This document shows positions 1 to 64,000 of a stretch of 64,000 nt of DNA, piece after piece. The stretch is from Flectonema sp. DT1601. Its lineage: Eukaryota. Every line of letters starts with the position of its first letter. Within the stretch, counting starts at the first letter, position 1. The position numbers and the translations under genes are program-made. The stretch lies in the NCBI GenBank assembly GCA_964019425.1, contig OZ025786.1, positions 930,001-994,000 on the forward strand, in the 5' to 3' direction. The notes under the pieces were generated by a model. That model made no database searches. It had not been told where the DNA came from and worked only from the letters and a program-made list of their open reading frames with translations.

Positions 1-3000
1 TACACACCAGTCTCGTGTAAGTGATGACACCATCGGTGGAAACGTTAAGTCAACAAACGGAATTTGATGTTGTTGACAAAGTTCTTGAATAGCACCAGCA
101 GTGAGTAATCCTAAAGGTTTAATCTTTTTTCTTATGACGTTCATGTCGTTTAGTATTTCTTCAGATGGACCTCTCGGGAGTTTAGCTGAGCTGTCAACAA
201 CTCCATAACTGAGGGACATCTTACTGCTCGAGGTGTTACCGTCTACGAATATCTTGGTCTCACCAGGTAATACTGATATACCAAAGTCTCCAGGTGCTCG
301 TTCAAATGCTGACGGAGAAACTGTTTTAACAATACTCCCATCACTAAATATATATCTTAAGTTATACTGCGTATCAGGAGAATAGTTATGGAATGCCAAT
401 GCCGTACCACCATTAACCGACTGTGTAAGAATACTACATAGGCCATGAGTCACATCTTTTCTCTCACCCGATAGGATCAACGGAGGAACTTCTACGTCAG
501 TCGAAAGATCAATTTCAGAATTGTGCATTGGAGCAATACAAGGATGAATATTATTTATTAATTTCTTTCTCTGATTTAATGATGTCTTCCAGTGTGAACA
601 AGCATCTTGATCTACAGGTGGATCAGTTGAACGACCTGATAGTGAAAGTGTTGGCTTTGGTTCAACCATAAGTGAATCACCTCCTGTTTGATCAGGTCGG
701 CGGGTTGTTCTTTTAGCGAAAGAGCTCTTTGAAGTTGAACGATAAATTGGTTGTCGAGGAGGTTCAGGACTGGCTGAGATTGAAAAAGTTCTTTCTGGAG
801 TACGACTTCTTGAAGCAGAACGTCTACTAGCAGTCGGTGATACAACTGATGGTTTACGAGGACCTGCAGCAACTCTTCCAACTACTCTAACACCAGAAGG
901 TAGAGCTCCTATCCTTGAAGAGCTACTTGTTGGTACAGAAGTCTGATATTTAACTCCACTCTTATCATTTGGACTCGGTACTTCTGACACTACATCACCA
1001 CTTGGTGAGACTGATGGTTTCACTGCAGTCACATTAGAACTGCTAACTGTGTGAGAGTAACTCGGCTGTTGATGAGGAGGTGTAACTGGTGGAAGACCAC
1101 TGCCATCAGTAGCTTGAGGTTGAGAATTATATTTCAGTAATAGGTTTGCCTTTTGCTGCGCAAATTCCTGTTTCCCGACACTAAAATCATGTTTTAACTC
1201 AGCCAATTCACGCTCAAGACGATGAACAATCGACTGCTTGTCCTCCAACTGCTGTTGTTGTTGTCGGATCACGGCATCCTTCTCAGTGATCGTACTTCGC
1301 TGCTCCTTAATCAGAGCCTCCCTTTCTTGTAATAATTCTTTTAGTCTTGTTATCTCTTCAGATTCAACAGGGACACTCGTATACTGAGGTTTTATGTCTT
1401 CGCTTGATTTAGATCGCGTCTCTTCCACGACAATTTTTTCATCGAATTCTCTTCTAGGACTGACTGGAATGCTGGTGTAATGTGGTTTTGAACGGATGGT
1501 TTCTTGTTCTGGGAGTAGGTCTGCGACAGGCATACTAGTGTACTGAGGCTTAACATGTGCTGTGTCAACATCACCAATCGGAACACTCGAATAGCTGGGC
1601 TTTTGATGAATTGTAGAACGCAACTCATCATCTAATTGTGTAGCAACGTTAGGACTCACTGAAACGTGTCTTTCGTATTGAGGTGCACTCACGTAATCGC
1701 TGGTTACGACTCTTGAACTCGAACTCGGTATTTCTGCAGAACTACTTATCTGTCCTGCTGGACTAGTTGATACGAGTCGTTCATTAGAACTTGGAAGTAA
1801 TTGTTTGTAAATATAATTATTGACCCTGTCATCACTACCAGTGGAATACAACGCTTGCTGATTACTCAAAGAAACAGAACCAACATTATCATAAGTAGAC
1901 GTCACAGGACTCGGTGATGTCTGACGCTCAATGAAAGTTTGTGGTAGAGGTTGCCGAACTGGACTTTGTGATTTATGACTTCCATCAATTAGTGTTTGTA
2001 TTTTATACTGATAGTCATCAAGAGAAGGAGCAGGTGTCTGTACAACAGATTGTTTAGTAGGACTTATTGATATTTGTTGTTGTAGTAGATCTGAAGTATT
2101 CCCACCAACCTGACTATGAAGTGCTGCAGTCGAAGAGGAGGAAACCTTCGGAGGACTTGTCGTCAATTGAAATTTATCCCTTCCGTCTTCAACAACATCA
2201 TAACCAGGTAGTCCCCCACTAGGACTTTTAGACATTTGTCTACTAGTAATCCCTGACAATATATCTTGTACTGAACTAGGTAGCGCTGAAGCAACCTGTT
2301 CGATTCCTGCCCGAGGAATATTTTCAGTTGGGATGGAGTGATAAACTGGTTTTGCAGTGTATCCAAGTCGCTTCTCGCTGTCGGAGGGCTCTCCCTGTGG
2401 AGGGGAAATTGAGAGAGTGAACTCACCGCTGGCGTCTGTCTCACGTCGATGAGAAGGTTGCTGAGAGATGTCCGGCTCAACAGAGTTATTCTTTACAGCG
2501 TTGTTGACATCAGTTGGAAGAGATGGCGGTATTGGTGCCGAACTAAAATGAGTTGCCAGACCATCAGAGATTGCAGCTCTATAGGAAGAGTGGGAATTAG
2601 TTTCTACTTTCGGTGAAAGAACAGTTGAGTATGACGGCTGTGGAGGAGCTGCCGCAGCAACAGCAACACTAACTGGTTTGTTACCATACGAAGGCGGATC
2701 TGCACTGTGTCTGGTATCACAACTACTATTACTAAAAGGAGAAATAGACGGTTGACGAGAATCAGTTTCGGTCACTCCAACTCGCTGTTGCGAAACGCTG
2801 TATCGATCGACACCCGGAATCGAACAGGCGGTTATGTTGCTCTGCAGTGAAGGACTTCCAACTGGTGGTGAGCTTGCTATCTTTTCTAATTCGGTTTTTG
2901 GTTTTGTTTGCATAGTAGGAGGAGTAACAGGCATTCCCATTCCGTACCCAGTAGTTGCTGCAGGTATTACAGTTGAGTGCCCTACAGTAATTGGGCTACC

Positions 3001-3117
3001 AACACCACTAGCAGGACTGGATGTTAAGTGCATCTCTAGTACTTCTCGACTCTTGCGAACTTCTTGTCTGGCCCTCTCAATTGCATCGAATAAACGATCA
3101 CTTGTATCTTGAGACAT
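1..3117 (-). CDS. Calpain-like cysteine peptidase, N-terminal part (runs off the window)
   Basis: Not in the ORF track. Manual translation from ATG 3117 (MSQDTSDRLF...) stays open to base 1. It gives a Ser/Pro-rich region, a coiled coil, a DUF1935-like segment (AFHNYSPDTQYNLRYIF...VLPGETKIFVDG) and then IPFVDLTFPP, the typical start of the calpain CysPc domain. Confidence 0.8.
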   Translation of the reverse strand, partial: MSQDTSDRLFDAIERARQEVRKSREVLEMHLTSSPASGVGSPITVGHSTVIPAATTGYGMGMPVTPPTMQTKPKTELEKIASSPPVGSPSLQSNITACSIPGVDRYSVSQQRVGVTETDSRQPSISPFSNSSCDTRHSADPPSYGNKPVSVAVAAAAPPQPSYSTVLSPKVETNSHSSYRAAISDGLATHFSSAPIPPSLPTDVNNAVKNNSVEPDISQQPSHRRETDASGEFTLSISPPQGEPSDSEKRLGYTAKPVYHSIPTENIPRAGIEQVASALPSSVQDILSGITSRQMSKSPSGGLPGYDVVEDGRDKFQLTTSPPKVSSSSTAALHSQVGGNTSDLLQQQISISPTKQSVVQTPAPSLDDYQYKIQTLIDGSHKSQSPVRQPLPQTFIERQTSPSPVTSTYDNVGSVSLSNQQALYSTGSDDRVNNYIYKQLLPSSNERLVSTSPAGQISSSAEIPSSSSRVVTSDYVSAPQYERHVSVSPNVATQLDDELRSTIHQKPSYSSVPIGDVDTAHVKPQYTSMPVADLLPEQETIRSKPHYTSIPVSPRREFDEKIVVEETRSKSSEDIKPQYTSVPVESEEITRLKELLQEREALIKEQRSTITEKDAVIRQQQQQLEDKQSIVHRLERELAELKHDFSVGKQEFAQQKANLLLKYNSQPQATDGSGLPPVTPPHQQPSYSHTVSSSNVTAVKPSVSPSGDVVSEVPSPNDKSGVKYQTSVPTSSSSRIGALPSGVRVVGRVAAGPRKPSVVSPTASRRSASRSRTPERTFSISASPEPPRQPIYRSTSKSSFAKRTTRRPDQTGGDSLMVEPKPTLSLSGRSTDPPVDQDACSHWKTSLNQRKKLINNIHPCIAPMHNSEIDLSTDVEVPPLILSGERKDVTHGLCSILTQSVNGGTALAFHNYSPDTQYNLRYIFSDGSIVKTVSPSAFERAPGDFGISVLPGETKIFVDGNTSSSKMSLSYGVVDSSAKLPRGPSEEILNDMNVIRKKIKPLGLLTAGAIQELCQQHQIPFVDLTFPPMVSSLTRDWCV

Positions 3118-4448
3118 GTTTTTATTTATGGGCTGTGAAAAGTGTCTTATTCTGAACTCGACTATCTTTTTACTTAAGCTTGACGTGAAATCATTTATTC
3201 AGTTAACTGAAGAAATAAGTAAAACCGTCACATTGGTTGTTCTTGCTGTTAGTTTTACAAACAGATTCAAGTTTTAAAAAAAGGAACAAAAAAAAAGGGG
3301 TGTGGAAGAATGGGGGGAAAAGAAAAAAGGTGGGAGACAAAGGGGAACAAGAAAAAAAAAATTTAAAAATCCAACACAATAAAAATACCCCTCACAACAT
3401 ACGCCGCACCTTCATGAAGTAAAGATTTGAAAATAATTGTTATCCTGTTGTATTGTTTGTGTTTTTCGTTCGCTTTTTTTTTTTTTTTTTTTTTTCCATC
3501 CCCCATTACAGCCTTCTAGATTTACTTCCTTCAAAAAAAAAAAAAAAAAAAAATCAATTTCACAAAATTGAAATTCTTTATTCGCTGTTTGTCTTCGCAC
3601 AGTACTGGTTATTGCCATCCTTTTTTTCCTCCTTTCCCATGACATTACATCTGGTTGGGGGTCTAATAATTACAGAGAAGGCTGTCAAAGATCCCATCTC
3701 ATCTAAATTATTTCACATTTGCAGCTGTCCTTTCCTATCAGTGTTTGGATCACCTTCGAGACGAACGTTTACTAAAAAAGAACCACGCGCTGAACAAGAG
3801 GGTTGCCTGTTATTATGTAAATAGTTTTTTTAAATAAGAAAAAACACGTTGATAACCACCATATTATAAAACTAAGAAATGTCACTGTGACCGCCAACGA
3901 CAACAACGAGAAAAAAAAAAAAAAAAAACTGATAAATAGATAAAAGTATAAAATAATAATAAGGTTCGATAAGGTAAAAAAAGAAAAGAAAATTCAAACA
4001 TAAAATATAAATAATAAATAACAACAACTCATTTCTGCTTTCTTACTTTAGATCGATAAATAATACCCCAGACCCCCTCCCTACCCTCCCCCACTCAGCT
4101 GCTTTGTTCACAGCGATCTCAATCAGAAAACGCAGAAACAGATAGTCGACCCTTCTACCACTTAAACAGTCCAAGTCAATCTTTAGGCTGGTCTACAGTT
4201 GTCGGAGTAATCGTGCGGATTCGGACCTCTTGTCCAAAAGAGTTACTCGACGAGACGAGTAATTGACAAATCAAGGACTCAAGTAAGCCCTAATACGAGG
4301 CTGTTTATTTTAGAGTTGGTTAAGAAGCCAGAATTTGATATTTTATTTTCCGACAACGGCAGTCCTCATTCTCTTAAACAGATAACGAGACTCGGGGAAA
4401 ACAGTTTTCAGATTGAGAGTAAAAATTTATAAATTTAAGGTGTCCCAC

Positions 4449-5913
4449 TCAACCTCCCACAACCCCCAATACCAAACCTGACACACTGTACTGTTAAATA
4501 TCTTTGATACGAATGCCGAGGAATAAATGACAGGTAATAGAACATAAACAAACATACCGCTGTTACTACGAGAGGTGTAGTACAAATCTTAGACTGAGGA
4601 GGTTGAGATGACTCTTTTTCATTTCCCTTTTGGGATGTAGCAGTGGTGGTAGCAGTAGTAGCAGCAGTTGCAACAGATGGTGTTTTAGTAGTAGCTGGTA
4701 CTGGTGGAGTAGTCGACGTGGTTTTTTCTTCCAATCCGTTTGCTGGAGGAGTCGGTTCACTATTCTCAAAAGTTTTGTCAGTCGATTTCTTCGTAGGACT
4801 GGTAGCGGTTGAGTTTCCTTCTCTTGGAGTTACGGCTGCCGCTTTCTCAGACGCAACTTGTTTTCGTTGAGCTACTATGATATCTTTTTCCGATAGTTTA
4901 ACGTAAACGTAATCGAACTGACATTTATAAAGAAAGTTTTCTTTGGTGTCAATTTCTTTTACTACTCCGTAGTCACCAACAGTCAGCTTGGCTCCGTCAT
5001 TCCATCGCTGTTTGTTATTATGCAAAGACTCTTATTACTACTAAGAACAATGAAGGAAATCATAACATACCTTGTTACCAGAGAATCTCCCTCCACCAAC
5101 AAATTGAATCCTGTCATTGACGGCAAATTTTAACTTCTTGGGTCCTGTTGGTTTCTTCTTTTTTGATACAGGTTCATCATCTGCTTTAGTAACGCTGACC
5201 TTTTGTACTATTGGTTTCTTCTTTGCTAGTTTATCTTTTAGATATTCTTCGTATATTTTAAGTTTATCAAGAGGCATAGATGAAAGTCCACATGGCTCTT
5301 CATCAGAAAGTAGTTGGAGATTGTGACGAATAGATCCAATAACATCATGAGACCCGTCATTGTTATTATTATTATTATTATTGTTATTATTTGATTCAAC
5401 AGTTTGTGGATGATGTCCTAAAGACATCGGAGGTACAAATGCCTGTTGACCCGCAGCACATAAAATACAACAATCCCAATGGCATTCTTGACATGAGTAG
5501 TATCCTTGAGTATGTGTTTCTAGAGATTCAGAGTCGCAGAGTCGACAGAATACTCCGCCAACAGATACGAGTCTACCGTCTTGGTTAACAACTTGATTTC
5601 CTTGACAATGTCTCATGGTGTGTCCAGTTGGACAGTTGACAGTTGATTTTGAACTAGCTAAAGGAGTTCCAGTCGCTTGTTGTTTTGGTACCATCTGTGG
5701 AGTCATCGGTCCAATAGTTGGAGTTGGGATCCCAGCACTAACTGGTGGGGTGACATACGTAACAGGTGGCGTTACGTTTGACAATCTCTCAGCTTGTGCT
5801 TTCCAAACATTTTCTTCTTCTTGAATAGGCGCACTGCCACCACCGCCACCACCTGGTACAAACGGCATGGCATTCACATTCAGGGGAAGTCCTCCCCTGT
5901 CAGGTCTGGACAT
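4449..5913 (-). CDS. PAM2-motif, Cys-rich Zn-finger protein with probable C-terminal membrane anchor; introns 5008-5070 and probably 4491-4557
   Basis: LNVNAMPFVP fits the PAM2 motif and CPTGH...CRLC...CQEC...CILC suggests a Zn finger. A 63-nt GTATGT..ACAG intron containing the stops joins ORFs 5041-5913 and 4435-5025 in frame. A second GTATGT..ACAG intron gives the ending VVTA-YSVSGLVLGVVGG*. Confidence 0.7.
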
Positions 5914-7215
5914 CTTAATACTATTCCTGTTGGTAGCTAATATTATTATTGTTTTTTTTTTTTTTTCAAATTATTTTCTACTTTAAGTTGGTATTTGAAA
6001 AGTCATCAGATAAATCAGTTGGACATGAAACAAATAAATAGTTGCGAATCTAAAATAAAAAAAAATCTTAGAAACAACATCCCTGTCAATATAAGAAATA
6101 ATATTTTTTGAAGGAAAAAAAAAAAAAAAAAAAAAAAACAATTAAAACTGTAAAGCAATTGTTATTATTTTTTTCTTTTTTGAACTAAAATAAGGAATAA
6201 GAAATTTACCAACCAAAACACACGCAAACAGGATCACTTTCCTATTCGCACTTCCAAAGATAAGAGAAATCACTGTTACTGTAACACAACAACAGGCGTA
6301 TTATATACCACAAAAAAAACTCGTGTAAATGTCGAGGGATGCAGTGCTGTGCCAAGTACAAGGAAACCGTAATACTAAATACCTCATCACAGGGAGTAAA
6401 TATGAATTAATAGAAGAAAAAAAAAGATTTCTCAGTCTGTCAAAGTGTCCAAGACAAGAAATAGCGAAAGTGAAACTTTGACAATGTAAAAAAAGGTAAC
6501 AACTTCAGTTAACTTATTTATTTTCATTTGTTTACCAAGCCTAGGAGCCAAAAGCCAGGAAAAGCTCAACAGGGTAACAGTTACATCGCTACCAGCAACT
6601 GTGAGATTTGACTGAATAGAAATATTAGTAGTTGTTAATCAACGAAAAGGACTATAAGTAATTTTATTTGGCCGCGGATTGATTGAGGAAAGAACAAGAA
6701 GGAAAATGCCGTAAGGAATTCTTGGCTGGGGAAAGCTGGTTGAGAAAAGAAGAGAGAAAGAGAGAAAGAGAGGAAGAAGGAAAATGCTACAGGACCCTTA
6801 CCTTAGTCACTGGCTTAATTCACTGGTCCTTACAAAGACCCCATCAAATCCATATCTGGGTATGCCGCAGGAACCGGCCATACCTCGGAACGGGAGAAAA
6901 ATAGTTTGAACATATTTATAAACATAAATATTAAAGTTATCAAAATATAAACACTGAAAGGTTATGTTTGGTAAACACCCTCTTAGTCTGTGAAAGTGTT
7001 CAAAGGCAAGGAATAGTGAGAGGTGGTGCGGCCATCGAAGATTAATACATCTCATCTGACAGTCAACAGTAGAAACTCAGGATTAGAATAAAATAGAGGA
7101 AGGAGAAGAAGTCAAAGAACACATCTTCTGAGCACAAACTAAAGAAGACTTATTAAAGATTCAATAAGTAGCTAATCGACTATAAATAATATCCAAAAAA
7201 AAAAAAAAAAACTTT

Positions 7216-8917
7216 TCACTTCAACTCCCAAACATCTTCACCATCCCAAGCAGGGAAGGGAATCACATTCTTATACTTCTCACAGTAGTGAGCCTTTGTT
7301 AAAGCAGCCTTATAACAAGCATCATGATGATCACCAGGTGGTAGTCTGTATTTAAAAAGTCTTGAGGCAGCATCAAAGTTCCGTGCTCGATAGTATTCAA
7401 GTGCAGTGCAAAACTTTTGCATTGTCTCGGTTTTGAACCGTCGATCACTTGGAGTGTCAGTGTGATAGACGTCGATTAATTCGTAAGACTCACGAGATCC
7501 TTTTACTCGAACTTTACCGAGAGACCGATGAATTATTTTAGACATGTCAATCGATCTACACGTGACCTCAGATATAAGGATACTGACGCCATAGTGTTTT
7601 GTTAACCGTTCAAAACGAGCTGCTAGATTAACAACATTACTAATAATAGTGGTGTCGAGTCTACCAGTGTCACCAACTGTCCCAACACAAACAACTCCCG
7701 CATGAATAGCCACACCCATAACAATCGGACCAGGTGATACAACACCAACACACTCAGCCACATATAAATACTGATGATCTTCATCATGAGGACGTTGACT
7801 CGCTAAGATAACAAGCTCTTCAGCTTCATCATTTATCTTTGTTAACTCTAACTGCATCTGCAATGCAGTTAGTAAAGCTCTTGTAGGGTCTCTGTTTAAA
7901 GCCATGATGCCATCACCTAAATATTTATCAACGAATCCTTTATTCTTTCTAATGACTGGTGTCATTCTATCTGTGAATTGAGCCAACCATTTAAATGCAG
8001 CCGATGCAGTCATCTTACTTGTGAAATGATGAAATCCTCGAATACCAGTAAACAACACAGCAGTTGATGTTAAAACCCTGTCTCCGTGATAAATATCAGT
8101 TATTGATTCTTTTCCAAGTAGGGCTAAGAATTCTGTTGGAACAAATCTAGCTATTACTGTCTCGCTGTTTTTTTTTTTTTTTTTTTTTTTTTCAATCATC
8201 AAATGATGACATCATCATAGGTGAATATACATACATTTGAACACACGGTACCATACACTCACCCATCATTTCAACGTGTTGACTCTCAGTAGCTCTCACA
8301 AAGTATATGACAAGAAGACTCGAAGACATAACGCAAAGAACAAAAGCAGACGTAAAAATCAACAATTCCGTAACATCAACTCCCTCAACAATTAACAAAA
8401 TCATTAAAAAAACAACGGCAACAAAAAACGGTATAAAAGTAAGAGACGCTTTGAACAGAAGAGAATGCTCCGTCGACATAAAAAAATTTCCCAAAATACC
8501 GACATATATTGTACTATGAATTGGTCTTTTTGGAACAGGATTTTGATGCCGAGGATACAACAAAGGAGGTGACACCATCGGAGGAAGGGGAGGAGGTTCA
8601 TTGCTCTTGATATCATCTCGATTATCTTCTGTTAATGAAGAGTAGGTTTTCATTGTGTTAGCAGCAGCATGATTTTGAGCTAAAACCCTTTTAACAGCCT
8701 GTTGTAACTTTGTAGGGGATACCTCACCAGGAACAGCATGAGGACTTGGACTCAACATATTCACATCCACAGCACTACTCAATGATCCTCTAGTGTCGAT
8801 AGAGTTCAATCTATAAGAAGGAACACTTAAAGAGTGTTCGCTATTGTTCTTTAACACGAATGCTGTTGATGATACTTCCGATGACCCGATTGATACCCTC
8901 GTTGGGTCAGCATCCAT
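7216..8917 (-). CDS. Membrane-anchored class III adenylate cyclase-like protein; intron 8165-8234
   Basis: Two TM helices in ORF 8192-8917 and cyclase motifs FTGIRGF, DKYLGDGIMA and VNLAARFE in ORF 7216-8202. A 70-nt phase-2 GTATGT..AAAACAG intron joins them in frame. Confidence 0.85.
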
Positions 8918-9095
8918 CTTGTTTTTTTAGTTTTCCCCTTTTGTTTGCTACTTTGTCAAACGAAAAAAAAAAAAAAAAGAAATATATAATAATTCCTCAC
9001 AATGAACATTTACGTAATAGGTGAGACTCTCCGCAGAGGGGTAAGTGAAAACAAAACAAAACCAAAACGTGTAAATAAACAAAAAAAAAAAACAC

Positions 9096-12000
9096 TTATT
9101 TAGTACTCAAGGCTATTAACGATGAATAGCTTTGAGTGGAATCTTCCAGCATGTCAGTAAGCTGAATTCTAATTAAGAATGAGGAATTTTTATTCCTTGC
9201 TGCGTGGTCAGTGTTTTTAATTGTGATGGATCTCATGAAACTTTCAATTATCGAAGCAGTTACTGTTGGTAAGAATTCAACGTCTAGAGAGAGGACGTCT
9301 TGATTGATGACTGCCAATGGACTAGATGAGTCATCTGAATGAGTTAAAAGTGTTGCTCCATCTTGAGAAACTCTTCCAAAAGTTGAATCAAAACAAATTG
9401 ACCAACCAGGAACTCTAACAAGACTGTCAGGTAGTACCACACTTCTAACGAATCCGACTGATAATGATATGCTGTTTTGAATGTTTATAAAAAGATGAAA
9501 ATTAGGAAATAAATATTCGAGTTGTTTTCTTGGATCGATTCGAATCACTGAACCTCCTCCTTGAATTGGTTCCATGATGGCTGGAAGTACTTCTATTTTG
9601 ATTTTTGATTTCGTAGGTCGTTGGTACGATGATTTTATTGTAATTTGAACAAGTTTTTCAACTCCGGTAGCAACAAGACGTTTTGTATTTCTAACAGTGT
9701 ATGCTATTGATTTTACGAGTTCTTGAACGATGTCGACTGTCGCTGATATGAATATAACCTTGAATGAAGCTGTTTGACGACCCTCAATTCGAGCAAGTCG
9801 TTTTTTATCATCGGCTCTGACCACCCAACCTTCACTATCAACACGCAAGTCTGATATGACACCATGAAACGATGAGTCTTCCATTGGTAAGTATAAAGAG
9901 AGAGAATCTTCACTTACATTTTTAACACCCTGAACTTCAACTAATACGTAAGTTCCCTTTTCATATAATTTCGTAGAACTGTCTTCGATAACACAATCAC
10001 AAAATAACGGAAGCAAACCAACTCCGTGGTTTGTCACGATCTCTGAGTTGCTTAGTATTATTTTTGGTGGTGATCCAGGCTCTGAAACTCTTACCTTTTG
10101 AACAATCATACCTGGCAATGCATCAGTTAAGAATATAACTATTTCTATTTCCCTATCAAAACGAGAAGCGCTAGTATTATCACCATCATATGTATAACTA
10201 ATACATCGTAGGAATCCTTGGACGTGTTTTGCTGTGCATTTTCCGTTTGATACAAAAGTTACTTTCATATATCCGGCTGTGCGTTCTTCAATTCGACCAA
10301 GTTCAACGCTCCCGTCAAAAAGTTGTTTTCTAGACTTAATCGTGAAATGAAACGGCGATTCAGTGAAATTAAAACCCAACTGATCACCAGACACTAAAGT
10401 GTCATCAGTAACACGAACAGTAACATAAACACCGAGACACTTATGTCTGTCTGGAAGTGATAGAGTCGTTGATGGGAACACTGTTAACGGTTCTTCTCTC
10501 CAAACCCTTTCGATAGGAGAAGCTGATCCAACAGATATCAACGGACCTGAAACTTGAATTGGAAGTTTTAATTTACCTTCGGGTCCTTCATCAGCGAGAA
10601 TCTTTAGTGTTAAAGTAACTGTCGATGGCTTTGCTCGTTTTGCAATATTCCTGTAACGAATTAATTTCATGATGTGTTCCACAGTTTGGATGGGAATATC
10701 ATTCGCTGTTTCGAAATCAATCGCAAACAAGTCCCTCGAAGCTCTGTATTTTCCGATATGAATGTCGTCTTGAAAGACTGTATTTATATTGTCAATTTTG
10801 AAAATCGAAGTGTAACCTTTCTTTATCTGAAGGCTGCAGGGTAGTAGTGAGAGTTCATCGACACCTTTCTCCATCCCGCCGAGAATCTCAACGGCGATGT
10901 ATCCAAGTTTGAAATTTTCAGTATCGGCATCGTACAAAACGCAATCATCAAATGGACAATAGCCGTTTAAATCTTCTCTTGAAGATTGGCGGTATTGACC
11001 TGGCTTTGTGTCTTTCCTAATAATCTGAGTTACGTCATTTACCGCCTGTACCGTAACTTGAATAAGAGCACAGCTGGGGATACCTTGACCATCGTCTAAC
11101 GATATCTTCACAACTTTTCGAAGTAATTTCGGATTATCACCTTTATGTTGATAATAGAAAAGACGTAGTAGGTTTCCGATATCTCTTCTTTTTATTTGTC
11201 TTTTCGATGTTTGTTCTTTTGCATCTTGTTTTAAAGTCACACTGATAGTAGTTGGTAACAGTTGAATGTATCCAATCAACGTTTTGGAACCAGTCCCAGT
11301 AGTCGCAATGTATAAGTCTCTGTAGTTCTCAACAGTGTCTTTACGACCTAAAACAAATTCACCTCCTTCAGGAAATTTCATTTCCAATCCGTCTTTTGGT
11401 TCACATCCGGTGATTATGTCCACGATGATTGAACCAGAGTCGTAGTTATTTACGTCATTTAGTAAATCATATCTTGCTGAGAGTCTTATTGGATCAGAGC
11501 CTTCGATAAAAGAAATACATTGCAAGTTAGTCGGTATTGAAATCAAAGAGTTCAGAACTTTTATGAACATTTTTACGATGACTGGTTCAGCTTGATCGAC
11601 GACGAGGGATATTTCTACTTCACGAATACCATTCTTAACTGTTCCGTGAACGATATTTTCAGTTTGTTTTTGTGTAACCTGCCTGGCTCTACCAAACTCA
11701 CTACTGAGGGATGCGAGTGGTTCTGTACAGAATGATAAACTTCTTATTATTCCTTGAACTGCGTTGATCGATGCGTTTCTGACAAATGAAAGAGAAACTT
11801 GCATTTTTGATTTCTTACTTTGATCAACAATCGCTACCAAGACTCCCTTAAACATTAAATTAGAACCCTCGACTTGGACCTCATCAGAAGACAACGAGAA
11901 GGAGTCTTGAAGTGTACCTCCTTTAAGATATGAAATAGTTAGGTTACCTGTGTTGAAATGATCAGTATCCACGTCTGATACGATTGCGTCTGGTGATAGT

Positions 12001-14687
12001 TTGCTGTATTGTTGTGTTGGGTATTCTGGTTGAAGTGATTCGTGAATATCCCCTGCGACTCTTCTAAAAGTCGCGACTTCGTTTGATAACGAAATCGTGG
12101 TTTTATTATCTTCAGAAGTAACTTCAATACCTAATCGAATAGTATCACTCTCACCGTGATGATCTTCAAGTGATATTTCAATTATACGAGTCCCGTCATG
12201 AGGATCGTTTGAGTCATTTCTAAAAGCCAAATGATGTAATAACTTAGTAACTCTTTGACCCATCATGTAACCCGTAAACTGAAATTGATATAAAGGAGAC
12301 TTCAACGTCGGGACATGACGTTTACTTTCAGATGCTACAAGAATCCCTGCTGTTATGTGAGCCAATGGATTTCCATTTATTATAATACTTTTAGTATCAC
12401 TTAAGTGAAGCTCATCTTCTATGGAAGATGAACCAAATCGAGTTGGTTGACGTCGGAAGCACATCGAATCTCTCGGACATTGTACTCCAGTATGTTTAAT
12501 TAGAAGAGTGTATCCTTCCCAATTAAATAATTGTTTGGGTGATTCAGGTGTTGAAAAATCTCCATAAAATCCGCAGAAATCTCTCGTTGAAGAGAAGAGA
12601 TCTGATGGTTGGCTTACTCGAATATCTTTTAAAAACAAACAATCACCATCACCTTCTTTATAAGAGATGGTTGCTCCTCCTGGAACAAGTGAGAAGTGCG
12701 AAGGAACATAATTTATAAAAATACTCGCAGCAGATGATGAGAATTTCAGATCTTCATCTGACGGTTCGCCTCTCACTGTAGAGAATTGTATTTTAACAGA
12801 AACAGATACTGATATTCTAGACTTACAATTATCAGTAGTTGTTTGACTTGTTGGTGACGGTAACCCTCCATGGGATTGCCGTCGAACACCAACCAGTCTG
12901 AGAATCATATTTATATCATCGACAGTTACCTTTGGTAGTATTTTAAATTCTATTTCAGTAAATCCTTGATCACTTTCTTTTGGAAATTTCTCAATAATTT
13001 TAGCAATTGGTCTTGCTTGATACACTACACTGTCTACTTCAGTACTGACATCAGGATGAACAGTTTTATCAACGATATCAATGCTGTCGAGGTGAGTTGG
13101 GTTTAGTAGAATGAACTTAATGGTTCCTCCGTAGACTCGAGTTTTCCTTGTTATCCATTCTTGAGGAGGTTCATCATCATCACTTTCAGGTTCATCACAT
13201 GAATGATAAGAAAGATATTTCTGTTCTAACTGGAGTCGTCCTCGAGATAGAACTTGTTTTAGAAGTGATTGACCAGAACAGAAATATTTTACATTAACTT
13301 CAGAACAATGAAGAGACTGGTCGTGTTCTGTATAAGCAATTCGAAGAATTGGAGTTTGCAGCGATGCTGAAATCTTTTCTCTTTTTCGAATGCCTTTTCT
13401 CTCCAATACCTTTGATTTTGAATAATCCCTAAACCATTCGTGTCTTATTATTTCATTCTCTCTAGACTCTCTTAGACTGACTTCTGAACGGATAATTCTT
13501 TCCTCTCGTAGAACAGATTCTCTCTCTTGTTTGTTTTGTCTTTGACGGTTTTTTATATTTCGTTCCAATAGCTGTTTTTCTTCTCGGATTCTGACTGCTT
13601 CTTGTTCTTGTAAGAGAGCTTTCTCACGGATTGCAGCAAGTTGAGATGCTCGTTGATCAAATAGAGTGTTGTAAGTGTTGTAATATCCTTCCATCATATT
13701 ATTAAAATCTCGACACTCGTCTTGACATAAAGATTTTCTTTTTGACAAGTGCAGTTGTGATACTGACAATCTCTGTTTTCGCATTGCTCTAAGCCTCGAT
13801 TTTTCACTTTTTACTGAACTAAATTTATCAACTAAAATTCGTTGAAGAAGATCAGACCAATCTTGATTTTGATTTTTAAGTATTTTTGTTCGGTGATAAC
13901 CCTCATCATTATTTAATATGTAACGAGGTATGCAATTTAACTCTCTTAATTTCGAAGATTCAGCCGCATTTTGAATACATTTCGTATGCGTTATCAAAAG
14001 GCTATTGTAGGATGTTATTATCTCAAGGTGGATCAACTTACGTACGCTTCTCTCACTTAAGAATAACCTTGCTCGTCGCTCAGTTAAAAACATTTTTTTA
14101 ATTGCAGTAAATAACACTATTTCCTGAGCTGCCGTTCTCCTTTTTTGAAAATTCTTATGACGAGATGCGATGCATTTATTAATCATTGATTTTGAATTGT
14201 TGTTGTGAATGATTTGACGATCATTTGCAAGTGCTGCGTTGTAAATTAATGTTTTTACATTTCCCTCTTCGAAGAGAGTGCTATGGAAATTAATTATTGT
14301 AATGTGTGGGGTTGACTGAACCAGTTTTAGAATAGATCTTCCAGTCAAGAAATCAATAATGTCACTACGGTTGTATTGTAATGTCGTGATGTGATTCAGT
14401 CCTGACATCACACTTGTTGCTAAGAAGACATCAGCGGCTGTCAAGGGATTTATGGTATTCAAATCACAAACACATGTTTCTACATTCATCATTTCCGTGA
14501 TCACTTTCATCATTGTCTTACCGCTACCAATACTCATCGCTGTCGTGAGTATTGCTAATCGACGTGGATTTTTCTTAACGCCTTTTGGAATTTTTGGAAC
14601 CATCGTTGAGACGTAATTCCCATCACTGCTAAACATGGATGACTGCTGAAGACATTTTGAAAACCTTTCGTCATCTCGTCTGCTCAT
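9096..14687 (-). CDS. 1863-aa protein: coiled coil plus tandem bacterial-adhesin-like Ig/cadherin-type repeats
   Basis: Uninterrupted ORF with an R/E/Q-rich coiled coil. Recurring motifs such as DVDTDHFNTGNLTI, LAFRNDSNDP...RIIEISLED and YYQHKGDNP...KVVKISLDD. Confidence 0.75.
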   Translation of the reverse strand: MSRRDDERFSKCLQQSSMFSSDGNYVSTMVPKIPKGVKKNPRRLAILTTAMSIGSGKTMMKVITEMMNVETCVCDLNTINPLTAADVFLATSVMSGLNHITTLQYNRSDIIDFLTGRSILKLVQSTPHITIINFHSTLFEEGNVKTLIYNAALANDRQIIHNNNSKSMINKCIASRHKNFQKRRTAAQEIVLFTAIKKMFLTERRARLFLSERSVRKLIHLEIITSYNSLLITHTKCIQNAAESSKLRELNCIPRYILNNDEGYHRTKILKNQNQDWSDLLQRILVDKFSSVKSEKSRLRAMRKQRLSVSQLHLSKRKSLCQDECRDFNNMMEGYYNTYNTLFDQRASQLAAIREKALLQEQEAVRIREEKQLLERNIKNRQRQNKQERESVLREERIIRSEVSLRESRENEIIRHEWFRDYSKSKVLERKGIRKREKISASLQTPILRIAYTEHDQSLHCSEVNVKYFCSGQSLLKQVLSRGRLQLEQKYLSYHSCDEPESDDDEPPQEWITRKTRVYGGTIKFILLNPTHLDSIDIVDKTVHPDVSTEVDSVVYQARPIAKIIEKFPKESDQGFTEIEFKILPKVTVDDINMILRLVGVRRQSHGGLPSPTSQTTTDNCKSRISVSVSVKIQFSTVRGEPSDEDLKFSSSAASIFINYVPSHFSLVPGGATISYKEGDGDCLFLKDIRVSQPSDLFSSTRDFCGFYGDFSTPESPKQLFNWEGYTLLIKHTGVQCPRDSMCFRRQPTRFGSSSIEDELHLSDTKSIIINGNPLAHITAGILVASESKRHVPTLKSPLYQFQFTGYMMGQRVTKLLHHLAFRNDSNDPHDGTRIIEISLEDHHGESDTIRLGIEVTSEDNKTTISLSNEVATFRRVAGDIHESLQPEYPTQQYSKLSPDAIVSDVDTDHFNTGNLTISYLKGGTLQDSFSLSSDEVQVEGSNLMFKGVLVAIVDQSKKSKMQVSLSFVRNASINAVQGIIRSLSFCTEPLASLSSEFGRARQVTQKQTENIVHGTVKNGIREVEISLVVDQAEPVIVKMFIKVLNSLISIPTNLQCISFIEGSDPIRLSARYDLLNDVNNYDSGSIIVDIITGCEPKDGLEMKFPEGGEFVLGRKDTVENYRDLYIATTGTGSKTLIGYIQLLPTTISVTLKQDAKEQTSKRQIKRRDIGNLLRLFYYQHKGDNPKLLRKVVKISLDDGQGIPSCALIQVTVQAVNDVTQIIRKDTKPGQYRQSSREDLNGYCPFDDCVLYDADTENFKLGYIAVEILGGMEKGVDELSLLPCSLQIKKGYTSIFKIDNINTVFQDDIHIGKYRASRDLFAIDFETANDIPIQTVEHIMKLIRYRNIAKRAKPSTVTLTLKILADEGPEGKLKLPIQVSGPLISVGSASPIERVWREEPLTVFPSTTLSLPDRHKCLGVYVTVRVTDDTLVSGDQLGFNFTESPFHFTIKSRKQLFDGSVELGRIEERTAGYMKVTFVSNGKCTAKHVQGFLRCISYTYDGDNTSASRFDREIEIVIFLTDALPGMIVQKVRVSEPGSPPKIILSNSEIVTNHGVGLLPLFCDCVIEDSSTKLYEKGTYVLVEVQGVKNVSEDSLSLYLPMEDSSFHGVISDLRVDSEGWVVRADDKKRLARIEGRQTASFKVIFISATVDIVQELVKSIAYTVRNTKRLVATGVEKLVQITIKSSYQRPTKSKIKIEVLPAIMEPIQGGGSVIRIDPRKQLEYLFPNFHLFINIQNSISLSVGFVRSVVLPDSLVRVPGWSICFDSTFGRVSQDGATLLTHSDDSSSPLAVINQDVLSLDVEFLPTVTASIIESFMRSITIKNTDHAARNKNSSFLIRIQLTDMLEDSTQSYSSLIALSTK

Positions 14688-14840
14688 ATTTTACTTTGTC
14701 TTAAAAAAAACATTCTGAAATAGAATAAACAAACTACAACATAAAAACAGATAAACAATAAATATGTTTCTATAACAAATACTTCAATCTATTCTACCAA
14801 AGTTCTAATAACAATTAATAAAGTACGACCACCCTGAAGG

Positions 14841-16379
14841 TTACATCCAGGAACGGTTAGCTGATGTTTTGGATTTTTGAACCAAAGAACTAACAAGTGG
14901 GGGGGATGATGGACCATCAGTTATCATCCAATTCCGTCCTGGAAGTCGACTGGCATTGTCTGAAGTGTGAACATTGAAAGCATCATCAAGTGGATTTATT
15001 CCCTCAGACGGTTGATAACTTCGAGGAGGAGCAGGTCTTCGAAGTGGTCGCACTGAAATTTTACTCCCATCGCCCGATGAGTTAGATTCTGAAGGAAGTT
15101 GTTGTTTTGGCTTCCTCCTCCTAATACTTCCTGTTGTGGTGTTTTCATTTATTGTAGTCGGGAACACTATCGATTCAATACTTTTATTATCGAGTTCTGT
15201 ATTGTCTTTTTTATTCTTAACTGGACTATTATCAGATTCCATAGAGTCATCACCAATACTAATAACATCAACTTCTATCTGACCTCTTGGAATGATATCG
15301 AACGTGTCATTTGGAGCAAACACAGATGTACTTCCAAACTGAACAGCAACAGAGTCATCAGATGTTTCCTTCACAAGCTCTCGTTGAACTTTTAGTGTGA
15401 ATTCAGAAAATTTACAAAATGATGATCCATTGACCAGATTTACAAAAGCCGAAGTCACCGCCTTGACTAGGTTTCCAGTTCTGAACAGATCGTGTTGACC
15501 AGCAACACATTTAATATAACTGAAATTAGCATCTGACACTCGACTACTTTCTGAAAAAGAATATTTATTACTCTGAGCTGTCAACACAGATGATGGAGTG
15601 ACCCCATCAGGTACATCCCTACCAGGATGTGAATCATCAACAACAAGAACAGTAGAACCTCTATCTAGTGCTTTCAGTAAGTGATATGTGTATTTAATAT
15701 CAAAAGAGGGAGCTCCGATATGTCTGTCTCCGTTGAGTATTACGAATAAAAGAAAATCAGTTGGTTCTGTGTCAGTAACAAATTGTGATAAAGCTTTTTC
15801 AGATTCAGCTAACGTTGGTTCTTTACGAGATAAATGACTACTCACAACTACTTGACTAGCACCAGAGTGATTTAATCGTAAGTATTGTTGTAAAGGTTTA
15901 AAACACTCGAGAAGAGATTGGTCTTTAGAAACAGTTTCCGCCTCACAATTTACAGCCAAAAGTAAAATTCTAGTAAAACAACCATCATGAGTGACTCCAG
16001 ATTCTACTAAGTCTTTTACCCTTCTATTCTCTGCTATCAATTCATTTGATACCTCAATTAATAAATTCAAAGCAGGTAGTCGGGGTATAGCCCTGTCTCT
16101 TTCATCATTGATTGGTTTGTCAGTATCAGTTTCACTACCAGTTGATATCCCGTATTCTGTTGAGATTATCCTGTGCAAGCTGCATCTTTTGGTCCATTTT
16201 TCAGCTTCTTCTTCGTCTGCTTTTCGTTCTTTTTGTATCCTCCTACGCTTTACTAAATATTTAAATAATAAATAAGAACAAGTAGTTAGCAGACAGCATA
16301 GTACGATAAGTCCGACAACCAACAGAATCCACTTACCCTCACGACTGACTGATCCACCCTCATCGAAATCAAAAGCCAT
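14841..16379 (-). CDS. Single-pass membrane protein with degenerate metacaspase (peptidase C14-like) domain
   Basis: N-terminal TM followed by a basic stretch. RILLLAVN...EPTLAESEKALSQFV...PTDFLLFVILNG...LVVDDSHPG parallels the metacaspase ALLIGIN...PT..NI..AL..LV..PGD.LF.HYSGHG...DCCHSG layout. Confidence 0.6.
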   Translation of the reverse strand: MAFDFDEGGSVSREGKWILLVVGLIVLCCLLTTCSYLLFKYLVKRRRIQKERKADEEEAEKWTKRCSLHRIISTEYGISTGSETDTDKPINDERDRAIPRLPALNLLIEVSNELIAENRRVKDLVESGVTHDGCFTRILLLAVNCEAETVSKDQSLLECFKPLQQYLRLNHSGASQVVVSSHLSRKEPTLAESEKALSQFVTDTEPTDFLLFVILNGDRHIGAPSFDIKYTYHLLKALDRGSTVLVVDDSHPGRDVPDGVTPSSVLTAQSNKYSFSESSRVSDANFSYIKCVAGQHDLFRTGNLVKAVTSAFVNLVNGSSFCKFSEFTLKVQRELVKETSDDSVAVQFGSTSVFAPNDTFDIIPRGQIEVDVISIGDDSMESDNSPVKNKKDNTELDNKSIESIVFPTTINENTTTGSIRRRKPKQQLPSESNSSGDGSKISVRPLRRPAPPRSYQPSEGINPLDDAFNVHTSDNASRLPGRNWMITDGPSSPPLVSSLVQKSKTSANRSWM

Positions 16380-16764
16380 TTAATTATGTTGTCATTACTG
16401 ATTATCAGAGGAAGAATTATATTATCAAGATTGTTACAAAATAACGATAATGACGTTCACGAAGTAAACGTGTGCCCTGCACATGTTCTTTACAAAGTTA
16501 CAGGCGGCAGTCGTTTTTGTTATCACGTAAGGAAGAGAGAGAACGGAGAGAGCGAAGAGAGCGAAGAAAAAACGTTCGAAAAGTACCAACCAACTAGAAC
16601 CTGCGTGGTGTATCATCGACAATAACGTGAGCATGAGCGATCTCAAAAGCAAACGAAGTAAATAAGGATCTCAAACGCGGGGAATTTAATTTGATACAAT
16701 ACGAGAGGAGGGGACTTGGATAAATAAATCAGGGTTAAAAAGGGGAGGGGAAGTTGCTAACATT

Positions 16765-18255
16765 CTAAGAGCAATCTTCACCCTTACATGCCCATTCTTT
16801 GCGAAGTCTCTCATGGAGGTTTTGCAAAAGATTTTTGTCTGCTGTTTTGAAAAGATTTTTTGTCTGCCAAGGGTCTTCTTCCATGTCGTACAACTCTCCC
16901 CAATTACTTTCTTTAAAATCCCAGTCATCAACAGTCGTGTATTCCGCATAAGTCAAATGACCATTTCCTAAAGTCGTAAATTTTGGATCAGCTGAGTCTA
17001 CGTGAAGACAAATAAAAGTATTATTTGGGGTATCAACAACATGATTATGAGAAATATCTGTAGAATTCACTGAAGTAGCATAGTACTCAACAAGGAACGC
17101 ATCTCTCCACTTTGTTGGCTTTGTTCCTGTGATCATAGATGCGAATGATTTCCCATCAATATTTGAGGGTATTTCAACTCCTGCTAATTCTAATACCGTT
17201 GGTGTTAAATCAGTCAAACCAGTCAAGTAACTAATTTCAGACCCGGAAGGTATCCCTGGTCCACTCATCGCAAACGGCACTCGGATATCAGTTCTGTACA
17301 TCGTTCTCTTCTTTGCTCCAAGTCTAAAGTTGCCCATGTGAAATCCATGATCAGAAGAGTATATAAAATAAGTATTATCAGCTTTGTTTTGTTTAACGAG
17401 TAATTCATGTATTAATCTAAAGCTATCATCAACAGTAAGCAATGTTCGAAGTCTGTCTCTGTAAAGAGCGTCCATTTCGTTGCTGAATTTTTCAGTGAGT
17501 GGGGGCTCGACTGCAACCATCCAATTATGATCAGGAGCACTCATATTCCATGTAGGTAGTCGTGGTACAATTGTGCTGTTATCGTATTTTTTATTGGCAT
17601 ACCACGGTGCAGGTGTAGCCGGAGAGTGTGGTGCGTGAGGTGCAAGATAAGCAAAAAACGGTTTCGATGAATTTTCAATAGAGACCAACCATTCATACGT
17701 CGCATTGGCCATCACAGAAGTAGCATAGTTGGAACCTTTTGAAAACGAAGGGTCATCAAATTTATTCCATTTGCCTTGATCGTTGAAAACACAATTTTCA
17801 TAACAAGTATCTGGACACATAGCAAGAAACCGATCCCATCCATCAGGAATAGCAGCGCTACTTCCTTTATGAGGAGGACAATAATCAGACATTCCTCCCA
17901 TGTTTAAATACTTTCCAAACATTCCTGTGTGATATCCTGCTTTTGAAAGGTAAGCTGCTACTGTCTCACTTTCCATTTCCTTCGATGCATTGATGTGCAT
18001 ACATCCCATGTCACTCCATGTGTCCATACGAAGGTTGTGGAAATACCTTCCTGTTAGAGTTTCACTTCGCGATGGGCAACAAACTGGCGTATGAGTGAAG
18101 AAATTCTTCATTGTTGCACCTCCGTTTACAACAATATCACTAACTGTTGGCACTGCCTGCATACTTCCCAACTCGATATCTTGGTCGTCGGTAAATAAGA
18201 AAAAGAAATTCGGCGATGCCATCACTGAGAAAGTCACCACTGCGGGTAACATCAT
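16765..18255 (-). CDS. Formylglycine-dependent sulfatase (N-acetylglucosamine-6-sulfatase-like)
   Basis: PNF..LFTDDQD, CCPSRSETLTG, GKYLN, PHAPH and SSDHGFH motifs, with a short hydrophobic leader. Confidence 0.92.
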   Translation of the reverse strand: MMLPAVVTFSVMASPNFFFLFTDDQDIELGSMQAVPTVSDIVVNGGATMKNFFTHTPVCCPSRSETLTGRYFHNLRMDTWSDMGCMHINASKEMESETVAAYLSKAGYHTGMFGKYLNMGGMSDYCPPHKGSSAAIPDGWDRFLAMCPDTCYENCVFNDQGKWNKFDDPSFSKGSNYATSVMANATYEWLVSIENSSKPFFAYLAPHAPHSPATPAPWYANKKYDNSTIVPRLPTWNMSAPDHNWMVAVEPPLTEKFSNEMDALYRDRLRTLLTVDDSFRLIHELLVKQNKADNTYFIYSSDHGFHMGNFRLGAKKRTMYRTDIRVPFAMSGPGIPSGSEISYLTGLTDLTPTVLELAGVEIPSNIDGKSFASMITGTKPTKWRDAFLVEYYATSVNSTDISHNHVVDTPNNTFICLHVDSADPKFTTLGNGHLTYAEYTTVDDWDFKESNWGELYDMEEDPWQTKNLFKTADKNLLQNLHERLRKEWACKGEDCS

Positions 18256-18928
18256 TTAGTTAGTCGATATCACACACACACTGAGATGTTTTAAAAAAAA
18301 AAAAAAAGAAATATTAAGAAAATAGGGCCCATCACCGACAAAAATTCCAGCACCTGCCTGACTAATTTGGCAAAATCACCTCCTAGTTGGAGAAAAGTTC
18401 TGGCAACCAGTGCAACACAATAGATTTCACTCTAAATAGTCCTCTAAAGAAAGCACAATAAATAAATTATAACACTTTCCTCAAATCATATGTAACGGCT
18501 GGAAGAACAACTATAGATGAATATTATGTTAACTAAAACAAGAAAATTTCGCGAACCGAAACATTTCCATACAGTCGAACGGAAAGGGGGCGCGCCCAAA
18601 AGAAGAAGAAAAAAAAGCTTAAGAAATGCAACCGAAATAAAAACACCTTGGGATCATCAGGATTTAATCGACAATCCCTTTTTTTTTTCTTTTTTTTTTC
18701 ACTGTCAAAAAGGTAATTTCAAGACCTGCCAAGAGAACCTTAGTGGTGCTCTTTAAGTTAGCCTAATTGTGTTGTGAGACAAGTGCTACTTCAGTGTTGG
18801 TAATGGTACACTTCTTTATATAAATAAAAGAGGGAAGATAGGAAAAGAAAAACGTTAAATCAACCAATCATAATGTTCGCTGTTGGTTGATTTATTTGTT
18901 ACGTTGACGTTACACAAGAACTCATTAC

Positions 18929-19567
18929 TTACTCTTCCTTAATGAGGTATGGGGCAATCTTTCCCATCTTGGACTCACCGTTGACAACCTTCTGGGTGGC
19001 AGGGAGAGCGAGAACACGCTTGTAGAAAGCCTTCAACTTTGGAGTAGCGTCAAGGACATTCTCACGAAGGACAACAATCTGGTGAAGGGAGGCGAAGAAA
19101 GTAAGTTCACCAACGGTAACTCCAGACTCAGTGAACTTGTCGTCACCTGCAATGTATCCCTCAGCAGCCTTCAACTTGTTTGGGATTCCCTCGTTCCACA
19201 TCTGTGCAACAGCCTCCTTGGTGGTCTTCTCCTTCACAAGAACGGTTGGCTGCTTGGCGCTGAGGTCGTTCCAAAGGTCCTCAGCAACTCCGAAGACAGT
19301 GTCGGAGATAACCTTTTCCTTCAAGTCCTTACCCTCAGCGTTGTTCTTCTTTCCGATGTAGCTAATGATAGCACAGGTCTGGGCGATGGTTCCAACGTCA
19401 TCGGTAACCAAAATTGGAAGCTGACCAAGTGGACAGTCTCCGCTGGCCTTCTTCTCTGGCCAGGTGTCGAAGGTGTGGACTTCTGCCTCGTACTCACAGC
19501 CACTGTGCTCGAGAGCCAAAGTGATTGGGAACCCTCTGGCCATAAGTGGGAAGTATGCGAATTTCAT
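18929..19567 (-). CDS. Glutathione S-transferase (sigma-like)
   Basis: YFPLMARG, PLGQLPIL and AQTCAIISY motifs. 212 aa with C/G-biased codons. Confidence 0.9.
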   Translation of the reverse strand: MKFAYFPLMARGFPITLALEHSGCEYEAEVHTFDTWPEKKASGDCPLGQLPILVTDDVGTIAQTCAIISYIGKKNNAEGKDLKEKVISDTVFGVAEDLWNDLSAKQPTVLVKEKTTKEAVAQMWNEGIPNKLKAAEGYIAGDDKFTESGVTVGELTFFASLHQIVVLRENVLDATPKLKAFYKRVLALPATQKVVNGESKMGKIAPYLIKEE

Positions 19568-20685
19568 TTTTGTGAGAAAGTTGTGTGAATATCTGAAAAA
19601 TGAACAACAGATGAGGACAACACATACAAAAAAACGACTTATCGGTCCCTCTCACTAAACATACGCCACAATGTATCGCCAACAAGTAATCTAATATAAT
19701 ATAAGCTGTATAAATGTATTGTAATAACTGTCACACATGATGGTATTCTTTGAATTGCCAAAAAGAAATAGTTTTTTTTTTTTTTTTTAAAAAAAGGGAG
19801 GGGAGGGGGGAGTGAAAAGATCCACTAAACGAAGTACCATAATGTAAAGTAAAAAAAAGAAATTTAAAAATAAAATAAAATAAAATAAAATAAAATAAAA
19901 AACTATGAGGCTGCCGTCAACGCTACAAAACGCATCAACCAGTAGTAGGGTATCACTTTGTGGGCAAACTGAGTACAGGAAATGATTCTTTTTTTTTTTT
20001 TTTTTTTTCGTTTTTTAAAATTTTCTAGGCAGCTGAGTGGATGTATTTTTCGTGACTGCAAACACTCCTAGTTAGGTTGCTGTTATTAAAATAAATAAGA
20101 AAAAAAAAGAACCAAAAAAAAAAAAAAAAAAAAAGGGAACAAAAAAAAAAAAAAAAAATTGATAACAAAGCAGAACTAATGTCTACTACTGACCTCTTCA
20201 GACCTATAGCTGTAGTATGTAAGTTTTATGACAGAAACCAAGGGTTTGCTCTCGCGTAGTTCAAAGACAGGAAGCCTTAGTACTTAATTACATTCCACGC
20301 AATTTATACTGATCGGCATAGTGGTACGCGCACAAATTAATGGCTAATTGAGCAATGTGGACAGCGATTTTATTACTGTACTTTATTTATTTATTTTTTT
20401 TTTTTTTTTTTATATATTTATCGTCAAGCAAATTGATTTTCAAGTTCGAGAATACTGAGGATAATGATCTGCGGCATAATGAAAAATTGGGGACAAGCTT
20501 TTTTAAAAGATCAAAAAGAATTATGCTGGTGACAAACCTAACTCAATGGGGTATGGGGAGGAATGAGATGGACGGGTCATGATAACAAATCGAGTCGCCA
20601 AAAAAGAACGAAAAAAAAAAGAAAAAAAAAGGAATTCATATAATATAAAAATAATCATCAAACCAAAGCCCTAATGGCTGAGGAT

Positions 20686-20725
<40 letters not shown>

Positions 20726-21204
20726 CGGCTTTGTTTCAAGACTTTTCTTGATAAGTAGCAGATCTGTCACGCAACACTTTAGCAGAAAATCAGCAAAAAG
20801 GCAGAGAATGCTGCTATCAAACATGAAGCAACATAAACTAGCTCGTTTTTTCGTTCTCTTTTCTCTTTCAATAATTTACCCTTTCCTTTCTCTTATGATG
20901 GCTGACATCTGAGTAATTCTATCTCAAGCTACATTGACTGTTGCCCTTGTTACATTCTCCAAGGTTTTTAGCTTTTGAAGGCTGCGCAACTATACTTCGA
21001 ATCTAGAATCGCTGCACTCTTCGTCAGGCTATTATCGGGTCTCTCGTGGTTTAGAAGATACTACATAACAGCATCACGTCAAAAAAAAGAATAAATAAAT
21101 AAAAAAACGGAAGTCGTTCCCCACATAGCACCATGATTAATGACATGTGGGTAGTCGTTGTCGAGTTATTTTTTATTGAAGTCCATTTCCTACCAGCAGT
21201 TGAA

Positions 21205-22986
21205 CTACAAAAGAAGGTGTTCGAGAAAACTACCATCTGGGGAAGCCTGTAATTGTTCGTTTTTTTTAGACCTCCAAAATGGGTGAAAACTAATGAAAAG
21301 AACTTCACAAAGCCTCAACAATCAATCTGATGACGCTGAGTTGCATTAAAAAATGAAACATACTGTCTGCAAAAAGGGGTGCTTCAGCAGCTCACTGGCA
21401 GGAACTCGCTCATTTGGATCCTTATTGAGCATCAAACTGATGAAGTGGAGAAGTTCGGGTGACCAGGAATCTGGACCCTTCGGCAATGGTGCATCTTGTG
21501 TTACGATAACATATAGAGCACGCATTGGAGAGAGTTCCATTAGAGGAGGCTGTCCATCACACAGTTCAAGGACAATTATTCCCATACTCCAAACGTCTGC
21601 TTTAGAATCGTACGGCTCTCCTCTAATCACCTCCGGTGCCATCCAATACGGGGAACCAACAACCGATTTTCGTTTGTCGTTTTCTCCTTCTGAAAGACTC
21701 GCACAAAAGCCAAAGTCTCCCAATTTTATTTCACCCCTAGTATTTAAAAGAATATTATCACTCTTTACATCACGGTGGATTCGCCCCTTGCCGTGCAAGT
21801 ACGCCAACCCTGCTAGAATATTTTTGCATATGTAGGCTATCTGTGGTTCAGTAAAGGTACGAGCACTGGGCAATTCTAGAAGGTCAGTGAGGTTGCCACC
21901 AGCCATAAGTTCCATGGCAATCCAAAGAGATTCCGAATCCCGATGTGCCGAATAAAAATTAACAATATTACGATGTGAGGACGTATACATCATGGATATT
22001 TCATTTTCCAATGCAGGGAGCATCTTCTCTTCATTTTTAACGAATATTTTTTTGAGCGCTACATCCGCACCATCACTCTTCCGCGTCGCTCTGTACACTT
22101 CTCCCTGTGAACCACTGTCGAGCTTAACTAGGTTACTGTGAATCAGAAGCGCAGGTTCAGGTGAAACTAACTCAGACAACGCGTACTTTTCCTTGGGGGT
22201 TGAACTTGTATTTTGACTCAGGAGTTCTTCAAGAATATCATTTTTGTTATTATTGACAGCCATAGGATGATTCTTCTCCGTAAACTGAATGACTGACATC
22301 ACATCACTATAATTATTCTTAGCCTCCTCTGAAGTAATACCGCTAGAATGCAAAATCCCCAAGTACCGTTGCGGTATATGTGCCGACAGGGTTGGTGGTG
22401 ATGTTACAACCTGCTGCTGCAAACTTCCCCTATCAGAGCTTCCACTTGTCCCCAGTGATGTGCCAGAGAATCTGTTAAGACCCGTTGACTTTCTTGATAT
22501 TATACCTGCAACGTGAGTTTCCCATTTTGTAAGAACTGCTTCATCGGGTAAAGACAAAATCAAATCCCGATAATCACCCCCCGGCTTCCTTGGAACTTGG
22601 ATGTGAAATACAACACAGTTTTCTTTTTTAGAATTTATGTGGATAGGTGCAGATGGGTGATTTGGAATTCCGTCACGTATCCGTTCGACTTGCATGCCGG
22701 GTATGTAGTAACAACCAGAACAGCGAGCACCAGGGTCTTGAGATTGAAAATAGCATATGAAACTCTTGAAGAATATAAACCATCTTTTATCCCACGGACT
22801 CATAACCGCGCTGCTAAGCCTCAAGGCCCAACCCTCCAGTTCTGCCTTTGGCATCGATCCCAATGTCGGCCTCTCTGATGTGTATCTTTTCCATTCAATT
22901 GCATCGTCGGGATCACGCGGTTCAGCTATCCGACGCATGTCAGTCCCCCCTCCAGTCTTTTTGGTGGAGGACATCTTATACTGCAC
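21205..22986 (-). CDS. PH-domain STE20/PAK-family Ser/Thr kinase; 3' intron 21247-21363; 5' end uncertain (possible exon near 23124-23213)
   Basis: PH-like region (WDKRWF) and kinase motifs VALKK, HRDVKSDN, DFG and GSPYWMAPE. Splicing GTATGT..TACAG gives the ending HPFLQT-ASPDGSFLEHLLL*. Confidence 0.88.
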
Positions 22987-23650
22987 GGTGAAAAAATAAA
23001 TAAAACAACTTATACAGGATTAGGTGATAATGACAACATAACAGTCAATCTATAAGGGAGAAATAAGAGTTAAACACAGGCATCACAGTATTTTTACTAA
23101 AAGAAAGAAATAAAAAAAACATACTTCGGAATAGCCCTGGCCAACGGCTTCGTAGGATCCACAGACACTACTATTCTTTTCTTACCCCCGACTAAGATGC
23201 CAGAATCAGCCATCAGCTGAATGATCATTTTATTTGATCTACCAAATACTCTGAAAGGAAATTAAAACTAAAATCAATTCCAGACAGATAAGAAAAACAA
23301 CACCCTCATGCAGGGTATTAATAGACATCTGTGGGTATAGAAACAGACTCAACGTTAAAAGAGTTGTGACTGAAGTATTCTAGTTAGTATTATCAGTCAA
23401 TCAAAAAAAAAGCAAAATTTCGTAGGACAACAAACAAGTTGGTTTCGGGCTAAGATTAAAACAATCTTTCTTCGGATTATTCCCCTTACCCAGCCCTCTT
23501 CAGCGAAGAAAGCAAGGGGGACACTGCGGTGTCAGGCTTAAAAGAGTTAGTTAATATCATTAATTTTAGAACAGAAAAGTGAGAATAAGAAAAGTAGAGA
23601 TTAGTAAAAGAAAAGTAGTCATTTCTGCAGTTTCCTAACATCGAAGGGTA

Positions 23651-23740
23651 ATAGAATATGTAGTTTCAGGAGCCTTAATCTTATACTACTTGTCCCTTTT
23701 TAGGCCTTCATCAGTAAGTTCTAAGGGACTTCATTCTATG
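23651..23740 (-). ncRNA. Hammerhead-ribozyme-like motif in the Penelope 3' region
   Basis: Minus strand reads ATAGAATGAAGTC...CTGATGA-AGGCCT...AGGCTCCT-GAAAC-TACATATTCTAT. The core and stems II and III are recognisable, but stem I is poor. Confidence 0.4.
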
Positions 23741-23879
23741 TTGAAGTTGCTATCGTTCAAAGATAAAAATCCATCGGAGCTCGCCAGGATAGGGCTAGCA
23801 ATGTTTATTTGCTTTTGCTCAATTTGAATTTTTGACGTCTGGTCGTTTCACTATTACAGTCGAGTTATTAGATAAGTCG

Positions 23880-25108
23880 TCATCCAATTTTCGTTTCACC
23901 TTGTCTTCGCATACCATCAAAGGTCCTATTCGCAGGTGTCATTGTAACATCCATATCAGTCTGAGCTTTTAATGGTATCATATGGAAACTATACTCTGTA
24001 GTTCGGTACATCTTGTCAAAATGATCGAAAGGGAGTCTTAAATCTTTTGTGCCTTTAAGAATGTCCCGGGTGATCATGGACTCAAATGAGACTAGCGCAA
24101 CGATAAAGTGAGTCATCCTTGTTTTCGCTTTATGCAGAATAAGTGCTGCGGCTGCTTCAGGATAATCGAAATCTGCTGGGTTAACGAAGTATTCGATTCT
24201 CCTGTTGAATTTAGTCAAGCAAGCCATGTTAAGTACTTGTAGCGAGAACCAACCATCTGGTGATGGTTTATGCTCTGAGTTGTTCGGTTCTACTTTAAGA
24301 GATTTTTCATAAAATCGTTGTTGGTAGTTTTGCAGAAAACTGAAGTTAATTCTATCAATATATAAATGATCTGCAATGAAGTTGAGCGATGCCCATCCGC
24401 ATTCTCCACCGAGTAGATCTTATCCTGATGTTTGATGTAGGGATGATGGAAATCGTTTATCCAAGGAATGGCTTGTAGAGCCTGTGTGGTTAATTGTATC
24501 CTTTTCGATGCTTAATGGGACTTTGTGACTAAACTTCTCAAAAGTAAAGTTGATACGTCGACGCATTGCAGCTGCGGTATTACCATCATCAATGTGAGAG
24601 CTAATGAAGCGGAGGCATGCTGCTCTGATATTGTCAGATTTATAGCTCCGGTTGAGTAATCTATATGTTACCGCTTCAAGTTCCTGTAAAAAATCTGCCT
24701 GGTTGTTGCAGATTTTTAGAGCTCGTAAGATCACGGTGGTAAAGATACCTGAACCCATTGATTCTTGAGCTGCAGAATGCTGATGAGTAAACCTTGTTGG
24801 CGTAATATGCCAACCCCTGGCTTTGTCGTTAACACTTAAACGAATCCATCGTTTATTTGTGTTAGTGATCTCTATTCGGATACGAATTCCTATATAAGAG
24901 ACATCATCGATATTATTTGAAGTATCAGTGTAATCCATTGAGTATAGACTTGCTGGTGGAGGGTCGCAACTCCAGGTGAGGAAGTCGTCGATGTATCTAC
25001 ACGAGTGGTCATGTTGCCGAGCTAAGTCTAGATTTTTTGCTTCAATTAAAGAATCGATATATGCGGATTCAACTCTATAGCAGTAGAGATTTGCTATATC
25101 GCTACTGG
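23880..25108 (-). pseudogene. Penelope RT C-terminal half plus Josephin-like domain; in-frame TAA at 24420-24422
   Basis: ORFs 24420-25121 and 23880-24227 share a frame and are separated by one stop. The intervening translation includes ECGWASLN...DGWFSLQVLNMA. Confidence 0.7.
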
Positions 25109-25593
25109 CATACTTGTGCAAAAAGCTAAAAGCTAAAGCTAAGCTTTTTGGAGCTAAAGCTAAGCTATCTAGCTTTTTTTAGCTTTTTTTTTGAAAAAAA
25201 TTTTTTTTTAAATTTTGGCATGTTTCTGTACTTTTTTGATATTTTTTTTGGTTTTGTGAGGAAAAAAAGTGTGGAAAAAAAAAAAAATCACCAATTATAA
25301 TATTTCCAGTATCCACCACTACAGGTTTTTGTGTGTTTTTTGGCTCATTTAAGCTGTTAAGTGACGTGATTTTTCGATATTTGCGCAACCTGGTATCTAC
25401 AAAGATAACATTTCATAATTCAACTATGTGTACTGTTGGGAGAGAAATATGTTTTTTTTTTTATATGACAGGCAAATTATTACTTATTACAATCAACACT
25501 GAGTATGATTTTTCGCTATACTTGCCTTAACACACATTTTCCCTACCTGGATTAAAAAAATGTCACTAAAAGGAGGAGATATCCATAAATTCA

Positions 25594-28394
25594 CTAAATA
25601 ATTATACCACAGAAGTAGTAAAATACAGGAAACAGGCGTTGTTTCCCCTTGCGTTTCAGCAGGAGATCTTCAAGTCTCACTGCCCGAACCCAGCAGTCGT
25701 ACACTGTGTTCCATCGGGTACTGCCTATGCATTTAAGTTGCAGAGGGCTTCCCTTTCGACCCTTCTGCACCTCAAGGAACAACTCCTTCCTTTTGGGGGT
25801 TGCCATCTCCTCTGTCAGATCCTTCACCTTATTGTATGCCGTTGAGAGGAGGGGGATACCATTGATGAGATCCTTCATTAACAGCTGCAATGAATGTGCT
25901 GCACATCTGATAGTGAGGAGCTTCTCCTTCCCTGCAGCCTGAAGCATCTGCTCTAGAGCATCTGCGTCAATGCCCTCTGGGTCTTCTTCTCCTGCACTTT
26001 CACAAGATGCTGCACTGTCATTGTCAGTGTCTTCTTCAAGACTCTCCATCTCTGTGATGGTTTATTAAATCTTAGTTTGTAAAATGTTGGGCAGCAGGTA
26101 ATGTTTGCTTTTTTAGATACATACTAACTGGAAGTGCTGCTTCCTTCAGGGCATTCTGCATGCTCTTTGCATTGTCAGCACAGAAGGCAAGTGGAACAAC
26201 ATTAGCTTCAAGTAGCTCAGTAGTGATGCTTCGAAGTACCTTCAAGGCATCTGCAGCAGAAAAGCTAGTAACTACTACACTTCTAAAAAACAGGGCCATA
26301 TGGCCATTGTGAATACTGAAGTTCAGCACTCGTCGCTTTCCAGGTAGTGTCGCCCCATCAAACATAATTGTAACATCATCGCCTTCAAACCGCTTAAGCA
26401 ACTTCTGACGGCAGGTATTCCCAAGCTTCTCAATGTGGGCAAGCAGACTCCTTCGCGTAACACCTGCAGGTGCAGACGTAATGCCAGTGAAAGTTGGATC
26501 TTCAACCACTTGCAGGGCTATCTTATTTTGGCAGAAGAACACAGCTATTTTGTCCATCATGCTCTGTTGGTGTGAGACATTGTACAAACACTTGATGTTT
26601 CTAAAGAAATTCAATGGTTTACATACCAAGTCTTTTAAAACACACAGATCAGTGGTGGAAGTGCCATGTGTTACCCCCAACTCCTTAGGCTTCCCGCTTC
26701 CTGGGAGGTTGTGATGACAACGCAAGTGTGCCCGCAGGTTACTTGTTCCAGCGTTTTTCTTCCCTGAGCCTCCATTCTTCATCCTAATCTCACCGCAAAT
26801 GTTGCACTTGCCCCTATCCCCATTATCAACAAACCAACCACCCTCACCAAAGAGTGGTCGGTCAGCCTGTGTTGTCCCAACCTCCAATCCCCCCTCCTTA
26901 GCTTCCTGTGGAATTGGCGCAGCTGGTATCTTGGGAAGTACTTCAGGCATGCTCTCCTTCGGCTTACTATCAAGGATATTGCGAATCCTCTCCTCCTTTG
27001 CATTCCACACCTCAGTTGCATCTCTGCACTTCTGTTCTGCATCATCTACCTCTGCTTTTAGTCGCTTCACTTCATTTTCCATCTCCCCATGTTCGGATTC
27101 AAGTAACCGCTTCTCGTTCTCAATCTCTAGAACCCTTGTTTCTAACTCTGTAACTTTCTCTGAGCTGCCTGTCTGCAACACATTTGCTAGAGTTGCGTGT
27201 GTAATTTGTGCTACCTGCAGTTGAATCCCTTCCGCTAGGGAAGAATGTTGTTTCTTTAGGGCACTGCACTCATCTTGCAAGCTAAGTAATTCCTTCTCAG
27301 CAGCAGTGTTTGACTCCTGCAGTTTCTGCGTTACTGCTTCATGCTCTTCCTGCAGCAGCAACTGCTCTTCATGCATTGCATCCTGGAATGCCTGGAACTC
27401 AGAGTCCCTGTAGCTTTGTTGGGCTACAAGATGGTGTTCTTGCAACTTTTCCACTGCAGTTATACCATCGTCAGTAGAAATGTTACTGAATGATGACTGC
27501 TCCTTTTGCCAGTTTCCAACTAAGTTTTCTACATCCCCACTACCTCTGGGCAGCAAGAAGGAAAGCAGTTTAGTACTTCTGGGTGTTTGGCATCACCCCC
27601 CATAGTGAGCAAGTACAACAGGTAGCATTGGTAGTCTGTTGATCCTGAGTGATCCCAGCTACAGTTTTGTTTTTCTTTCTTTTTTTTAGAAGAAGATCAG
27701 GACATCCAAGCACTGCTGGATAGTTGCTGAATGCAGGGCCTGCCTGTGGCATTATAATAACAGGCTAAGTCATTTGTAGTTCATAGTTTACCTTTGATTT
27801 TATAACTTCACACAGGGTACTATGAACGATGAGAGATCCAGTGGGATCACTCAGGGTCTAGTAGAGACCACCAATGTTGTGCGTTGATAGGCAAGGTGAC
27901 CAACCTTGACATTCTTTCTTTTCTCTCCTGTTGTGACAAACACAAAATACACACACAGCTTACAGCGTGTTCTTTGTGTATGTTTTCTTCAGGTGTGAGT
28001 AGTTTTTTTGTTCTTGCTCTTCAGGGAGGGCCTTAGCCAAAAGCTAACAGTCCAAATCTCACCTGGAAATTCAACTCAGTTTCTTAGCTGAGTGACTAAG
28101 ATGTCGAAAGTGAGAGAGATTCCCCCTGTACACTGTGACTGAATGATAGGGATTTGATGCCAAATCAGCATCAGAGGGTGGAAATCGAAGGATAGTGGCA
28201 GGATCTTGGCGATACATGATACCAACATGCCTGTTATCACCTGATCCTCGGGCTACTTGCACATAGCCTCTCCATTCCACTATCTTCTTCGCTGCCTCTT
28301 TCTTGAATCGCAGAACGATTCGATCATCGACTTGCAAGTCACATGCAAGTTGCTGCAGCTCAGCAGCCTCAAGTGGAGTTTCAAGAGCATTCAT
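25594..28394 (-). pseudogene. hAT transposase with N-terminal extension; introns 27546-28062 and 26052-26124; C-terminally truncated
   Basis: BED finger (CNIC...HLRCHH), FDGAT, ADNAKSM, RCAAHSLQL and TRWNT motifs. No catalytic Glu or dimerisation domain is seen. In-frame TGA at 28071-28073. Confidence 0.8.
27546..28062 (-). mobile_element. Introner-like mobile intron, copy 1 (517 nt)
   Basis: CCAG|GTGAG...TACTAAAC-polypyrimidine-CCCAG| with CCAG repeated at both ends. Near-identical to 55815-56331. Confidence 0.75.
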
Positions 28395-28986
28395 TGTAGG
28401 AGATGGATCTGAAAGGAGAAAAAAAACACATTGCAACAGGTTAAGTTACTGTAGTTTGACAGGGAACTTTGTAAGACATTTTTTAAGAACCTGGGGGGGG
28501 TAAATTAAGGAGGGGAAATTTGGATTTATGCAGTTTTGACACCTCTTACCTTATATCCTTGCTCTGTTCACAGATTTAGCTGCTAATATACCAAAAGACC
28601 CCAAAAAAACCCAAACAAGACTGGTTACTAGCTTTTTTAATTAAAAAAAATTTTTTTTACTCCCCTTCAAGTAATTTTTTTTTTTTTTTTTTACATTCTG
28701 AGAGAATAATTTTTTTTTCAAAAAATTCAAAAAAAATGCTTTCAGTGCCTACAGTGCCAGTTTCTCAATTTTCCACTGCTTTATTTTCAACAACTTTCCA
28801 TTTTTTTTCTAAAAAAATTCCAAAAAAATACCAAAAATGTCCAAAAATGAGGTATTTTTTGTTTGAAAATTTTTTTTCAAAAAAGCTAAAAAAAAGCTAA
28901 AAAAAGCTAAAAAAAGCTAAATAGCTTTAGCTTAGCTCTAAAAAGCTTAGCTTTAGCTTTAGCTTTTTGCACAAGTATGCTACTGG

Positions 28987-30080
28987 CGTTGCCACCCATT
29001 GGAATGCCTATTATTTGTCTCCAAATATAACCTCTTAATGCAATAAAGGAGGAGTCAATACAGAATTCAAGTAATTTTTGACATTCTGCAAGCGCAAGAG
29101 AAGGGAATCGTGTAGGGTCACTCGATTCAAGACGTAAGATATTTTTGAAACTAAAGGCTTCTTGCAGTGCTTCACTTACTTTAGTTTTAATAGCGTTGTG
29201 TGGTAGGCGGGTGTACATTGTTGTAAAATCAAAAGTCTTAGGGGATAATTTTTTCAAAACCATCAAATTCTGTTTAATCGAACTAGAGACTTCATCATCT
29301 GATTCCACAATCCAGTATCGTTTGAATCGCGAATGCATATCTTTCTCTTTTAATATAGTCATCGCATTTTTAAGGATACTAGAGAGATGTTGGTGCGCAT
29401 ATGTTGTTGCTGTTGCGGGTGCAAGATTATGATCCTTATCGTATTGTCGTTGTTCTGCTGTACTCGTGAAGGATGAGACCCCAGTAATCCATCTCATCCC
29501 GATAGCTGATTTGTGTAATTTAATCATTCCGTATAGGTGTGGGAGTCGATCAGAATGGCGGGCATTGATTGAAATGTTCATGTTCTTGAGGTTGGCTAGT
29601 CGTCTGATGTGATGCGTTCATAAGAATCACTTTGTAGCTGCTCTCGAAGTAAACGCAAATAGTTTAATTTACACATGTAACCAATATCGTGCTGTCCTTT
29701 GTCAACTTTAAGAAATACAAACTGAGATTGAAGATTCTGAAGTTCAGTCCATGCTTTATTTGATAATGGTGAGTCAAGAAAGCTTAAGTTTTTACTTAAT
29801 TTAAGCTGCAATTGTTTAAGAATTGTGTTTTTAAAGATCGATTTAAAGTTATCGCCAACGTTCTTGTATGCGTGAGTTATATATTCAGTAATATCATTTT
29901 CAAGTGATTCTAATGCAGCTGACGGGTGAACTGGGACTCTAAATTTTCGACCTCGTGCGAAGAAGTCTCTTAGTTCTTCTGAGACAGGTAAATCAGTAGC
30001 GAGTCCGCAAGAATGGTCGTTGTATTTTAAACTATTCAGTTCTTGAGTACTGCAATTGCAAGTAGATTGAGTCTTTTTTC
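28987..30080 (-). pseudogene. Penelope RT N-terminal half (frameshift near 29596)
   Basis: ORFs 29596-29811 and 28907-29581 plus the upstream open frame carry PLE motifs. Confidence 0.8.
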
Positions 30081-30191
30081 AAAGTACAGTCAGTAGTTGT
30101 AAGAAACCTCAGCATCCCTGCCATCACCAGTATTTCAACCTACCGCAAGGAGACAAATGGTAAACTATTTATAGCTACCTCGTCAGATGCT

Positions 30192-30644
30192 ATGGAACAG
30201 TACGAACTTAGCAGCACAAAATCTGAACACACCTTAGAGCACTCTCCGAAGATTTCCTCTAATCTACCCCTAACAAAGGATGAGAAAACAATTATTGGGG
30301 ATGCACAGTACCAACGTGATGCTGTTGATGAGGTGGAAGAGGTCGACCACAGCAAGCTCGTAAGGACGCTTCAAAACAAGAGGGAGAGAAAGGATCAGTT
30401 GTTTGTAAAACTCAAGAAAGACTATGAGAATAATAAAAAAATGTCAGTCACTCAAGCAAGTGAAACATGGGAACAAACATCCCCCACAACAATTAAGAAA
30501 AAAAGAAAGAAACGGACCTGTGGGACATGTGGGGCCCCAAATCACGATAGCAGGAATTGTCCTGACGGCAGCTCTTCCGAGAGTTCCACTCAGAGCTCTT
30601 GCGATCAGAATGTGAAACGTCCAAAGGAAACGCAAAAAAAGTAG
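30192..30644 (+). pseudogene. Zinc-knuckle fragment, probably a transposase C-terminus
   Basis: KKKRKKRTCGTCGAPNHDSRNCP (basic stretch plus CCHC), in a mobile-element context. Confidence 0.45.
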
Positions 30645-30687
30645 AACATGGGGTTTCTCTGTAGCCACAAGCAAGCCTGTGTAAGCC

Positions 30688-30857
30688 ACAAGCAAAAAAT
30701 GCAGGATTTTTTTTTTTTTACAAGTATTACAAGTAAAGTGAGATCCCACACCCGGAATTGAATTTTTTGGGGCATGTTTCAGACGGGGTTGGGTCTCGAT
30801 TGAGTTGTACATGCCCGCAGTTTACCGTTGACCAAAACGGTACCAGACTTTTGACAT
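30688..30857 (+). repeat. ~170-bp segment duplicated at 54965-55135
   Basis: acaagcaaaaaatgcagg...ccagacttttgacat is near-identical at both loci. Confidence 0.9.
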
Positions 30858-31039
30858 GTCCTCATATATTTAATAAAAAGAATTGGCTTTAACTTCAACT
30901 ATACAGAAAATAATGATATAACACCGTGATTTTTTTGTTTGTGCACGAAACCGTGAACCGACTTAAACTGATAAAGCTAAAGGAGGTTTACGTGTGCTGC
31001 CAACATTCTTTTTCGTTCTTACAATACTTGTTAAATGCA

Positions 31040-31292
31040 AAAAAAAATTAAAAAAAAGAATAAACAATGTTATCATAGTTTTTTTTATCGATTGACTATG
31101 TCGATTAATTTCTATTTTCCGTCCTGGTCAAGACGCTAAACTGATTGTTTTTTTTTTTTAAAAATTAATAAAAAGAATATAAAAAAAAAAGAATAAACAA
31201 TGTTACCATTGTTTTTTTTTTTTTTTTTTACCGATCGACTTTGTCGACTAATTTCTATTTTCCGTCCTGGTCAAGACGCTAAACTGATTGTT
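31040..31292 (-). repeat. Hairpin satellite A, two units, reverse orientation
   Basis: ccgtcctggtcaagacgctaaactgattg occurs twice. Confidence 0.9.
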
Positions 31293-31838
31293 TTGAAACG
31301 CGTTGTATGGGACTTCAAGTCTACGGACTGGAACTGCTTTGGGACCATGCTCGAAAAGAGAATTAGAAAATCAAGACTCTCCGATGATGCAACTGCGAAT
31401 GCCAAGCTCTTTAACAACATACTGCATGAAGTGGCGGCTAAATTCATTCGTCGACGTCTCCTTTTCAAAGGAAAACGGAGACGAAAGTGGAAGACGTCAA
31501 CTCCTGATTTTACCAAATCGAAGGGTGTCCACCTACGTGATCAACTTGACAAGGGTAACAACTTTGCCTTTGCGTTTAAGAAGATCAAAGAACTGCAGCA
31601 AGATGCTGGTAAAGATATCAGTGTCAACAACATCTCCGACTGCGATCTCCCATCAGCATTCTTGGACCTGTTTGTCTTGAAATCGGAAATATTATCGCTA
31701 GAGGCCCCCGCACTCTCAGAAGGTGATAATGAAATAGATATTTGCTGTGATTTCACAATGGCTGAAATTAAAGCTGCGATTAAGAACCTGAAGACCCGCA
31801 AGGCTGCAGGACCTGATGGACACAATGAGATCTCCTGA
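31293..31838 (+). pseudogene. Fragment of an APE-type non-LTR retrotransposon (Ingi/I/Jockey-like), endonuclease-RT linker
   Basis: WDFKSTDWNCF...FNNILHE...FTMAEIKAAIKNLKTRKAAGPDG (RT domain 0). Confidence 0.75.
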
Positions 31839-32254
31839 GAATTATTAACACTTCCTGGAAGACTTCAAAAGTACCTACCGTACCAGTGGAAATATTTAAT
31901 TTGTTACAAGAAAACAGGTAACCTTACATGAGCATCGGCTCGAACGGCTCTGGCGAAGCGAGTGAACGAGTCTGATTGCTGAGTATTGTATTCTGTTTTC
32001 TTGTTCTTTTTTTTAATTTATTTCAAACAGGGCAACAGGGCCACCTGTTGGTATCTTTTTATTTTTTTTATTTAAAGAAAAAAGCAGGCTAAGTCGCCTG
32101 AGCTGGCATCGCCAGAATATTTAACTTCACATGGCAATGTCAGCTCGTGAAGGGATCCAGTTGGATCAAAGGTTTTCTCCCCCCCACTCTATTTATCGTC
32201 ATTGGTGCGCACCTTTGAACAGGAAGGCCAACACTGACGGAATTTTTTTGTAGG

Positions 32255-32301
32255 GAGTTGGCGATTTCGCAAACTATTTTTGTTGAATTAGAGGTTTTCC
32301 C
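32255..32301 (+). repeat. Orphan Mutator TIR of the same family as 34929-51965
   Basis: Reverse complement of the TIR starting at 34929, followed by tttattttt and satellite A. Confidence 0.85.
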
Positions 32302-33250
32302 TTTATTTTTTAAAGAAAAAAAAACGGAAAATAAAAATTAGTCGACAAAGTCGAACGATAAAAAAAAACAATGATAACATTGTTTATTCTTTTTTTTTTT
32401 TGTTTTTTTTTTATATTCTTTTTTATTAATTTTGAAAAAAAAACAATCAGTTTAGCGTCTTGACCAGGACGGAAAATAGAAAGTAATCGACATAGTCAAT
32501 CGATAAAAAAACAATGATAACATTGTTTATTCTTTTTTTTTTAAATTCTTTTTATTTATTTTTTAAAGAAAAAAAAACGGAAAATAGAAATTAGTCGACA
32601 AAGTCGAACGATAAAAAAACAATGATAACATTGTTTATTCTTTTTTTTTTATTTTTTTATATTTTTTTTAATTAATTTTTAAAAAAAAAAAACACTCAGT
32701 TTAGCGTCTTGACCAGGACGGAAAATAGAAAGTGATCGACATAGTCGATCGATAAGAAAACAATGATAACATTGTTTATTCTTTTTTTTTATTTTAAATT
32801 CTTTTTATTTATTTTTTAAAGAAAAAAAACGGAAAATAGAAATTAGTCGACAAAGTCGAACGATAAAAAAAAACAATGAAAACATTGTTTATTCTTTTTT
32901 TTGTATTTTTTTTATATTCTTTTTTATTAATTTTGAAAAAAAAAAAACAATCAGTTTAGCGTCTTGACCAGGACGGAAAATAGAAAGTGATCGACATAGT
33001 CGATCGATAAAAAAACAATGATAATATTGTTTATTCTTTTTTTTTTTTTTTTTTTTTTAAATTCTTTTTATTTATTTTTTAAAGAAAAAAATGGAAAATA
33101 GAAAATAGTCAACAAAGTCGAACGATAAAAAAAAACAATGATAACATTGTTTATTCTATTTTTTTATTTTTTTTTTTTTCTATTCTTTTTTATTAATTTT
33201 GAAAAAAAAAAACAATCAGTTTAGCGTCTTGACCAGGACGGAAAATAGAA
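32302..33250 (+). repeat. Hairpin satellite A array
   Basis: Alternating long and short units with cagtttagcgtcttgaccaggacgg, gatcgacatagtcgatc and aacaatgataacattgtt. Confidence 0.95.
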
Positions 33251-33463
33251 ACTCATATTGATTTGACCTGCTATCCTCATATCCCCACAATAATATTATA
33301 CCTTTTCATTTTCTCTTTCCTTTTCTGGTCTTTTTTTTTTTTTTTTTCTTTTTTTTCCTTTTTCATACAACGTTTCTTATTTATATTTTATTTATTTTTT
33401 TTTTTTATTTGGGAAAAACTATAATTCCACAAAAAAGTTTCTGAAATGTCCGATCTCAACATG

Positions 33464-33578
33464 AAAGTTTCCGAAATGGACAGCTCCACACAAAAAAGTT
33501 TCCGAAATGGACAGCTCCACACAAAATAGTTTCCGAAATGGACAGCTCCACACACGAAAGTTTCCGAAATGGACAGCT
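33464..33578 (+). repeat. 27-bp subterminal tandem repeats of Mutator-like element 2 (inverse copy at ~56814-56926)
   Basis: agtttccgaaatggacagctccacac repeated about four times at each end, in opposite orientations. Confidence 0.9.
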
Positions 33579-34095
33579 GTTTTTTTTTTTTTTTATAGCT
33601 TACTGCCAGTGCATTTCGGGGTCGCCCAAAGTCATGGGGATTTTTTTTTCTCCCAAAAAAAATTTTTTTTCCTACATAAGGCAAGGCCATCCGACGAGAT
33701 GAGTGAAATACACCGAACCTGTGTGACCTGGGCCTAGGACTGACTGCGCCCCTGGATCGGCATAGCTCGGTATGTGCAGGGCCAGGTATAGGGATGGACG
33801 AATTTCGGGTAGAGACACTTGTCCCGACTTGTCAGCTCATACAACCATGAGAATTCAGAGTGTATTAAAATACTAGAGGTGCATCACAAGCGTCAGATAG
33901 GAGACAAGAATTCGATAGAGTGGGAAGTAACGGACTGGGAGCTTTTGGCTCCTGCCCTATTCCCGATGTAAACTTTCTTTTTATTTTTTTTTTTTTAACA
34001 GGCCCAGAGGGCGACAATGACTGTTGCTGACCAAGGAATAATATTCAAATGAATTTTCGTTTCAAAGAAACGAACAGAATTAAGAGAGAGGCAGA

Positions 34096-34129
<34 letters not shown>

Positions 34130-34450
34130 AAAAAAAAAAAAATATGAAGAGGAAATAATCAAACATGAAAAAAATAAAAAAAAAAATAAAATATAAATAA
34201 AAAACGTTGTATGAAAAAGGAAAAAAAAGAAGAAAAAAAAAAAAGACCAGAAAAGGAAAGAGAAAATGAAAAGGTATAATATTATTGTGGGGATATGAGG
34301 ATAGCAGGGAGATGCTCTTTTTTTTTTTTTTTTTTTACTTATTATTTAAAAAAAAGGAAACAATCAGTTTAGCGTCTCGATCGGGACGGAAAATAGAAAT
34401 TAATCGACATAGTCGATCGATAGAAAAAAAAACAATGATAACATTGTTTA

Positions 34451-34485
<35 letters not shown>

Positions 34486-35160
34486 CTTTTAATTATTTTA
34501 AAGAAAAAACAATATTCTTTTTTATTAATTTTGAAAAAAAAAACAATCAGTTTAGCGTCTTGACCAGGACGGAAAATAGAAAGTGATCGACATAGTCGAT
34601 CGATAAAAAAACAATGATAACATTGTTTATTCTTTTTTTTTTTTTTTTAAATTCTTATTATTTATTTTTTAAACAAAAAAAAACGGAAAATAAAAATTAG
34701 TCGACAAAGTCGAACGATAAAAAAAAACAATGATAACATTGTTTATTCTTTTTTTTTTTGTTTTTTTTTTATATTCTTTTTTATTAATTTTGAAAAAAAA
34801 AACAATCAGTTTAGCGTCTTGACCAGGACGGAAAATAGAAAGTAATCGACATAGTCGATCGATAAAAAAACAATGATAACATTGTTTAATCTTTTTTTTT
34901 TTTTTTTAAATTCTTTTTATTTATTTTTGGGAAAACCTCTAATTCAACAAAAATAGTTTGCGAAATCGCCAACTCCCTACAAAAAAAAGTTATCCACCAG
35001 GACTCGAACTTGACCCGAAAAATTGACCATCGGCCGAAATATTAGGGAAAAAAGTTACCGCACCGGGACTCGAACTTGACAGATTTAAAAAAAAAAAAAA
35101 ATTCTTAATTTTTATTACAAAGTTTTTTTGTTGCAGCTTTCCACAAAAAAAAATTAAAAG

Positions 35161-35822
35161 ATGCCTGCTACTACTTATGCTGTTGGAGACTACTTCCGCA
35201 CACAGGAAGAACTGATCCAGACTGTGTTTCGGGTGAACACTGTGCTAGGACACAGCTGCAGGGTGCAGAGAAGGTGCCCCACGTACCTCACCCTCGCCTG
35301 TCCAAACGACGAATGCCAATGGACGGTGAAGGCAAAGGTGGTGGAGGGGGAGTGCCGCGTGACGAAGGTGGAGAGTCACACTTGCGCACCTGGGGAAGCG
35401 AGGCGGGGCTGCGATGGCACGTCGGACTGGATTTCCAGTATTTTGGAAGAGAAGGTAGCCAGTCAGTTTGACTACGGGCCGAAACAAGCGGCAATTGACT
35501 TAAAGTCATTCCGCGACGTTGCGGTCCCCAAAAAGACTGTGGAGAGGGGTCTGGAGAAGGCCAAGGAGAAGGTCCACGGGTTGATGGGCGAGCAGTACGG
35601 CCTGATAGCACCGTACCTCACCGACCTCCAACAGCGCAACAGCCAGATGTACTGGAACATCGAGAAGAGAGATGATGGTGCTTTTGAGAGGGTGTTTTGG
35701 TCTTTTGTGAGGCCAGAAACAGCTGAGCACCTGGCACCTGTCATCTGCAGCGATGCATGCAGTCTGACGGGTCCGTTTGGTGGGTGCTTGTTCATCACCG
35801 TGGGGATCGACGCCGAAAGGGT
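35161..35822 (+). pseudogene. MuDR transposase, 5' part
   Basis: Zn DNA-binding region (CPNDECQW...HTC) and the first catalytic Asp (CSDAC...GIDAE), cut by the insertion at 35823. Confidence 0.9.
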
Positions 35823-36280
35823 GAATTTCGAAAAGGTGGGAAGTAACGGACTGGGAGCTTTTGGCTCCTGCCCTATTCCCGATGTAAACTTTCTTTTTAT
35901 TTTTTTTTTTTTTTTTAACAGGCCCAAAGGGCGACAATGATGGTTGCTGACCAAGGAATAATATTCAAATGAATTTTCGTTTCAAAGAAACGAACAGAAT
36001 TAAGAGAGAGGTAGAGAAAAAAAAAAAAAAAAAAAAAAAAAAAAGAAAGAATAGAAAAAAAATATGAAGAGGAAATAATCAAACATGAAAAAAAAAAAAA
36101 AAAAATAAAATATAAATAAAAAACGTTGTATGAAAAAGGAAAAAAAGAAAAAAAAAAGACCAGAAAAGGAAAGAGAAAATGAAAAGGTATAATATTATTG
36201 TGGGGATATGAGGATAGCAGGGAGATGCTCTTTTTTTTTTTTTTTTTTTCTTTTTTTTTTTATTTATTATTTAAAAAAAG

Positions 36281-37088
36281 AAACAATCAGTTTAGCGTCT
36301 CGATCAGGACGGAAAATAGAAATTAATCGACATAGTCGATCGATAGAAAAAAAACAATGATAACATTGTTTATTCCTTTTTTTTTTTTTTTTTTTTTTAT
36401 TCTTTTTATTTATTTTTAAAGAAAAAACAATCAGTTTAGCGTCCTGACCAGGACGGAAAATTGAAAGTGATCGACATAGTCGATCGATAGAAAAAAAACA
36501 ATGATAACATTGTTTATTCCTTTTTTTTTTTTTTTTTTTTTTATTCTTTTTATTTATTTTTAAAGAAAAAACAATCAGTTTAGCGTCCTGACCAGGACGG
36601 AAAATTGAAAGTGATCGACATAGTCGATCGATAGAAAAAAAACAATGATAACATTGTTTATTCCTTTTTTTTTTTTTTTTTTTTTTATTCTTTTTATTTA
36701 TTTTTAAAGAAAAAACAATCAGTTTAGCGTCCTGACCAGGACGGAAAATTGAAAGTGATCGACATAGTCGATCGATAGAAAAAAAACAATGATAACATTG
36801 TTTATTCTTTTTTTTTTTTTTTTTTTTTTTAAATCCTTTTAATTATTTTAAAGAAAAACAATCAGTTTAGCGTCTTGACCAGGGCGGAAAATAGAAAGTA
36901 ATCGACATAGTCGATCGATAAAAAAAAAACAATGATAACATTGTTTATTCCTTTTTTTTTTTTTTTTTTTTTATTCTTTTTATTTATTTTTAAAGAAAAA
37001 ACAATCAGTTTAGCGTCCTGACCAGGACGGAAAATTGAAAGTGATCGACATAGTCGATCGATAAAAAAACAATGATAACATTGTTTAT

Positions 37089-37125
<37 letters not shown>

Positions 37126-37902
37126 CTTTTAATTATTTTTTAAAGAAAAAACAATCAGTTTAGCGTCTTGACCAGGACGGAAAATAGAAAGTGATCGACA
37201 TAGTCGATCGATAAAAAACAATGATAACATTGTTTATTCTTTTTTTTTTTTTTTTTTTTTTTTTTAATCCTTTTTATTATTTTAAAGAAAAAACAATCAG
37301 TTTAGCGTCTTGACCAGGACGGAAAATAGAAAGTGATCGACATAGTCGATCGATAAAAAAACAATGATAACATTGTTTATTCTTTTTTTTTTTTTTTTTT
37401 TAAATTCTTTTTATTTATTTTTAAAGAAAAAAAAACGGAAAATAAAAATTAGTCGACAAAGTCGAACGATAAAAAAAAAACAATGATAACATTGTTTATT
37501 CTTTTTTTTTTTGTTTTTTTTTATTCTTTTTTATTAATTTTGAAAAAAAAAACAATCAGTTTAGCGTCTTGACTAGGACGGAAAATAGAAAGTAATCGAC
37601 ATAGTCGATCGATAAAAAAAAACAATGATAACATTGTTTACTCTTTTTTTTTTTTTTTTTTTAAATTCTTTTTATTTTAAAAAGAAAAAAAACGGAAAAT
37701 AGAAATTAGTCGACAAAGTCGAACGATAAAAAAAAAACAATGATAACATTGTTTATTCTTTTTTTTTTATTTTTTTTTTTTATATTCTTTTTTATTAATT
37801 TTGAAAAAAAAACAATCAGTTTAGCGTCTTGACCAGGACGGAAAATAGAAAGTGATCGACATAGTCGATCGATAAAAAAAAACAATGATAACATTGTTTA
37901 TT

Positions 37903-37936
<34 letters not shown>

Positions 37937-38305
37937 CTTTTTTTTTTTTAAAGAAAAAACAATCAGTTTAGCGTCTTGACCAGGACGGAAAATAGAAAGT
38001 AATCGACATAGTCGATCGATAAAAAAAACAATGATAACATTGTTTATTCTTTTTTTTTTTTTTTAAATCTTTTTATTTATTTTTTAAAAAGAAAAAAAAA
38101 AAACGGAAACTAGAAATTAGTCAACAACGTCGAACGATAAAAAAAAACAATGATAACATTGTTTATTCTTTTTTTTTTATTTTTTTTTGTATTCTTTTTT
38201 ATTAATTTTGAAAAAAAACAATCAGTTTTGCGTCTTGACCAGGACGGAAAATAGAAAGTGATCGACATAGTCGATCGATAAAAAAACAATGATAACATTG
38301 TTTAT

Positions 38306-38343
<38 letters not shown>

Positions 38344-39047
38344 CTTTTTATTATTTTTAAAGAAAAAACAATCAGTTTAGCGTCTTGACCAGGACGAAAA
38401 ATAGAAAGTGATCGACATAGTCGATCGATAAAATAAAACAATGATAACATTGTTTATTCTTTTTTTTTTTTTTTTTTTTTTTTTAAATCCTTTTTATTAT
38501 TTTTAAAGAAAAAACAATCAGTTTAGCGTCTTGACCAGGACGAAAAATAGAAAGTGATCGACATAGTCGATCGATAAAAAAACAATGATAACATTGTTTA
38601 TTCTTTTTTTTTTTTTTTTTTATTTTAAATCCTTCTTTTTATTTTTTAAACCTTTTAATTATTTTTTAAAGAAAAAACAATCAGTTTAGCGTCTTGACCA
38701 GGACGGAAAATAGAAAGTAATCGACATAGTCGATCGATAAAATAAAAACAATGATAACATTGTTTATTCCTTTTTTTTTTTTTTTTATTCTTTTTATTTA
38801 TTTTTAAAGAAAAAACAATCAGTTTAGCGTCCTGACCAGGACGGGAAATAGAAAGTGATCGACATAGTCGATCGATAAAAAAACAATGATAACATTGTTT
38901 ATTCTTTTTTTTTTTTTTTTTTTTTTTTTTAATTCTTTTTATTTATTTTTTAAAGAAAAAACATCAGTTTAGCGTCTTGACCAGGACGGAAAATAGAAAT
39001 TAGTCGACAAAGTCGATCGATAACAAAACAATGATAACATTGTTTAT

Positions 39048-39078
<31 letters not shown>

Positions 39079-39860
39079 CTTTTTATTTATTTTTTAAAGA
39101 AAAAACAATCAGTTTAGCGTCCTGACCAGGACGGAAAATAGAAAGTAATCGACATAGTCGATCGATAAAAAAAACAATGATAACATTGTTTAATCTTTTT
39201 TTTCTTTTTTTTTTTTTTATTCTTTTTATTTATTTAGAAAAAACAATCAGTTTAGCGTCTTGACCAGGACGGAAAATAGAAATTAGTCGACAAAGTCGAT
39301 CGATAAAAAAACAATGATAACATTGTTTATTCTTTTTTTTTTTTTTTTTTTTTAAATTCTTTTTATTTATTTTTTAAGAAAAAAAAACGGAAAATAGAAA
39401 TTAGTCGACAAAGTCGAACGATAAAAAAACAATGATAACATTGTTTATTCTTTTTTTTATTTTTTTTTTTTATTCTTTTTTATTAATTTTGAAAAAAAAA
39501 AAAAACCAATCAGTTTAGCGTCTTGACCAGGACGGAAAATAGAAAGTAATCGACATAGTCGATCGATAAAAAAACAATGATAACATTGTTTATTCTTTTT
39601 TTTTTTTTTTTTTTAAATTCTTTTTATTTATTTTTTAAGAAGAAAAACGGAAAATAGAAATTAGTCGACAAAGTCGAACGATAAAAAAACAATGATAACA
39701 TTGTTTATTCTTTTTTTTATTTTTTTTTTTATATTCTTTTTTATTAATTTTGAAAAAAAAAAAAAAAACAATCAGTTTAGCGTCTTGACCAGGACGGAAA
39801 ATAGAAAGTAATCGACATAGTCGATCGATAAAAATACAATGATAACATTGTTTAATCTTT
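36281..39860 (+). repeat. Hairpin satellite A array (~90-130-bp units)
   Basis: Three conserved palindromes per unit, separated by variable T and A tracts. Confidence 0.95.
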
Positions 39861-40100
39861 TATAATTTTTTATTTTTTTTTTTGTTTTAAAAAAAAAAAA
39901 AAAAAACAAGCGGAATTGATCATAATGGGTGGTAGGGGTTGTTATAACTTCGTTTGAAAATTCTTCTTTTTTGATTTCTTTTTTTTTTTCTTTTTACAGG
40001 AGTTAAGATCACTTTCAGGAGACAACACATTAACAAGAGCAGCAAGCAGAGTTGACACTATCAATTCAAATTTGAAATACCGGGAATTAATTTACAAGGA

Positions 40101-40195
40101 GGTATCTCAAGTGACTTGGTATCTCTAGCGTGTCGGTATCTCTGGAGTGCTGGTATCTCGTATGTGCGTTGGTATCTCATGAGTGATGGTATCTC
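40101..40195 (-). repeat. Six GAGATACC motifs at 17-19-nt spacing (also 46457-46551, 61211-61305, 63412-63506)
   Basis: ggtatctc occurs six times with differing spacers. Confidence 0.9.
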
Positions 40196-40523
40196 TTGTG
40201 CATTAGAGAAACGAAAAAGAATGTCATGACCATGACGGAAGAATTGAGGAATTGAGTTAACATGTTCAATTTAACTTATTTAAACTTTTTTTTTTTTTTT
40301 TTAACAGACCGTAACTATTTGAAAATAAAATGTAGATGGGAAACAGTGAAAAGTAAAATGGATGATAAAATTAAATGAGAAATATGACATAACAGACCAG
40401 ATAGAGAGTATTAAAAGGAAATTGAAAAGGAAAAGAGAAACTAGGTTAACACTTATTTAAAATTAAGACCGGTTAGTCAGTTTAAGGTCTTGACTAGGAC
40501 CAACAAAAAAGAAAGAAAAAAAA

Positions 40524-41360
40524 ATTAACGATCAAGCTGAGCTGATCTTGTTTTTATTACAAATAGGGGAGCGGGAGGGATGGAAGGAATAGAGGAAAAA
40601 AAAAGAAAAGGTTGATCAATTGGATCTGATCGTCGAGAAGAAGAAATTATTTTAAAGGTTGATCGGTATAGCCGATCGTTGAGAAAAATAAACAGATATA
40701 AATACAATCAGTTTAAATTAAAAAAAGAAAAAAAGATTAACGATCAAGCTGAGCTGATCTTGTTTTTATTACAAATAGGGGAGCGGGAGGGATGGAAGGA
40801 ATAGAGGAAAAAAAAAGAAAAGGTTGATCAATTGGATCTGATCGTCGAGAAGAAGAAATTATTTTAAAGGTTGATCGGTATAGCCGATCGTTGAGAAAAA
40901 TAAACAGATATAAATACAATCAGTTTAAATTAAAAAAAGAAAAAAAGATTAACGATCAAGCTGAGCTGATCTTGTTTTTATTACAAATAGGGGAGCGGGA
41001 GGGATGGAAGGAATAGAGGAAAAAAAAAAGAAAAGGTTGATCAATTGGATCTGATCGTCGAGAAGAAGAAATTATTTTAAAGGTTGATCGGTATAGCCGA
41101 TCGTCGAGAAAAATAAACAGATATAAATACAATCAGTTTAAATTAAAAAAAGAAAAAAAGATTAACGATCAAGCTGAGCTGATCTTGTTTTTATTTAAAA
41201 TTAGGGGAGCGGGAGGGATGGAAGGAATAAAGGAAAAAAAAAAAAAAAAAAAGGTCGATCAATTGGATCTGATCGTCGAGAAGAAGAAAACAATTATTTA
41301 TAAAAAAAAATGGTCGGTATAGCCGATCGTTGAGAAAAGAACAGATATAAATACAATCGG
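40524..41360 (+). repeat. 212-bp repeat B, four copies (three at ~46880-47505, two at ~60470-60885, two at ~62700-63120)
   Basis: Identical 60-aa ORFs 212 nt apart. Each unit has GATC-closed hairpins. Confidence 0.92.
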
Positions 41361-41855
41361 TTTTGGTGATCGACGAGTGGAGCGATCACTTGACAAGAAG
41401 GAAAAAGAAAGGACCGATTAATTGGGGCTTTGATTGTATTCCCAAGGCATGTTTTTTTTTTTTTTTTTTTATTATTCATTTACATTATTATTTTTTTTTT
41501 TTTTTTTAAATTAATAATCACATTTTGTTCAAAAATATTTCATATTAGAGTAAAAGAAAAAGAAAAAAAGAAATAAGAGAAAAAAAAAAAAAAAAAAAAA
41601 CCATTGCTGGCCCCCTCACCACTCATAGAGGATGAGGAGGCCAGTAAGGCGTCACTCAAATCTATGCCAAGCCTTGGGAACTTGGATTAGGGTTTAGACC
41701 ATTTATAATTAACAATTAACAATTAACCTGATTAACGTTATGATCTGACGGACATAAACATATCGATAAAATAATACAAACAAAAACGAACAATAAATAA
41801 TAAATAAGCTAAAAAACTAAATAAACAAAGTGATGTGAAAGTAAGGAAAAGAGAA

Positions 41856-43154
41856 TTACAAGGGGGTGGAGTCACCGTGAACGTCATCAGCAGAACATCT
41901 CCTTCGATTGTAACGATATCTTGATGGAGGGGTTCGTTTTTTCAGAGTTGAACGCTCAGACTTTCTCGGCGGAGTTTCATTTTCCTCATGTTCTTCTGTG
42001 TCTGGCGGACTCAAACCTTCTGCCCATGAAGCTAATTGGAACTTCAGGGCCGCAATTTGAGACCGTGCCAAGGCGAGTTGAGCATTTAAATCGCTCGCCA
42101 GTCCCGTTAACATCATGGATTGCTCAAGCTGCTCTGCGTGAGTTGTACACCGTTGGTGATTCAGCTCCGAGAGGCGAAGTTGGGCATCCAGAAGTTGTTC
42201 TGAGAGCTCTGCCGCTTTCTCGTTTGTTTCGAGAGAGTCATCTACTGCTCGACAGTAATTCTCGAGTAAGTCAATCCTACCCTCGGACCATTGTCTCGCA
42301 ATAGGTGTATTCTCTTTAACGGAGATAACGTGACTCTCTTGTCGTAAAATCTTGGTCGGCGTGCGGTCGAGAGCTTCACTCTGCGGCATTGTCGGAGGAA
42401 TTGAGGCTAGAGGACAAAGAGGGGTGATATAATTAAGGGTAGGGATAAGGGGTTTAATAAGAGGAGTAAAAAGACTACTCGTAGTTGTAAAGAGCGAGAG
42501 GTAGTTCTTTGCTATCTTCATCATAGCAACAGATTCATATAGAACGGGGGTTCGGGGGGAAACTTGTTGACTAAAGTGGGTCATACGGGGACGCGCGGCA
42601 CGCAAACTCTCGACCTCCTGTTGAGTATAGAAAAGTCTTATTTTACTTTCTCTTTCCTCATTACATTTGGTCTCCAATTCGTTCGACAGAAGAACAAACC
42701 TTTGATGGTAATTAAAGAGCGCCATTTCCGATAGGTCTGCTCTCTGAGTCAGATTTGCGAGCTCACGTTTCCTGTAATCTTCCACTAAGTCATATTGTCG
42801 AACTAGTGCAGAAAGAGAAGTCTTCGATTCATCGCGTTCTGCTGTTAACCGTTGAATTACTCCTTCCAGAAGTTCATATTCTTTTCTATCTTTTTCAATA
42901 ATTAAAACAGGGGGCGCAGGAGGAAGTGAGGATGGATCCTGGTTGGTAGCTTTGATCTCAACAGGTAATCCATTTAGTAACTGCTTGTCTTTCTCGAGGG
43001 AGGCTGACATCGCATTAAAGTAAAATAAAAATAGAACATAAAAAATTCGTTCTTTCATTTGCTCTAATTCGTTTTCTAAAATCTGGCATTTCAAGGAAAG
43101 TTTCAGCCTTAATTTTCCTTCTTTTTTTTTGTACAAGGGGGTTTGAGAACCCAT
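41856..43154 (-). CDS. Element-encoded coiled-coil protein of unknown function, copy 1
   Basis: The 432 aa from MGSQ are identical in three copies despite DNA differences. The ORF-track extension to 43331 crosses the unit junction. Confidence 0.75.
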   Translation of the reverse strand: MGSQTPLYKKKEGKLRLKLSLKCQILENELEQMKERIFYVLFLFYFNAMSASLEKDKQLLNGLPVEIKATNQDPSSLPPAPPVLIIEKDRKEYELLEGVIQRLTAERDESKTSLSALVRQYDLVEDYRKRELANLTQRADLSEMALFNYHQRFVLLSNELETKCNEERESKIRLFYTQQEVESLRAARPRMTHFSQQVSPRTPVLYESVAMMKIAKNYLSLFTTTSSLFTPLIKPLIPTLNYITPLCPLASIPPTMPQSEALDRTPTKILRQESHVISVKENTPIARQWSEGRIDLLENYCRAVDDSLETNEKAAELSEQLLDAQLRLSELNHQRCTTHAEQLEQSMMLTGLASDLNAQLALARSQIAALKFQLASWAEGLSPPDTEEHEENETPPRKSERSTLKKRTPPSRYRYNRRRCSADDVHGDSTPL

Positions 43155-43614
43155 GTCAGATTGAGTTCTTATCACTATAGCGAAATCAGCAGGAAGTGTT
43201 TGCGATCCCGTTGAGGCTGAATTTCGATAAGTGGGAAGTAACGGACTGGGAGCTTTTGGCTCCTGCCCTATTCCCGACGTAAACTTTCTTTTTATTTTTT
43301 TTTTTTTTTTAACAGGCCCAAAGGGCGACAATGATGGTTGCTGACCAAGGAATAATATTCAAATGAATTTTCGTTTCAAAGAAACGAACAGAATTAAGAG
43401 AGAGGTAGAGAAAAAAAAAAAAAAAAAAAAAAAGAAAGAATAGAAAAAAAATATGAAGAGGAAATAATCAAACATGAAAAAAAAAAAAAAAAATAAAATA
43501 TAAATAAAAAACGTTGTATGAAAAAGGAAAAAAAGAAAAAAAAAAGACCAGAAAAGGAAAGAGAAAATGAAAAGGTATAATATTATTGTGGGGATATGAG
43601 GATAGCAGGGAGAT

Positions 43615-43652
<38 letters not shown>

Positions 43653-43670
43653 TTATTATTTAAAAAAAGG

Positions 43671-43905
43671 AAACAATCAGTTTAGCGTCTCGATCAGGAC
43701 GGAAAATAGAAATTAATCGACATAGTCGATCGATAGAAAAAAAACAATGATAACATTGTTTATTCCTTTTTTTTTTTTTTTTTTTTATTCTTTTTATTTA
43801 TTTTTAAAGAAAAAACAATCAGTTTAGCGTCCTGACCAGGACGGAAAATTGAAAGTGATCCACATAGTCGATCGATAGAAAAAAGACAATGATAACATTG
43901 TTTAT

Positions 43906-43938
<33 letters not shown>

Positions 43939-44330
43939 CTTTTAATTATTTTAAAGAAAAAACAATCAGTTTAGCGTCTTGACCAGGACGGAAAATAGAA
44001 AGTGATCGACATAGTCGATCGATAAAAAACAATGATAACATTGTTTATTCCTTTTTTTTTTCTTTTTTTTTTATTCTTTTTATTTATTTTTAAAGAAAAA
44101 ACAATCAGTTTAGCGTCCTGACCAGGACGGAAAATAGAAAGTAATCGACATAGTCGATCGATAAAAAAAAAACAATGATAACATTGTTTATTCCTTTTTT
44201 TTTTCTTTTTTTTTATTCTTTTTATTTATTTTTAAAGAAAAAACAATCAGTTTAGCGTCCTGACCAGGACGGAAAATTGAAAGTGATCGACATAGTCGAT
44301 CGATAAAAAAACAATGATAACATTGTTTAT

Positions 44331-44361
<31 letters not shown>

Positions 44362-45135
44362 CCTTTTAATTATTTTTTAAAGAAAAAACAATCAGTTTAG
44401 CGTCTTGACCAGGACGGAAAATAGAAAGTGATCGACATAGTCGATCGATAAAAAACAATGATAACATTGTTTATTCTTTTTTTTTTTTTTTTTTTTTTTT
44501 AATCCTTTTTATTATTTTAAAGAAAAAACAATCAGTTTAGCGTCTTGACCAGGACGGAAAATAGAAAGTGATCGACATAGTCGATCGATAAAAAAACAAT
44601 GATAACATTGTTTATTCTTTTTTTTTTTTTTTTTTTAAATTCTTTTTATTTATTTTTAAAGAAAAAAAACGGAAAATAAAAATTAGTCGACAAAGTCGAA
44701 CGATAAAAAAAAACAATGATAACATTGTTTATTCTTTTTTTTTTTGTTTTTTTTTATATTCTTTTTTATTAATTTTGAAAAAAAAACAATCAGTTTAGCG
44801 TCTTGACCAGGACGGAAAATAGAAAGTAATCGACATAGTCGATCGATAAAAAAAACAATGATAACATTGTTTACTCTTTTTTTTTTTTTTTTTTAAATTC
44901 TTTTTATTTTAAAAAGAAAAAAAACGGAAAATAGAAATTAGTCAACAAAGTCGAACGATAAAAAAAAAAACAATGATAACATTGTTTATTCTTTTTTTTT
45001 TATTTTTTTTTTTATATTCTTTTTTATTAATTTTGAAAAAAAAAACAATCAGTTTAGCGTCTTGACCAGGACGGAAAATAGAAAGTGATCGACATAGTCG
45101 ATCGATAAAAAAAAAACAATGATAACATTGTTTAT

Positions 45136-45172
<37 letters not shown>

Positions 45173-46215
45173 CTTTTTTTTTTTTTAAAGAAAAAACAAT
45201 CAGTTTAGCGTCTTGACCAGGACGGAAAATAGAAAGTAATCGACATAGTCGATCGATAAAAAAAACAATGATAACATTGTTTATTCTTTTTTTTTTTTTT
45301 TTTAAATCTTTTTATTTATTTTTTAAAAAGAAAAAAAAAAACGGAAAATAGAAATTAGTCAACAACGTCGAACGATAAAAAAAAAAACAATGATAACATT
45401 GTTTATTCTTTTTTTTTTTATTTTTTTTTGTATTCTTTTTTATTAATTTTGAAAAAAAAACAATCAGTTTTGCGTCTTGACCAGGACGGAAAATAGAAAG
45501 TGATCGACATAGTCGATCGATAAAAAAACAATGATAACATTGTTTATTCTTTTTTTTTTTTTTTTTTTTTTTAAATCCTTTTTATTATTTTTAAAGAAAA
45601 AACAATCAGTTTAGCGTCTTGACCAGGACGAAAAATAGAAAGTGATCGACATAGTCGATCGATAAAAAAACAATGATAACATTGTTTATTCTTTTTTTTT
45701 TTTTTCTTCTTTTTTTTAAATCCTTCTTTTTATTTTTTAAAGAAAAAACAATCAGTTTAGCGTCTTGACCAGGACGGAAAATAGAAAGTAATCGACATAG
45801 TCGATCGATAAAATAAAAACAATGATAACATTGTTTATTCCTTTTTTTTTTTTTTTTATTCTTTTTATTTATTTTTAAAGAAAAAAACGGAAAATAGAAA
45901 GTAATCGACATAGTCGATCGATAAAAAAACAATGATAACATTGTTTATTCCTTTTTTTTTTTTTTTTTTTTTAAATTCTTTTTATTTATTTTTTAAGAAA
46001 AAAACGGAGAATAGAAATTAGTCGACAAAGTCGAACGATAAAAAAACAATGATAACATTGTTTATTCTTTTTTTTATTTTTTTTTTTATATTCTTTTTTA
46101 TTAATTTTGAAAAAAAAAAAAAAACAATCAGTTTAGCGTCTTGACCAGGACGGAAAATAGAAAGTAATCGACATAGTCGATCGATAAAAATACAATGATA
46201 ACATTGTTTAATCTT
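43671..46215 (+). repeat. Hairpin satellite A array
   Basis: Same variant order as in unit 1, with fewer units. Confidence 0.95.
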
Positions 46216-47999
46216 TTATAATTTTTTATTTTTTTTTTTGTTTTAAAAAAAAAAAAAAAAAACAAGCGGAATTGATCATAATGGGTGGTAGGGGTTGTTA
46301 TAACTTCGTTTGAAAATTCTTCTTTTTTGATTTCTTTTTTTTTTTCTTTTTACAGGAGTTAAGATCACTTTCAGGAGACAACACATTAACAAGAGCAGCA
46401 AGCAGAGTTGACACTATCAATTCAAATTTGAAATACCGGGAATTAATTTACAAGGAGGTATCTCAAGTGACTTGGTATCTCTAGCGTGTCGGTATCTCTG
46501 GAGTGCTGGTATCTCGTATGTGCGTTGGTATCTCATGAGTGATGGTATCTCTTGTGCATTAGAGAAACGAAAAAGAATGTCATGACCATGACGGAAGAAT
46601 TGAGGAATTGAGTTAACATGTTCAATTTAACTTATTTAAACTTTTTTTTTTTTTTTAACAGACCGTAACTATTTGAAAATAAAATGTAGATGGGAAACAG
46701 TGAAAAGTAAAATGGATGATAAAATTAAATGAGAAATATGACATAACAGACCAGATAGAGAGTATTAAAAGGAAATTGAAAAGGAAAAGAGAAACTAGGT
46801 TAACACTTATTTAAAATTAAGACCGGTTAGTCAGTTTAAGGTCTTGACTAGGACCAACAAAAAAGAAAGAAAAAAAAATTTAACGATCAAGCTGAGCTGA
46901 TCTTGTTTTTATTACAAATAGGGGAGCGGGAGGGATGGAAGGAATAGAGGAAAAAAAAAAGAAAAGGTTGATCAATTGGATCTGATCGTCGAGAAGAGGA
47001 AATTTTTTTAAAGGTTGATCGGTATAGCCGATCGTTGAGAAAAATAAACAGATATAAATACAATCAGTTTAAATTAAAAAAAGAAAAAAAGATTAACGAT
47101 CAAGCTGAGCTGATCTTGTTTTTATTACAAATAGGGGAGCGGGAGGGATGGAAGGAATAGAGGAAAAAAAAAGAAAAGGTTGATCAATTGGATCTGATCG
47201 TCGAGAAGAAGAAATTATTTTAAAGGTTGATCGGTATAGCCGATCGTCGAGAAAAATAAACAGATATAAATACAATCAGTTTAAATTAAAAAAAGAAAAA
47301 AAGATTAACGATCAAGCTGAGCTGATCTTGTTTTTATTTAAAATTAGGGGAGCGGGAGGGATGGAAGGAATAAAGGAAAAAAAAAAAAAAAAAAGGTCGA
47401 TCAATTGGATCTGATCGTCGAGAAGAAGAAAACAATTATTTATAAAAAAAAATGGTCGGTATAGCCGATCGTTGAGAAAAGAACAGATATAAATACAATC
47501 GGTTTTGGTGATCGACGAGTGGAGCGATCACTTGACAAGAAGGAAAAAGAAAGGACCGATTAATTGGGGCTTTGATTGTATTCCCAAGGCATGTTTTTTT
47601 TTTTTTTTTTTTTATTATTCATTTACATTATTATTTTTTTTTTTTTTTTTTAAATTAATAATCACATTTTGTTCAAAAATATTTCATATTAGAGTAAAAG
47701 AAAAAGAAAAAAAGAAATAAGAGAAAAAAAAAAAAAAAAAAAACCATTGCTGGCCCCCTCACCACTCATAGAGGATGAGGAGGCCAGTAAGGCGTCACTC
47801 AAATCTATGCCAAGCCTTGGGAACTTGGATTGGGGTTTAGACCATTTATAATTAACAATTAACAATTAACCTGATTAACGTTATGATCTGACGGACATAA
47901 ACATATCGATAAAATAATACAAACAAAAACGAACAATAAATAATAAATAAGCTAAAAAACTAACTAAACAAAGTGATGTGAAAGTAAGGAAAAAGAGAA

Positions 48000-50240
48000 T
48001 TACAAGGGGGTGGAGTCACCGTGAACGTCATCAGCAGAACATCTCCTTCGATTGTAACGATATCTTGATGGAGGGGTTCGTTTTTTCAGAGTTGAACGCT
48101 CAGACTTTCTCGGCGGAGTTTCATTTTCCTCATGTTCTTCTGTGTCTGGCGGACTCAAACCTTCTGCCCATGAAGCTAATTGGAACTTCAGGGCCGCAAT
48201 TTGAGACCGTGCCAAGGCGAGTTGAGCATTTAAATCGCTCGCCAGTCCCGTTAACATCATGGATTGCTCAAGCTGCTCTGCGTGAGTTGTACACCGTTGG
48301 TGATTCAGCTCCGAGAGGCGAAGTTGGGCATCCAGAAGTTGTTCTGAGAGCTCTGCCGCTTTCTCGTTTGTTTCGAGAGAGTCATCTACTGCTCGACAGT
48401 AGTTCTCGAGTAAGTCAATCCTACCCTCGGACCATTGTCTCGCAATAGGTGTATTCTCTTTAACGGAGATAACGTGACTCTCTTGTCGTAAAATCTTGGT
48501 CGGCGTGCGGTCGAGAGCTTCACTCTGCGGCATTGTCGGAGGAATTGAGGCTAGAGGACAAAGAGGGGTGATATAATTAAGGGTAGGGATAAGGGGTTTA
48601 ATAAGAGGAGTAAAAAGACTACTCGTAGTTGTAAAGAGCGAGAGGTAGTTCTTTGCTATCTTCATCATAGCAACAGATTCATACAGAACGGGGGTTCGGG
48701 GGGAAACTTGTTGACTAAAGTGGGTCATACGGGGACGCGCGGCACGCAAACTCTCGACCTCCTGTTGAGTATAGAAAAGTCTTATTTTACTTTCTCTTTC
48801 CTCATTACATTTGGTCTCCAATTCGTTCGACAGAAGAACAAACCTTTGATGGTAATTAAAGAGCGCCATTTCCGATAGGTCTGCTCTCTGAGTCAGATTT
48901 GCGAGCTCACGTTTCCTGTAATCTTCCACTAAGTCATATTGTCGAACTAGTGCAGAAAGAGAAGTCTTCGATTCATCGCGTTCTGCTGTTAACCGTTGAA
49001 TTACTCCTTCCAGAAGTTCATATTCTTTTCTATCTTTTTCAATAATTAAAACAGGGGGCGCAGGAGGAAGTGAGGATGGATCCTGGTTGGTAGCTTTGAT
49101 CTCAACAGGTAATCCATTTAGTAACTGCTTGTCTTTCTCGAGGGAGGCTGACATCGCATTAAAGTAAAATAAAAATAGAACATAAAAAATTCGTTCTTTC
49201 ATTTGCTCTAATTCGTTTTCTAAAATCTGGCATTTCAAGGAAAGTTTCAGCCTTAATTTTCCTTCTTTTTTTTTGTACAAGGGGGTTTGAGAACCCATGT
49301 CAGATTGAGTTCTTATCACTATAGCGAAATCAGCAGGAAGTGTTTGCGATCCCGTTGACATGAGTTCAGGTGGGGGAGTCTGGAAAGAGATGGAAGAAAT
49401 AGAAGAGAATGACAAGGAGAGTCCAGTGAGCTCATCCTCATCTAACAAAACAGAAGGGGCCGGGGAGGAAGAACCATTGGCAATAAGTAGAATAGAAAGA
49501 GCCGATGCGTAACAAGTTTGCCAGATAAAACATTTCTCAAGCCACGATCTTTCAATGGTGAGCTTTTCGATCGTTTTCAGTTTTGTTACTTTGTGGATTT
49601 TGACTTCTTCCACAGGGAAGATTTCTTTACCATCTTTTATAAAACTTGCAGTGGCAGGTTCTTCTTTAATGCTGCGCATTAGTGGTCTTGAATGCCACGT
49701 GGGGAGGTTCCTCGTCTGGAACAGAACATATGAGCACTGTCTGGCGATTCTGGTGCATTCACAAAATAAAGCTTTTGTTGGTGCTAAAGGTGAACCGATG
49801 TGACGTGTCCAGATGTTCAGCTGGTCCATGCAGATGTTTCCTCGTACGCCAACTTCAATAGTAAAAATGTTACAGTCGAAGCCATTAGCGATGATCGAGT
49901 CTCTTAGCTTTAGGTATTTCTTTTCCTTTAAGACATGAGAGGTTTCGAAACGATCTTCATTTGGACACGTCAGCTCCAGAATCAGTGCTCTTTTCGCAAA
50001 AAAAGAATAAATAAAAATGTCTGGTCTTAGAGAGGACGAGACATGGCACACTTCAAGAGGAACAATTAGGCGGTTATCACCGACATCGTCGAGGATGACC
50101 CAATCATTCGCTAGTGAAAGTTCGCCTGTCTCTTTAGAAATTCTTTCTAGGGGTTTATTTTCCCCTGTTTTTAAAAAAGTTTGAGAGGGAGGCGGGAGGT
50201 TTTCTTTTCTTTTGTTGGCTTTTATTATCAACTCTTCCAA
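48000..50240 (-). CDS. 5'-truncated ORF: HERO-like restriction-like endonuclease domain in frame with the coiled-coil protein
   Basis: LANDWVILDD...LRPDIFI...ILELTCPNE...KEKKY..L...IEVGVRG...SYVLFQTR..W matches the RLE of non-LTR retrotransposons. No stop occurs before the coiled-coil region. Confidence 0.8.
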   Translation of the reverse strand: MEELIIKANKRKENLPPPSQTFLKTGENKPLERISKETGELSLANDWVILDDVGDNRLIVPLEVCHVSSSLRPDIFIYSFFAKRALILELTCPNEDRFETSHVLKEKKYLKLRDSIIANGFDCNIFTIEVGVRGNICMDQLNIWTRHIGSPLAPTKALFCECTRIARQCSYVLFQTRNLPTWHSRPLMRSIKEEPATASFIKDGKEIFPVEEVKIHKVTKLKTIEKLTIERSWLEKCFIWQTCYASALSILLIANGSSSPAPSVLLDEDELTGLSLSFSSISSISFQTPPPELMSTGSQTLPADFAIVIRTQSDMGSQTPLYKKKEGKLRLKLSLKCQILENELEQMKERIFYVLFLFYFNAMSASLEKDKQLLNGLPVEIKATNQDPSSLPPAPPVLIIEKDRKEYELLEGVIQRLTAERDESKTSLSALVRQYDLVEDYRKRELANLTQRADLSEMALFNYHQRFVLLSNELETKCNEERESKIRLFYTQQEVESLRAARPRMTHFSQQVSPRTPVLYESVAMMKIAKNYLSLFTTTSSLFTPLIKPLIPTLNYITPLCPLASIPPTMPQSEALDRTPTKILRQESHVISVKENTPIARQWSEGRIDLLENYCRAVDDSLETNEKAAELSEQLLDAQLRLSELNHQRCTTHAEQLEQSMMLTGLASDLNAQLALARSQIAALKFQLASWAEGLSPPDTEEHEENETPPRKSERSTLKKRTPPSRYRYNRRRCSADDVHGDSTPL

Positions 50241-50335
50241 GAAGATAACAATGCGTTTTAGAGTTCAATGAGTTCAGGTGGGGGAGTCTGGAAAGAGATG
50301 GAAGAAATAGAAGAGAATGACAAGGAGAGTCCAGT

Positions 50336-51620
50336 TATGCCTTTAGCCTACTCGGTTGGAGTGGTCGAAAACCACGAGGGATGGGCATACCACCACACCC
50401 ACCTGAAGAACCATTTTGGCGACCGACTGAAAAGGTTCGTCTTGATTTCCGACAGGCAGAAGGGGCTGGAGTCCGACACCTCCCTGCACGGAGTCGTGTT
50501 GCACCATGCTTTGTGCGTGCAGCACTTGGTTGGCAACGTGGCCAGCCAGACGAAGATACCGAAGGTTGATGCGACATTGTTAGTGTGGAAGATTAGCAAG
50601 CTAAGCATCGAAACAGAGGCCGAGACGTGCCTTCAAGGGATAAAGGACAAGTACGGAAAACGTGCCCATCGTTATCTGCTTAAGTCAAACCTTGAAAGGT
50701 GGTCAGACGCTTACTGGCCTTCGGGTGTCCCCAGATGCAACACCTACACCTCCAACGCGTCGGAATGCGTCAACGCCGTGTTCAAGGAGACTCGGCAAGG
50801 GAGTCTTTTATCTGTGATAAAGGACACCCGTTGTTGGACAACGGACACCTACGCCAGCCGACGCGAGATGCATGCTGACGTTCCTGCGAACTATCCGGTT
50901 CCGACAGTGGAGTTGTTCGTTCGGGGGAGTGCCACCTCAGCAAACAACCATGCTGTCACACCACTGGGTGAAGGACAATGGGAAGTACGACGAGAACACG
51001 GGTGGTTGGTGTGTCTGAAAGATGGAACATTAGTGTGTGGCTGTCCTGATTTCCTCCGCCACAACCTACCTTGCATCCACACAGTCAGAGTATTGACACA
51101 TCAGCGCAATAATGTCTTTACTCACGAAACCTCTTTGCCTCCCTACACCAGAATGAGCAGCTACAGAGAGCTCTACCGCGTCTCTGTGTACCCACAGGCG
51201 ATACCTACCGGACAGCTTCAATTCGACGGCACGAAACCCCCTGTTGTGCAGAAGGGTGTCGGGAGAAGAAGAAAGGTTCGGATTCGCTCCAACGGTGAAT
51301 CAAGGACCCTGACGTGCTCCAACTGCGACGCTAAAGGTCACAACAAACGAAGTTGTCGGAAACCAACCTCGCAATCATCAAAGCCAGCAGCAAAGCCAGC
51401 AGCGAAGAAAGCAGCAGCAAAGCCAGCAGCAAAGCCAGCAGCAAAGCCAGCAGCAAAGAAAGTAGCAGCAAAGCCAGCAGCAAAGACAGTCAAGAAGAAG
51501 CGAAAGCGATGTGAATCCTCTGATTCGGACTCACAATCTTTAAGTGCACAGTCATCCTACTCATCTTACTCAACTTCAACGACAGAGTCTTACTCAACTT
51601 CAACGACAGATTCTGACTGA
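50336..51620 (+). pseudogene. MuDR transposase, 3' part
   Basis: MPLAY, ISDRQKGL, LCVQH, TSNASE, SWIM (CGC...PCIH), CCHC knuckle and KPAA repeats. It rejoins the 5' part in frame to give 648 aa. Confidence 0.92.
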
Positions 51621-51782
51621 CTTACTGGCCACTGACTTGTTCAACAATGTTTATCCCTCTCTAAAAAGAAAACTCTGATTGCCATATGCATGTGTTTTGA
51701 CACTTTTGCCACGTCTGGTCTTATTTTGAATTGCCTTTGTCACGCTCTCTTTTTCCATCAGGTTTTGGGTAAAAAAAAAAAA

Positions 51783-51853
51783 GGTCGTATCGGGATTCGA
51801 GCCGGGTACCTCTGGGATATAAGGTGGAGGTACTACCTCTCGACTAACGGGTC
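51783..51853 (-). promoter_or_regulatory. tRNA-like A-box/B-box sequence in the Mutator subterminal region
   Basis: Minus strand GACCCGTTAGTCGAGAGGT...CCGGCTCGAATCCCG. The acceptor and anticodon stems do not pair, so it is not a functional tRNA. Confidence 0.45.
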
Positions 51854-51965
51854 GCTGTAAAAAAAAGTTTTTTCCCTCTTTTTATTCATATCGGGGTGGG
51901 ACGTTTTTTTTTTGTGATGAGTTGGCGATTTCGCAAACTATTTTTGTGGAATTAGGGGTTTTCCC

Positions 51966-54955
51966 TTTATTTTTTAAAGAAAAAAAAACGGAAAATAGAA
52001 ATTAGTCGACAAAGTCGAACGGTAAAAAAACAATGATAACATTGTTTATTCTTTTTTTTTATTTTTTTTATATTTTTTTTAATTAATTTTGAAAAAAAAA
52101 ACAATCAGTTTAGCGTCTTGACCAGGATGGAAAATAGAAAGCGATCGACATAGTCGATCGATAAGAAAACAATGATAATATTGTTTATTCTTTTTTTTTA
52201 TTTTAAATTCTTTTTATTTATTTTTTAAAGAAAAAAAAAACGGAAAATAGAAATTAGTCGACAAAGTCGAACGATAAAAAAAAACAATGATAACATTGTT
52301 TATTCTTTTTTTTGTATTTTTTTTATATTCTTTTTTATTAATTTTGAAAAAAAAAAAAAAACAATCAGTTTAGCGTCTTGACCAGGACGGAAAATAGAAA
52401 GTAATCGACATAGTCGATCGATAAAAAAAACAATGATAACATTGTTTATTCTTTTTTTTTTTTTTTTTTTTAAATTCTTTTTATTTATTTTTTAAAAAGA
52501 AAAAAAAACGGAAAATAGAAATTAGTCAACAAAGTCGAACGATAAAAAAAAAAACAATGATAACATTGTTTATTCTTTTTTTTTAATTTTTTTTTCTATT
52601 CTTTTTTATTAATTTTGAAAAAAAAACAATCAGTTTAGCGTCTTGACCAGGACGGAAAATAGAAAGTGATCGACATAGTCGATCGATAAAAAAAAACAAT
52701 GATAACATTGTTTATTCTTTTTTTTTATTTTAAATTCTTTTTATTTATTTTTTAAAGAAAAAAAAAGGAAAATAGAAATTAGTCGACAAAGTCGAACGAT
52801 GAAAAAAAACAATGATAACATTGTTTATTCTTTTTTTTATTTTTTTTTTTTATTCTTTTTTATTAATTTTGAAAAAAAAAACAATCAGTTTAGCGTCTTG
52901 ACCAGGACGGAAAATAGAAAGTAATCGACATAGTCGATCGATAAGAAAACAATGATAACATTGTTTATTCTTTTTTTTTTATTTTAAATTCTTTTTATTT
53001 ATTTTTTAAAGAAAAAAACTGAAAATAGAAATTAGTCGACAAAGTCGAACGATAAAAAAAACAATGATAACATTGTTTATTCTTTTTTTATTTTTTTTTT
53101 ATATTCTTTTTTATTAATTTTGAAAAAAAAAAAACAATCAGTTTAGCGTCTTGACCAGGACGGAAAATAGAAAGTAATCGACATAGTCGATCGATAAAAA
53201 AAACAATGATAACATTGTTTATTCTTTTTTTTTATTTTAAAATCTTTTTATTTATTTTTTAAAGAAAAAAACTGAAAATAGAAATTAGTCGACAAAGTCG
53301 AACGATAAAAAAAACAATGATAACATTGTTTATTCTTTTTTTTTTATTTTAAATTCTTTTTATTTATTTTTTAAAGAAAAAAACTGAAAATAGAAATTAG
53401 TCGACAAAGTCGAACGATAAAAAAAACAATGATAACATTGTTTATTCTTTTTTTATTTTTTTTTTATATTCTTTTTTATTAATTTTGAAAAAAAAAAAAC
53501 AATCAGTTTAGCGTCTTGACCAGGACGGAAAATAGAAAGTAATCGACATAGTCGATCGATAAAAAAAACAATGATAACATTGTTTATTCTTTTTTTTTAT
53601 TTTAAAATCTTTTTATTTATTTTTTAAAGAAAAAAACTGAAAATAGAAATTAGTCGACAAAGTCGAACGATAAAAAAAACAATGATAACATTGTTTATTC
53701 TTTTTTTTTATTTTAAATTCTTTTTATTTATTTTTTAAAGAAAAGAAACGGAAAATAGAAATTAGTCCGATAAAAAAAAAAACAATGATAACATTGTTTA
53801 TTCTTTTTTTTATTTTTTTTTTTTATATTCTTTTTTATTAATTTTGAAAAAAAAAAACAATCAGTTTAGCGTCTTGACCAGGACGGAAAATAGAAATTAG
53901 TCGACAAAGTCGAACGATAAAAAAACAATGATAACATTGTTTATTCTTTTTTTTTTTTTTTTATTTCTTTTTATTTATAAAAAAAAACAATCAGTTTAGC
54001 GTCTTGACCAGGACGGAAAATAGAAAGTGATCGTCATAGTCGATCGATAAAAAAACAATGATAACATTGTTTATTCTTTTTTTTTATTTTAAATTCTTTT
54101 TATTTATTTTTTAAAGAAAAAAAAAAACGGAAATAGAAATTAGTCGACAAAGTCGAACGATGAAAAAAAACAATGATAACATTGTTTATTCTTTTTTTTA
54201 TTTTATTTTTTTTTATTCTTTTTTATTAATTTTGAAAAAAAAAACAATCAGTTTAGCGTCTTGACCAGGACGGAAAATAGAAAGTAATCGACATAGTCGA
54301 TCGATAAGAAAACAATGATAACATTGTTTATTCTTTTTTTTTATTTTAAATTCTTTTTATTTATTTTTTAAAGAAAAAAAACTGAAAATAGAAATTAGTC
54401 GACAAAGTCGAACGATAAAAAAACAATGATAACATTGTTTATTCTTTTTTTTTTTTTTTTATTTCTTTTTATTTATAAAAAAAAACAATCAGTTTAGCGT
54501 CTTGACCAGGACGGAAAATAGAAAGTGATCGACATAGTCGATCGATAAAAAAACAATGATAACATTGTTTATTCTTTTTTTTTATTTTAAATTCTTTTTA
54601 TTTATTTTTTAAAGAAAAAAAAAACGGAAAATAGAAATTAGTCGACAAAGTCGAACGATGAAAAAAAACAATGATAACATTGTTTATTCTTTTTTTTATT
54701 TTTTTTTTTTTTATTAATTTTGAAAAAAAAAAAAACAATCAGTTTAGCGTCTTGACCAGGACGGAAAATAGAAAGTAATCGACATAGTCGATCGATAAGA
54801 AAACAATGATAACATTGTTTATTCTTTTTTTTTATTTTAAATTCTTTTTATTTATTTTTTAAAGAAAAAAACTGAAAATAGAAATTAGTCGACAAAGTCG
54901 AACGATAAAAAAACAATGATAACATTGTTTATTATTTTTTTTTTTTTATTTTAAA
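51966..54955 (+). repeat. Hairpin satellite A array (continuation of 34359-34928)
   Basis: Resumes in register after the Mutator TSD. Confidence 0.95.
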
Positions 54956-55202
54956 TTACCGGCTACAAGCAAAAAATGCAGGAATTTTTTTTTTTTTACA
55001 AGTATTACGAGTAAAGTGAGATCCCACACCCGGAATTGAATTTTTTGGGGCATGTTTCAGACGGGGTTGGGTCTCGATTGAGTTGTACATGCCCGCAGTT
55101 TACCGTTGACCAAAACGGTACCAGACTTTTGACATCCACTCATATTTTATTTTTTTTTTTATTTTTTTCATGTTTGATTATTTCCTCTTCATATTTTTTT
55201 TT

Positions 55203-55234
<32 letters not shown>

Positions 55235-55814
55235 CTCTGCCTCTCTCTTAATTCTGTTCGTTTCTTTGAAACGAAAATTCATTTGAATATTATTCCTTGG
55301 TCAGCAACAGTCATTGTCGCCCTCTGGGCCTGTTAAAAAAAAAAAAATTAAAAAGAAAGTTTACATCGGGAATAGGGCAGGAGCCAAAAGCTCCCAGTCC
55401 GTTACTTCCCACTCTATCGAATTCAGCCTTTTTATTTATTTTTTAACAGGAGTTAAGATCACTTACATGAGTTAACACAACACAGATACGAGAGTCGCAA
55501 ACTGAGAAATCCAACATCATGAATCTTTAGAAGAGTGATACAGCTCGGTATGTGTGCAGGGCCGGGTCACCTACGCAGAGACAAGTCTCCGCTACACGTC
55601 GTACCAACCAAGATGAGGTATGAGAGCGCAAAAACCAAGTATACATGATCAGCGGCCTAGGGCTTGACATGAATAGCTGTGGAGTGGCGAAACCATTTAG
55701 TGTTCTCAAGTCTGAGATCACCTCACTGAGCCACACAGTACACAGTTATATTCATTTTACTTTTTATTATTTCCCATCTACTTTTTATTTTCTATTAGTT
55801 CTGGTCAGAAACTC

Positions 55815-56331
55815 CTGGGCAGCAAGAAGGAAAGCAGTTTAGTACTTCTGGGTGTTTGGCATCACCCCCCATAGTGAGCAAGTACAACAGGTAGCATTGG
55901 TAGTCTGTTGATCCTGAGTGATCCCAGCTACAGTTTTGTTTTTCTTTCTTTTTTTTAGAAGAAGATCAGGACATCCAAGCACTGCTGGATAGTTGCTGAA
56001 TGCAGGGCCTGCCTGTGGCATTATAATAACAGGCTAAGTCATTTGTAGTTCATAGTTTACCTTTGATTTTATAACTTCACACAGGGTACTATGAACGATG
56101 AGAGATCCAGTGGGATCACTCAGGGTCTAGTAGAGACCACCAATGTTGTGCGTTGATAGGCAAGGTGACCAACCTTGACATTCTTTCTTTTCTCTCCTGT
56201 TGTGACAAACACAAAATACACACACAGCTTACAGTGTGTTCTTTGTGTATGTTTTCTTCAGGTGTGAGTAGTTTTTTTGTTCTTGCTCTTCAGGGAGGGC
56301 CTTAGCCAAAAGCTAACAGTCCAAATCTCAC
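55815..56331 (-). mobile_element. Introner-like mobile intron, copy 2 (517 nt)
   Basis: Same ends and length as copy 1, with one substitution noticed. CTGG at 55815-55818 and 56332-56335. Confidence 0.75.
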
Positions 56332-57023
56332 CTGGTAAACTCAACTCGGAGTTTCTGTGAAAGTAGCCCACGGAACACTTTTCTAAAGATTCAATCAGCC
56401 GAACTACTCCGCTACTGAGCTACTAGTATATATTATTATGTCACCTGTTGAAGGAGTACTAAGAGGTTGATTCAGGCCCTGCACGTATTAGTTGTAATTA
56501 CAGCACTTGCTTTACCTTAAATTACTCCTTCCCTCATTGAGAACCAACCCATCTCGGCCATCCCGGTGTATTTGGGAACGAAGAAAAACCTTGTTTTCTT
56601 ACCGAACAGCGAAAAATCCGAATATCACTTTCAGTGAATAGCGAAAGAAAAACTTTTCCGTTTACTGAACAGCGAAAATGAAATTACCTACCATAGCATT
56701 TTATACAGGAAAAAAAAAGTTGTTCACTAGCGAAAAGTTTTTTTGGGTGCAGGCAACGGAGAAAAAAAAAAAAAAAATTCATTTTGCCAACAAAAAAAAA
56801 AAATTTTTTTTTTGCTGTCCATTTCGGAAACTTTCGTGTGTGGAGCTGTCCATTTCGGAAACTATTTTGTGTGGAGCTGTCCATTTCGGAAACTATTTTG
56901 TGTGGAGCTGTCCGTTTCGGAAACTTTCATGTTGAGATCGGACATTTCAGTAACATTTACGTGGAATTAGAGGTTTTCCCTTTTTATTTTTTTCATGTTT
57001 GATTATTTCCTCTTCATATTTTT

Positions 57024-57054
<31 letters not shown>

Positions 57055-57246
57055 CTCTGCCTCTCTCTTAATTCTGTTCGTTTCTTTGAAACGAAAATTC
57101 ATTTGAATATTATTCCTTGGTCAGCAACCATCATTGTCGCCCTTTGGGCCTGTTAAAAAAAAAAAAAAAAAAAAAGAAAGTTTACATCGGGAATAGGGCA
57201 GGAGCCAAAAGCTCCCAGTCCGTTACTTCCCACTTTATCGAAATTC

Positions 57247-58675
57247 AGATTCATTTCTGCACGACTATCCAGAGTGCAAAGACAATTTTAAATGGATTTT
57301 AGACGTTGGTGGGCACATCACGTCCTTAAAAAAAGGTGCAATGGGTCCTCCGAACAAACTACTAGAGCCTCATGTTCAACGCTTAATTGACCTTGACATT
57401 GCTGAATCGATTCCACATTCGTGTAAAAGCCGTATTCTGAGTGGTGCCTTCTGTGTCAAAAAGAAACAACCTGGAGCTCTTCGTTTTATTTTGAACCCAA
57501 AAGGGGTCAATAAAGCACTGGACGGTGTCGTCATTCCCAAGTGTGCTTTGCCTTCGTATCAGACTATTCGCAACACGATAATGAGTTCTGAGTGGATTTC
57601 ACAGTTTGATTTTAAATCGTTTTACTTTCAATTTCTACTTCCTACGGAGATAAGAAACATCTTTGGATTTCGAGTTGGTAATCGTCTGTTACGTATGAAA
57701 CGGGCACCTATGGGATTCAAGTGCACCCCGCAGGCGGGTCAGAGGTTTGCTGAGAAACTCGCAGAAGTTGCAACTTCGGGTCTGTCTGTTCGGTTTCTGG
57801 TTTGGATGGATAATGTTGTCTTTGTGTCTGATGAAAAGGGTCAGCTTGAAGAAGTTGGACTTAAATTTAGATTACTCTGCCAGAGATATCGAGTTGTACT
57901 TGGGGATGTTGATCCTGTGGGTACGAAACTGATGACCTCGAACGTAAACATATACGTTGTCGTTCCGAGTGGACTCGGAAGCTGATTGCAATTACTTCAT
58001 TGTTGGAAAAGCCTATTCCGATTCGTGTCGCATGGAAGATTTGTGGGATTTTGGTGTGGCGTTTCTATGCTCTTGGCGGTCTGATGAGATTTCTGCGCCC
58101 CATTCTTACTTGGATGTCACGTACTGCAGCCCTGGGACGTCCGTGGACTGAATTGACATCTGTTGAACCAATCGCGAAGTACATTGAAGTGCAGTTCTCT
58201 GCGCTCTTCAAAAACGAATGGGCAACATGGGTGATCGATCCAGAACGCAAGGTGATAAGAATCGCCACTGATGCTAGTGGTTCTGGTTGGGGAGTTGTCT
58301 TGTTGGCTTCTTTTGAGGAATTTTGGGGTTCCTTCGTGAATCCTCAGGGATACGATATTTACGTGAAGGAAATGTATGCTCGAATTTCGATAAAGTGGGA
58401 AGTAACGGACTGGGAGCTTTTGGCTCCTGCCCTATTCCCGATGTAAACTTTCTTTTTATTTTTTATTTTTTTTTAACAGGCCCAAAGGGCGACAATGATG
58501 GTTGCTGACCAAGGAATAATATTCAAATGAATTTTCGTTTCAAAGAAACGAACAGAATTAAGAGAGAGGCAGAGAAAAAAAAATGTGCTATGGAGTTCTC
58601 AAGGTCATTGAATTGAATCATCAACTCCTCGACATACATGCCGCGGTTGACAACGTTGCTGCGGTTAAACGTGGA
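57247..58675 (+). pseudogene. RT-RNase H fragment of a tyrosine-recombinase retrotransposon (TATE/VIPER/DIRS-like)
   Basis: FCVKKK..LRFILNP, FDFKSFYFQF, PMGF and WMDN, then RNase H TDASGSGWG...KEMYA|LCYG...VDNVAA. Frameshifted and interrupted. Confidence 0.85.
58382..58583 (-). mobile_element. 202-bp solo terminal module inserted in the RNase H coding region
   Basis: Removal restores GCT C|TG TGC in frame, with no TSD. Confidence 0.88.
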
Positions 58676-61374
58676 CTGACATGGGTTCTCAAACCCCCTT
58701 GTACAAAAAAAAAGAAGGAAAATTAAGGCTGAAACTTTCCTTGAAATGCCAGATTTTAGAAAACGAATTAGAGCAAATGAAAGAACGAATTTTTTATGTT
58801 CTATTTTTATTTTACTTTAATGCGATGTCAGCCTCCCTCGAGAAAGACAAGCAGTTACTAAATGGATTACCTGTTGAGATCAAAGCTACCAACCAGGATC
58901 CATCCTCACTTCCTCCTGCGCCCCCTGTTTTAATTATTGAAAAAGATAGAAAAGAATATGAACTTCTGGAAGGAGTAATTCAACGGTTAACAGCAGAACG
59001 CGATGAATCGAAGACTTCTCTTTCTGCACTAGTTCGACAATATGACTTAGTGGAAGATTACAGGAAACGTGAGCTCGCAAATCTGACTCAGAGAGCAGAC
59101 CTATCGGAAATGGCGCTCTTTAATTACCATCAAAGGTTTGTTCTTCTGTCGAACGAATTGGAGACCAAATGTAATGAGGAAAGAGAAAGTAAAATAAGAC
59201 TTTTCTATACTCAACAGGAGGTCGAGAGTTTGCGTGCCGCGCGTCCCCGTATGACCCACTTTAGTCAACAAGTTTCCCCCCGAACCCCCGTTCTGTATGA
59301 ATCTGTTGCTATGATGAAGATAGCAAAGAACTACCTCTCGCTCTTTACAACTACGAGTAGTCTTTTTACTCCTCTTATTAAACCCCTTATCCCTACCCTT
59401 AATTATATCACCCCTCTTTGTCCTCTAGCCTCAATTCCTCCGACAATGCCGCAGAGTGAAGCTCTCGACCGCACGCCGACCAAGATTTTACGACAAGAGA
59501 GTCACGTTATCTCCGTTAAAGAGAATACACCTATTGCGAGACAATGGTCCGAGGGTAGAATTGACTTACTCGAGAACTACTGTCGAGCAGTAGATGACTC
59601 TCTCGAAACAAACGAGAAAGCGGCAGAGCTCTCAGAACAACTTCTGGATGCCCAACTTCGCCTCTCGGAGCTGAATCACCAACGGTGTACAACTCACGCA
59701 GAGCAGCTTGAGCAATCCATGATGTTAACGGGACTGGCGAGCGATTTAAATGCTCAACTCGCCTTGGCACGGTCTCAAATAGCGGCCCTGAAGTTCCAAT
59801 TAGCTTCATGGGCAGAAGGTTTGAGTCCGCCAGACACAGAAGAACATGAGGAAAATGAAACTCCGCCGAGAAAGTCTGAGCGTTCAACTCTGAAAAAACG
59901 AACCCCTCCATCAAGATATCGTTACAATCGAAGGAGATGTTCTGCTGATGACGTTCACGGTGACTCCACCCCCTTGTAATTCTCTTTTTCCTTACTTTCA
60001 CATCACTTTGTTTATTTAGTTTTTTAGCTTATTTATTATTTATTGTTCGTTTTTGTTTGTATTATTTTATCGATATGTTTATGTCCGTCAGATCATAACG
60101 TTAATCAGGTTAATTGTTAATTGTTAATTATAAATGGTCTAAACCCCAATCCAAGTTCCCAAGGCTTGGCATAGATTTGAGTGACGCCTTACTGGCCTCC
60201 TCATCCTCTATGAGTGGTGAGGGGGCCAGCAATGGTTTTTTTTTTTTTTTTTCTCTTATTTCTTTTTTTCTTTTTCTTTTACTCTAATATGAAATATTTT
60301 TAAATGTGATTATTAATTTAAAAAAAAAAAAAAAATAATAATAATGTAAATGAATAATAAAAAAAAAAAAAAAAAACATGCCTTGGGAATACAATCAAAG
60401 CCCCAATTAATCGGTCCTTTCTTTTTCCTTCTTGTCAAGTGATCGCTCCACTCGTCGATCACCAAAACCGATTGTATTTATATCTGTTCTTTTCTCAACG
60501 ATCGGCTATACCGACCATTTTTTTTCTTTTTTTTATAAATAATTGTTTTCTTCTTCTCGACGATCAGATCCAATTGATCGACCTTTTTTTTTTTTTTTTT
60601 TTCCTTTATTCCTTCCATCCCTCCCGCTCCCCTAATTTTAAATAAAAACAAGATCAGCTCAGCTTGATCGTTAATCTTTTTTTCTTTTTTTAATTTAAAC
60701 TGATTGTATTTATATCTGTTTATTTTTCTCAACGATCGGCTATACCGATCAACCTTTAAAATAATTTCTTCTTCTCGACGATCAGATCCAATTGATCAAC
60801 CTTTTCTTTTTTTTTCCTCTATTCCTTCCATCCCTCCCGCTCCCCTATTTGTAATAAAAACAAGATCAGCTCAGCTTGATCGTTAATTTTTTTTTCTTCT
60901 TTTTTGTTGGTCCTAGTCAAGACCTTAAACTGACTAACCGGTCTTAATTTTAAATAAGTGTTAACCTAGTTTCTCTTTTCCTTTTCAATTTCCCTTTAAT
61001 ACTCTCTATCTGGTCTGTTATGTCATATTTCTCATTTAATTTTATCATCCATTTTACTTTTCACTGTTTCCCATCTACATTTTATTTTCAAATAGTTACG
61101 GTCTGTTAAAAAAAAAAAAAGTTTAAATAAGTTAAATTGAACATGTTAACTCAATTCCTCAATTCTTCCGTCATGGTCATGACATTCTTTTTCGTTTCTC
61201 TAATGCACAAGAGATACCATCACTCATGAGATACCAACGCACATACGAGATACCAGCACTCCAGAGATACCGACACGCTAGAGATACCAAGTCACTTGAG
61301 ATACCTCCTTGTAAATTAATTCCCGGTATTTCAAATTTGAATTGATAGTGTCAACTCTGCTTGCTGCTCTTGTT
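58676..61374 (+). mobile_element. Unclassified element, unit 3 (opposite orientation, ends before satellite A)
   Basis: Reverse complement of the corresponding part of unit 2. Confidence 0.85.
58681..59979 (+). CDS. Element-encoded coiled-coil protein, copy 3
   Basis: 432 aa, identical to copies 1 and 2. Confidence 0.75.
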   Translation: MGSQTPLYKKKEGKLRLKLSLKCQILENELEQMKERIFYVLFLFYFNAMSASLEKDKQLLNGLPVEIKATNQDPSSLPPAPPVLIIEKDRKEYELLEGVIQRLTAERDESKTSLSALVRQYDLVEDYRKRELANLTQRADLSEMALFNYHQRFVLLSNELETKCNEERESKIRLFYTQQEVESLRAARPRMTHFSQQVSPRTPVLYESVAMMKIAKNYLSLFTTTSSLFTPLIKPLIPTLNYITPLCPLASIPPTMPQSEALDRTPTKILRQESHVISVKENTPIARQWSEGRIDLLENYCRAVDDSLETNEKAAELSEQLLDAQLRLSELNHQRCTTHAEQLEQSMMLTGLASDLNAQLALARSQIAALKFQLASWAEGLSPPDTEEHEENETPPRKSERSTLKKRTPPSRYRYNRRRCSADDVHGDSTPL

Positions 61375-62541
61375 GGGGGTGTTGGTTTTCCCCAACACCC
61401 CCTTTTTTATTCGAATCAACGTCCACGGTAAAGAATTATCGACTCCCTCTCATCGCAACAACCTATTACTCCTGGACTCCCAAACCCCGTCTTTCCTTTT
61501 TTTTTAAACCTCATTCTCCATTGATCACGTTCCCTTCTGAACTGTCTCAAAGTAGACTACTGGTATCGTCTTCTGCTCAAACGGAACAAGAAAAAGACAG
61601 TGCGGCGACCTCATCGACGGAAGATTCACCTATTGCGAGGCAATGGTCCGAAGGTAGACTCGATTTACTGGACAACTACTGTCAAGCGGTTAGTGACTCT
61701 CTCCAGACAAATGAGAAAGTGGCGCTGCTCTCGGAAAAACTAGTGGAAGAGCAACGTCGATGCTCCGAGTTGAGCTATCAACAGAAGACTATCCATAAAG
61801 AACAACTGGATCATTCCATGTTGTTGATGGAGATGGCCAGTGAGCTCTCTGAGCAACTCTATTTGGCAAAAGACCAAAACAGAGCTCTCAAATTTCAGTT
61901 ACAAACATGGGCAAATGGTTTTAACCCACCCGAAAAGGAAGCGCAAGAAGAAAATGAGACCCCAAAGCGTCCGAGGGAGCGCCTATCACAAAAAAAGCGA
62001 ACTCCACCCTCAACGAATCCTCATGATCGCAGAAGAATCTTTTTAGATGACGATTGCTAAGTTCTAGTTTCTATTAGTATTAAATTATTTGTATTATTTT
62101 GTCGATATGTTTATGTCTGTCCGATCATAACGTCAATCAGATTAATTGTTAATTGTAATTGGTTTGAGCGCTTATCAAAAAAAAAAAAAAGCGAACTCCA
62201 ACCTCAACGAACTTTCATGATCGCAGAAGAATCTTTTTAGATGACGATTGCTAAGTTCTAGTTTCTATTAGTATTTATTTATTTGTATTATTTTGTCGAT
62301 ATGTTTATGTCCGTCAGATCATAACGTTAATCAGATTAATTGTCAACTGTTAATTGTAAATGGTCTAAACCCCAATCCAAGTTCCCAAGGCTTGGCATAG
62401 ATTTGAGTGACGCCTTACTGGCCTCCTCATCCTCTATGAGTGGTGAGGGGGCCAGCAATGGTTTTTTTTTTTTTTCTCTTATTTCTTTTTTTTCTTTTTC
62501 TTTTACTCTAATATGAAATATTTTTGAACAAAATGTGATTA

Positions 62542-62573
<32 letters not shown>

Positions 62574-64000
62574 TGTAAATGAATAATAAAAAAAAAAAAA
62601 AAAAAAACATGCCTTGGGAATACAACCAAAGCCCCAATTAATCGGTCCTTTCTTTTTTCCTTCTTGTCAAGTGATCGCTCCACTCGTCGATCACCAAAAC
62701 CGATTGTATTTATATCTGTTCTTTTCTCAACGATCGGCTATACCGATCATTTTTTTTAAAAATAATTGTTTTCTTCTTCTCGACGACCAGATCCAATTGA
62801 TCGACCTTTTCTTTTTTTTTCCTTTATTCCTTCCATCCCTCCCGCTCCCCTTATTTTAATAAAAACAAGATCAGCTCAGCTTGATCGTTAAACTTTTTTT
62901 ATTTATTTATTTTTTTTTTTTTTTATTTAAACTGATTGTATTTATATCTGGTTATTTTTCTCAACGATCGGCTATGCCGATCGACCTTTAAAATAATTGT
63001 CTTCTTCTTCTCGACGACCAGATCCAATTGATCGACCTTTTCTTTTTTTTTCCTTTATTCCTTCCATCCCTCCCGCTCCCCTTATTTTAATAAAAACAAG
63101 ATCAGCTCAGCTTGATCGTTATTTATTTATTTATTTATTTATATTTTTTTTTTTTTTGTTGGTCCTAGTCAAGACCTTAAACTGACTAATCGGTCTTAAC
63201 TTTAACTAAGTGAATGAACCCTTTCCGTTTTCCTTTTCCCTTTATTACTCTCTATCTGGTCTGTTATGTCATAAATCTCATTTAATTTTATCATTCATTT
63301 TAATTTTCACTGTTTCCCATCTACATTTTATTTTCAAATAGTTCCGGTCTGTCTCTGATGATAAATAAAACTGATCATGTTAACTCAATATTTTTTTTTT
63401 ATTATGTGCAAGAGATACCAACACGCAAGAGATACCAACGCACATACGAGATACCAGCACTTCCGAGATACCGACACACAAGAGATACCAAGACACTTAA
63501 GATACCAGCAAGGACAGTGAGAGGTAGAATGAACTCTCCTCCTTGCGTCCGATCCTGATTATTTTTTGTTGAATTGGTAGTGTTACCTCATTTTGCTACT
63601 CTCGTATCTGTGTTGTGTTAACTCATGTAAGTGATCTTAACTCCTGTTAAATAAAAAAAAAAAAATTTCAAAAAAAAAGAAATTAAAAAAGAAGAATTTC
63701 AAATGAAGTTATATCAACCCCTGCCACCCATTATGATCAATTCCGCTTGTTTTTTTTTTTCTTTTTTTTTTTTCTTCTTTCTTTTCTTCAAATATAAAAA
63801 AAAATTAAAAAAATATAAAAGATGAAACAATGTTATCATTGTTTTTTTTATCGATCGACTATGTCGATTACTTCCAGTTTTCCGTCCTGGTCAAGACGCT
63901 AAACTGATTGTTTTTTTTTTTTTTTTTAAAAAATTAATAAAAAGAATATAAAAAAAAAAAAAAAAAAGAATAAACAATGTTATCATTGTTTTTTTTTATC
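61375..64000 (+). mobile_element. Diverged subfamily of the same element, unit 4 (runs off the window)
   Basis: Paralogous ORF followed by the same module order: GC hairpin, B repeats, GAGATACC array and satellite A from ~63820. Confidence 0.8.
61521..62060 (+). CDS. Diverged paralogue of the coiled-coil protein C-terminal domain (probably 5'-truncated)
   Basis: PIARQWSEGRLDLLDNYC...ALKFQL..W...EENETP...KKRTPPS aligns without gaps to copies 1-3. Confidence 0.7.
   Translation: MITFPSELSQSRLLVSSSAQTEQEKDSAATSSTEDSPIARQWSEGRLDLLDNYCQAVSDSLQTNEKVALLSEKLVEEQRRCSELSYQQKTIHKEQLDHSMLLMEMASELSEQLYLAKDQNRALKFQLQTWANGFNPPEKEAQEENETPKRPRERLSQKKRTPPSTNPHDRRRIFLDDDC

Follow-up and report, generated by a model that had tools for sequence, protein, structure and literature searches.

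Stringent SINE/LINE pairs are recognized by a shared 3' tail with a stem-loop and by compensatory changes within it, as described in the available portions of PMC3747384 and PMC4176376. In those portions, eel UnaSINE1/UnaL2, tobacco TS/RTE and zebrafish ZfL2 combine a short non-coding element with a LINE-shared tail and stem-loop. The element described here was found twice in a 64,000-nt stretch of genomic DNA (the window), whose host is likely a diplonemid, a marine protist, and it resembles these pairs on each of those points. Unlike them, it ends in neither poly(A) nor a clear simple repeat, and no tRNA-, 5S- or 7SL-like head could be found; its likely partner is an R2-like LINE (restriction-like endonuclease type), and splice signals span almost its entire antisense strand. 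The SIDEs of Drosophila R2 are likewise non-autonomous and use a 3' end recognized by an R2-type protein; according to the accessible part of PMC3414825 they combine a 5' ribozyme with that 3' end and have 28S rDNA as their target, whereas no ribozyme was found in the present element and its targets are varied. In trypanosomatids, a sister lineage, RIME/ingi, NARTc/L1Tc and SIDER are also short non-autonomous retroposons (260-1030 bp) with a long partner. RIME, NARTc and SIDER are truncated ingi-clade elements (PMC3820030, available part), in contrast to the element, whose similarity to the R2-like LINE is confined to about 55 nt (about 72%).

A second set of relatives is defined by splicing. 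Introners, as characterized in the accessible part of PMC12130899, are repeated elements with splice signals close to both ends, a layout that the element shares. Introners classed as non-LTR are known from the same source (14 rows in one supplementary table), where no introner family is listed for D. papillatum. The pipeline used there drops families whose similarity reaches into exons, and it would miss the element because its similarity extends 15-16 nt into the exon. Unlike that of established introners, the element's splicing is a prediction, and its insertions are known from transposons alone. Fungal introner-like elements, which the available part of PMC3609843 describes as spliceosomal introns with hundreds of copies, are similar to it in being longer than ordinary introns, in having a stable predicted structure and in lacking TIRs. 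It departs from them in the footprint that it would leave and in its identifiable LINE tail. It can also be likened to SIRE of T. cruzi, a repeat tied to VIPER that supplies a trans-splice acceptor, and to maize Ds and dSpm, DNA transposons that are spliced out as imperfect introns and leave a footprint.

For the likely host group, the accessible part of PMC12621601 reports that introns of Diplonemidae are mostly canonical GT-AG introns served by a U2 spliceosome, that GTATG is the donor met most often in three species, and that a YTRAY branch motif occurs in just 2-16% of diplonemid introns. The attribution to this group comes from a kinase encoded in the window, whose best named relatives are labelled as diplonemid; one record names Diplonema papillatum, and the prefixes Sspe and Hpha are read as Sulcionema and Hemistasia. 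The part of PMC10161547 available gives only a broad description of D. papillatum repeats. In a literature search that took in few subscription papers and left aside supplements 13 and 14 of PMC12130899 and the repeat supplement of PMC10161547, neither the element nor any diplonemid SINE or introner was found described.

Results

Two copies with a constant 3' boundary

The two 517-nt cores (27546-28062 and 55815-56331) differ at a single site (27966 C / 56235 T), in agreement with the near-identity noticed in an earlier, sequence-only reading of this DNA. That reading took the 517 nt as the repeat unit and the CCAG preceding the GT as target sequence. Self-alignment of the copies, however, extends 15-16 nt past the GT, where two types of tail, of 15 nt and 16 nt, are found; the unit is longer than had been proposed and the CCAG is part of the element. 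A 4-bp CCAG target duplication was considered and dropped. Coordinates of all features are collected in Table 1.

Table 1. Positions of the element, its predicted signals, its target and the R2-like LINE sequences in the window
Feature	Position	Strand	Remarks
Element copy 1	27546..28077	+	532 nt, tail type 1; strand is the presumed retroposon sense
Element copy 2	55815..56347	+	533 nt, tail type 2
Two extra non-target bases at copy 1 3' junction	28078..28079	+	empty allele deduced from two protein reading frames
Central rod	27610..27895		arms 27641-27657/27842-27858 and 27779-27787/27819-27827; z -5.5 alone
Element tail homologous to LINE terminus	28024..28077	+	
Copy 1 tail hairpin	28028..28053	+	4-bp outer stem, 5-bp inner stem, 5-nt loop; two U-A pairs vs LINE G-C
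Copy 2 tail hairpin	56297..56322	+	
Putative GT-AG intron	27546..28062	-	predicted; donor 28062, branch-like site ~25 nt before AG, acceptor 27546
Predicted 15-nt exon remnant after splicing	28063..28077	-	carries TGA 28071-28073, which stops the hAT frame
hAT-like DNA transposon, target of copy 1	25109..28979	-	17-18-bp TIRs, 7-8-bp duplication; ORF 28394 to 26072 if uninterrupted
R2-like LINE, 5'-truncated copy, likely partner family	43217..50335	-	ORF end, 212-bp and 36-bp repeats, ~140-bp array, ~290-nt 3' terminus
Second, shorter R2-like LINE copy	35822..43213	-	in tandem with 43217..50335
LINE-type 3' terminus with hairpin	33908..34194	-	
LINE-type 3' terminus with hairpin	55142-55431	+	
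LINE-type 3' terminus with hairpin	56981-57248	+	
LINE-type 3' terminus with hairpin	58382-58583	-	
Sequence 5' of copy 2	55432..55814		also precedes element in run X1; its end is element-free in hAT copy P0146

The 3' boundary (28077/56347) is constant in four contexts: the hAT-like transposon, copy 2, a LINE ORF seen in sequencing run X1 and a MuDR ORF. In the last of these, represented by protein P0165, the reading frame starts within the element, crosses a 16-nt tail of the copy 2 type and continues directly into MuDR transposase. The longest internal ORF with a start codon is of 60 aa, and comparison of both copies revealed no TIRs, as the earlier reading had maintained in denying TIRs and a credible ORF; the combination of TIRs and a target duplication that marks a MITE or other TIR DNA transposon was not found. 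At least five contigs besides the window's own carry a call of the 60-aa ORF, which sets a lower bound for copy number. The element is short, non-coding and dispersed, and its 3' end is fixed.

On the 5' side, copies 1 and 2 have different flanks, which set in no more than one base from 27546. In P0146, another hAT copy, the flank of copy 2 is joined to hAT no more than 2-3 nt from the same point and the element is absent. The stretch preceding copy 2 may be a repeat in its own right, or it may belong to the element and make up the 5' portion of a longer version; taken together, the P0146 junction and the divergence of the two copies favour what would be a genuine 5' end. A search for a promoter, a tRNA head, an Rfam match or a ribozyme that might explain the fixed position of this end found none. 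Two proteins leave the element early: P0143 exits ~8 nt before the AG, reading through the branch-site stop, and P0152 may exit ~65 nt before it, in a weak match of 6 residues only. Later insertions or truncation of the copies could account for both exits.

When base 55815 is assigned to the flank, the two sides of copy 2 make up a perfect 20-bp palindrome, and the copy is bordered by a short direct repeat. A rolling-circle origin in the copy 2 hairpin was considered and abandoned, since copy 1 does not share such a feature. The idea of a mitochondrial insert, weighed on the element's structure and not by comparison with mitochondrial sequence, was dropped as well, since the fixed termini and the LINE tail speak against it. 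Copy 2 has a DIRS-like RT fragment 900 nt away; the right half of the window is made of nested transposons.

Parts of the stretch (shares 0.20-0.51) are contained in 15 sequencing runs from 11 studies, three of which (X1, X10 and X3) were examined. No RNA run is among the 15, and one RNA run compared with the stretch yielded 0 reads, a blank that carries no weight for or against splicing. The element is present in X1 and X10; none was seen in the ~40% of X3 that was read. One X1 contig spans 27546-28077 with one difference and begins exactly at 28077, and a second (depth 2) links base 28077 to LINE ORF sequence, with a flank matching 58767-58796. The 5' flank of copy 2 is shared by an X1 contig in 30/30 bases shown (95 letters in the contig); the X1 contig of depth 6 may be a mosaic. 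Run X10 has three contigs with a slightly different version of the element, self-looping with 705 and 588 unseen letters. Because four same-sample runs lack element words and contig depths are 2-10, the element-containing runs are tentatively read as trace carry-over of a repeat and not as horizontal transfer. Neither the 20-nt intron end pattern nor the tail hairpin pattern had a match in metagenome and viral contigs.

A tail shared with an R2-like LINE

The last ~55 nt of the element's plus strand resemble the 3' end of the R2-like LINE (about 72% identity over 53 nt). Local alignment of the last 60 nt with four LINE ends gave scores of 54-58, against shuffle means of 28-29; these scores were matched by 0/3000 shuffles in each of the four tests and by 0/2494 gene-region control windows, and the best-scoring element windows were the terminal ones on the plus strand. 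The element tail and the LINE terminus adopt the same predicted hairpin. Its 26-nt pattern occurs eight times in the window, at six LINE ends and the two element copies, with 0 occurrences expected, and was found nowhere else in the window even when 3 mismatches were allowed. All nine pairs of the hairpin are preserved, seven identically and two by double change (U-A in the element, G-C in the LINE). Two compensatory pairs were also attained in 114/500 shuffles, and the changes count as a single event because only two sequence types (families) are compared. By itself the element tail is not stabler than shuffles (z -0.8 and -0.6). Both a LINE-homologous 3' end and a conserved tail stem-loop, the marks of a stringent SINE, are present; with a tail identity of only about 72%, the true partner may be a sister LINE family.

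With the LINE identified, one point of the earlier reading, in which copy 2 lay in the interior of a Mutator element, is not supported. The surrounding ~290-nt repeats, examined as Mutator TIRs and rejected, are 3' ends of a non-LTR retrotransposon. Two tandem LINE units, which jointly interrupt a MuDR transposase gene (35158-35820 and about 50336-51620), have the order ORF, repeat arrays, ~290-nt terminus. Six different proteins adjoin the terminus, all at the same few bases; in P0137/P0145 its 5' truncation leaves about 40 nt, and P0148 has a different truncation point. Such a constant 3' junction with variable 5' truncation is the pattern of target-primed reverse transcription, and thus the repeats are LINE 3' ends. 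LINE insertions in MuDR and in hAT (P0137, at the protein level only) are without clear duplication, and the one element junction available for comparison (2 nt lost, no duplication) and two LINE junctions look similar. Every LINE copy in the window is truncated on its 5' side and so offers no 5' end to set beside the element's head.

The LINE ORF cluster comprises 235 members, 15 of which were examined. Among the six long members scanned, RVT_1 was detected in four and zf-RVT in all six, and the best solved-structure relatives of the LINE proteins are R2 proteins. Further downstream the ORF contains what we take, on reading by eye, to be a restriction-like endonuclease motif.

The hAT target and its empty site

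The transposon that received copy 1 is hAT-like: a DUF659 domain falls under the Pfam cut-off and a zf-BED match is weak. Fifteen of the 34 members of its protein cluster were examined together with six further hAT-derived proteins. Among these 21 proteins the site is empty in 11, filled in two (P0124 on 4 contigs and P0126 on 2) and not covered in eight. Near-identity suggests that these ENA protein records come from the same assembly as the window. As the filled hAT occurs on several contigs, the element would seem to be spread by that transposon as well, as its passenger. A search for longer proteins that include the upstream hAT piece had no match, a blank of no weight given that the cluster does contain such proteins.

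Empty alleles read KK-E-GSG, the codons being fixed by a frameshifted member, and a single filling of 0-4 bases is compatible with both frames. Relative to this reconstruction, insertion of copy 1 added 534 nt, removed 2 target nt and generated no duplication. The predicted spliced hAT product would read KK-LS*-IS-R-GSG, as against KK-E-GSG in the empty alleles, and none of the 11 proteins spanning the empty site has a CCAG-containing 15-mer there. The hAT target would not be restored by splicing because a 15-nt remnant with a TGA would remain. The earlier reading had proposed that splicing restores the target exactly and brings the hAT ORF into frame apart from one TGA, and had pointed to intron-less hAT copies as a check. 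The TGA proved to lie within the element's own 15-nt piece, and the 11 empty-site proteins refute exact restoration.

Splice signals on the antisense strand

On the minus strand both 517-nt copies read CCAG/GTGAG...TACTAAAC-pyrimidines-CCCAG, the layout that had been noticed before. The branch-like site differs by one base from YTRAY, the motif applied to diplonemids. The combination of a donor in the first 30 nt and an acceptor placed exactly at the opposite end was obtained in 2/40,000 shuffled strands and in 7/126,932 real windows, the element's own among them, with criteria chosen after the element had been seen; an acceptor alone at the end was found in 172/126,932 real windows. Chance is an unlikely explanation for splice signals at both ends of the element. 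The donor lies antisense to the LINE-derived tail, and the corresponding GT context in the LINE is poorer; the acceptor is read from the strand opposite the bases with which the element begins.

Donor and acceptor are thus at or near both ends, as in introners. Similarity does not stop at the exon-intron boundary, however, nor would splicing restore the frame: 15-16 nt reach into the exon and the hAT stop would stay. The predicted remnant of tail type 1 is in frame and would be stop-free in two of the three phases. As to the orientation of copies in genes, a matter on which the intron proposal bears, the result was mixed. The element is in intron sense in the hAT and in the LINE ORF (X1) and antisense, hence in a non-spliceable orientation, in MuDR (P0165); all insertions seen are within other transposons and none is in a host gene. 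Intron sense is found in two of three coding contexts, each of them a transposon gene and as such under weak selection. Actual use of the antisense splice signals seems to us somewhat less likely than not.

Predicted RNA structure

The element's predicted fold is more stable than 100/100 shuffles on each strand (z -5.45 for minus, z -4.61 for plus), the central rod supplying most of the signal (z -5.5). The five stems named in the earlier reading are all present, four of them perfect and one with one mismatch; its ttagc/gctaa stem is the tail hairpin. Rfam searches with both copies returned chance-level matches only, with no covariance-model match to a group I or II intron or a known ribozyme. 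ARAGORN predicted 0 tRNA genes in the element, and a simple HDV-like ribozyme descriptor, itself without positive-control validation, had no match. The tRNA, 5S or 7SL head of a strict SINE was not found, though a highly diverged one may have escaped detection.

Discussion

The element is probably a SINE-like non-autonomous retroposon with a predicted antisense GT-AG intron. Copying by the reverse transcriptase of an R2-like LINE is likely because the element ends in the same hairpin tail. Plus-strand element RNA would be bound at the tail hairpin by the LINE protein, and the bound RNA would be inserted by target-primed reverse transcription at a nick. Since the splice signals are on the opposite strand, the RNA that is copied would not be cut. 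In a transcribed gene that carries a copy in antisense, 517 nt would be lost by cis-splicing and about 15-17 nt would stay behind; alternatively, the element's AG may act as a spliced-leader acceptor. The earlier proposal of a mobile intron moving through RNA and not as a MITE is sustained by the LINE-type 3' tail as far as the RNA is concerned, whereas the copied RNA would be the strand opposite the intron. A more ambitious version is somewhat unlikely in our estimation. It would see in the retroposon, with its complete antisense splice cassette, an RNA-mobilized introner that is partnered by the R2-like LINE via the shared hairpin, is spliced from polycistronic transcripts with an in-frame 15-nt scar and gives rise to new spliceosomal introns in a diplonemid. 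The element is neither a strict SINE nor a precise introner; it is probably a member of a SINE/LINE pair, and possibly an imperfect introner.

Two of the three contexts with a visible 5' side, copy 2 and X1, share a continuing flank, a point against the preferred reading that fits a longer element. LINE-driven movement would then concern a unit including 55432-55814 or more, copy 1 would be 5'-truncated at the AG-complement base, and the intron would be an internal antisense feature or a coincidence. The flank common to copy 2 and the X1 contig (30/30 bases shown) speaks for such a unit, as do its resemblance in parts to the LINE 3' UTR (93% over 75 nt) and the frequency of 5' truncation in the R2-like LINE. 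We nonetheless consider it unlikely: in P0146, where the element is absent, flank and hAT meet at most 2-3 nt from this base, truncation exactly at an acceptor-like end would be rare (172/126,932 window positions), and the flanks of copy 2 close into the 20-bp palindrome. It is quite improbable that the copied RNA is of intron sense. Trans-splicing is well established in euglenozoans, and spliced-leader trans-splicing at the AG could free an outron, its 3' end at the AG and its 5' part reaching past the GT, to be reverse-transcribed into breaks. This would account for the precise AG end of copy 1 and for the extra sequence before the GT. An outron should not, however, have the end past the GT that is seen here, which is not ragged and falls on a single base in four contexts, and the same end matches the LINE 3' terminus in the opposite sense.

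Movement at the DNA level, by a MITE-like element or a Crypton/tyrosine-recombinase element with a short core that acquired a LINE end by chance, could draw on the long internal inverted repeats, the nearby DIRS-like RT fragment (900 nt from copy 2) and the short direct repeat around that copy. It is nevertheless very improbable, in that TIRs are lacking, the hAT site has neither duplication nor shared core, and the LINE-like part is exactly terminal, with its hairpin preserved by double changes. Scarcely credible, finally, is a spliceosomal intron of exactly 517 nt that would re-enter CCAG sites, by reverse splicing or as a circular intron, and leave the target restorable. CCAG does stand before the GT and at the intron end in both copies, and the accessible part of PMC10996645 reports spliceosome-made intron circles in yeast and human cells. 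Against this, the 11 empty-hAT-site proteins are without the CCAG-containing 15-mer, the 15/16-mer accompanies the element into MuDR and LINE targets, and the MuDR copy is antisense as an intron. The protein collection also contains 0/2 of the predicted intron-less products of copy 2, a weak point given that filled forms are absent too; among all exact look-ups, 8 of 10 in this set and 2 of 7 in another were without a match. For copy 1, comparison with the empty alleles leaves the exact-intron model largely refuted.

About 72% of introner families have no assignable mechanism in the available part of PMC12130899, and the spread of introns without TIRs or duplications is an open question. Repeated GT-AG segments require an empty-site check before they are labelled introners. 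If the splice signals are unused, the element would be an ordinary SINE-like companion of an R2-like LINE, not described before, in a lineage that has received little study. Splice signals placed opposite the copied RNA would explain how an element moved by RNA can be almost wholly intron; with an enzyme, a recognized RNA signal and a strand named for it, RNA-based intron gain becomes testable.

Flanks and insertion sites of the probable SINE-like element

Around copy 2, the two flanking sequences make up a 20-bp palindrome without mismatches, with the insertion at its centre. The target may have been a hairpin, or the insertion itself may have produced an inverted duplication. The same 5-7 nt occur, on the plus strand, no more than a few bases after both copies; at copy 1, five of them belong to the hAT target. 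Such sharing would fit priming by microhomology between read-through donor RNA and target. The hAT copies represented by the stored proteins P0137, P0145 and P0146 have independent ORF insertions no more than about 10 nt apart, and two insertions lie about 15 nt or less from each other in the MuDR ORF. These clusters are possible insertion hot spots.

Positions of features in the window
Feature	Window positions	Pfam
Long ORF	9096-14690	no match
Reverse-transcriptase ORF around hAT	24420-25108, 28980-30078	no match
Shared 5-7 nt	28080-28086, 56350-56356	
hAT ORF insertion site	near 28220	
MuDR transposase gene	35158-35820, about 50336-51620	
R2-like LINE ORF	41859-43214, 48003-50264, 58669-59976, 61386-62051	
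Copy-2 palindrome	55806-55815, 56348-56357	
DIRS/VIPER/TATE-like RT-RNase H fragment	57249-58381	RVT_1

The element in sequencing runs

Fifteen runs, under 11 organism codes, contain up to about half of the words of window 27300-28300, and this half is the element's share of that region; four same-sample runs contain none of these words. Carry-over is the likely source, horizontal spread the less probable one. In run X10, contigs 3-5 carry a variant of the element and loop back on themselves, with loop lengths of about 1139 and 865 nt. Such loops could reflect tandemly arrayed copies, circular molecules or a consensus built from composite copies.

Neighbouring genes and transposons

Nested LINE copies, about 14.5 kb in all, separate the two pieces of the MuDR transposase gene, and the join of the pieces is visible in intact relatives (P0164, 632 aa, with MULE and SWIM). 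The hAT is inserted within another reverse-transcriptase ORF, Penelope-like as judged by eye, whose reading frame carries on across the insertion. Two outward-facing LINE 3' ends flank the DIRS/VIPER/TATE-like fragment. The long ORF (1864 codons) is intron-less and has repeated, beta-rich-looking segments.

Past the endonuclease region, the R2-like LINE ORF runs on for about 500 residues as a coiled-coil-like extension (no Pfam match); a second family shows 49% identity. The extension is followed by a 3' UTR of about 4.8 kb with tandem arrays of 212-bp, 36-bp and about 140-bp units. Extension and array-bearing 3' UTR together make an unusual layout among such elements.

Follow-up and report, generated by a model that had tools for sequence, protein, structure and literature searches.

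Introduction

Retrotransposons with a restriction-like endonuclease (RLE) are usually described as compact elements with a single ORF in which the endonuclease comes last. The R2 elements (R2Bm and R2Tg; PDB entries 8gh6, 9dou and 9nl2) combine an RT, a CCHC knuckle and the RLE in one ORF, and have 5'-truncated copies and a structured 3' UTR. For the knuckle of RLE elements, the spacing CX2-3CX7-8HX4C is given in the excerpt of PMC5678591. Template jumping by the R2 RT is described in the available part of PMC8857657, and that of PMC13708176 lists non-templated bases, microhomology and deletions at the junctions. The HERO clade (HEROTn, HERODr, HERO-1_BF) also encodes an RLE and is largely non-site-specific according to the excerpt of PMC4640811.

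The window analysed here (the whole stretch of 64,000 nucleotides) contains a family that resembles both groups. As in HERO, an RLE is encoded and the targets are mostly non-specific; a 564-aa domain behind the RLE, a repeat-filled 3' UTR of 4.8–6.0 kb and a length of at least 10 kb set the family apart, as far as the excerpted HERO descriptions extend. With R2 it shares RT, CCHC knuckle and RLE in what is probably a single ORF, the 5'-truncated copies and the structured 3' UTR, and R2 proteins are its best structural and sequence matches. In contrast to R2, it lies outside the 28S rDNA in many unrelated targets, and a further domain follows the RLE. The closest RT-RLE relatives found are RLE elements with a C-terminal UCH or DarT-like domain (P0184–P0195, P0153 and P0176; 24–34% identity). 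Their extra domain at the same position is a recognisable enzyme, whereas the one in this family is unclassified and predicted to be helical. A coiled-coil coding sequence and copies arranged in partial tandems or inverted to each other recall Penelope-like elements and Terminons, but the RT class and the endonuclease are different, hammerheads are lacking and the coiled coil is fused behind the RLE.

Results

The repeats in the window derive from an RLE non-LTR retrotransposon without site specificity, of which they are 5'-truncated copies. The minus-strand ORF (754 aa, 48000–50264) had been described as a coiled-coil ORF. This is appropriate for its C-terminal extension, which is predicted to be helical or coiled-coil, whereas the first 190 residues (49695–50262, minus strand) are an RLE domain as judged from motifs, model and PDB matches. 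The RLE motifs RPD, ELT and K are conserved in a 66-row alignment, and the predicted model has a pLDDT of 90. Ranks 1–4 of its PDB matches are all R2 proteins (9dou with E = 7.9e-5, 9nl2, 9nl3 and 8iby), at only 12–20% sequence identity to R2. The 5' truncation at 50262 lies just past the CCHC knuckle; contigs of all four runs are collinear up to this position and then enter the zinc-knuckle region upstream (GRFTWRHDSV).

In near-identical proteins of the window family, RT, CCHC knuckle, RLE and extension are found in a single frame, which together with the RLE in the window identifies a 5'-truncated RLE non-LTR retrotransposon. The assembly behind these proteins is probably that of the window, so that they represent other copies rather than independent samples. 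A Pfam scan revealed RVT_1 and zf-RVT in P0003, P0027, P0029 and P0015. The RVT_1 match of P0003 (E = 2e-26) corresponds to the non-LTR RT of the R2 group, and the top solved matches of P0027 are R2 proteins (E = 6.6e-33). The motif CVLC..H..C of P0001 and P0003 fits CX2-3CX7-8HX4C and is followed by the RLE. As to N-terminal zinc fingers, P0031 shows Cys/His motifs by eye, with no Pfam match. Overlapping proteins tile into one frame of at least 1,740 aa, a composite in which no single protein runs from the N-terminal fingers to the end of the extension; the whole element is at least 10–11 kb long. The RT and RLE motifs look Hero-like.

The element had originally been left unclassified, with RT-RLE, PLE RT and HUH-helicase named as candidate enzymes. 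The first of these was found, the RLE at 49695–50262 being complemented in the relatives by a non-LTR RT nearest to R2 proteins. A common 3' end, 5'-truncated copies and the lack of terminal repeats also agree with the R2 group; there is no rRNA in 30000–64000, and insertion at the 28S rDNA site, which marks the R2 clade proper, was not observed. The RT is non-LTR and the endonuclease an RLE, not a PLE-type RT with GIY-YIG or without endonuclease, and GIY-YIG, HUH Rep and helicase gave no Pfam match in the element ORF or its relatives. Rfam detected no hammerhead in 30000–64000, and none of 11 core-pattern matches falls in the element. Metagenome scans with the terminal-module pattern and P0027 yielded no match. 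The ORF copies in the window are 99.7–99.9% identical, in agreement with the recent activity that had been proposed.

The 564-aa extension (subfamily A allele; 48000–49694, minus strand) is in frame with the RLE, and the same fusion is present in nine other proteins. Pfam gave no match and no enzyme family, and the structural look-alikes are generic coiled coils, none of them specific. The single-sequence model is of low confidence (pLDDT 34) and the heptad scan was weak. An env-like membrane protein was considered and rejected for too low support (best 19-residue hydropathy 1.4). Between the A and B alleles, dN/dS over the last 220 codons is about 0.22 (dN 0.38, dS 1.75), a rough value because dS is near saturation; pN/pS is 0.44 (bootstrap 0.36–0.55). 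Judged from these ratios, the extension is under purifying selection. The two alleles are old, about 50% identical, and sit on near-identical RT-RLE: P0022 and P0008 are 98–100% identical at residues 151–600 and 35–62% identical from 701 onward.

In more distant relatives, the place of the extension is taken by deubiquitinase or DarT-like domains. UCH was found in 13 of 23 matches; among 20 long-tailed proteins picked for scanning, eight contained UCH and five DarT. The window family falls outside the UCH-bearing group in a tree made by a quick method with unnamed rows only, from an unfinished search. Searches of the openly accessible literature turned up no relevant report of RLE elements that bear a UCH, DarT or coiled-coil domain at the C-terminus.

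The 3' UTR consists of 4.8–6.0 kb of hairpin arrays without poly(A). The module order described for the ORF strand was confirmed: the ORF is followed by a GC-rich stem-loop, 212-bp B repeats, six GAGATACC units, satellite A and the terminal module. For the first of the two longest copies (all on the minus strand), these are the stem-loop at 47740–47869 (also 41597–41726, 60110–60239 and 62336–62465), three B units at 46862–47505 and the GAGATACC block at 46440–46569. They are followed by satellite A at 43622–46258 (about 20 units of 110–150 bp; 20 BLAST unit matches) and the terminal module at 43215–43612, which has a 3' stem-loop and ends in ..CGAAATTCAGCC without poly(A), head-to-tail with the next copy. 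Other B arrays are at 40508–41363 (four units), 60465–60903 and 62697–63136 (two units each). The sixfold occurrence of GAGATACC is nearly constant (6, 6, 6 and 5 in four blocks, 23 in total), and it is found nowhere else in the window. Array hairpin stems are nearly invariant while T/A runs differ; across the arrays, 74 of 77 matches to the satellite A hairpin AAACAATG-TTAT-CATTGTTT are identical.

Compared with shuffled sequences, folding is better in the GC stem (z = –3.4), the terminal stem (–2.4 and –2.5), a satellite A unit (–2.3) and one half of a B unit (–3.3), but not in the other B half (–1.1) or the GAGATACC block (+0.8). All 15 Rfam matches in 30000–64000 are far under the gathering score. 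The terminus recurs at all six places stated for it, and an alignment of these ends has 98 invariant columns out of 138. It is fixed to within a few bases rather than exactly, copies ending in ..TTC, ..TTCA, ..TTCAG or ..TTCAGCC. While these six 3' ends are concordant, the 5' ends are scattered.

Unit sizes from 202 bp (58382–58583) up to 7.1 kb (43215–50335) and 7.4 kb (35823–43214) could be verified, as could the head-to-tail arrangement: the two longest copies join at 43214/43215. The second of these (35823–43214, minus strand) is truncated within the extension, and its 6.0-kb 3' UTR includes some 27 satellite A units. At the 5' junction of the first (50263–50335, minus strand), a 68-bp copy of 49360–49427 plus five further bases is present, likely from template jumps, and this 68-bp extra is missing from the collinear run contigs. 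Its interpretation as a 68-bp TSD flanking a separate RLE fragment was rejected, since the extension follows the RLE in frame in nine other proteins and contigs pass straight through 49360–49427. The 68-bp jump re-enters near 49359, a point at which one copy is also truncated.

An older copy with terminal module and satellite A (33908–54957, minus strand) is interrupted by MuDR into 33908–34928 and 51966–54957, and probably continues at 55429–55506 as subfamily B. Ahead of a short copy in the opposite orientation (55142–55428, plus strand) lies a 187-bp fragment of a different repeat (54962–55148, 96% to 30685–30870). The terminal-module copy at 33267–57246 (plus strand) is divided into 33267–33410 and 56981–57246 by a second Mutator-type element (33411–56980; 9-bp TSD TTTTTATTT), so that two arrays or modules are split by such elements with 9-bp TSDs. 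The 202-bp copy (58382–58583, minus strand) is 5'-truncated and lies within the RT/RNase H-like gene of another retroelement. A subfamily A piece without terminus (58676–61374, plus strand) is linked by an 11-bp fold-back to a subfamily B copy (61386–64000, plus strand), which comprises the last 220 codons of the B allele and a homologous 3' UTR and exits the window. Inverted termini, which had been reported for the element, were not borne out: the oppositely oriented ends belong to separate nested insertions.

Insertions are found in the MuDR gene, in the RT/RNase H gene and in the element itself. The 3' flanks, of which six different ones are in the window and more were read from proteins, point to mostly non-specific targets. 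The host Mutator/MuDR DNA transposon (34929–51965, plus strand) has TIRs and a 9-bp TSD (TTTATTTTT), and its transposase gene is split by the two longest copies. The lack of a TSD was confirmed, none of 5 bp or more being present at either bounded insertion. The claim that both interrupted frames are restored without duplication thus holds for the duplication and has to be modified for the frames. At MuDR, where the run contigs give almost no cover and the empty site is defined by protein cluster members, six of nine members read GIDAER-H-VMP; in the window, GIDAER stands on one flank and VMP on the other, without H, so that one codon was lost. At the RNase H gene no empty counterpart turned up, and restoration is deduced from the frame, with one extra base left over.

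Discussion

We are highly confident that the locus contains 5'-truncated copies of a non-LTR element with RT, CCHC knuckle, RLE and a 564-aa extension in one ORF, which likely integrates by target-primed reverse transcription. Its extension may serve oligomerisation or RNA packaging. Unusual in the family are the post-RLE extension, its two alleles and the repeat-filled 3' UTR without poly(A).

The fixed 3' end, the variable 5' ends and the mosaics are consistent with target-primed reverse transcription combined with template jumps. By analogy with R2 biochemistry, the protein would bind the structured 3' end of the RNA, and the RLE would nick the DNA with slight sequence preference. The nick would prime cDNA no more than a few bases from ..UUCAGCC, in some cases with 0–5 nt of microhomology. 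An early stop or a template jump of the RT could then produce the head-to-tail pair, the 68-bp 5' extra and the A/B mosaic, and the same events may lead to variable repeat numbers and allow extension alleles to be exchanged behind one RT-RLE. Last, the 5' end would be joined, with the loss of a few target bases.

How the extension acts can be read in two ways. It may be a host-conflict effector of the same RLE retrotransposon rather than a packaging protein, the arrays being by-products of RT slippage. We regard this as a serious possibility, as relatives place enzymes (UCH, DarT) at this position, the two divergent alleles swapped on a single RT-RLE are consistent with an arms race, and repeat numbers vary among copies otherwise 99.7% identical. 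However, the extension has neither an enzyme family nor a specific look-alike, and it is the T/A runs of the arrays that vary, their hairpin stems being almost invariant. Alternatively, by analogy with the coiled coils of LINE ORF1p, the extension might package RNA by binding the repeated UTR hairpins, which we propose tentatively. A wider model built on packaging is speculative and rather unlikely in its entirety: a Hero-like RLE branch would have an exchangeable cargo slot behind the endonuclease, occupied elsewhere by a deubiquitinase or a DarT-like ADP-ribosyltransferase and here by an ORF1p-like coiled-coil scaffold coating kilobases of UTR hairpins, and cargo-plus-UTR cassettes would be swapped between subfamilies via RT template jumping.

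It is very improbable that misassembly of a repeat-rich region created the tandem and mosaic arrangements. The arrays are long and homopolymer-rich, and the 68-bp extra, the head-to-tail join and the A/B join are without read support in this analysis. Nevertheless, nested elements retain exact 9-bp TSDs, consistent substitutions distinguish the copies, similar joins occur in other copies (P0006, P0026, P0033, P0036 and P0053) and the ORF part is collinear in four runs. The original placement between Penelope/Athena-Terminon elements and Helentrons is hardly credible any longer, the RT-RLE fusion having refuted it in large part. Partial tandems and truncated copies in inverted orientation, typical of PLEs in the excerpt of PMC8557442, do occur in the window, as do internal satellites and insertion without TSD, but the element encodes a non-LTR RT together with an RLE, with no match to GIY-YIG, HUH or helicase and no hammerhead.

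The RLE retrotransposon described here does not constitute a new class among mobile elements. Its two alleles of the extension behind the same RT-RLE show that module exchange is under way. Tools for RNA-templated gene insertion have been built on RLE retrotransposons, as described in the available parts of PMC13580325 and PMC13708176. The present family is active, measures at least 10 kb, has a selected 564-aa domain behind the RLE and ends in a fixed hairpin instead of poly(A). It offers a natural test case for how RLE proteins select the 3' end of their RNA, cope with C-terminal fusions and accommodate long cargo.

5'-Truncated copies and their layout

The module order of the original prediction (ORF, GC-rich stem-loop, 212-bp B repeats, short-repeat block, satellite A, terminal module) was reproduced by self-BLAST, a module map and a tandem-repeat search, and its six termini, at 33908, 35823, 43219, 55424, 57246 and 58382, align together. 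The span 35823–50335 consists of two head-to-tail copies on the minus strand, of 7.1 kb (43215–50335) and 7.4 kb (35823–43214), with 99.85% identity between their ORF parts. Both sit inside the gene for the transposase of a Mutator/MuDR element (34929–51965; TIRs and 9-bp TSD), itself inserted within the satellite of an older copy, and a second Mutator-type element (33411–56980) divides another terminal module. The inverted termini of the original prediction are thus only apparent, stemming from nesting and independent insertions. A lone 59-bp MuDR TIR in 32243–33251, with the same sequence as the left TIR at 34929, occupies the equivalent position in another satellite A array.

In all four public runs examined, contigs match 47745–50262, whole or piecewise, and beyond 50262 they carry sequence encoding GRFTWRHDSV, the residues just before the window-ORF equivalent in the family protein P0001. 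The window copy is therefore 5'-truncated at 50262, on evidence independent of the family proteins. Tiling of three of these (P0031, P0003, P0029) gives an ORF of at least 1740 residues; with a 3' UTR of 4781–6033 bp, the element would measure at least 10–11 kb.

Relationship to RLE retrotransposons

The 754-residue frame at 48000–50264 had no significant Pfam match. Searched against 1.84 billion representatives, it yielded 1181 matches (E ≤ 0.001); among the best 150, those outside the family align mainly to residues 1–200. RPD, ELTxPxE, K and ExGxRG are conserved in an alignment of 66 sequences, and the predicted restriction-like endonuclease (RLE) model (pLDDT 90) has R2 proteins as its first PDB matches. 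Three close proteins were found, whose clusters have 47, 1 and 235 members (15, 1 and 15 of them listed). From these clusters, P0027 contains the whole RT, the knuckle, the RLE and the start of the C-terminal extension, while P0029, P0026 and P0015 include part of the RT, continue across the RLE and cover the extension mostly or fully. Relatives supply the enzyme that 5' extension had been proposed to reveal. P0210 corresponds to the product of the MuDR that is interrupted in the window, so the family proteins probably share the window's source assembly.

In its non-LTR RT, its CCHC knuckle followed by an RLE, and its shared 3' end with 5'-truncated copies, the element matches RLE non-LTR retrotransposons. 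Its motifs appear Hero-like, but the tree contains no named HERO sequence. Among RLE clades, HERO is the one with many non-specific members, according to PMC4640811, PMC9004415, PMC7650587 and PMC5035012. The tested features of Helitrons are absent, as are those of PLEs given in PMC8557442. No paper on an RLE element of this architecture was found in literature outside Repbase, Dfam and subscription journals. The element is a variant of known RLE non-LTR retrotransposons, with an unusual extension and arrays.

The C-terminal extension

The extension is 564 residues long. P0022 and P0008, representing its two alleles, are 98–100% identical over residues 151–600, 92% over 601–700 and 35–62% thereafter. 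Across the 220 codons that can be compared within the window, dN is 0.38, dS 1.75 and pN/pS 0.44 (bootstrap 0.36–0.55); in a 98-codon helical block, 48 of 92 differences fall at third positions. Together, pN/pS and the identity profile argue for selection on the extension as a protein domain, of which two old alleles accompany an RT-RLE shared only recently. No family match was obtained; the Atlas gave only generic coiled-coil clusters (scores up to 0.90). We tentatively favour a possible scaffold or packaging role; a host-directed one is about as likely.

Other RLE proteins also carry tails. Among 232 proteins collected, many of them fragments, 166 extend to the RLE end; 96 of these continue for at most 40 residues and 24 for more than 300 (nine from the element's family). 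A DarT-like ssDNA ADP-ribosyltransferase domain directly follows the RLE in five distant RLE retrotransposon proteins (P0107, P0113, P0146, P0153, P0176; best E 4e-25), from a selected set of 20 long-tailed proteins. A literature search for DarT domains on RLE elements turned up nothing relevant, and this fusion is possibly more novel than the element itself. A UCH/USP deubiquitinase domain ends a large RLE retrotransposon group (P0184–P0195, P0199, P0201, P0202, P0141, P0127, P0102); UCH was present in 13 of 23 matches among relatives, and UCH-bearing rows cluster together in a quick RT tree (SH-aLRT 100). Knuckle, RLE, DarT and UCH are all present in P0176.

Junctions and proposed mechanism

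The 3' end, predicted to be fixed, is common to the copies, but its last bases vary (..TTC, ..TTCA, ..TTCAG and, twice, ..TTCAGCC). It lacks poly(A) and is immediately preceded by a stem-loop (z about −2.4). As predicted, neither of the two bounded insertions showed a TSD of at least 5 bp. The MuDR frame was not restored intact: GIDAERHVMP occurs in six of the nine members of its own cluster (one is the interrupted copy, two lack the motif) and the His in 7/7 members of the sister cluster, so the insertion deleted this one codon.

The 5' junction carries an extra 68-bp copy of 49360–49427 plus 5 bases. Truncation of the adjacent copy falls at a site equivalent to 49358, and this coincidence suggests a preferred break there. 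At 61374–61386, a piece of subfamily A (one extension allele) is joined to a subfamily B copy (the other) via an 11-bp fold-back. Among proteins from other copies, satellite–RT fusions are readable in P0026 and P0006, ORF–terminal module fusions in P0033, P0036 and P0006, and antisense termini in P0023, P0028, P0035 and P0152. TPRT combined with template jumping and the addition of non-templated bases should yield joins of this kind (PMC8857657, PMC13708176); recombination between copies may also be their source. At 31039–31838 (plus strand), two satellite A units directly abut a piece of an RT gene of a different, LINE-like type, a junction that may likewise reflect template jumping.

With enzymes and junction patterns observed, we infer the reaction chemistry from R2 (PMC13580325, PMC5678591). 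The RLE would nick target DNA, and the nick would prime cDNA at an RNA 3' end set by the hairpin; synthesis would halt or jump template, and the 5' end would be joined with small target loss.

Genomic surroundings and 3' arrays

The host is a eukaryote. By eye, 1–23000 contains ordinary host genes (calpain-like, adenylate cyclase, sulfatase, GST, PAK-like kinase) and, as a weak Atlas lead, a caspase-like protein. A broken RT-encoding element without Pfam match (23880–30078, minus strand), whose motifs we take to be Penelope-like, is split by a hAT-like transposon (zf-BED, DUF659; about 25200–28880), part of which (27546–28084) is repeated at 55815–56356. RT (RVT_1, E 3e-9) and RNase H-like frames at 57197–58675 (plus strand), presumably of a DIRS/Ngaro-like element, have taken three insertions of the RLE family in the space of 1.5 kb.

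Near-identical copies differ in repeat count (satellite A about 27 versus 20, B 4 versus 3), and one array hairpin keeps the same sequence in 74 of 77 matches. No ribozyme was detected in the element. The antisense strand of the 3' UTR has three T-tract plus ACAG motifs (35900, 39978, 40286 and equivalents) that look like splice acceptors and could alter host transcripts where the element inserts antisense.

Follow-up and report, generated by a model that had tools for sequence, protein, structure and literature searches.

Proteins of the R2 group of non-LTR retrotransposons are under development for gene insertion, and their recognition of the 3′-untranslated region (UTR) sets the choice of the template. 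In one section of PMC13580325, the 3′ UTR of R2 is described as the site where the protein binds and positions the 3′ end of the RNA. 5′ junctions in the R2 group carry microhomology and extra bases, as stated in a passage of PMC2718515. For the 3′ UTR, an excerpt of PMC7650587 gives lengths of 600 bp in the cockroach R2 and 132-241 bp in BLAG elements, while part of PMC12857005 describes variable-number tandem repeats in the UTRs of the fungal telomeric elements FoTeR and MoTeR.

In this study, we analyzed a window of 64,000 nucleotides from Flectonema sp. DT1601 (contig OZ025786.1, positions 930,001 to 994,000), in which positions 36281-41360 hold two hairpin-bearing repeat arrays, A and B. 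These had been annotated as satellites, but they are part of a retrotransposon: on the minus strand, the region is the 3′ untranslated tail of an R2-group (restriction-like endonuclease) non-LTR element, a multi-copy variant within this known group. Our literature searches, whose coverage lacked Repbase and most subscription journals, found no description of such an element, which does not imply that it is undescribed.

The host element, its ORF and its copies

In coding direction, the element has the order ORF-B-U-A-T (Table 1). According to the window ORF and matching proteins, its single ORF comprises a reverse transcriptase (RT), a CCHC knuckle, a restriction-like endonuclease and an extension of ~560 residues. 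The motifs CVLC..H..TGC, RPD, ELTCP..K..KY and EVGVRG occur in this order, giving knuckle and then endonuclease on the C-terminal side of the RT. The RT itself is located outside the window, and a non-LTR-type RT in the same ORF was found via the matching proteins. The whole window ORF is matched at 97-100% by P0024, P0028, P0031 and P0032, all of which extend upstream into RT-region sequence; the protein clusters belonging to this evidence hold 47, 235, 14 and 1 sequences. P0005, which matches window positions 50264-49728 at 98%, has profile matches to RVT_1 (E 2e-26) and zf-RVT, and its best solved relatives in the PDB are R2 proteins (E 4e-32). The join of endonuclease and extension is also present in contigs of the sequencing runs X1, X2 and X5.

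The element bears no LTRs or TIRs, and its window copies have a common 3′ end and variable 5′ truncation; a full-length copy with its own 5′ end is absent at the DNA level within the window. In a tree of 27 RT cores, which contained no named HERO sequence, the element is placed among unnamed relatives with ELTVP/EVGxRG endonucleases, a wording (ELTxP/EVGxRG) that we take to be HERO-like. Site-specific insertion into 28S/18S rDNA, as in the R2 clade proper, was not found: the copies are flanked by MULE, DIRS-like and other repeat DNA, positions 30000-50000 contain no rRNA match, and no fixed insertion target was seen among the copies checked. As identity of the T module, Helitron/Helentron, Penelope/Terminon and DIRS termini were rejected, since the linked ORF encodes an RT and a restriction-like endonuclease.

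The coiled-coil protein of the initial annotation is the C-terminal ~560 residues of the RT-zinc knuckle-endonuclease ORF; a separate gene was rejected because the coiled-coil region is in frame with the endonuclease. Thereby, the endonuclease is not near the ORF end, which follows 612 residues beyond EVGxRG, whereas the median distance among 36 related loci is 55. Long C-terminal tails also occur in two of these 36 loci, where they carry a UCH protease domain. Purifying selection acts on the extension (dN/dS about 0.2), and AlphaFold predicts four long helices at a mean pLDDT of 46. Foldseek of this model against the PDB gave no match at E 0.001, Pfam gave no family for the coiled-coil frames, and ESM Atlas placed the C-terminal 266 residues in unnamed clusters at 0.90-0.92 with low recognition, which is uninformative.

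Copies 1 and 2 lie head-to-tail within a MULE transposase gene, which they split (35158-35820 and 50336-51620), and have 3′ UTRs of 6038 bp and 4785 bp, respectively. The six T ends in the window fall within about 5 nt of each other and have five unrelated flanks, two of the ends sharing 5 more bases; an additional T flank was found in run X1. There are six different 5′ ends (43214, 50267, 54957, 58583, 58676 and about 61386), and no target duplications were found where checked. The extra 68-bp piece at the 5′ junction of copy 2 is likely a template jump product. Among the seven A arrays in the window, five directly adjoin T or U, one continues the array split by the MULE, and one is a two-unit fragment, which speaks against independent satellite DNA; a free long satellite was not seen within the window.

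Table 1. Positions of the element modules, its copies and the surrounding MULE transposon in the window.
Feature	Position	Strand	Remarks
Two-unit A fragment	31039..31294	+	stops just past lead motif
Another A array	32302-33251		
Older copy	33908..54957	-	T 33908-34340; A array 34340-34928, resumes 51966-54957; 5′-truncated inside array
MULE transposon	34929..51965	+	TIRs at 34929 and 51965; 9-bp duplication TTTATTTTT; sits in A array of older copy
Terminal module T	35818..36280	-	element 3′ end ~35820, common to six window copies
A array, copy 1	36283..39880	-	26 units
Spacer U (unique, 3′ UTR)	39910..40480	-	short GGTATCTC repeats at 40101-40196; diverged hairpin-1 copy at 40222-40237
Lead variant and "solo" hairpin 1	40474..40501		outer pair swapped; hairpin identical in both subfamilies
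B array	40508..41389	-	four 212-bp units and terminal hairpin 41366-41389
ORF 3′ part, copy 1	41856..43214	-	coiled-coil extension only; 5′-truncated at 43214
3′ UTR, copy 2	43215..47999	-	T, 19 A units, U, 3 B units
754-codon open frame	48000..50264	-	restriction-like endonuclease (RPD..ELTCP..KKY..EVGVRG), then coiled-coil extension in frame; 3′ end of single ORF
Extra 68-bp copy of ORF segment 49360-49427	50268..50335	-	at 5′ junction; ends in short match to MULE target
Lone 5′-truncated T end	58383..58583	-	inside DIRS-like RNase H frame; no target duplication
Further lone T ends	55142-55431; 33267-33410 and 56981-57247 (plus strand)		
Copy 3	58676..61374	+	coiled-coil part, two B units, part of U; interrupted by subfamily-2 copy
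Subfamily-2 copy	61386..64000	+	diverged coiled-coil part, B, U, start of A array

Hairpins of the arrays and pairing in their stems

The hairpin motifs of A and B and their coordinates, as given in the initial annotation, were confirmed by motif counts. A units have about 115-145 bp and are parted by T/A tracts of variable length. Three palindromes had been assigned to each A unit; in copy 1, this holds for the 21 long units (lead and hairpins H1, H2 and H3), but five short units consist of an H2 variant and H3 and have neither lead nor H1, so that all 26 share H2 and H3 only. The named strings are present, but the exact forms occur in 12 (cgtcttgaccaggacg, with six more units carrying a perfect C variant), 11 (gatcgacatagtcgatc) and 25 (aaacaatgataacattgttt) of the 26 units, and H2 is imperfect in 15. 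H1 has a 6-bp stem with a 4-nt loop, because the 2-nt loop originally drawn cannot form. Three hairpins of at least 7 bp, as in the 91-nt core of the A unit, were obtained in 0 of 2000 dinucleotide shuffles, and the folding z of this core is about -3.9 on both strands.

Of the four B units (40508-41363), three contain the motifs gatcggtatagccgatc and tacaatcagttt annotated for the whole array and the fourth has variants; by strict hairpin count, the B unit alone is unexceptional (654/2000 shuffles). The solo variant ggtcttgactaggacc at 40486-40501 with its swapped outer pair is real but not isolated, being lead and hairpin 1 of the first B unit, and a further H1 copy with a compensatory pair at 40222-40237 had been missed. 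The proposed relationship of A and B was upheld: a shared 12-mer arises in 1/400 shuffles and a 19-mer with ≤3 mismatches in 7/400, similarities which support that both would descend from one lead-plus-hairpin module. In total, the non-redundant tail has 11 hairpins, compared to a shuffle mean of 3.1 (maximum 8, n = 100 shuffles).

In U and coiled-coil DNA, copies 1 and 2 share 99.65-99.85% identity, yet they differ in A units (26 vs. 19) and B units (4 vs. 3); unit numbers thus change much faster than the flanks. Between the subfamilies, A and B are mostly 90-98% identical outside the A/T tracts, whereas 68% of the synonymous sites in the neighboring ORF differ. This similarity can be explained by recombination, because the RT-endonuclease parts of the subfamilies are near-identical.

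An Rfam scan of 30000-50000 gave five matches (E up to 1), none of which came near its gathering score, and a hammerhead array was rejected, as no CUGANGA core before stem-GAAA was found by eye. Motif scans of viral and metagenome contigs yielded 0 matches, and the downstream DNA of 76 related loci one weak match (L049, E 0.003) and no shared motifs. Contigs of the sequencing runs over A/U/B leave the A units and the solo hairpin uncovered. With bacterial models, which are unsuited to a eukaryote, 10 sigma-70 promoter sites (8.4 expected) and 2 terminators (0.7 expected) were predicted.

It had been proposed that structure rather than sequence is conserved, with an excess of pairing-preserving substitutions as the pre-set test. 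No significant excess of this kind was found in the A arrays: of 15 distinct single stem changes, pairing is kept by 7 on the plus strand (27-39% expected neutrally, P 0.09-0.36) and by 6 on the minus strand (same expectation, P 0.20-0.57). Moreover, recent duplication has left the array sequence nearly invariant, and common variants break H2, which is fully paired in 24/82 copies and has a pair-breaking double change in 27/82. The claim of compensatory changes holds for the diverged motif versions, four of five of which show a compensatory pair in a sequence scan (P roughly 4e-5 to 2e-4 if point mutations are independent). A G-U pair in H1 is kept in 47/56 array copies and in the solo hairpin of both subfamilies.

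Where the strands differ, the antisense (plus) strand mostly folds better than the element's own RNA, with plus/minus folding energies of -7.6/-4.5 for H1, -6.8/-4.6 for solo, -9.7/-8.5 for B-H2, -11.9/-3.8 for the terminal B-H2 and -12.8/-8.6 for the B end. H1 is fully paired in 54/56 copies on the plus and 9/56 on the minus strand; H2, H3 and the U copy of the hairpin fold equally on both. Most of the G-U pairs suit the strand complementary to the RNA which the protein bearing the coiled coil would package.

Origin and possible functions of the arrays

Downstream of the single R2-group ORF, the arrays in the 5-6 kb tail are probably passenger tandem repeats from one ancestral lead-plus-hairpin module. 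We favor this reading because unit numbers vary, 5 of 26 units do without lead and H1, pair-keeping changes are not in excess, and H2 is often broken. Insertion would occur by target-primed reverse transcription beginning at T, and the arrays would be carried along whenever reverse transcription starts from the element's 3′ end. Template jumps may have produced the tandem copies and the extra 68-bp piece, and slippage or recombination at A/T tracts may account for gain and loss of A and B units. The few compensatory pairs could be due to template-switch mutation or to past selection on the single ancestral module, not on the array as a multivalent scaffold. Since template switching can create as well as repair stems in one event (described in part of PMC8794818), compensatory pairs between diverged versions need no selection.

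Counted against the passenger reading were the four of five compensatory versions, the retained G-U pair of H1, the 11 hairpins in the tail and the similarity of A and B between the subfamilies. Palindrome-perfecting mutation would tend to erase such a G-U pair. The few paired changes between diverged repeat versions leave room for a possible role of RNA folding.

Alternatively, each lead-hairpin-U-tract unit could be a functional module on the antisense strand, with the lead as start or processing signal for short structured RNAs or a regulatory antisense transcript and with selection keeping the stems, which we consider rather unlikely. The lower plus-strand folding energies and the nearly complete H1 pairing are in line with this, as are the G-U pairs in H1, solo, B hairpin 2 and the terminal B hairpin. 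However, unbiased hairpin enumeration gives two G-U pairs on either strand, and in B such pairs are favored on the plus strand by its G-rich composition (G 0.24, C 0.09). The lead, which presumably resembles a TCAGTT initiator, stands before the hairpin in A, in the solo and at the B end; window positions 1-30900 do not contain its 9-mer, and the plus strand of the tail has three pyrimidine-tract+ACAG sites with upstream GT, located at 35921, 39999 and 40307. On the other hand, the commonest H2 change (56/82 copies) breaks a plus-strand pair, and no Rfam family matched in the scanned region. It appears doubtful that this R2-group element has gained a lineage-specific coiled-coil tail on its polymerase along with a multi-kilobase lead-hairpin-U-tract array kept as folded RNA, most plausibly antisense, which would provide the element with regulatory RNA modules of its own in a tunable number of copies.

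The initial annotation had suggested a protein-binding scaffold, a function of the arrays for which the sequence provides no support. Located on the element's minus-strand RNA, such a multivalent scaffold would gather the element protein, oligomerizing via its predicted coiled coil, for better cis-preference and priming. We regard this as very unlikely, although R2 protein binds at the 3′ UTR (PMC13580325, same section), the extension is selected and predicted to be helical, and two fragments stop just past the lead (31294 and the P0028 junction), as would be expected if positions in the array could act as 3′ ends. On this strand, H1 has a C-A mismatch in 47/56 copies and H2 is fully paired in 1/82, most insertions begin at T, 0.4 kb past the array, and units vary freely in number and composition.

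It is very unlikely that a dimeric protein of the host or the element binds the palindromes as double-stranded DNA (as a promoter, insulator or silencing signal), with symmetric changes reflecting this two-fold binding instead of folding. The cores are indeed rich in regularly spaced GATC and TCGA palindromes, and neither strand folds better than the other in H2, H3 and the U copy, but swapping both halves alters the recognised bases themselves, the sequences of H1, H2 and H3 are unrelated, and specific tolerance of a persistent T-G asymmetry is not expected.

Comparison with known elements

The element, a recently amplified and non-site-specific member of the R2 group, combines a tail of 5-6 kb with a coiled-coil extension fused to its protein and shows how far this architecture stretches. 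Relatives in which a ubiquitin-protease domain is fused suggest that accessory domains are recurrently placed at the C-terminus. Hairpin modules with a function would form an unusual RNA array encoded by the element; modules without one would be a clear case of compensatory-looking change in a neutral tandem repeat.

R2, HERO, NeSL/Utopia, R4 and CRE likewise have one ORF with RT, CCHC knuckle and restriction-like endonuclease and show 5′ truncation. Microhomology and extra bases at the 5′ junction are also shared with the R2 group, as far as described in the passage of PMC2718515. In contrast to this group, the ORF continues far past EVGxRG (612 vs. 55 residues, the latter being the median of the 36 related loci), and no fixed target was seen. 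Non-site-specific R2-like BLAG elements have the same R2-like single ORF and a different 3′ flank per copy, but the 3′ UTR of 4.8-6.0 kb exceeds their short UTRs as well as that of the cockroach R2 (lengths as in the excerpt of PMC7650587). FoTeR and MoTeR are also non-LTR elements with variable-number UTR repeats; according to the cited part of PMC12857005, these elements are telomeric and their repeats are short and mostly 5′ of the ORF (3′ UTR 336-409 bp), whereas the units described here have 115-212 bp, bear hairpins, lie 3′ of the ORF and belong to an interstitial nest. Satellite DNA born inside transposable elements likewise consists of homogenised tandem units of variable number within a mobile element, but here the arrays remain between the ORF and the 3′ end.

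Organization of the element carrying the arrays

The window is eukaryotic and comprises host genes, whose content may resemble that of a euglenozoan protist, followed by a nest of transposons (see table). By self-comparison, a module composed of terminal module, A array, spacer U, B array and coiled-coil part (T-A-U-B-C) was found head to tail in two element copies and again on the opposite strand, together with a diverged subfamily (subfamily 2). The coiled-coil part is the end of a 754-codon minus-strand frame, which opens with a restriction-like endonuclease. A search for longer proteins yielded P0003 and P0005, the latter carrying RVT_1 and zf-RVT domains and having R2 proteins as best solved relatives. 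The protein clusters contained 47, 235, 14 and 1 sequences (45 members listed). Among 46 proteins compared, at least four matched the whole frame at 97–100%, all of them extending upstream, and at least five further proteins joined the endonuclease to the subfamily-2 tail. The join of endonuclease and C-terminal extension was also present in contigs of runs X1, X2 and X5 (four sequencing runs compared). Since proteins and contigs carry this join, the coiled-coil protein, initially proposed as a possible partner binding the arrays, is instead the C-terminal tail of a single RT-knuckle-endonuclease ORF. B, U, A and T are the 3′ UTR of this ORF, copy 1 having one of 6038 bp and copy 2 one of 4785 bp.

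Positions of features in the window
Feature	Position	Strand	Remark
Host genes	~1-23000		remainder transposon nest
Penelope-like RT frames	23880-30078	-	split by hAT element
hAT element with BED finger	~25200-28900		fragment again at ~55815-56356
MULE insertions	32243-32301, 33411-56980, 34929-51965		all in T-rich tracts of element tail; the one ending at 32301 without left TIR in window
T ends joined to opposite-orientation A or U	33251-33267, 55421-55480		
Insertions with both junctions visible	33908/54957, 35818/50335, 58383/58583		
Copy 1	35818-43214	-	
GT...pyrimidine tract-ACAG stretches	35883-35921, 39933-39999, 40258-40307	+	antisense strand of tail
Region of unit counts	36281-41360		
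Additional diverged H1	40222		
Shared U block	40313-40363		50 nt
Solo H1 variant	40486-40501		
Copy 2	43215-50267	-	
754-codon frame	50264-48000	-	
Extra 68 bp at 5′ junction and start of copy 1	49358-49360, 43214, 50268		end coincides with ORF point where copy 1 begins
DIRS-like RT (Pfam RVT_1) and RNase H frames	57197-58700	+	with ends of the R2-group element at 57247, 58383-58583, 58676
T-A-U-B-C module	58676-61374	opposite to copies	
Subfamily 2	from ~61386		

The extension comprises 612 residues beyond EVGxRG. Among 76 related metagenome loci, 37 contained the endonuclease motif and 36 of these a stop, at a median of 55 residues past the motif; in only two of the 36 did the tail exceed 120 residues, and the UCH protease domain that each of the two carried was unrelated. 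Searching 1.84 billion representatives with the extension gave 15 matches (8 at ≥90% identity to the query), and the seven examined further all belonged to either of the two subfamilies. Between these, 219 codons gave pN 0.30, pS 0.68 and a dN/dS of ~0.2, with dS near saturation; the extension is therefore real coding sequence. A low-confidence structure model predicted four long helices and gave no fold match.

Several further observations were made. In L018:21-2561 and L027:11-5740, both ORFs of related retrotransposons, the restriction-like endonuclease is followed in frame by a ubiquitin-specific protease (Pfam UCH; E 6e-35 and 2e-29), and a literature search found no description of such an ORF. 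P0031 and P0010, near-identical through the endonuclease and ~50% identical in the extension, point to a putative exchange of the C-terminal module between subfamilies. The shared U block also occurs in another sequence family in X1-X4 contigs, where the sequences diverge beyond it. The Penelope-like frames had no Pfam match; their GIPMG and YIDD motifs are what we take to indicate such an RT.

Repeat units and covariation

The initial annotation had placed its motifs correctly. Its A unit with three palindromes (H1–H3) holds for the 21 long units of 26, while the five short ones lack H1 and the lead motif before it. Exact matches comprised 12 units for H1 (plus 6 with a perfected stem), 11 for H2 as quoted, 25 for H3, three for the B hairpin and one for the solo variant, which is lead and H1 heading the first B unit. 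None of 2000 shuffles reproduced the three stems of ≥7 bp in the 91-nt A core, whose folding z was -3.9 on either strand; by the same strict stem count the B unit was ordinary (654/2000). The proposed relatedness of A and B was borne out by a common 12-mer (1/400 shuffles) and a 19-mer with ≤3 mismatches (7/400).

It had also been suggested that structure rather than sequence is conserved. For covariation, seven arrays (56 H1, 82 H2 and 84 H3 copies) were analyzed, counting every distinct pair change once. Within arrays this yielded no significant excess of pair-preserving changes, which for the arrays themselves is the outcome that the initial annotation had named as refuting its suggestion: of 15 single stem changes, pairing was kept in 7 on the plus strand (P 0.09–0.36) and 6 on the minus strand (P 0.20–0.57) versus 27–39% in the neutral model, and of two double changes one was compensatory (1 copy) and one pair-breaking (27 copies). 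Copies 1 and 2 are 99.65–99.85% identical in unique DNA, yet contain 26 and 19 A units, so the likeness of units reflects recent duplication. In contrast, scanning the sequence gave five diverged versions (the solo, the 40222 copy, the first-unit variant, the B hairpin and the short-unit H2), and four of them carry a compensatory pair, with a rough post hoc P of 4e-5 to 2e-4 assuming independence and ignoring CpG hot spots. These pairs are no proof of selection, because template switching can create or repair stems in one event, as stated in an excerpt of PMC8794818.

Role of the arrays

The repeats are real and of an ordinary kind, namely tandem repeats within a retrotransposon, and the element carrying them is of unusual build. 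The arrays are probably passengers of this element. If folding matters, the antisense strand is the better candidate: five named hairpins folded clearly better on the plus strand, five about equally on both, and the T-end hairpin slightly better on the sense strand. This strand preference weakens a sense-RNA scaffold, which we consider very doubtful. Unbiased hairpin enumeration gave two G-U pairs on each strand, the B array is G-rich on plus, and Rfam gave no match; an antisense RNA module appears unlikely. That the arrays serve as DNA sites is hardly probable. The three GT...ACAG stretches look, by their sequence, like possible short introns or splice acceptors.

Insertion behavior and comparison with known systems

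Six T ends in the window stop within ~5 nt of each other, run X1 supplied one more T-end flank, and 5′ ends vary between copies. The three insertions for which both junctions are visible showed no target duplication. The transposase gene of a MULE is interrupted by copies 1 and 2; the MULE itself is inserted, with a 9-bp duplication, in an older copy's A array. The 68-bp piece and the start of copy 1 would fit one insertion with two template jumps, as if both were halves of a single broken RNA. PMC2718515 describes template jumping by the R2 polymerase as well as 5′ junctions that carry microhomologies and additional bases, and according to PMC13580325 the R2 protein binds the 3′ UTR. The opposite-orientation joins of T ends resemble 5′ inversions of twin priming. 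Eight proteins (P0005, P0008, P0025, P0028, P0030, P0034, P0040, P0045) are chimeras of ORF and T or A in either orientation; with so many chimeric cluster members, copies therefore often insert into or recombine with one another.

The element belongs to the R2 group and works likewise, although R2 proper inserts in rDNA and the element here has no rDNA target. Its endonuclease motif, which we take to be of HERO type, makes it a candidate member of HERO; the RT tree comprised 27 RT cores, none a named reference. HERO has a restriction-like endonuclease according to a section of PMC9004415, and a passage of PMC10161547 lists R2-like, SLACS, TATE, MULE and Helitron ORFs for Diplonema without detail. 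In contrast to the element here, tandem repeats of FoTeR/MoTeR lie mostly in 5′ UTRs (PMC12857005, in part). BLAG is non-site-specific with short UTRs (from an extract of PMC7650587).
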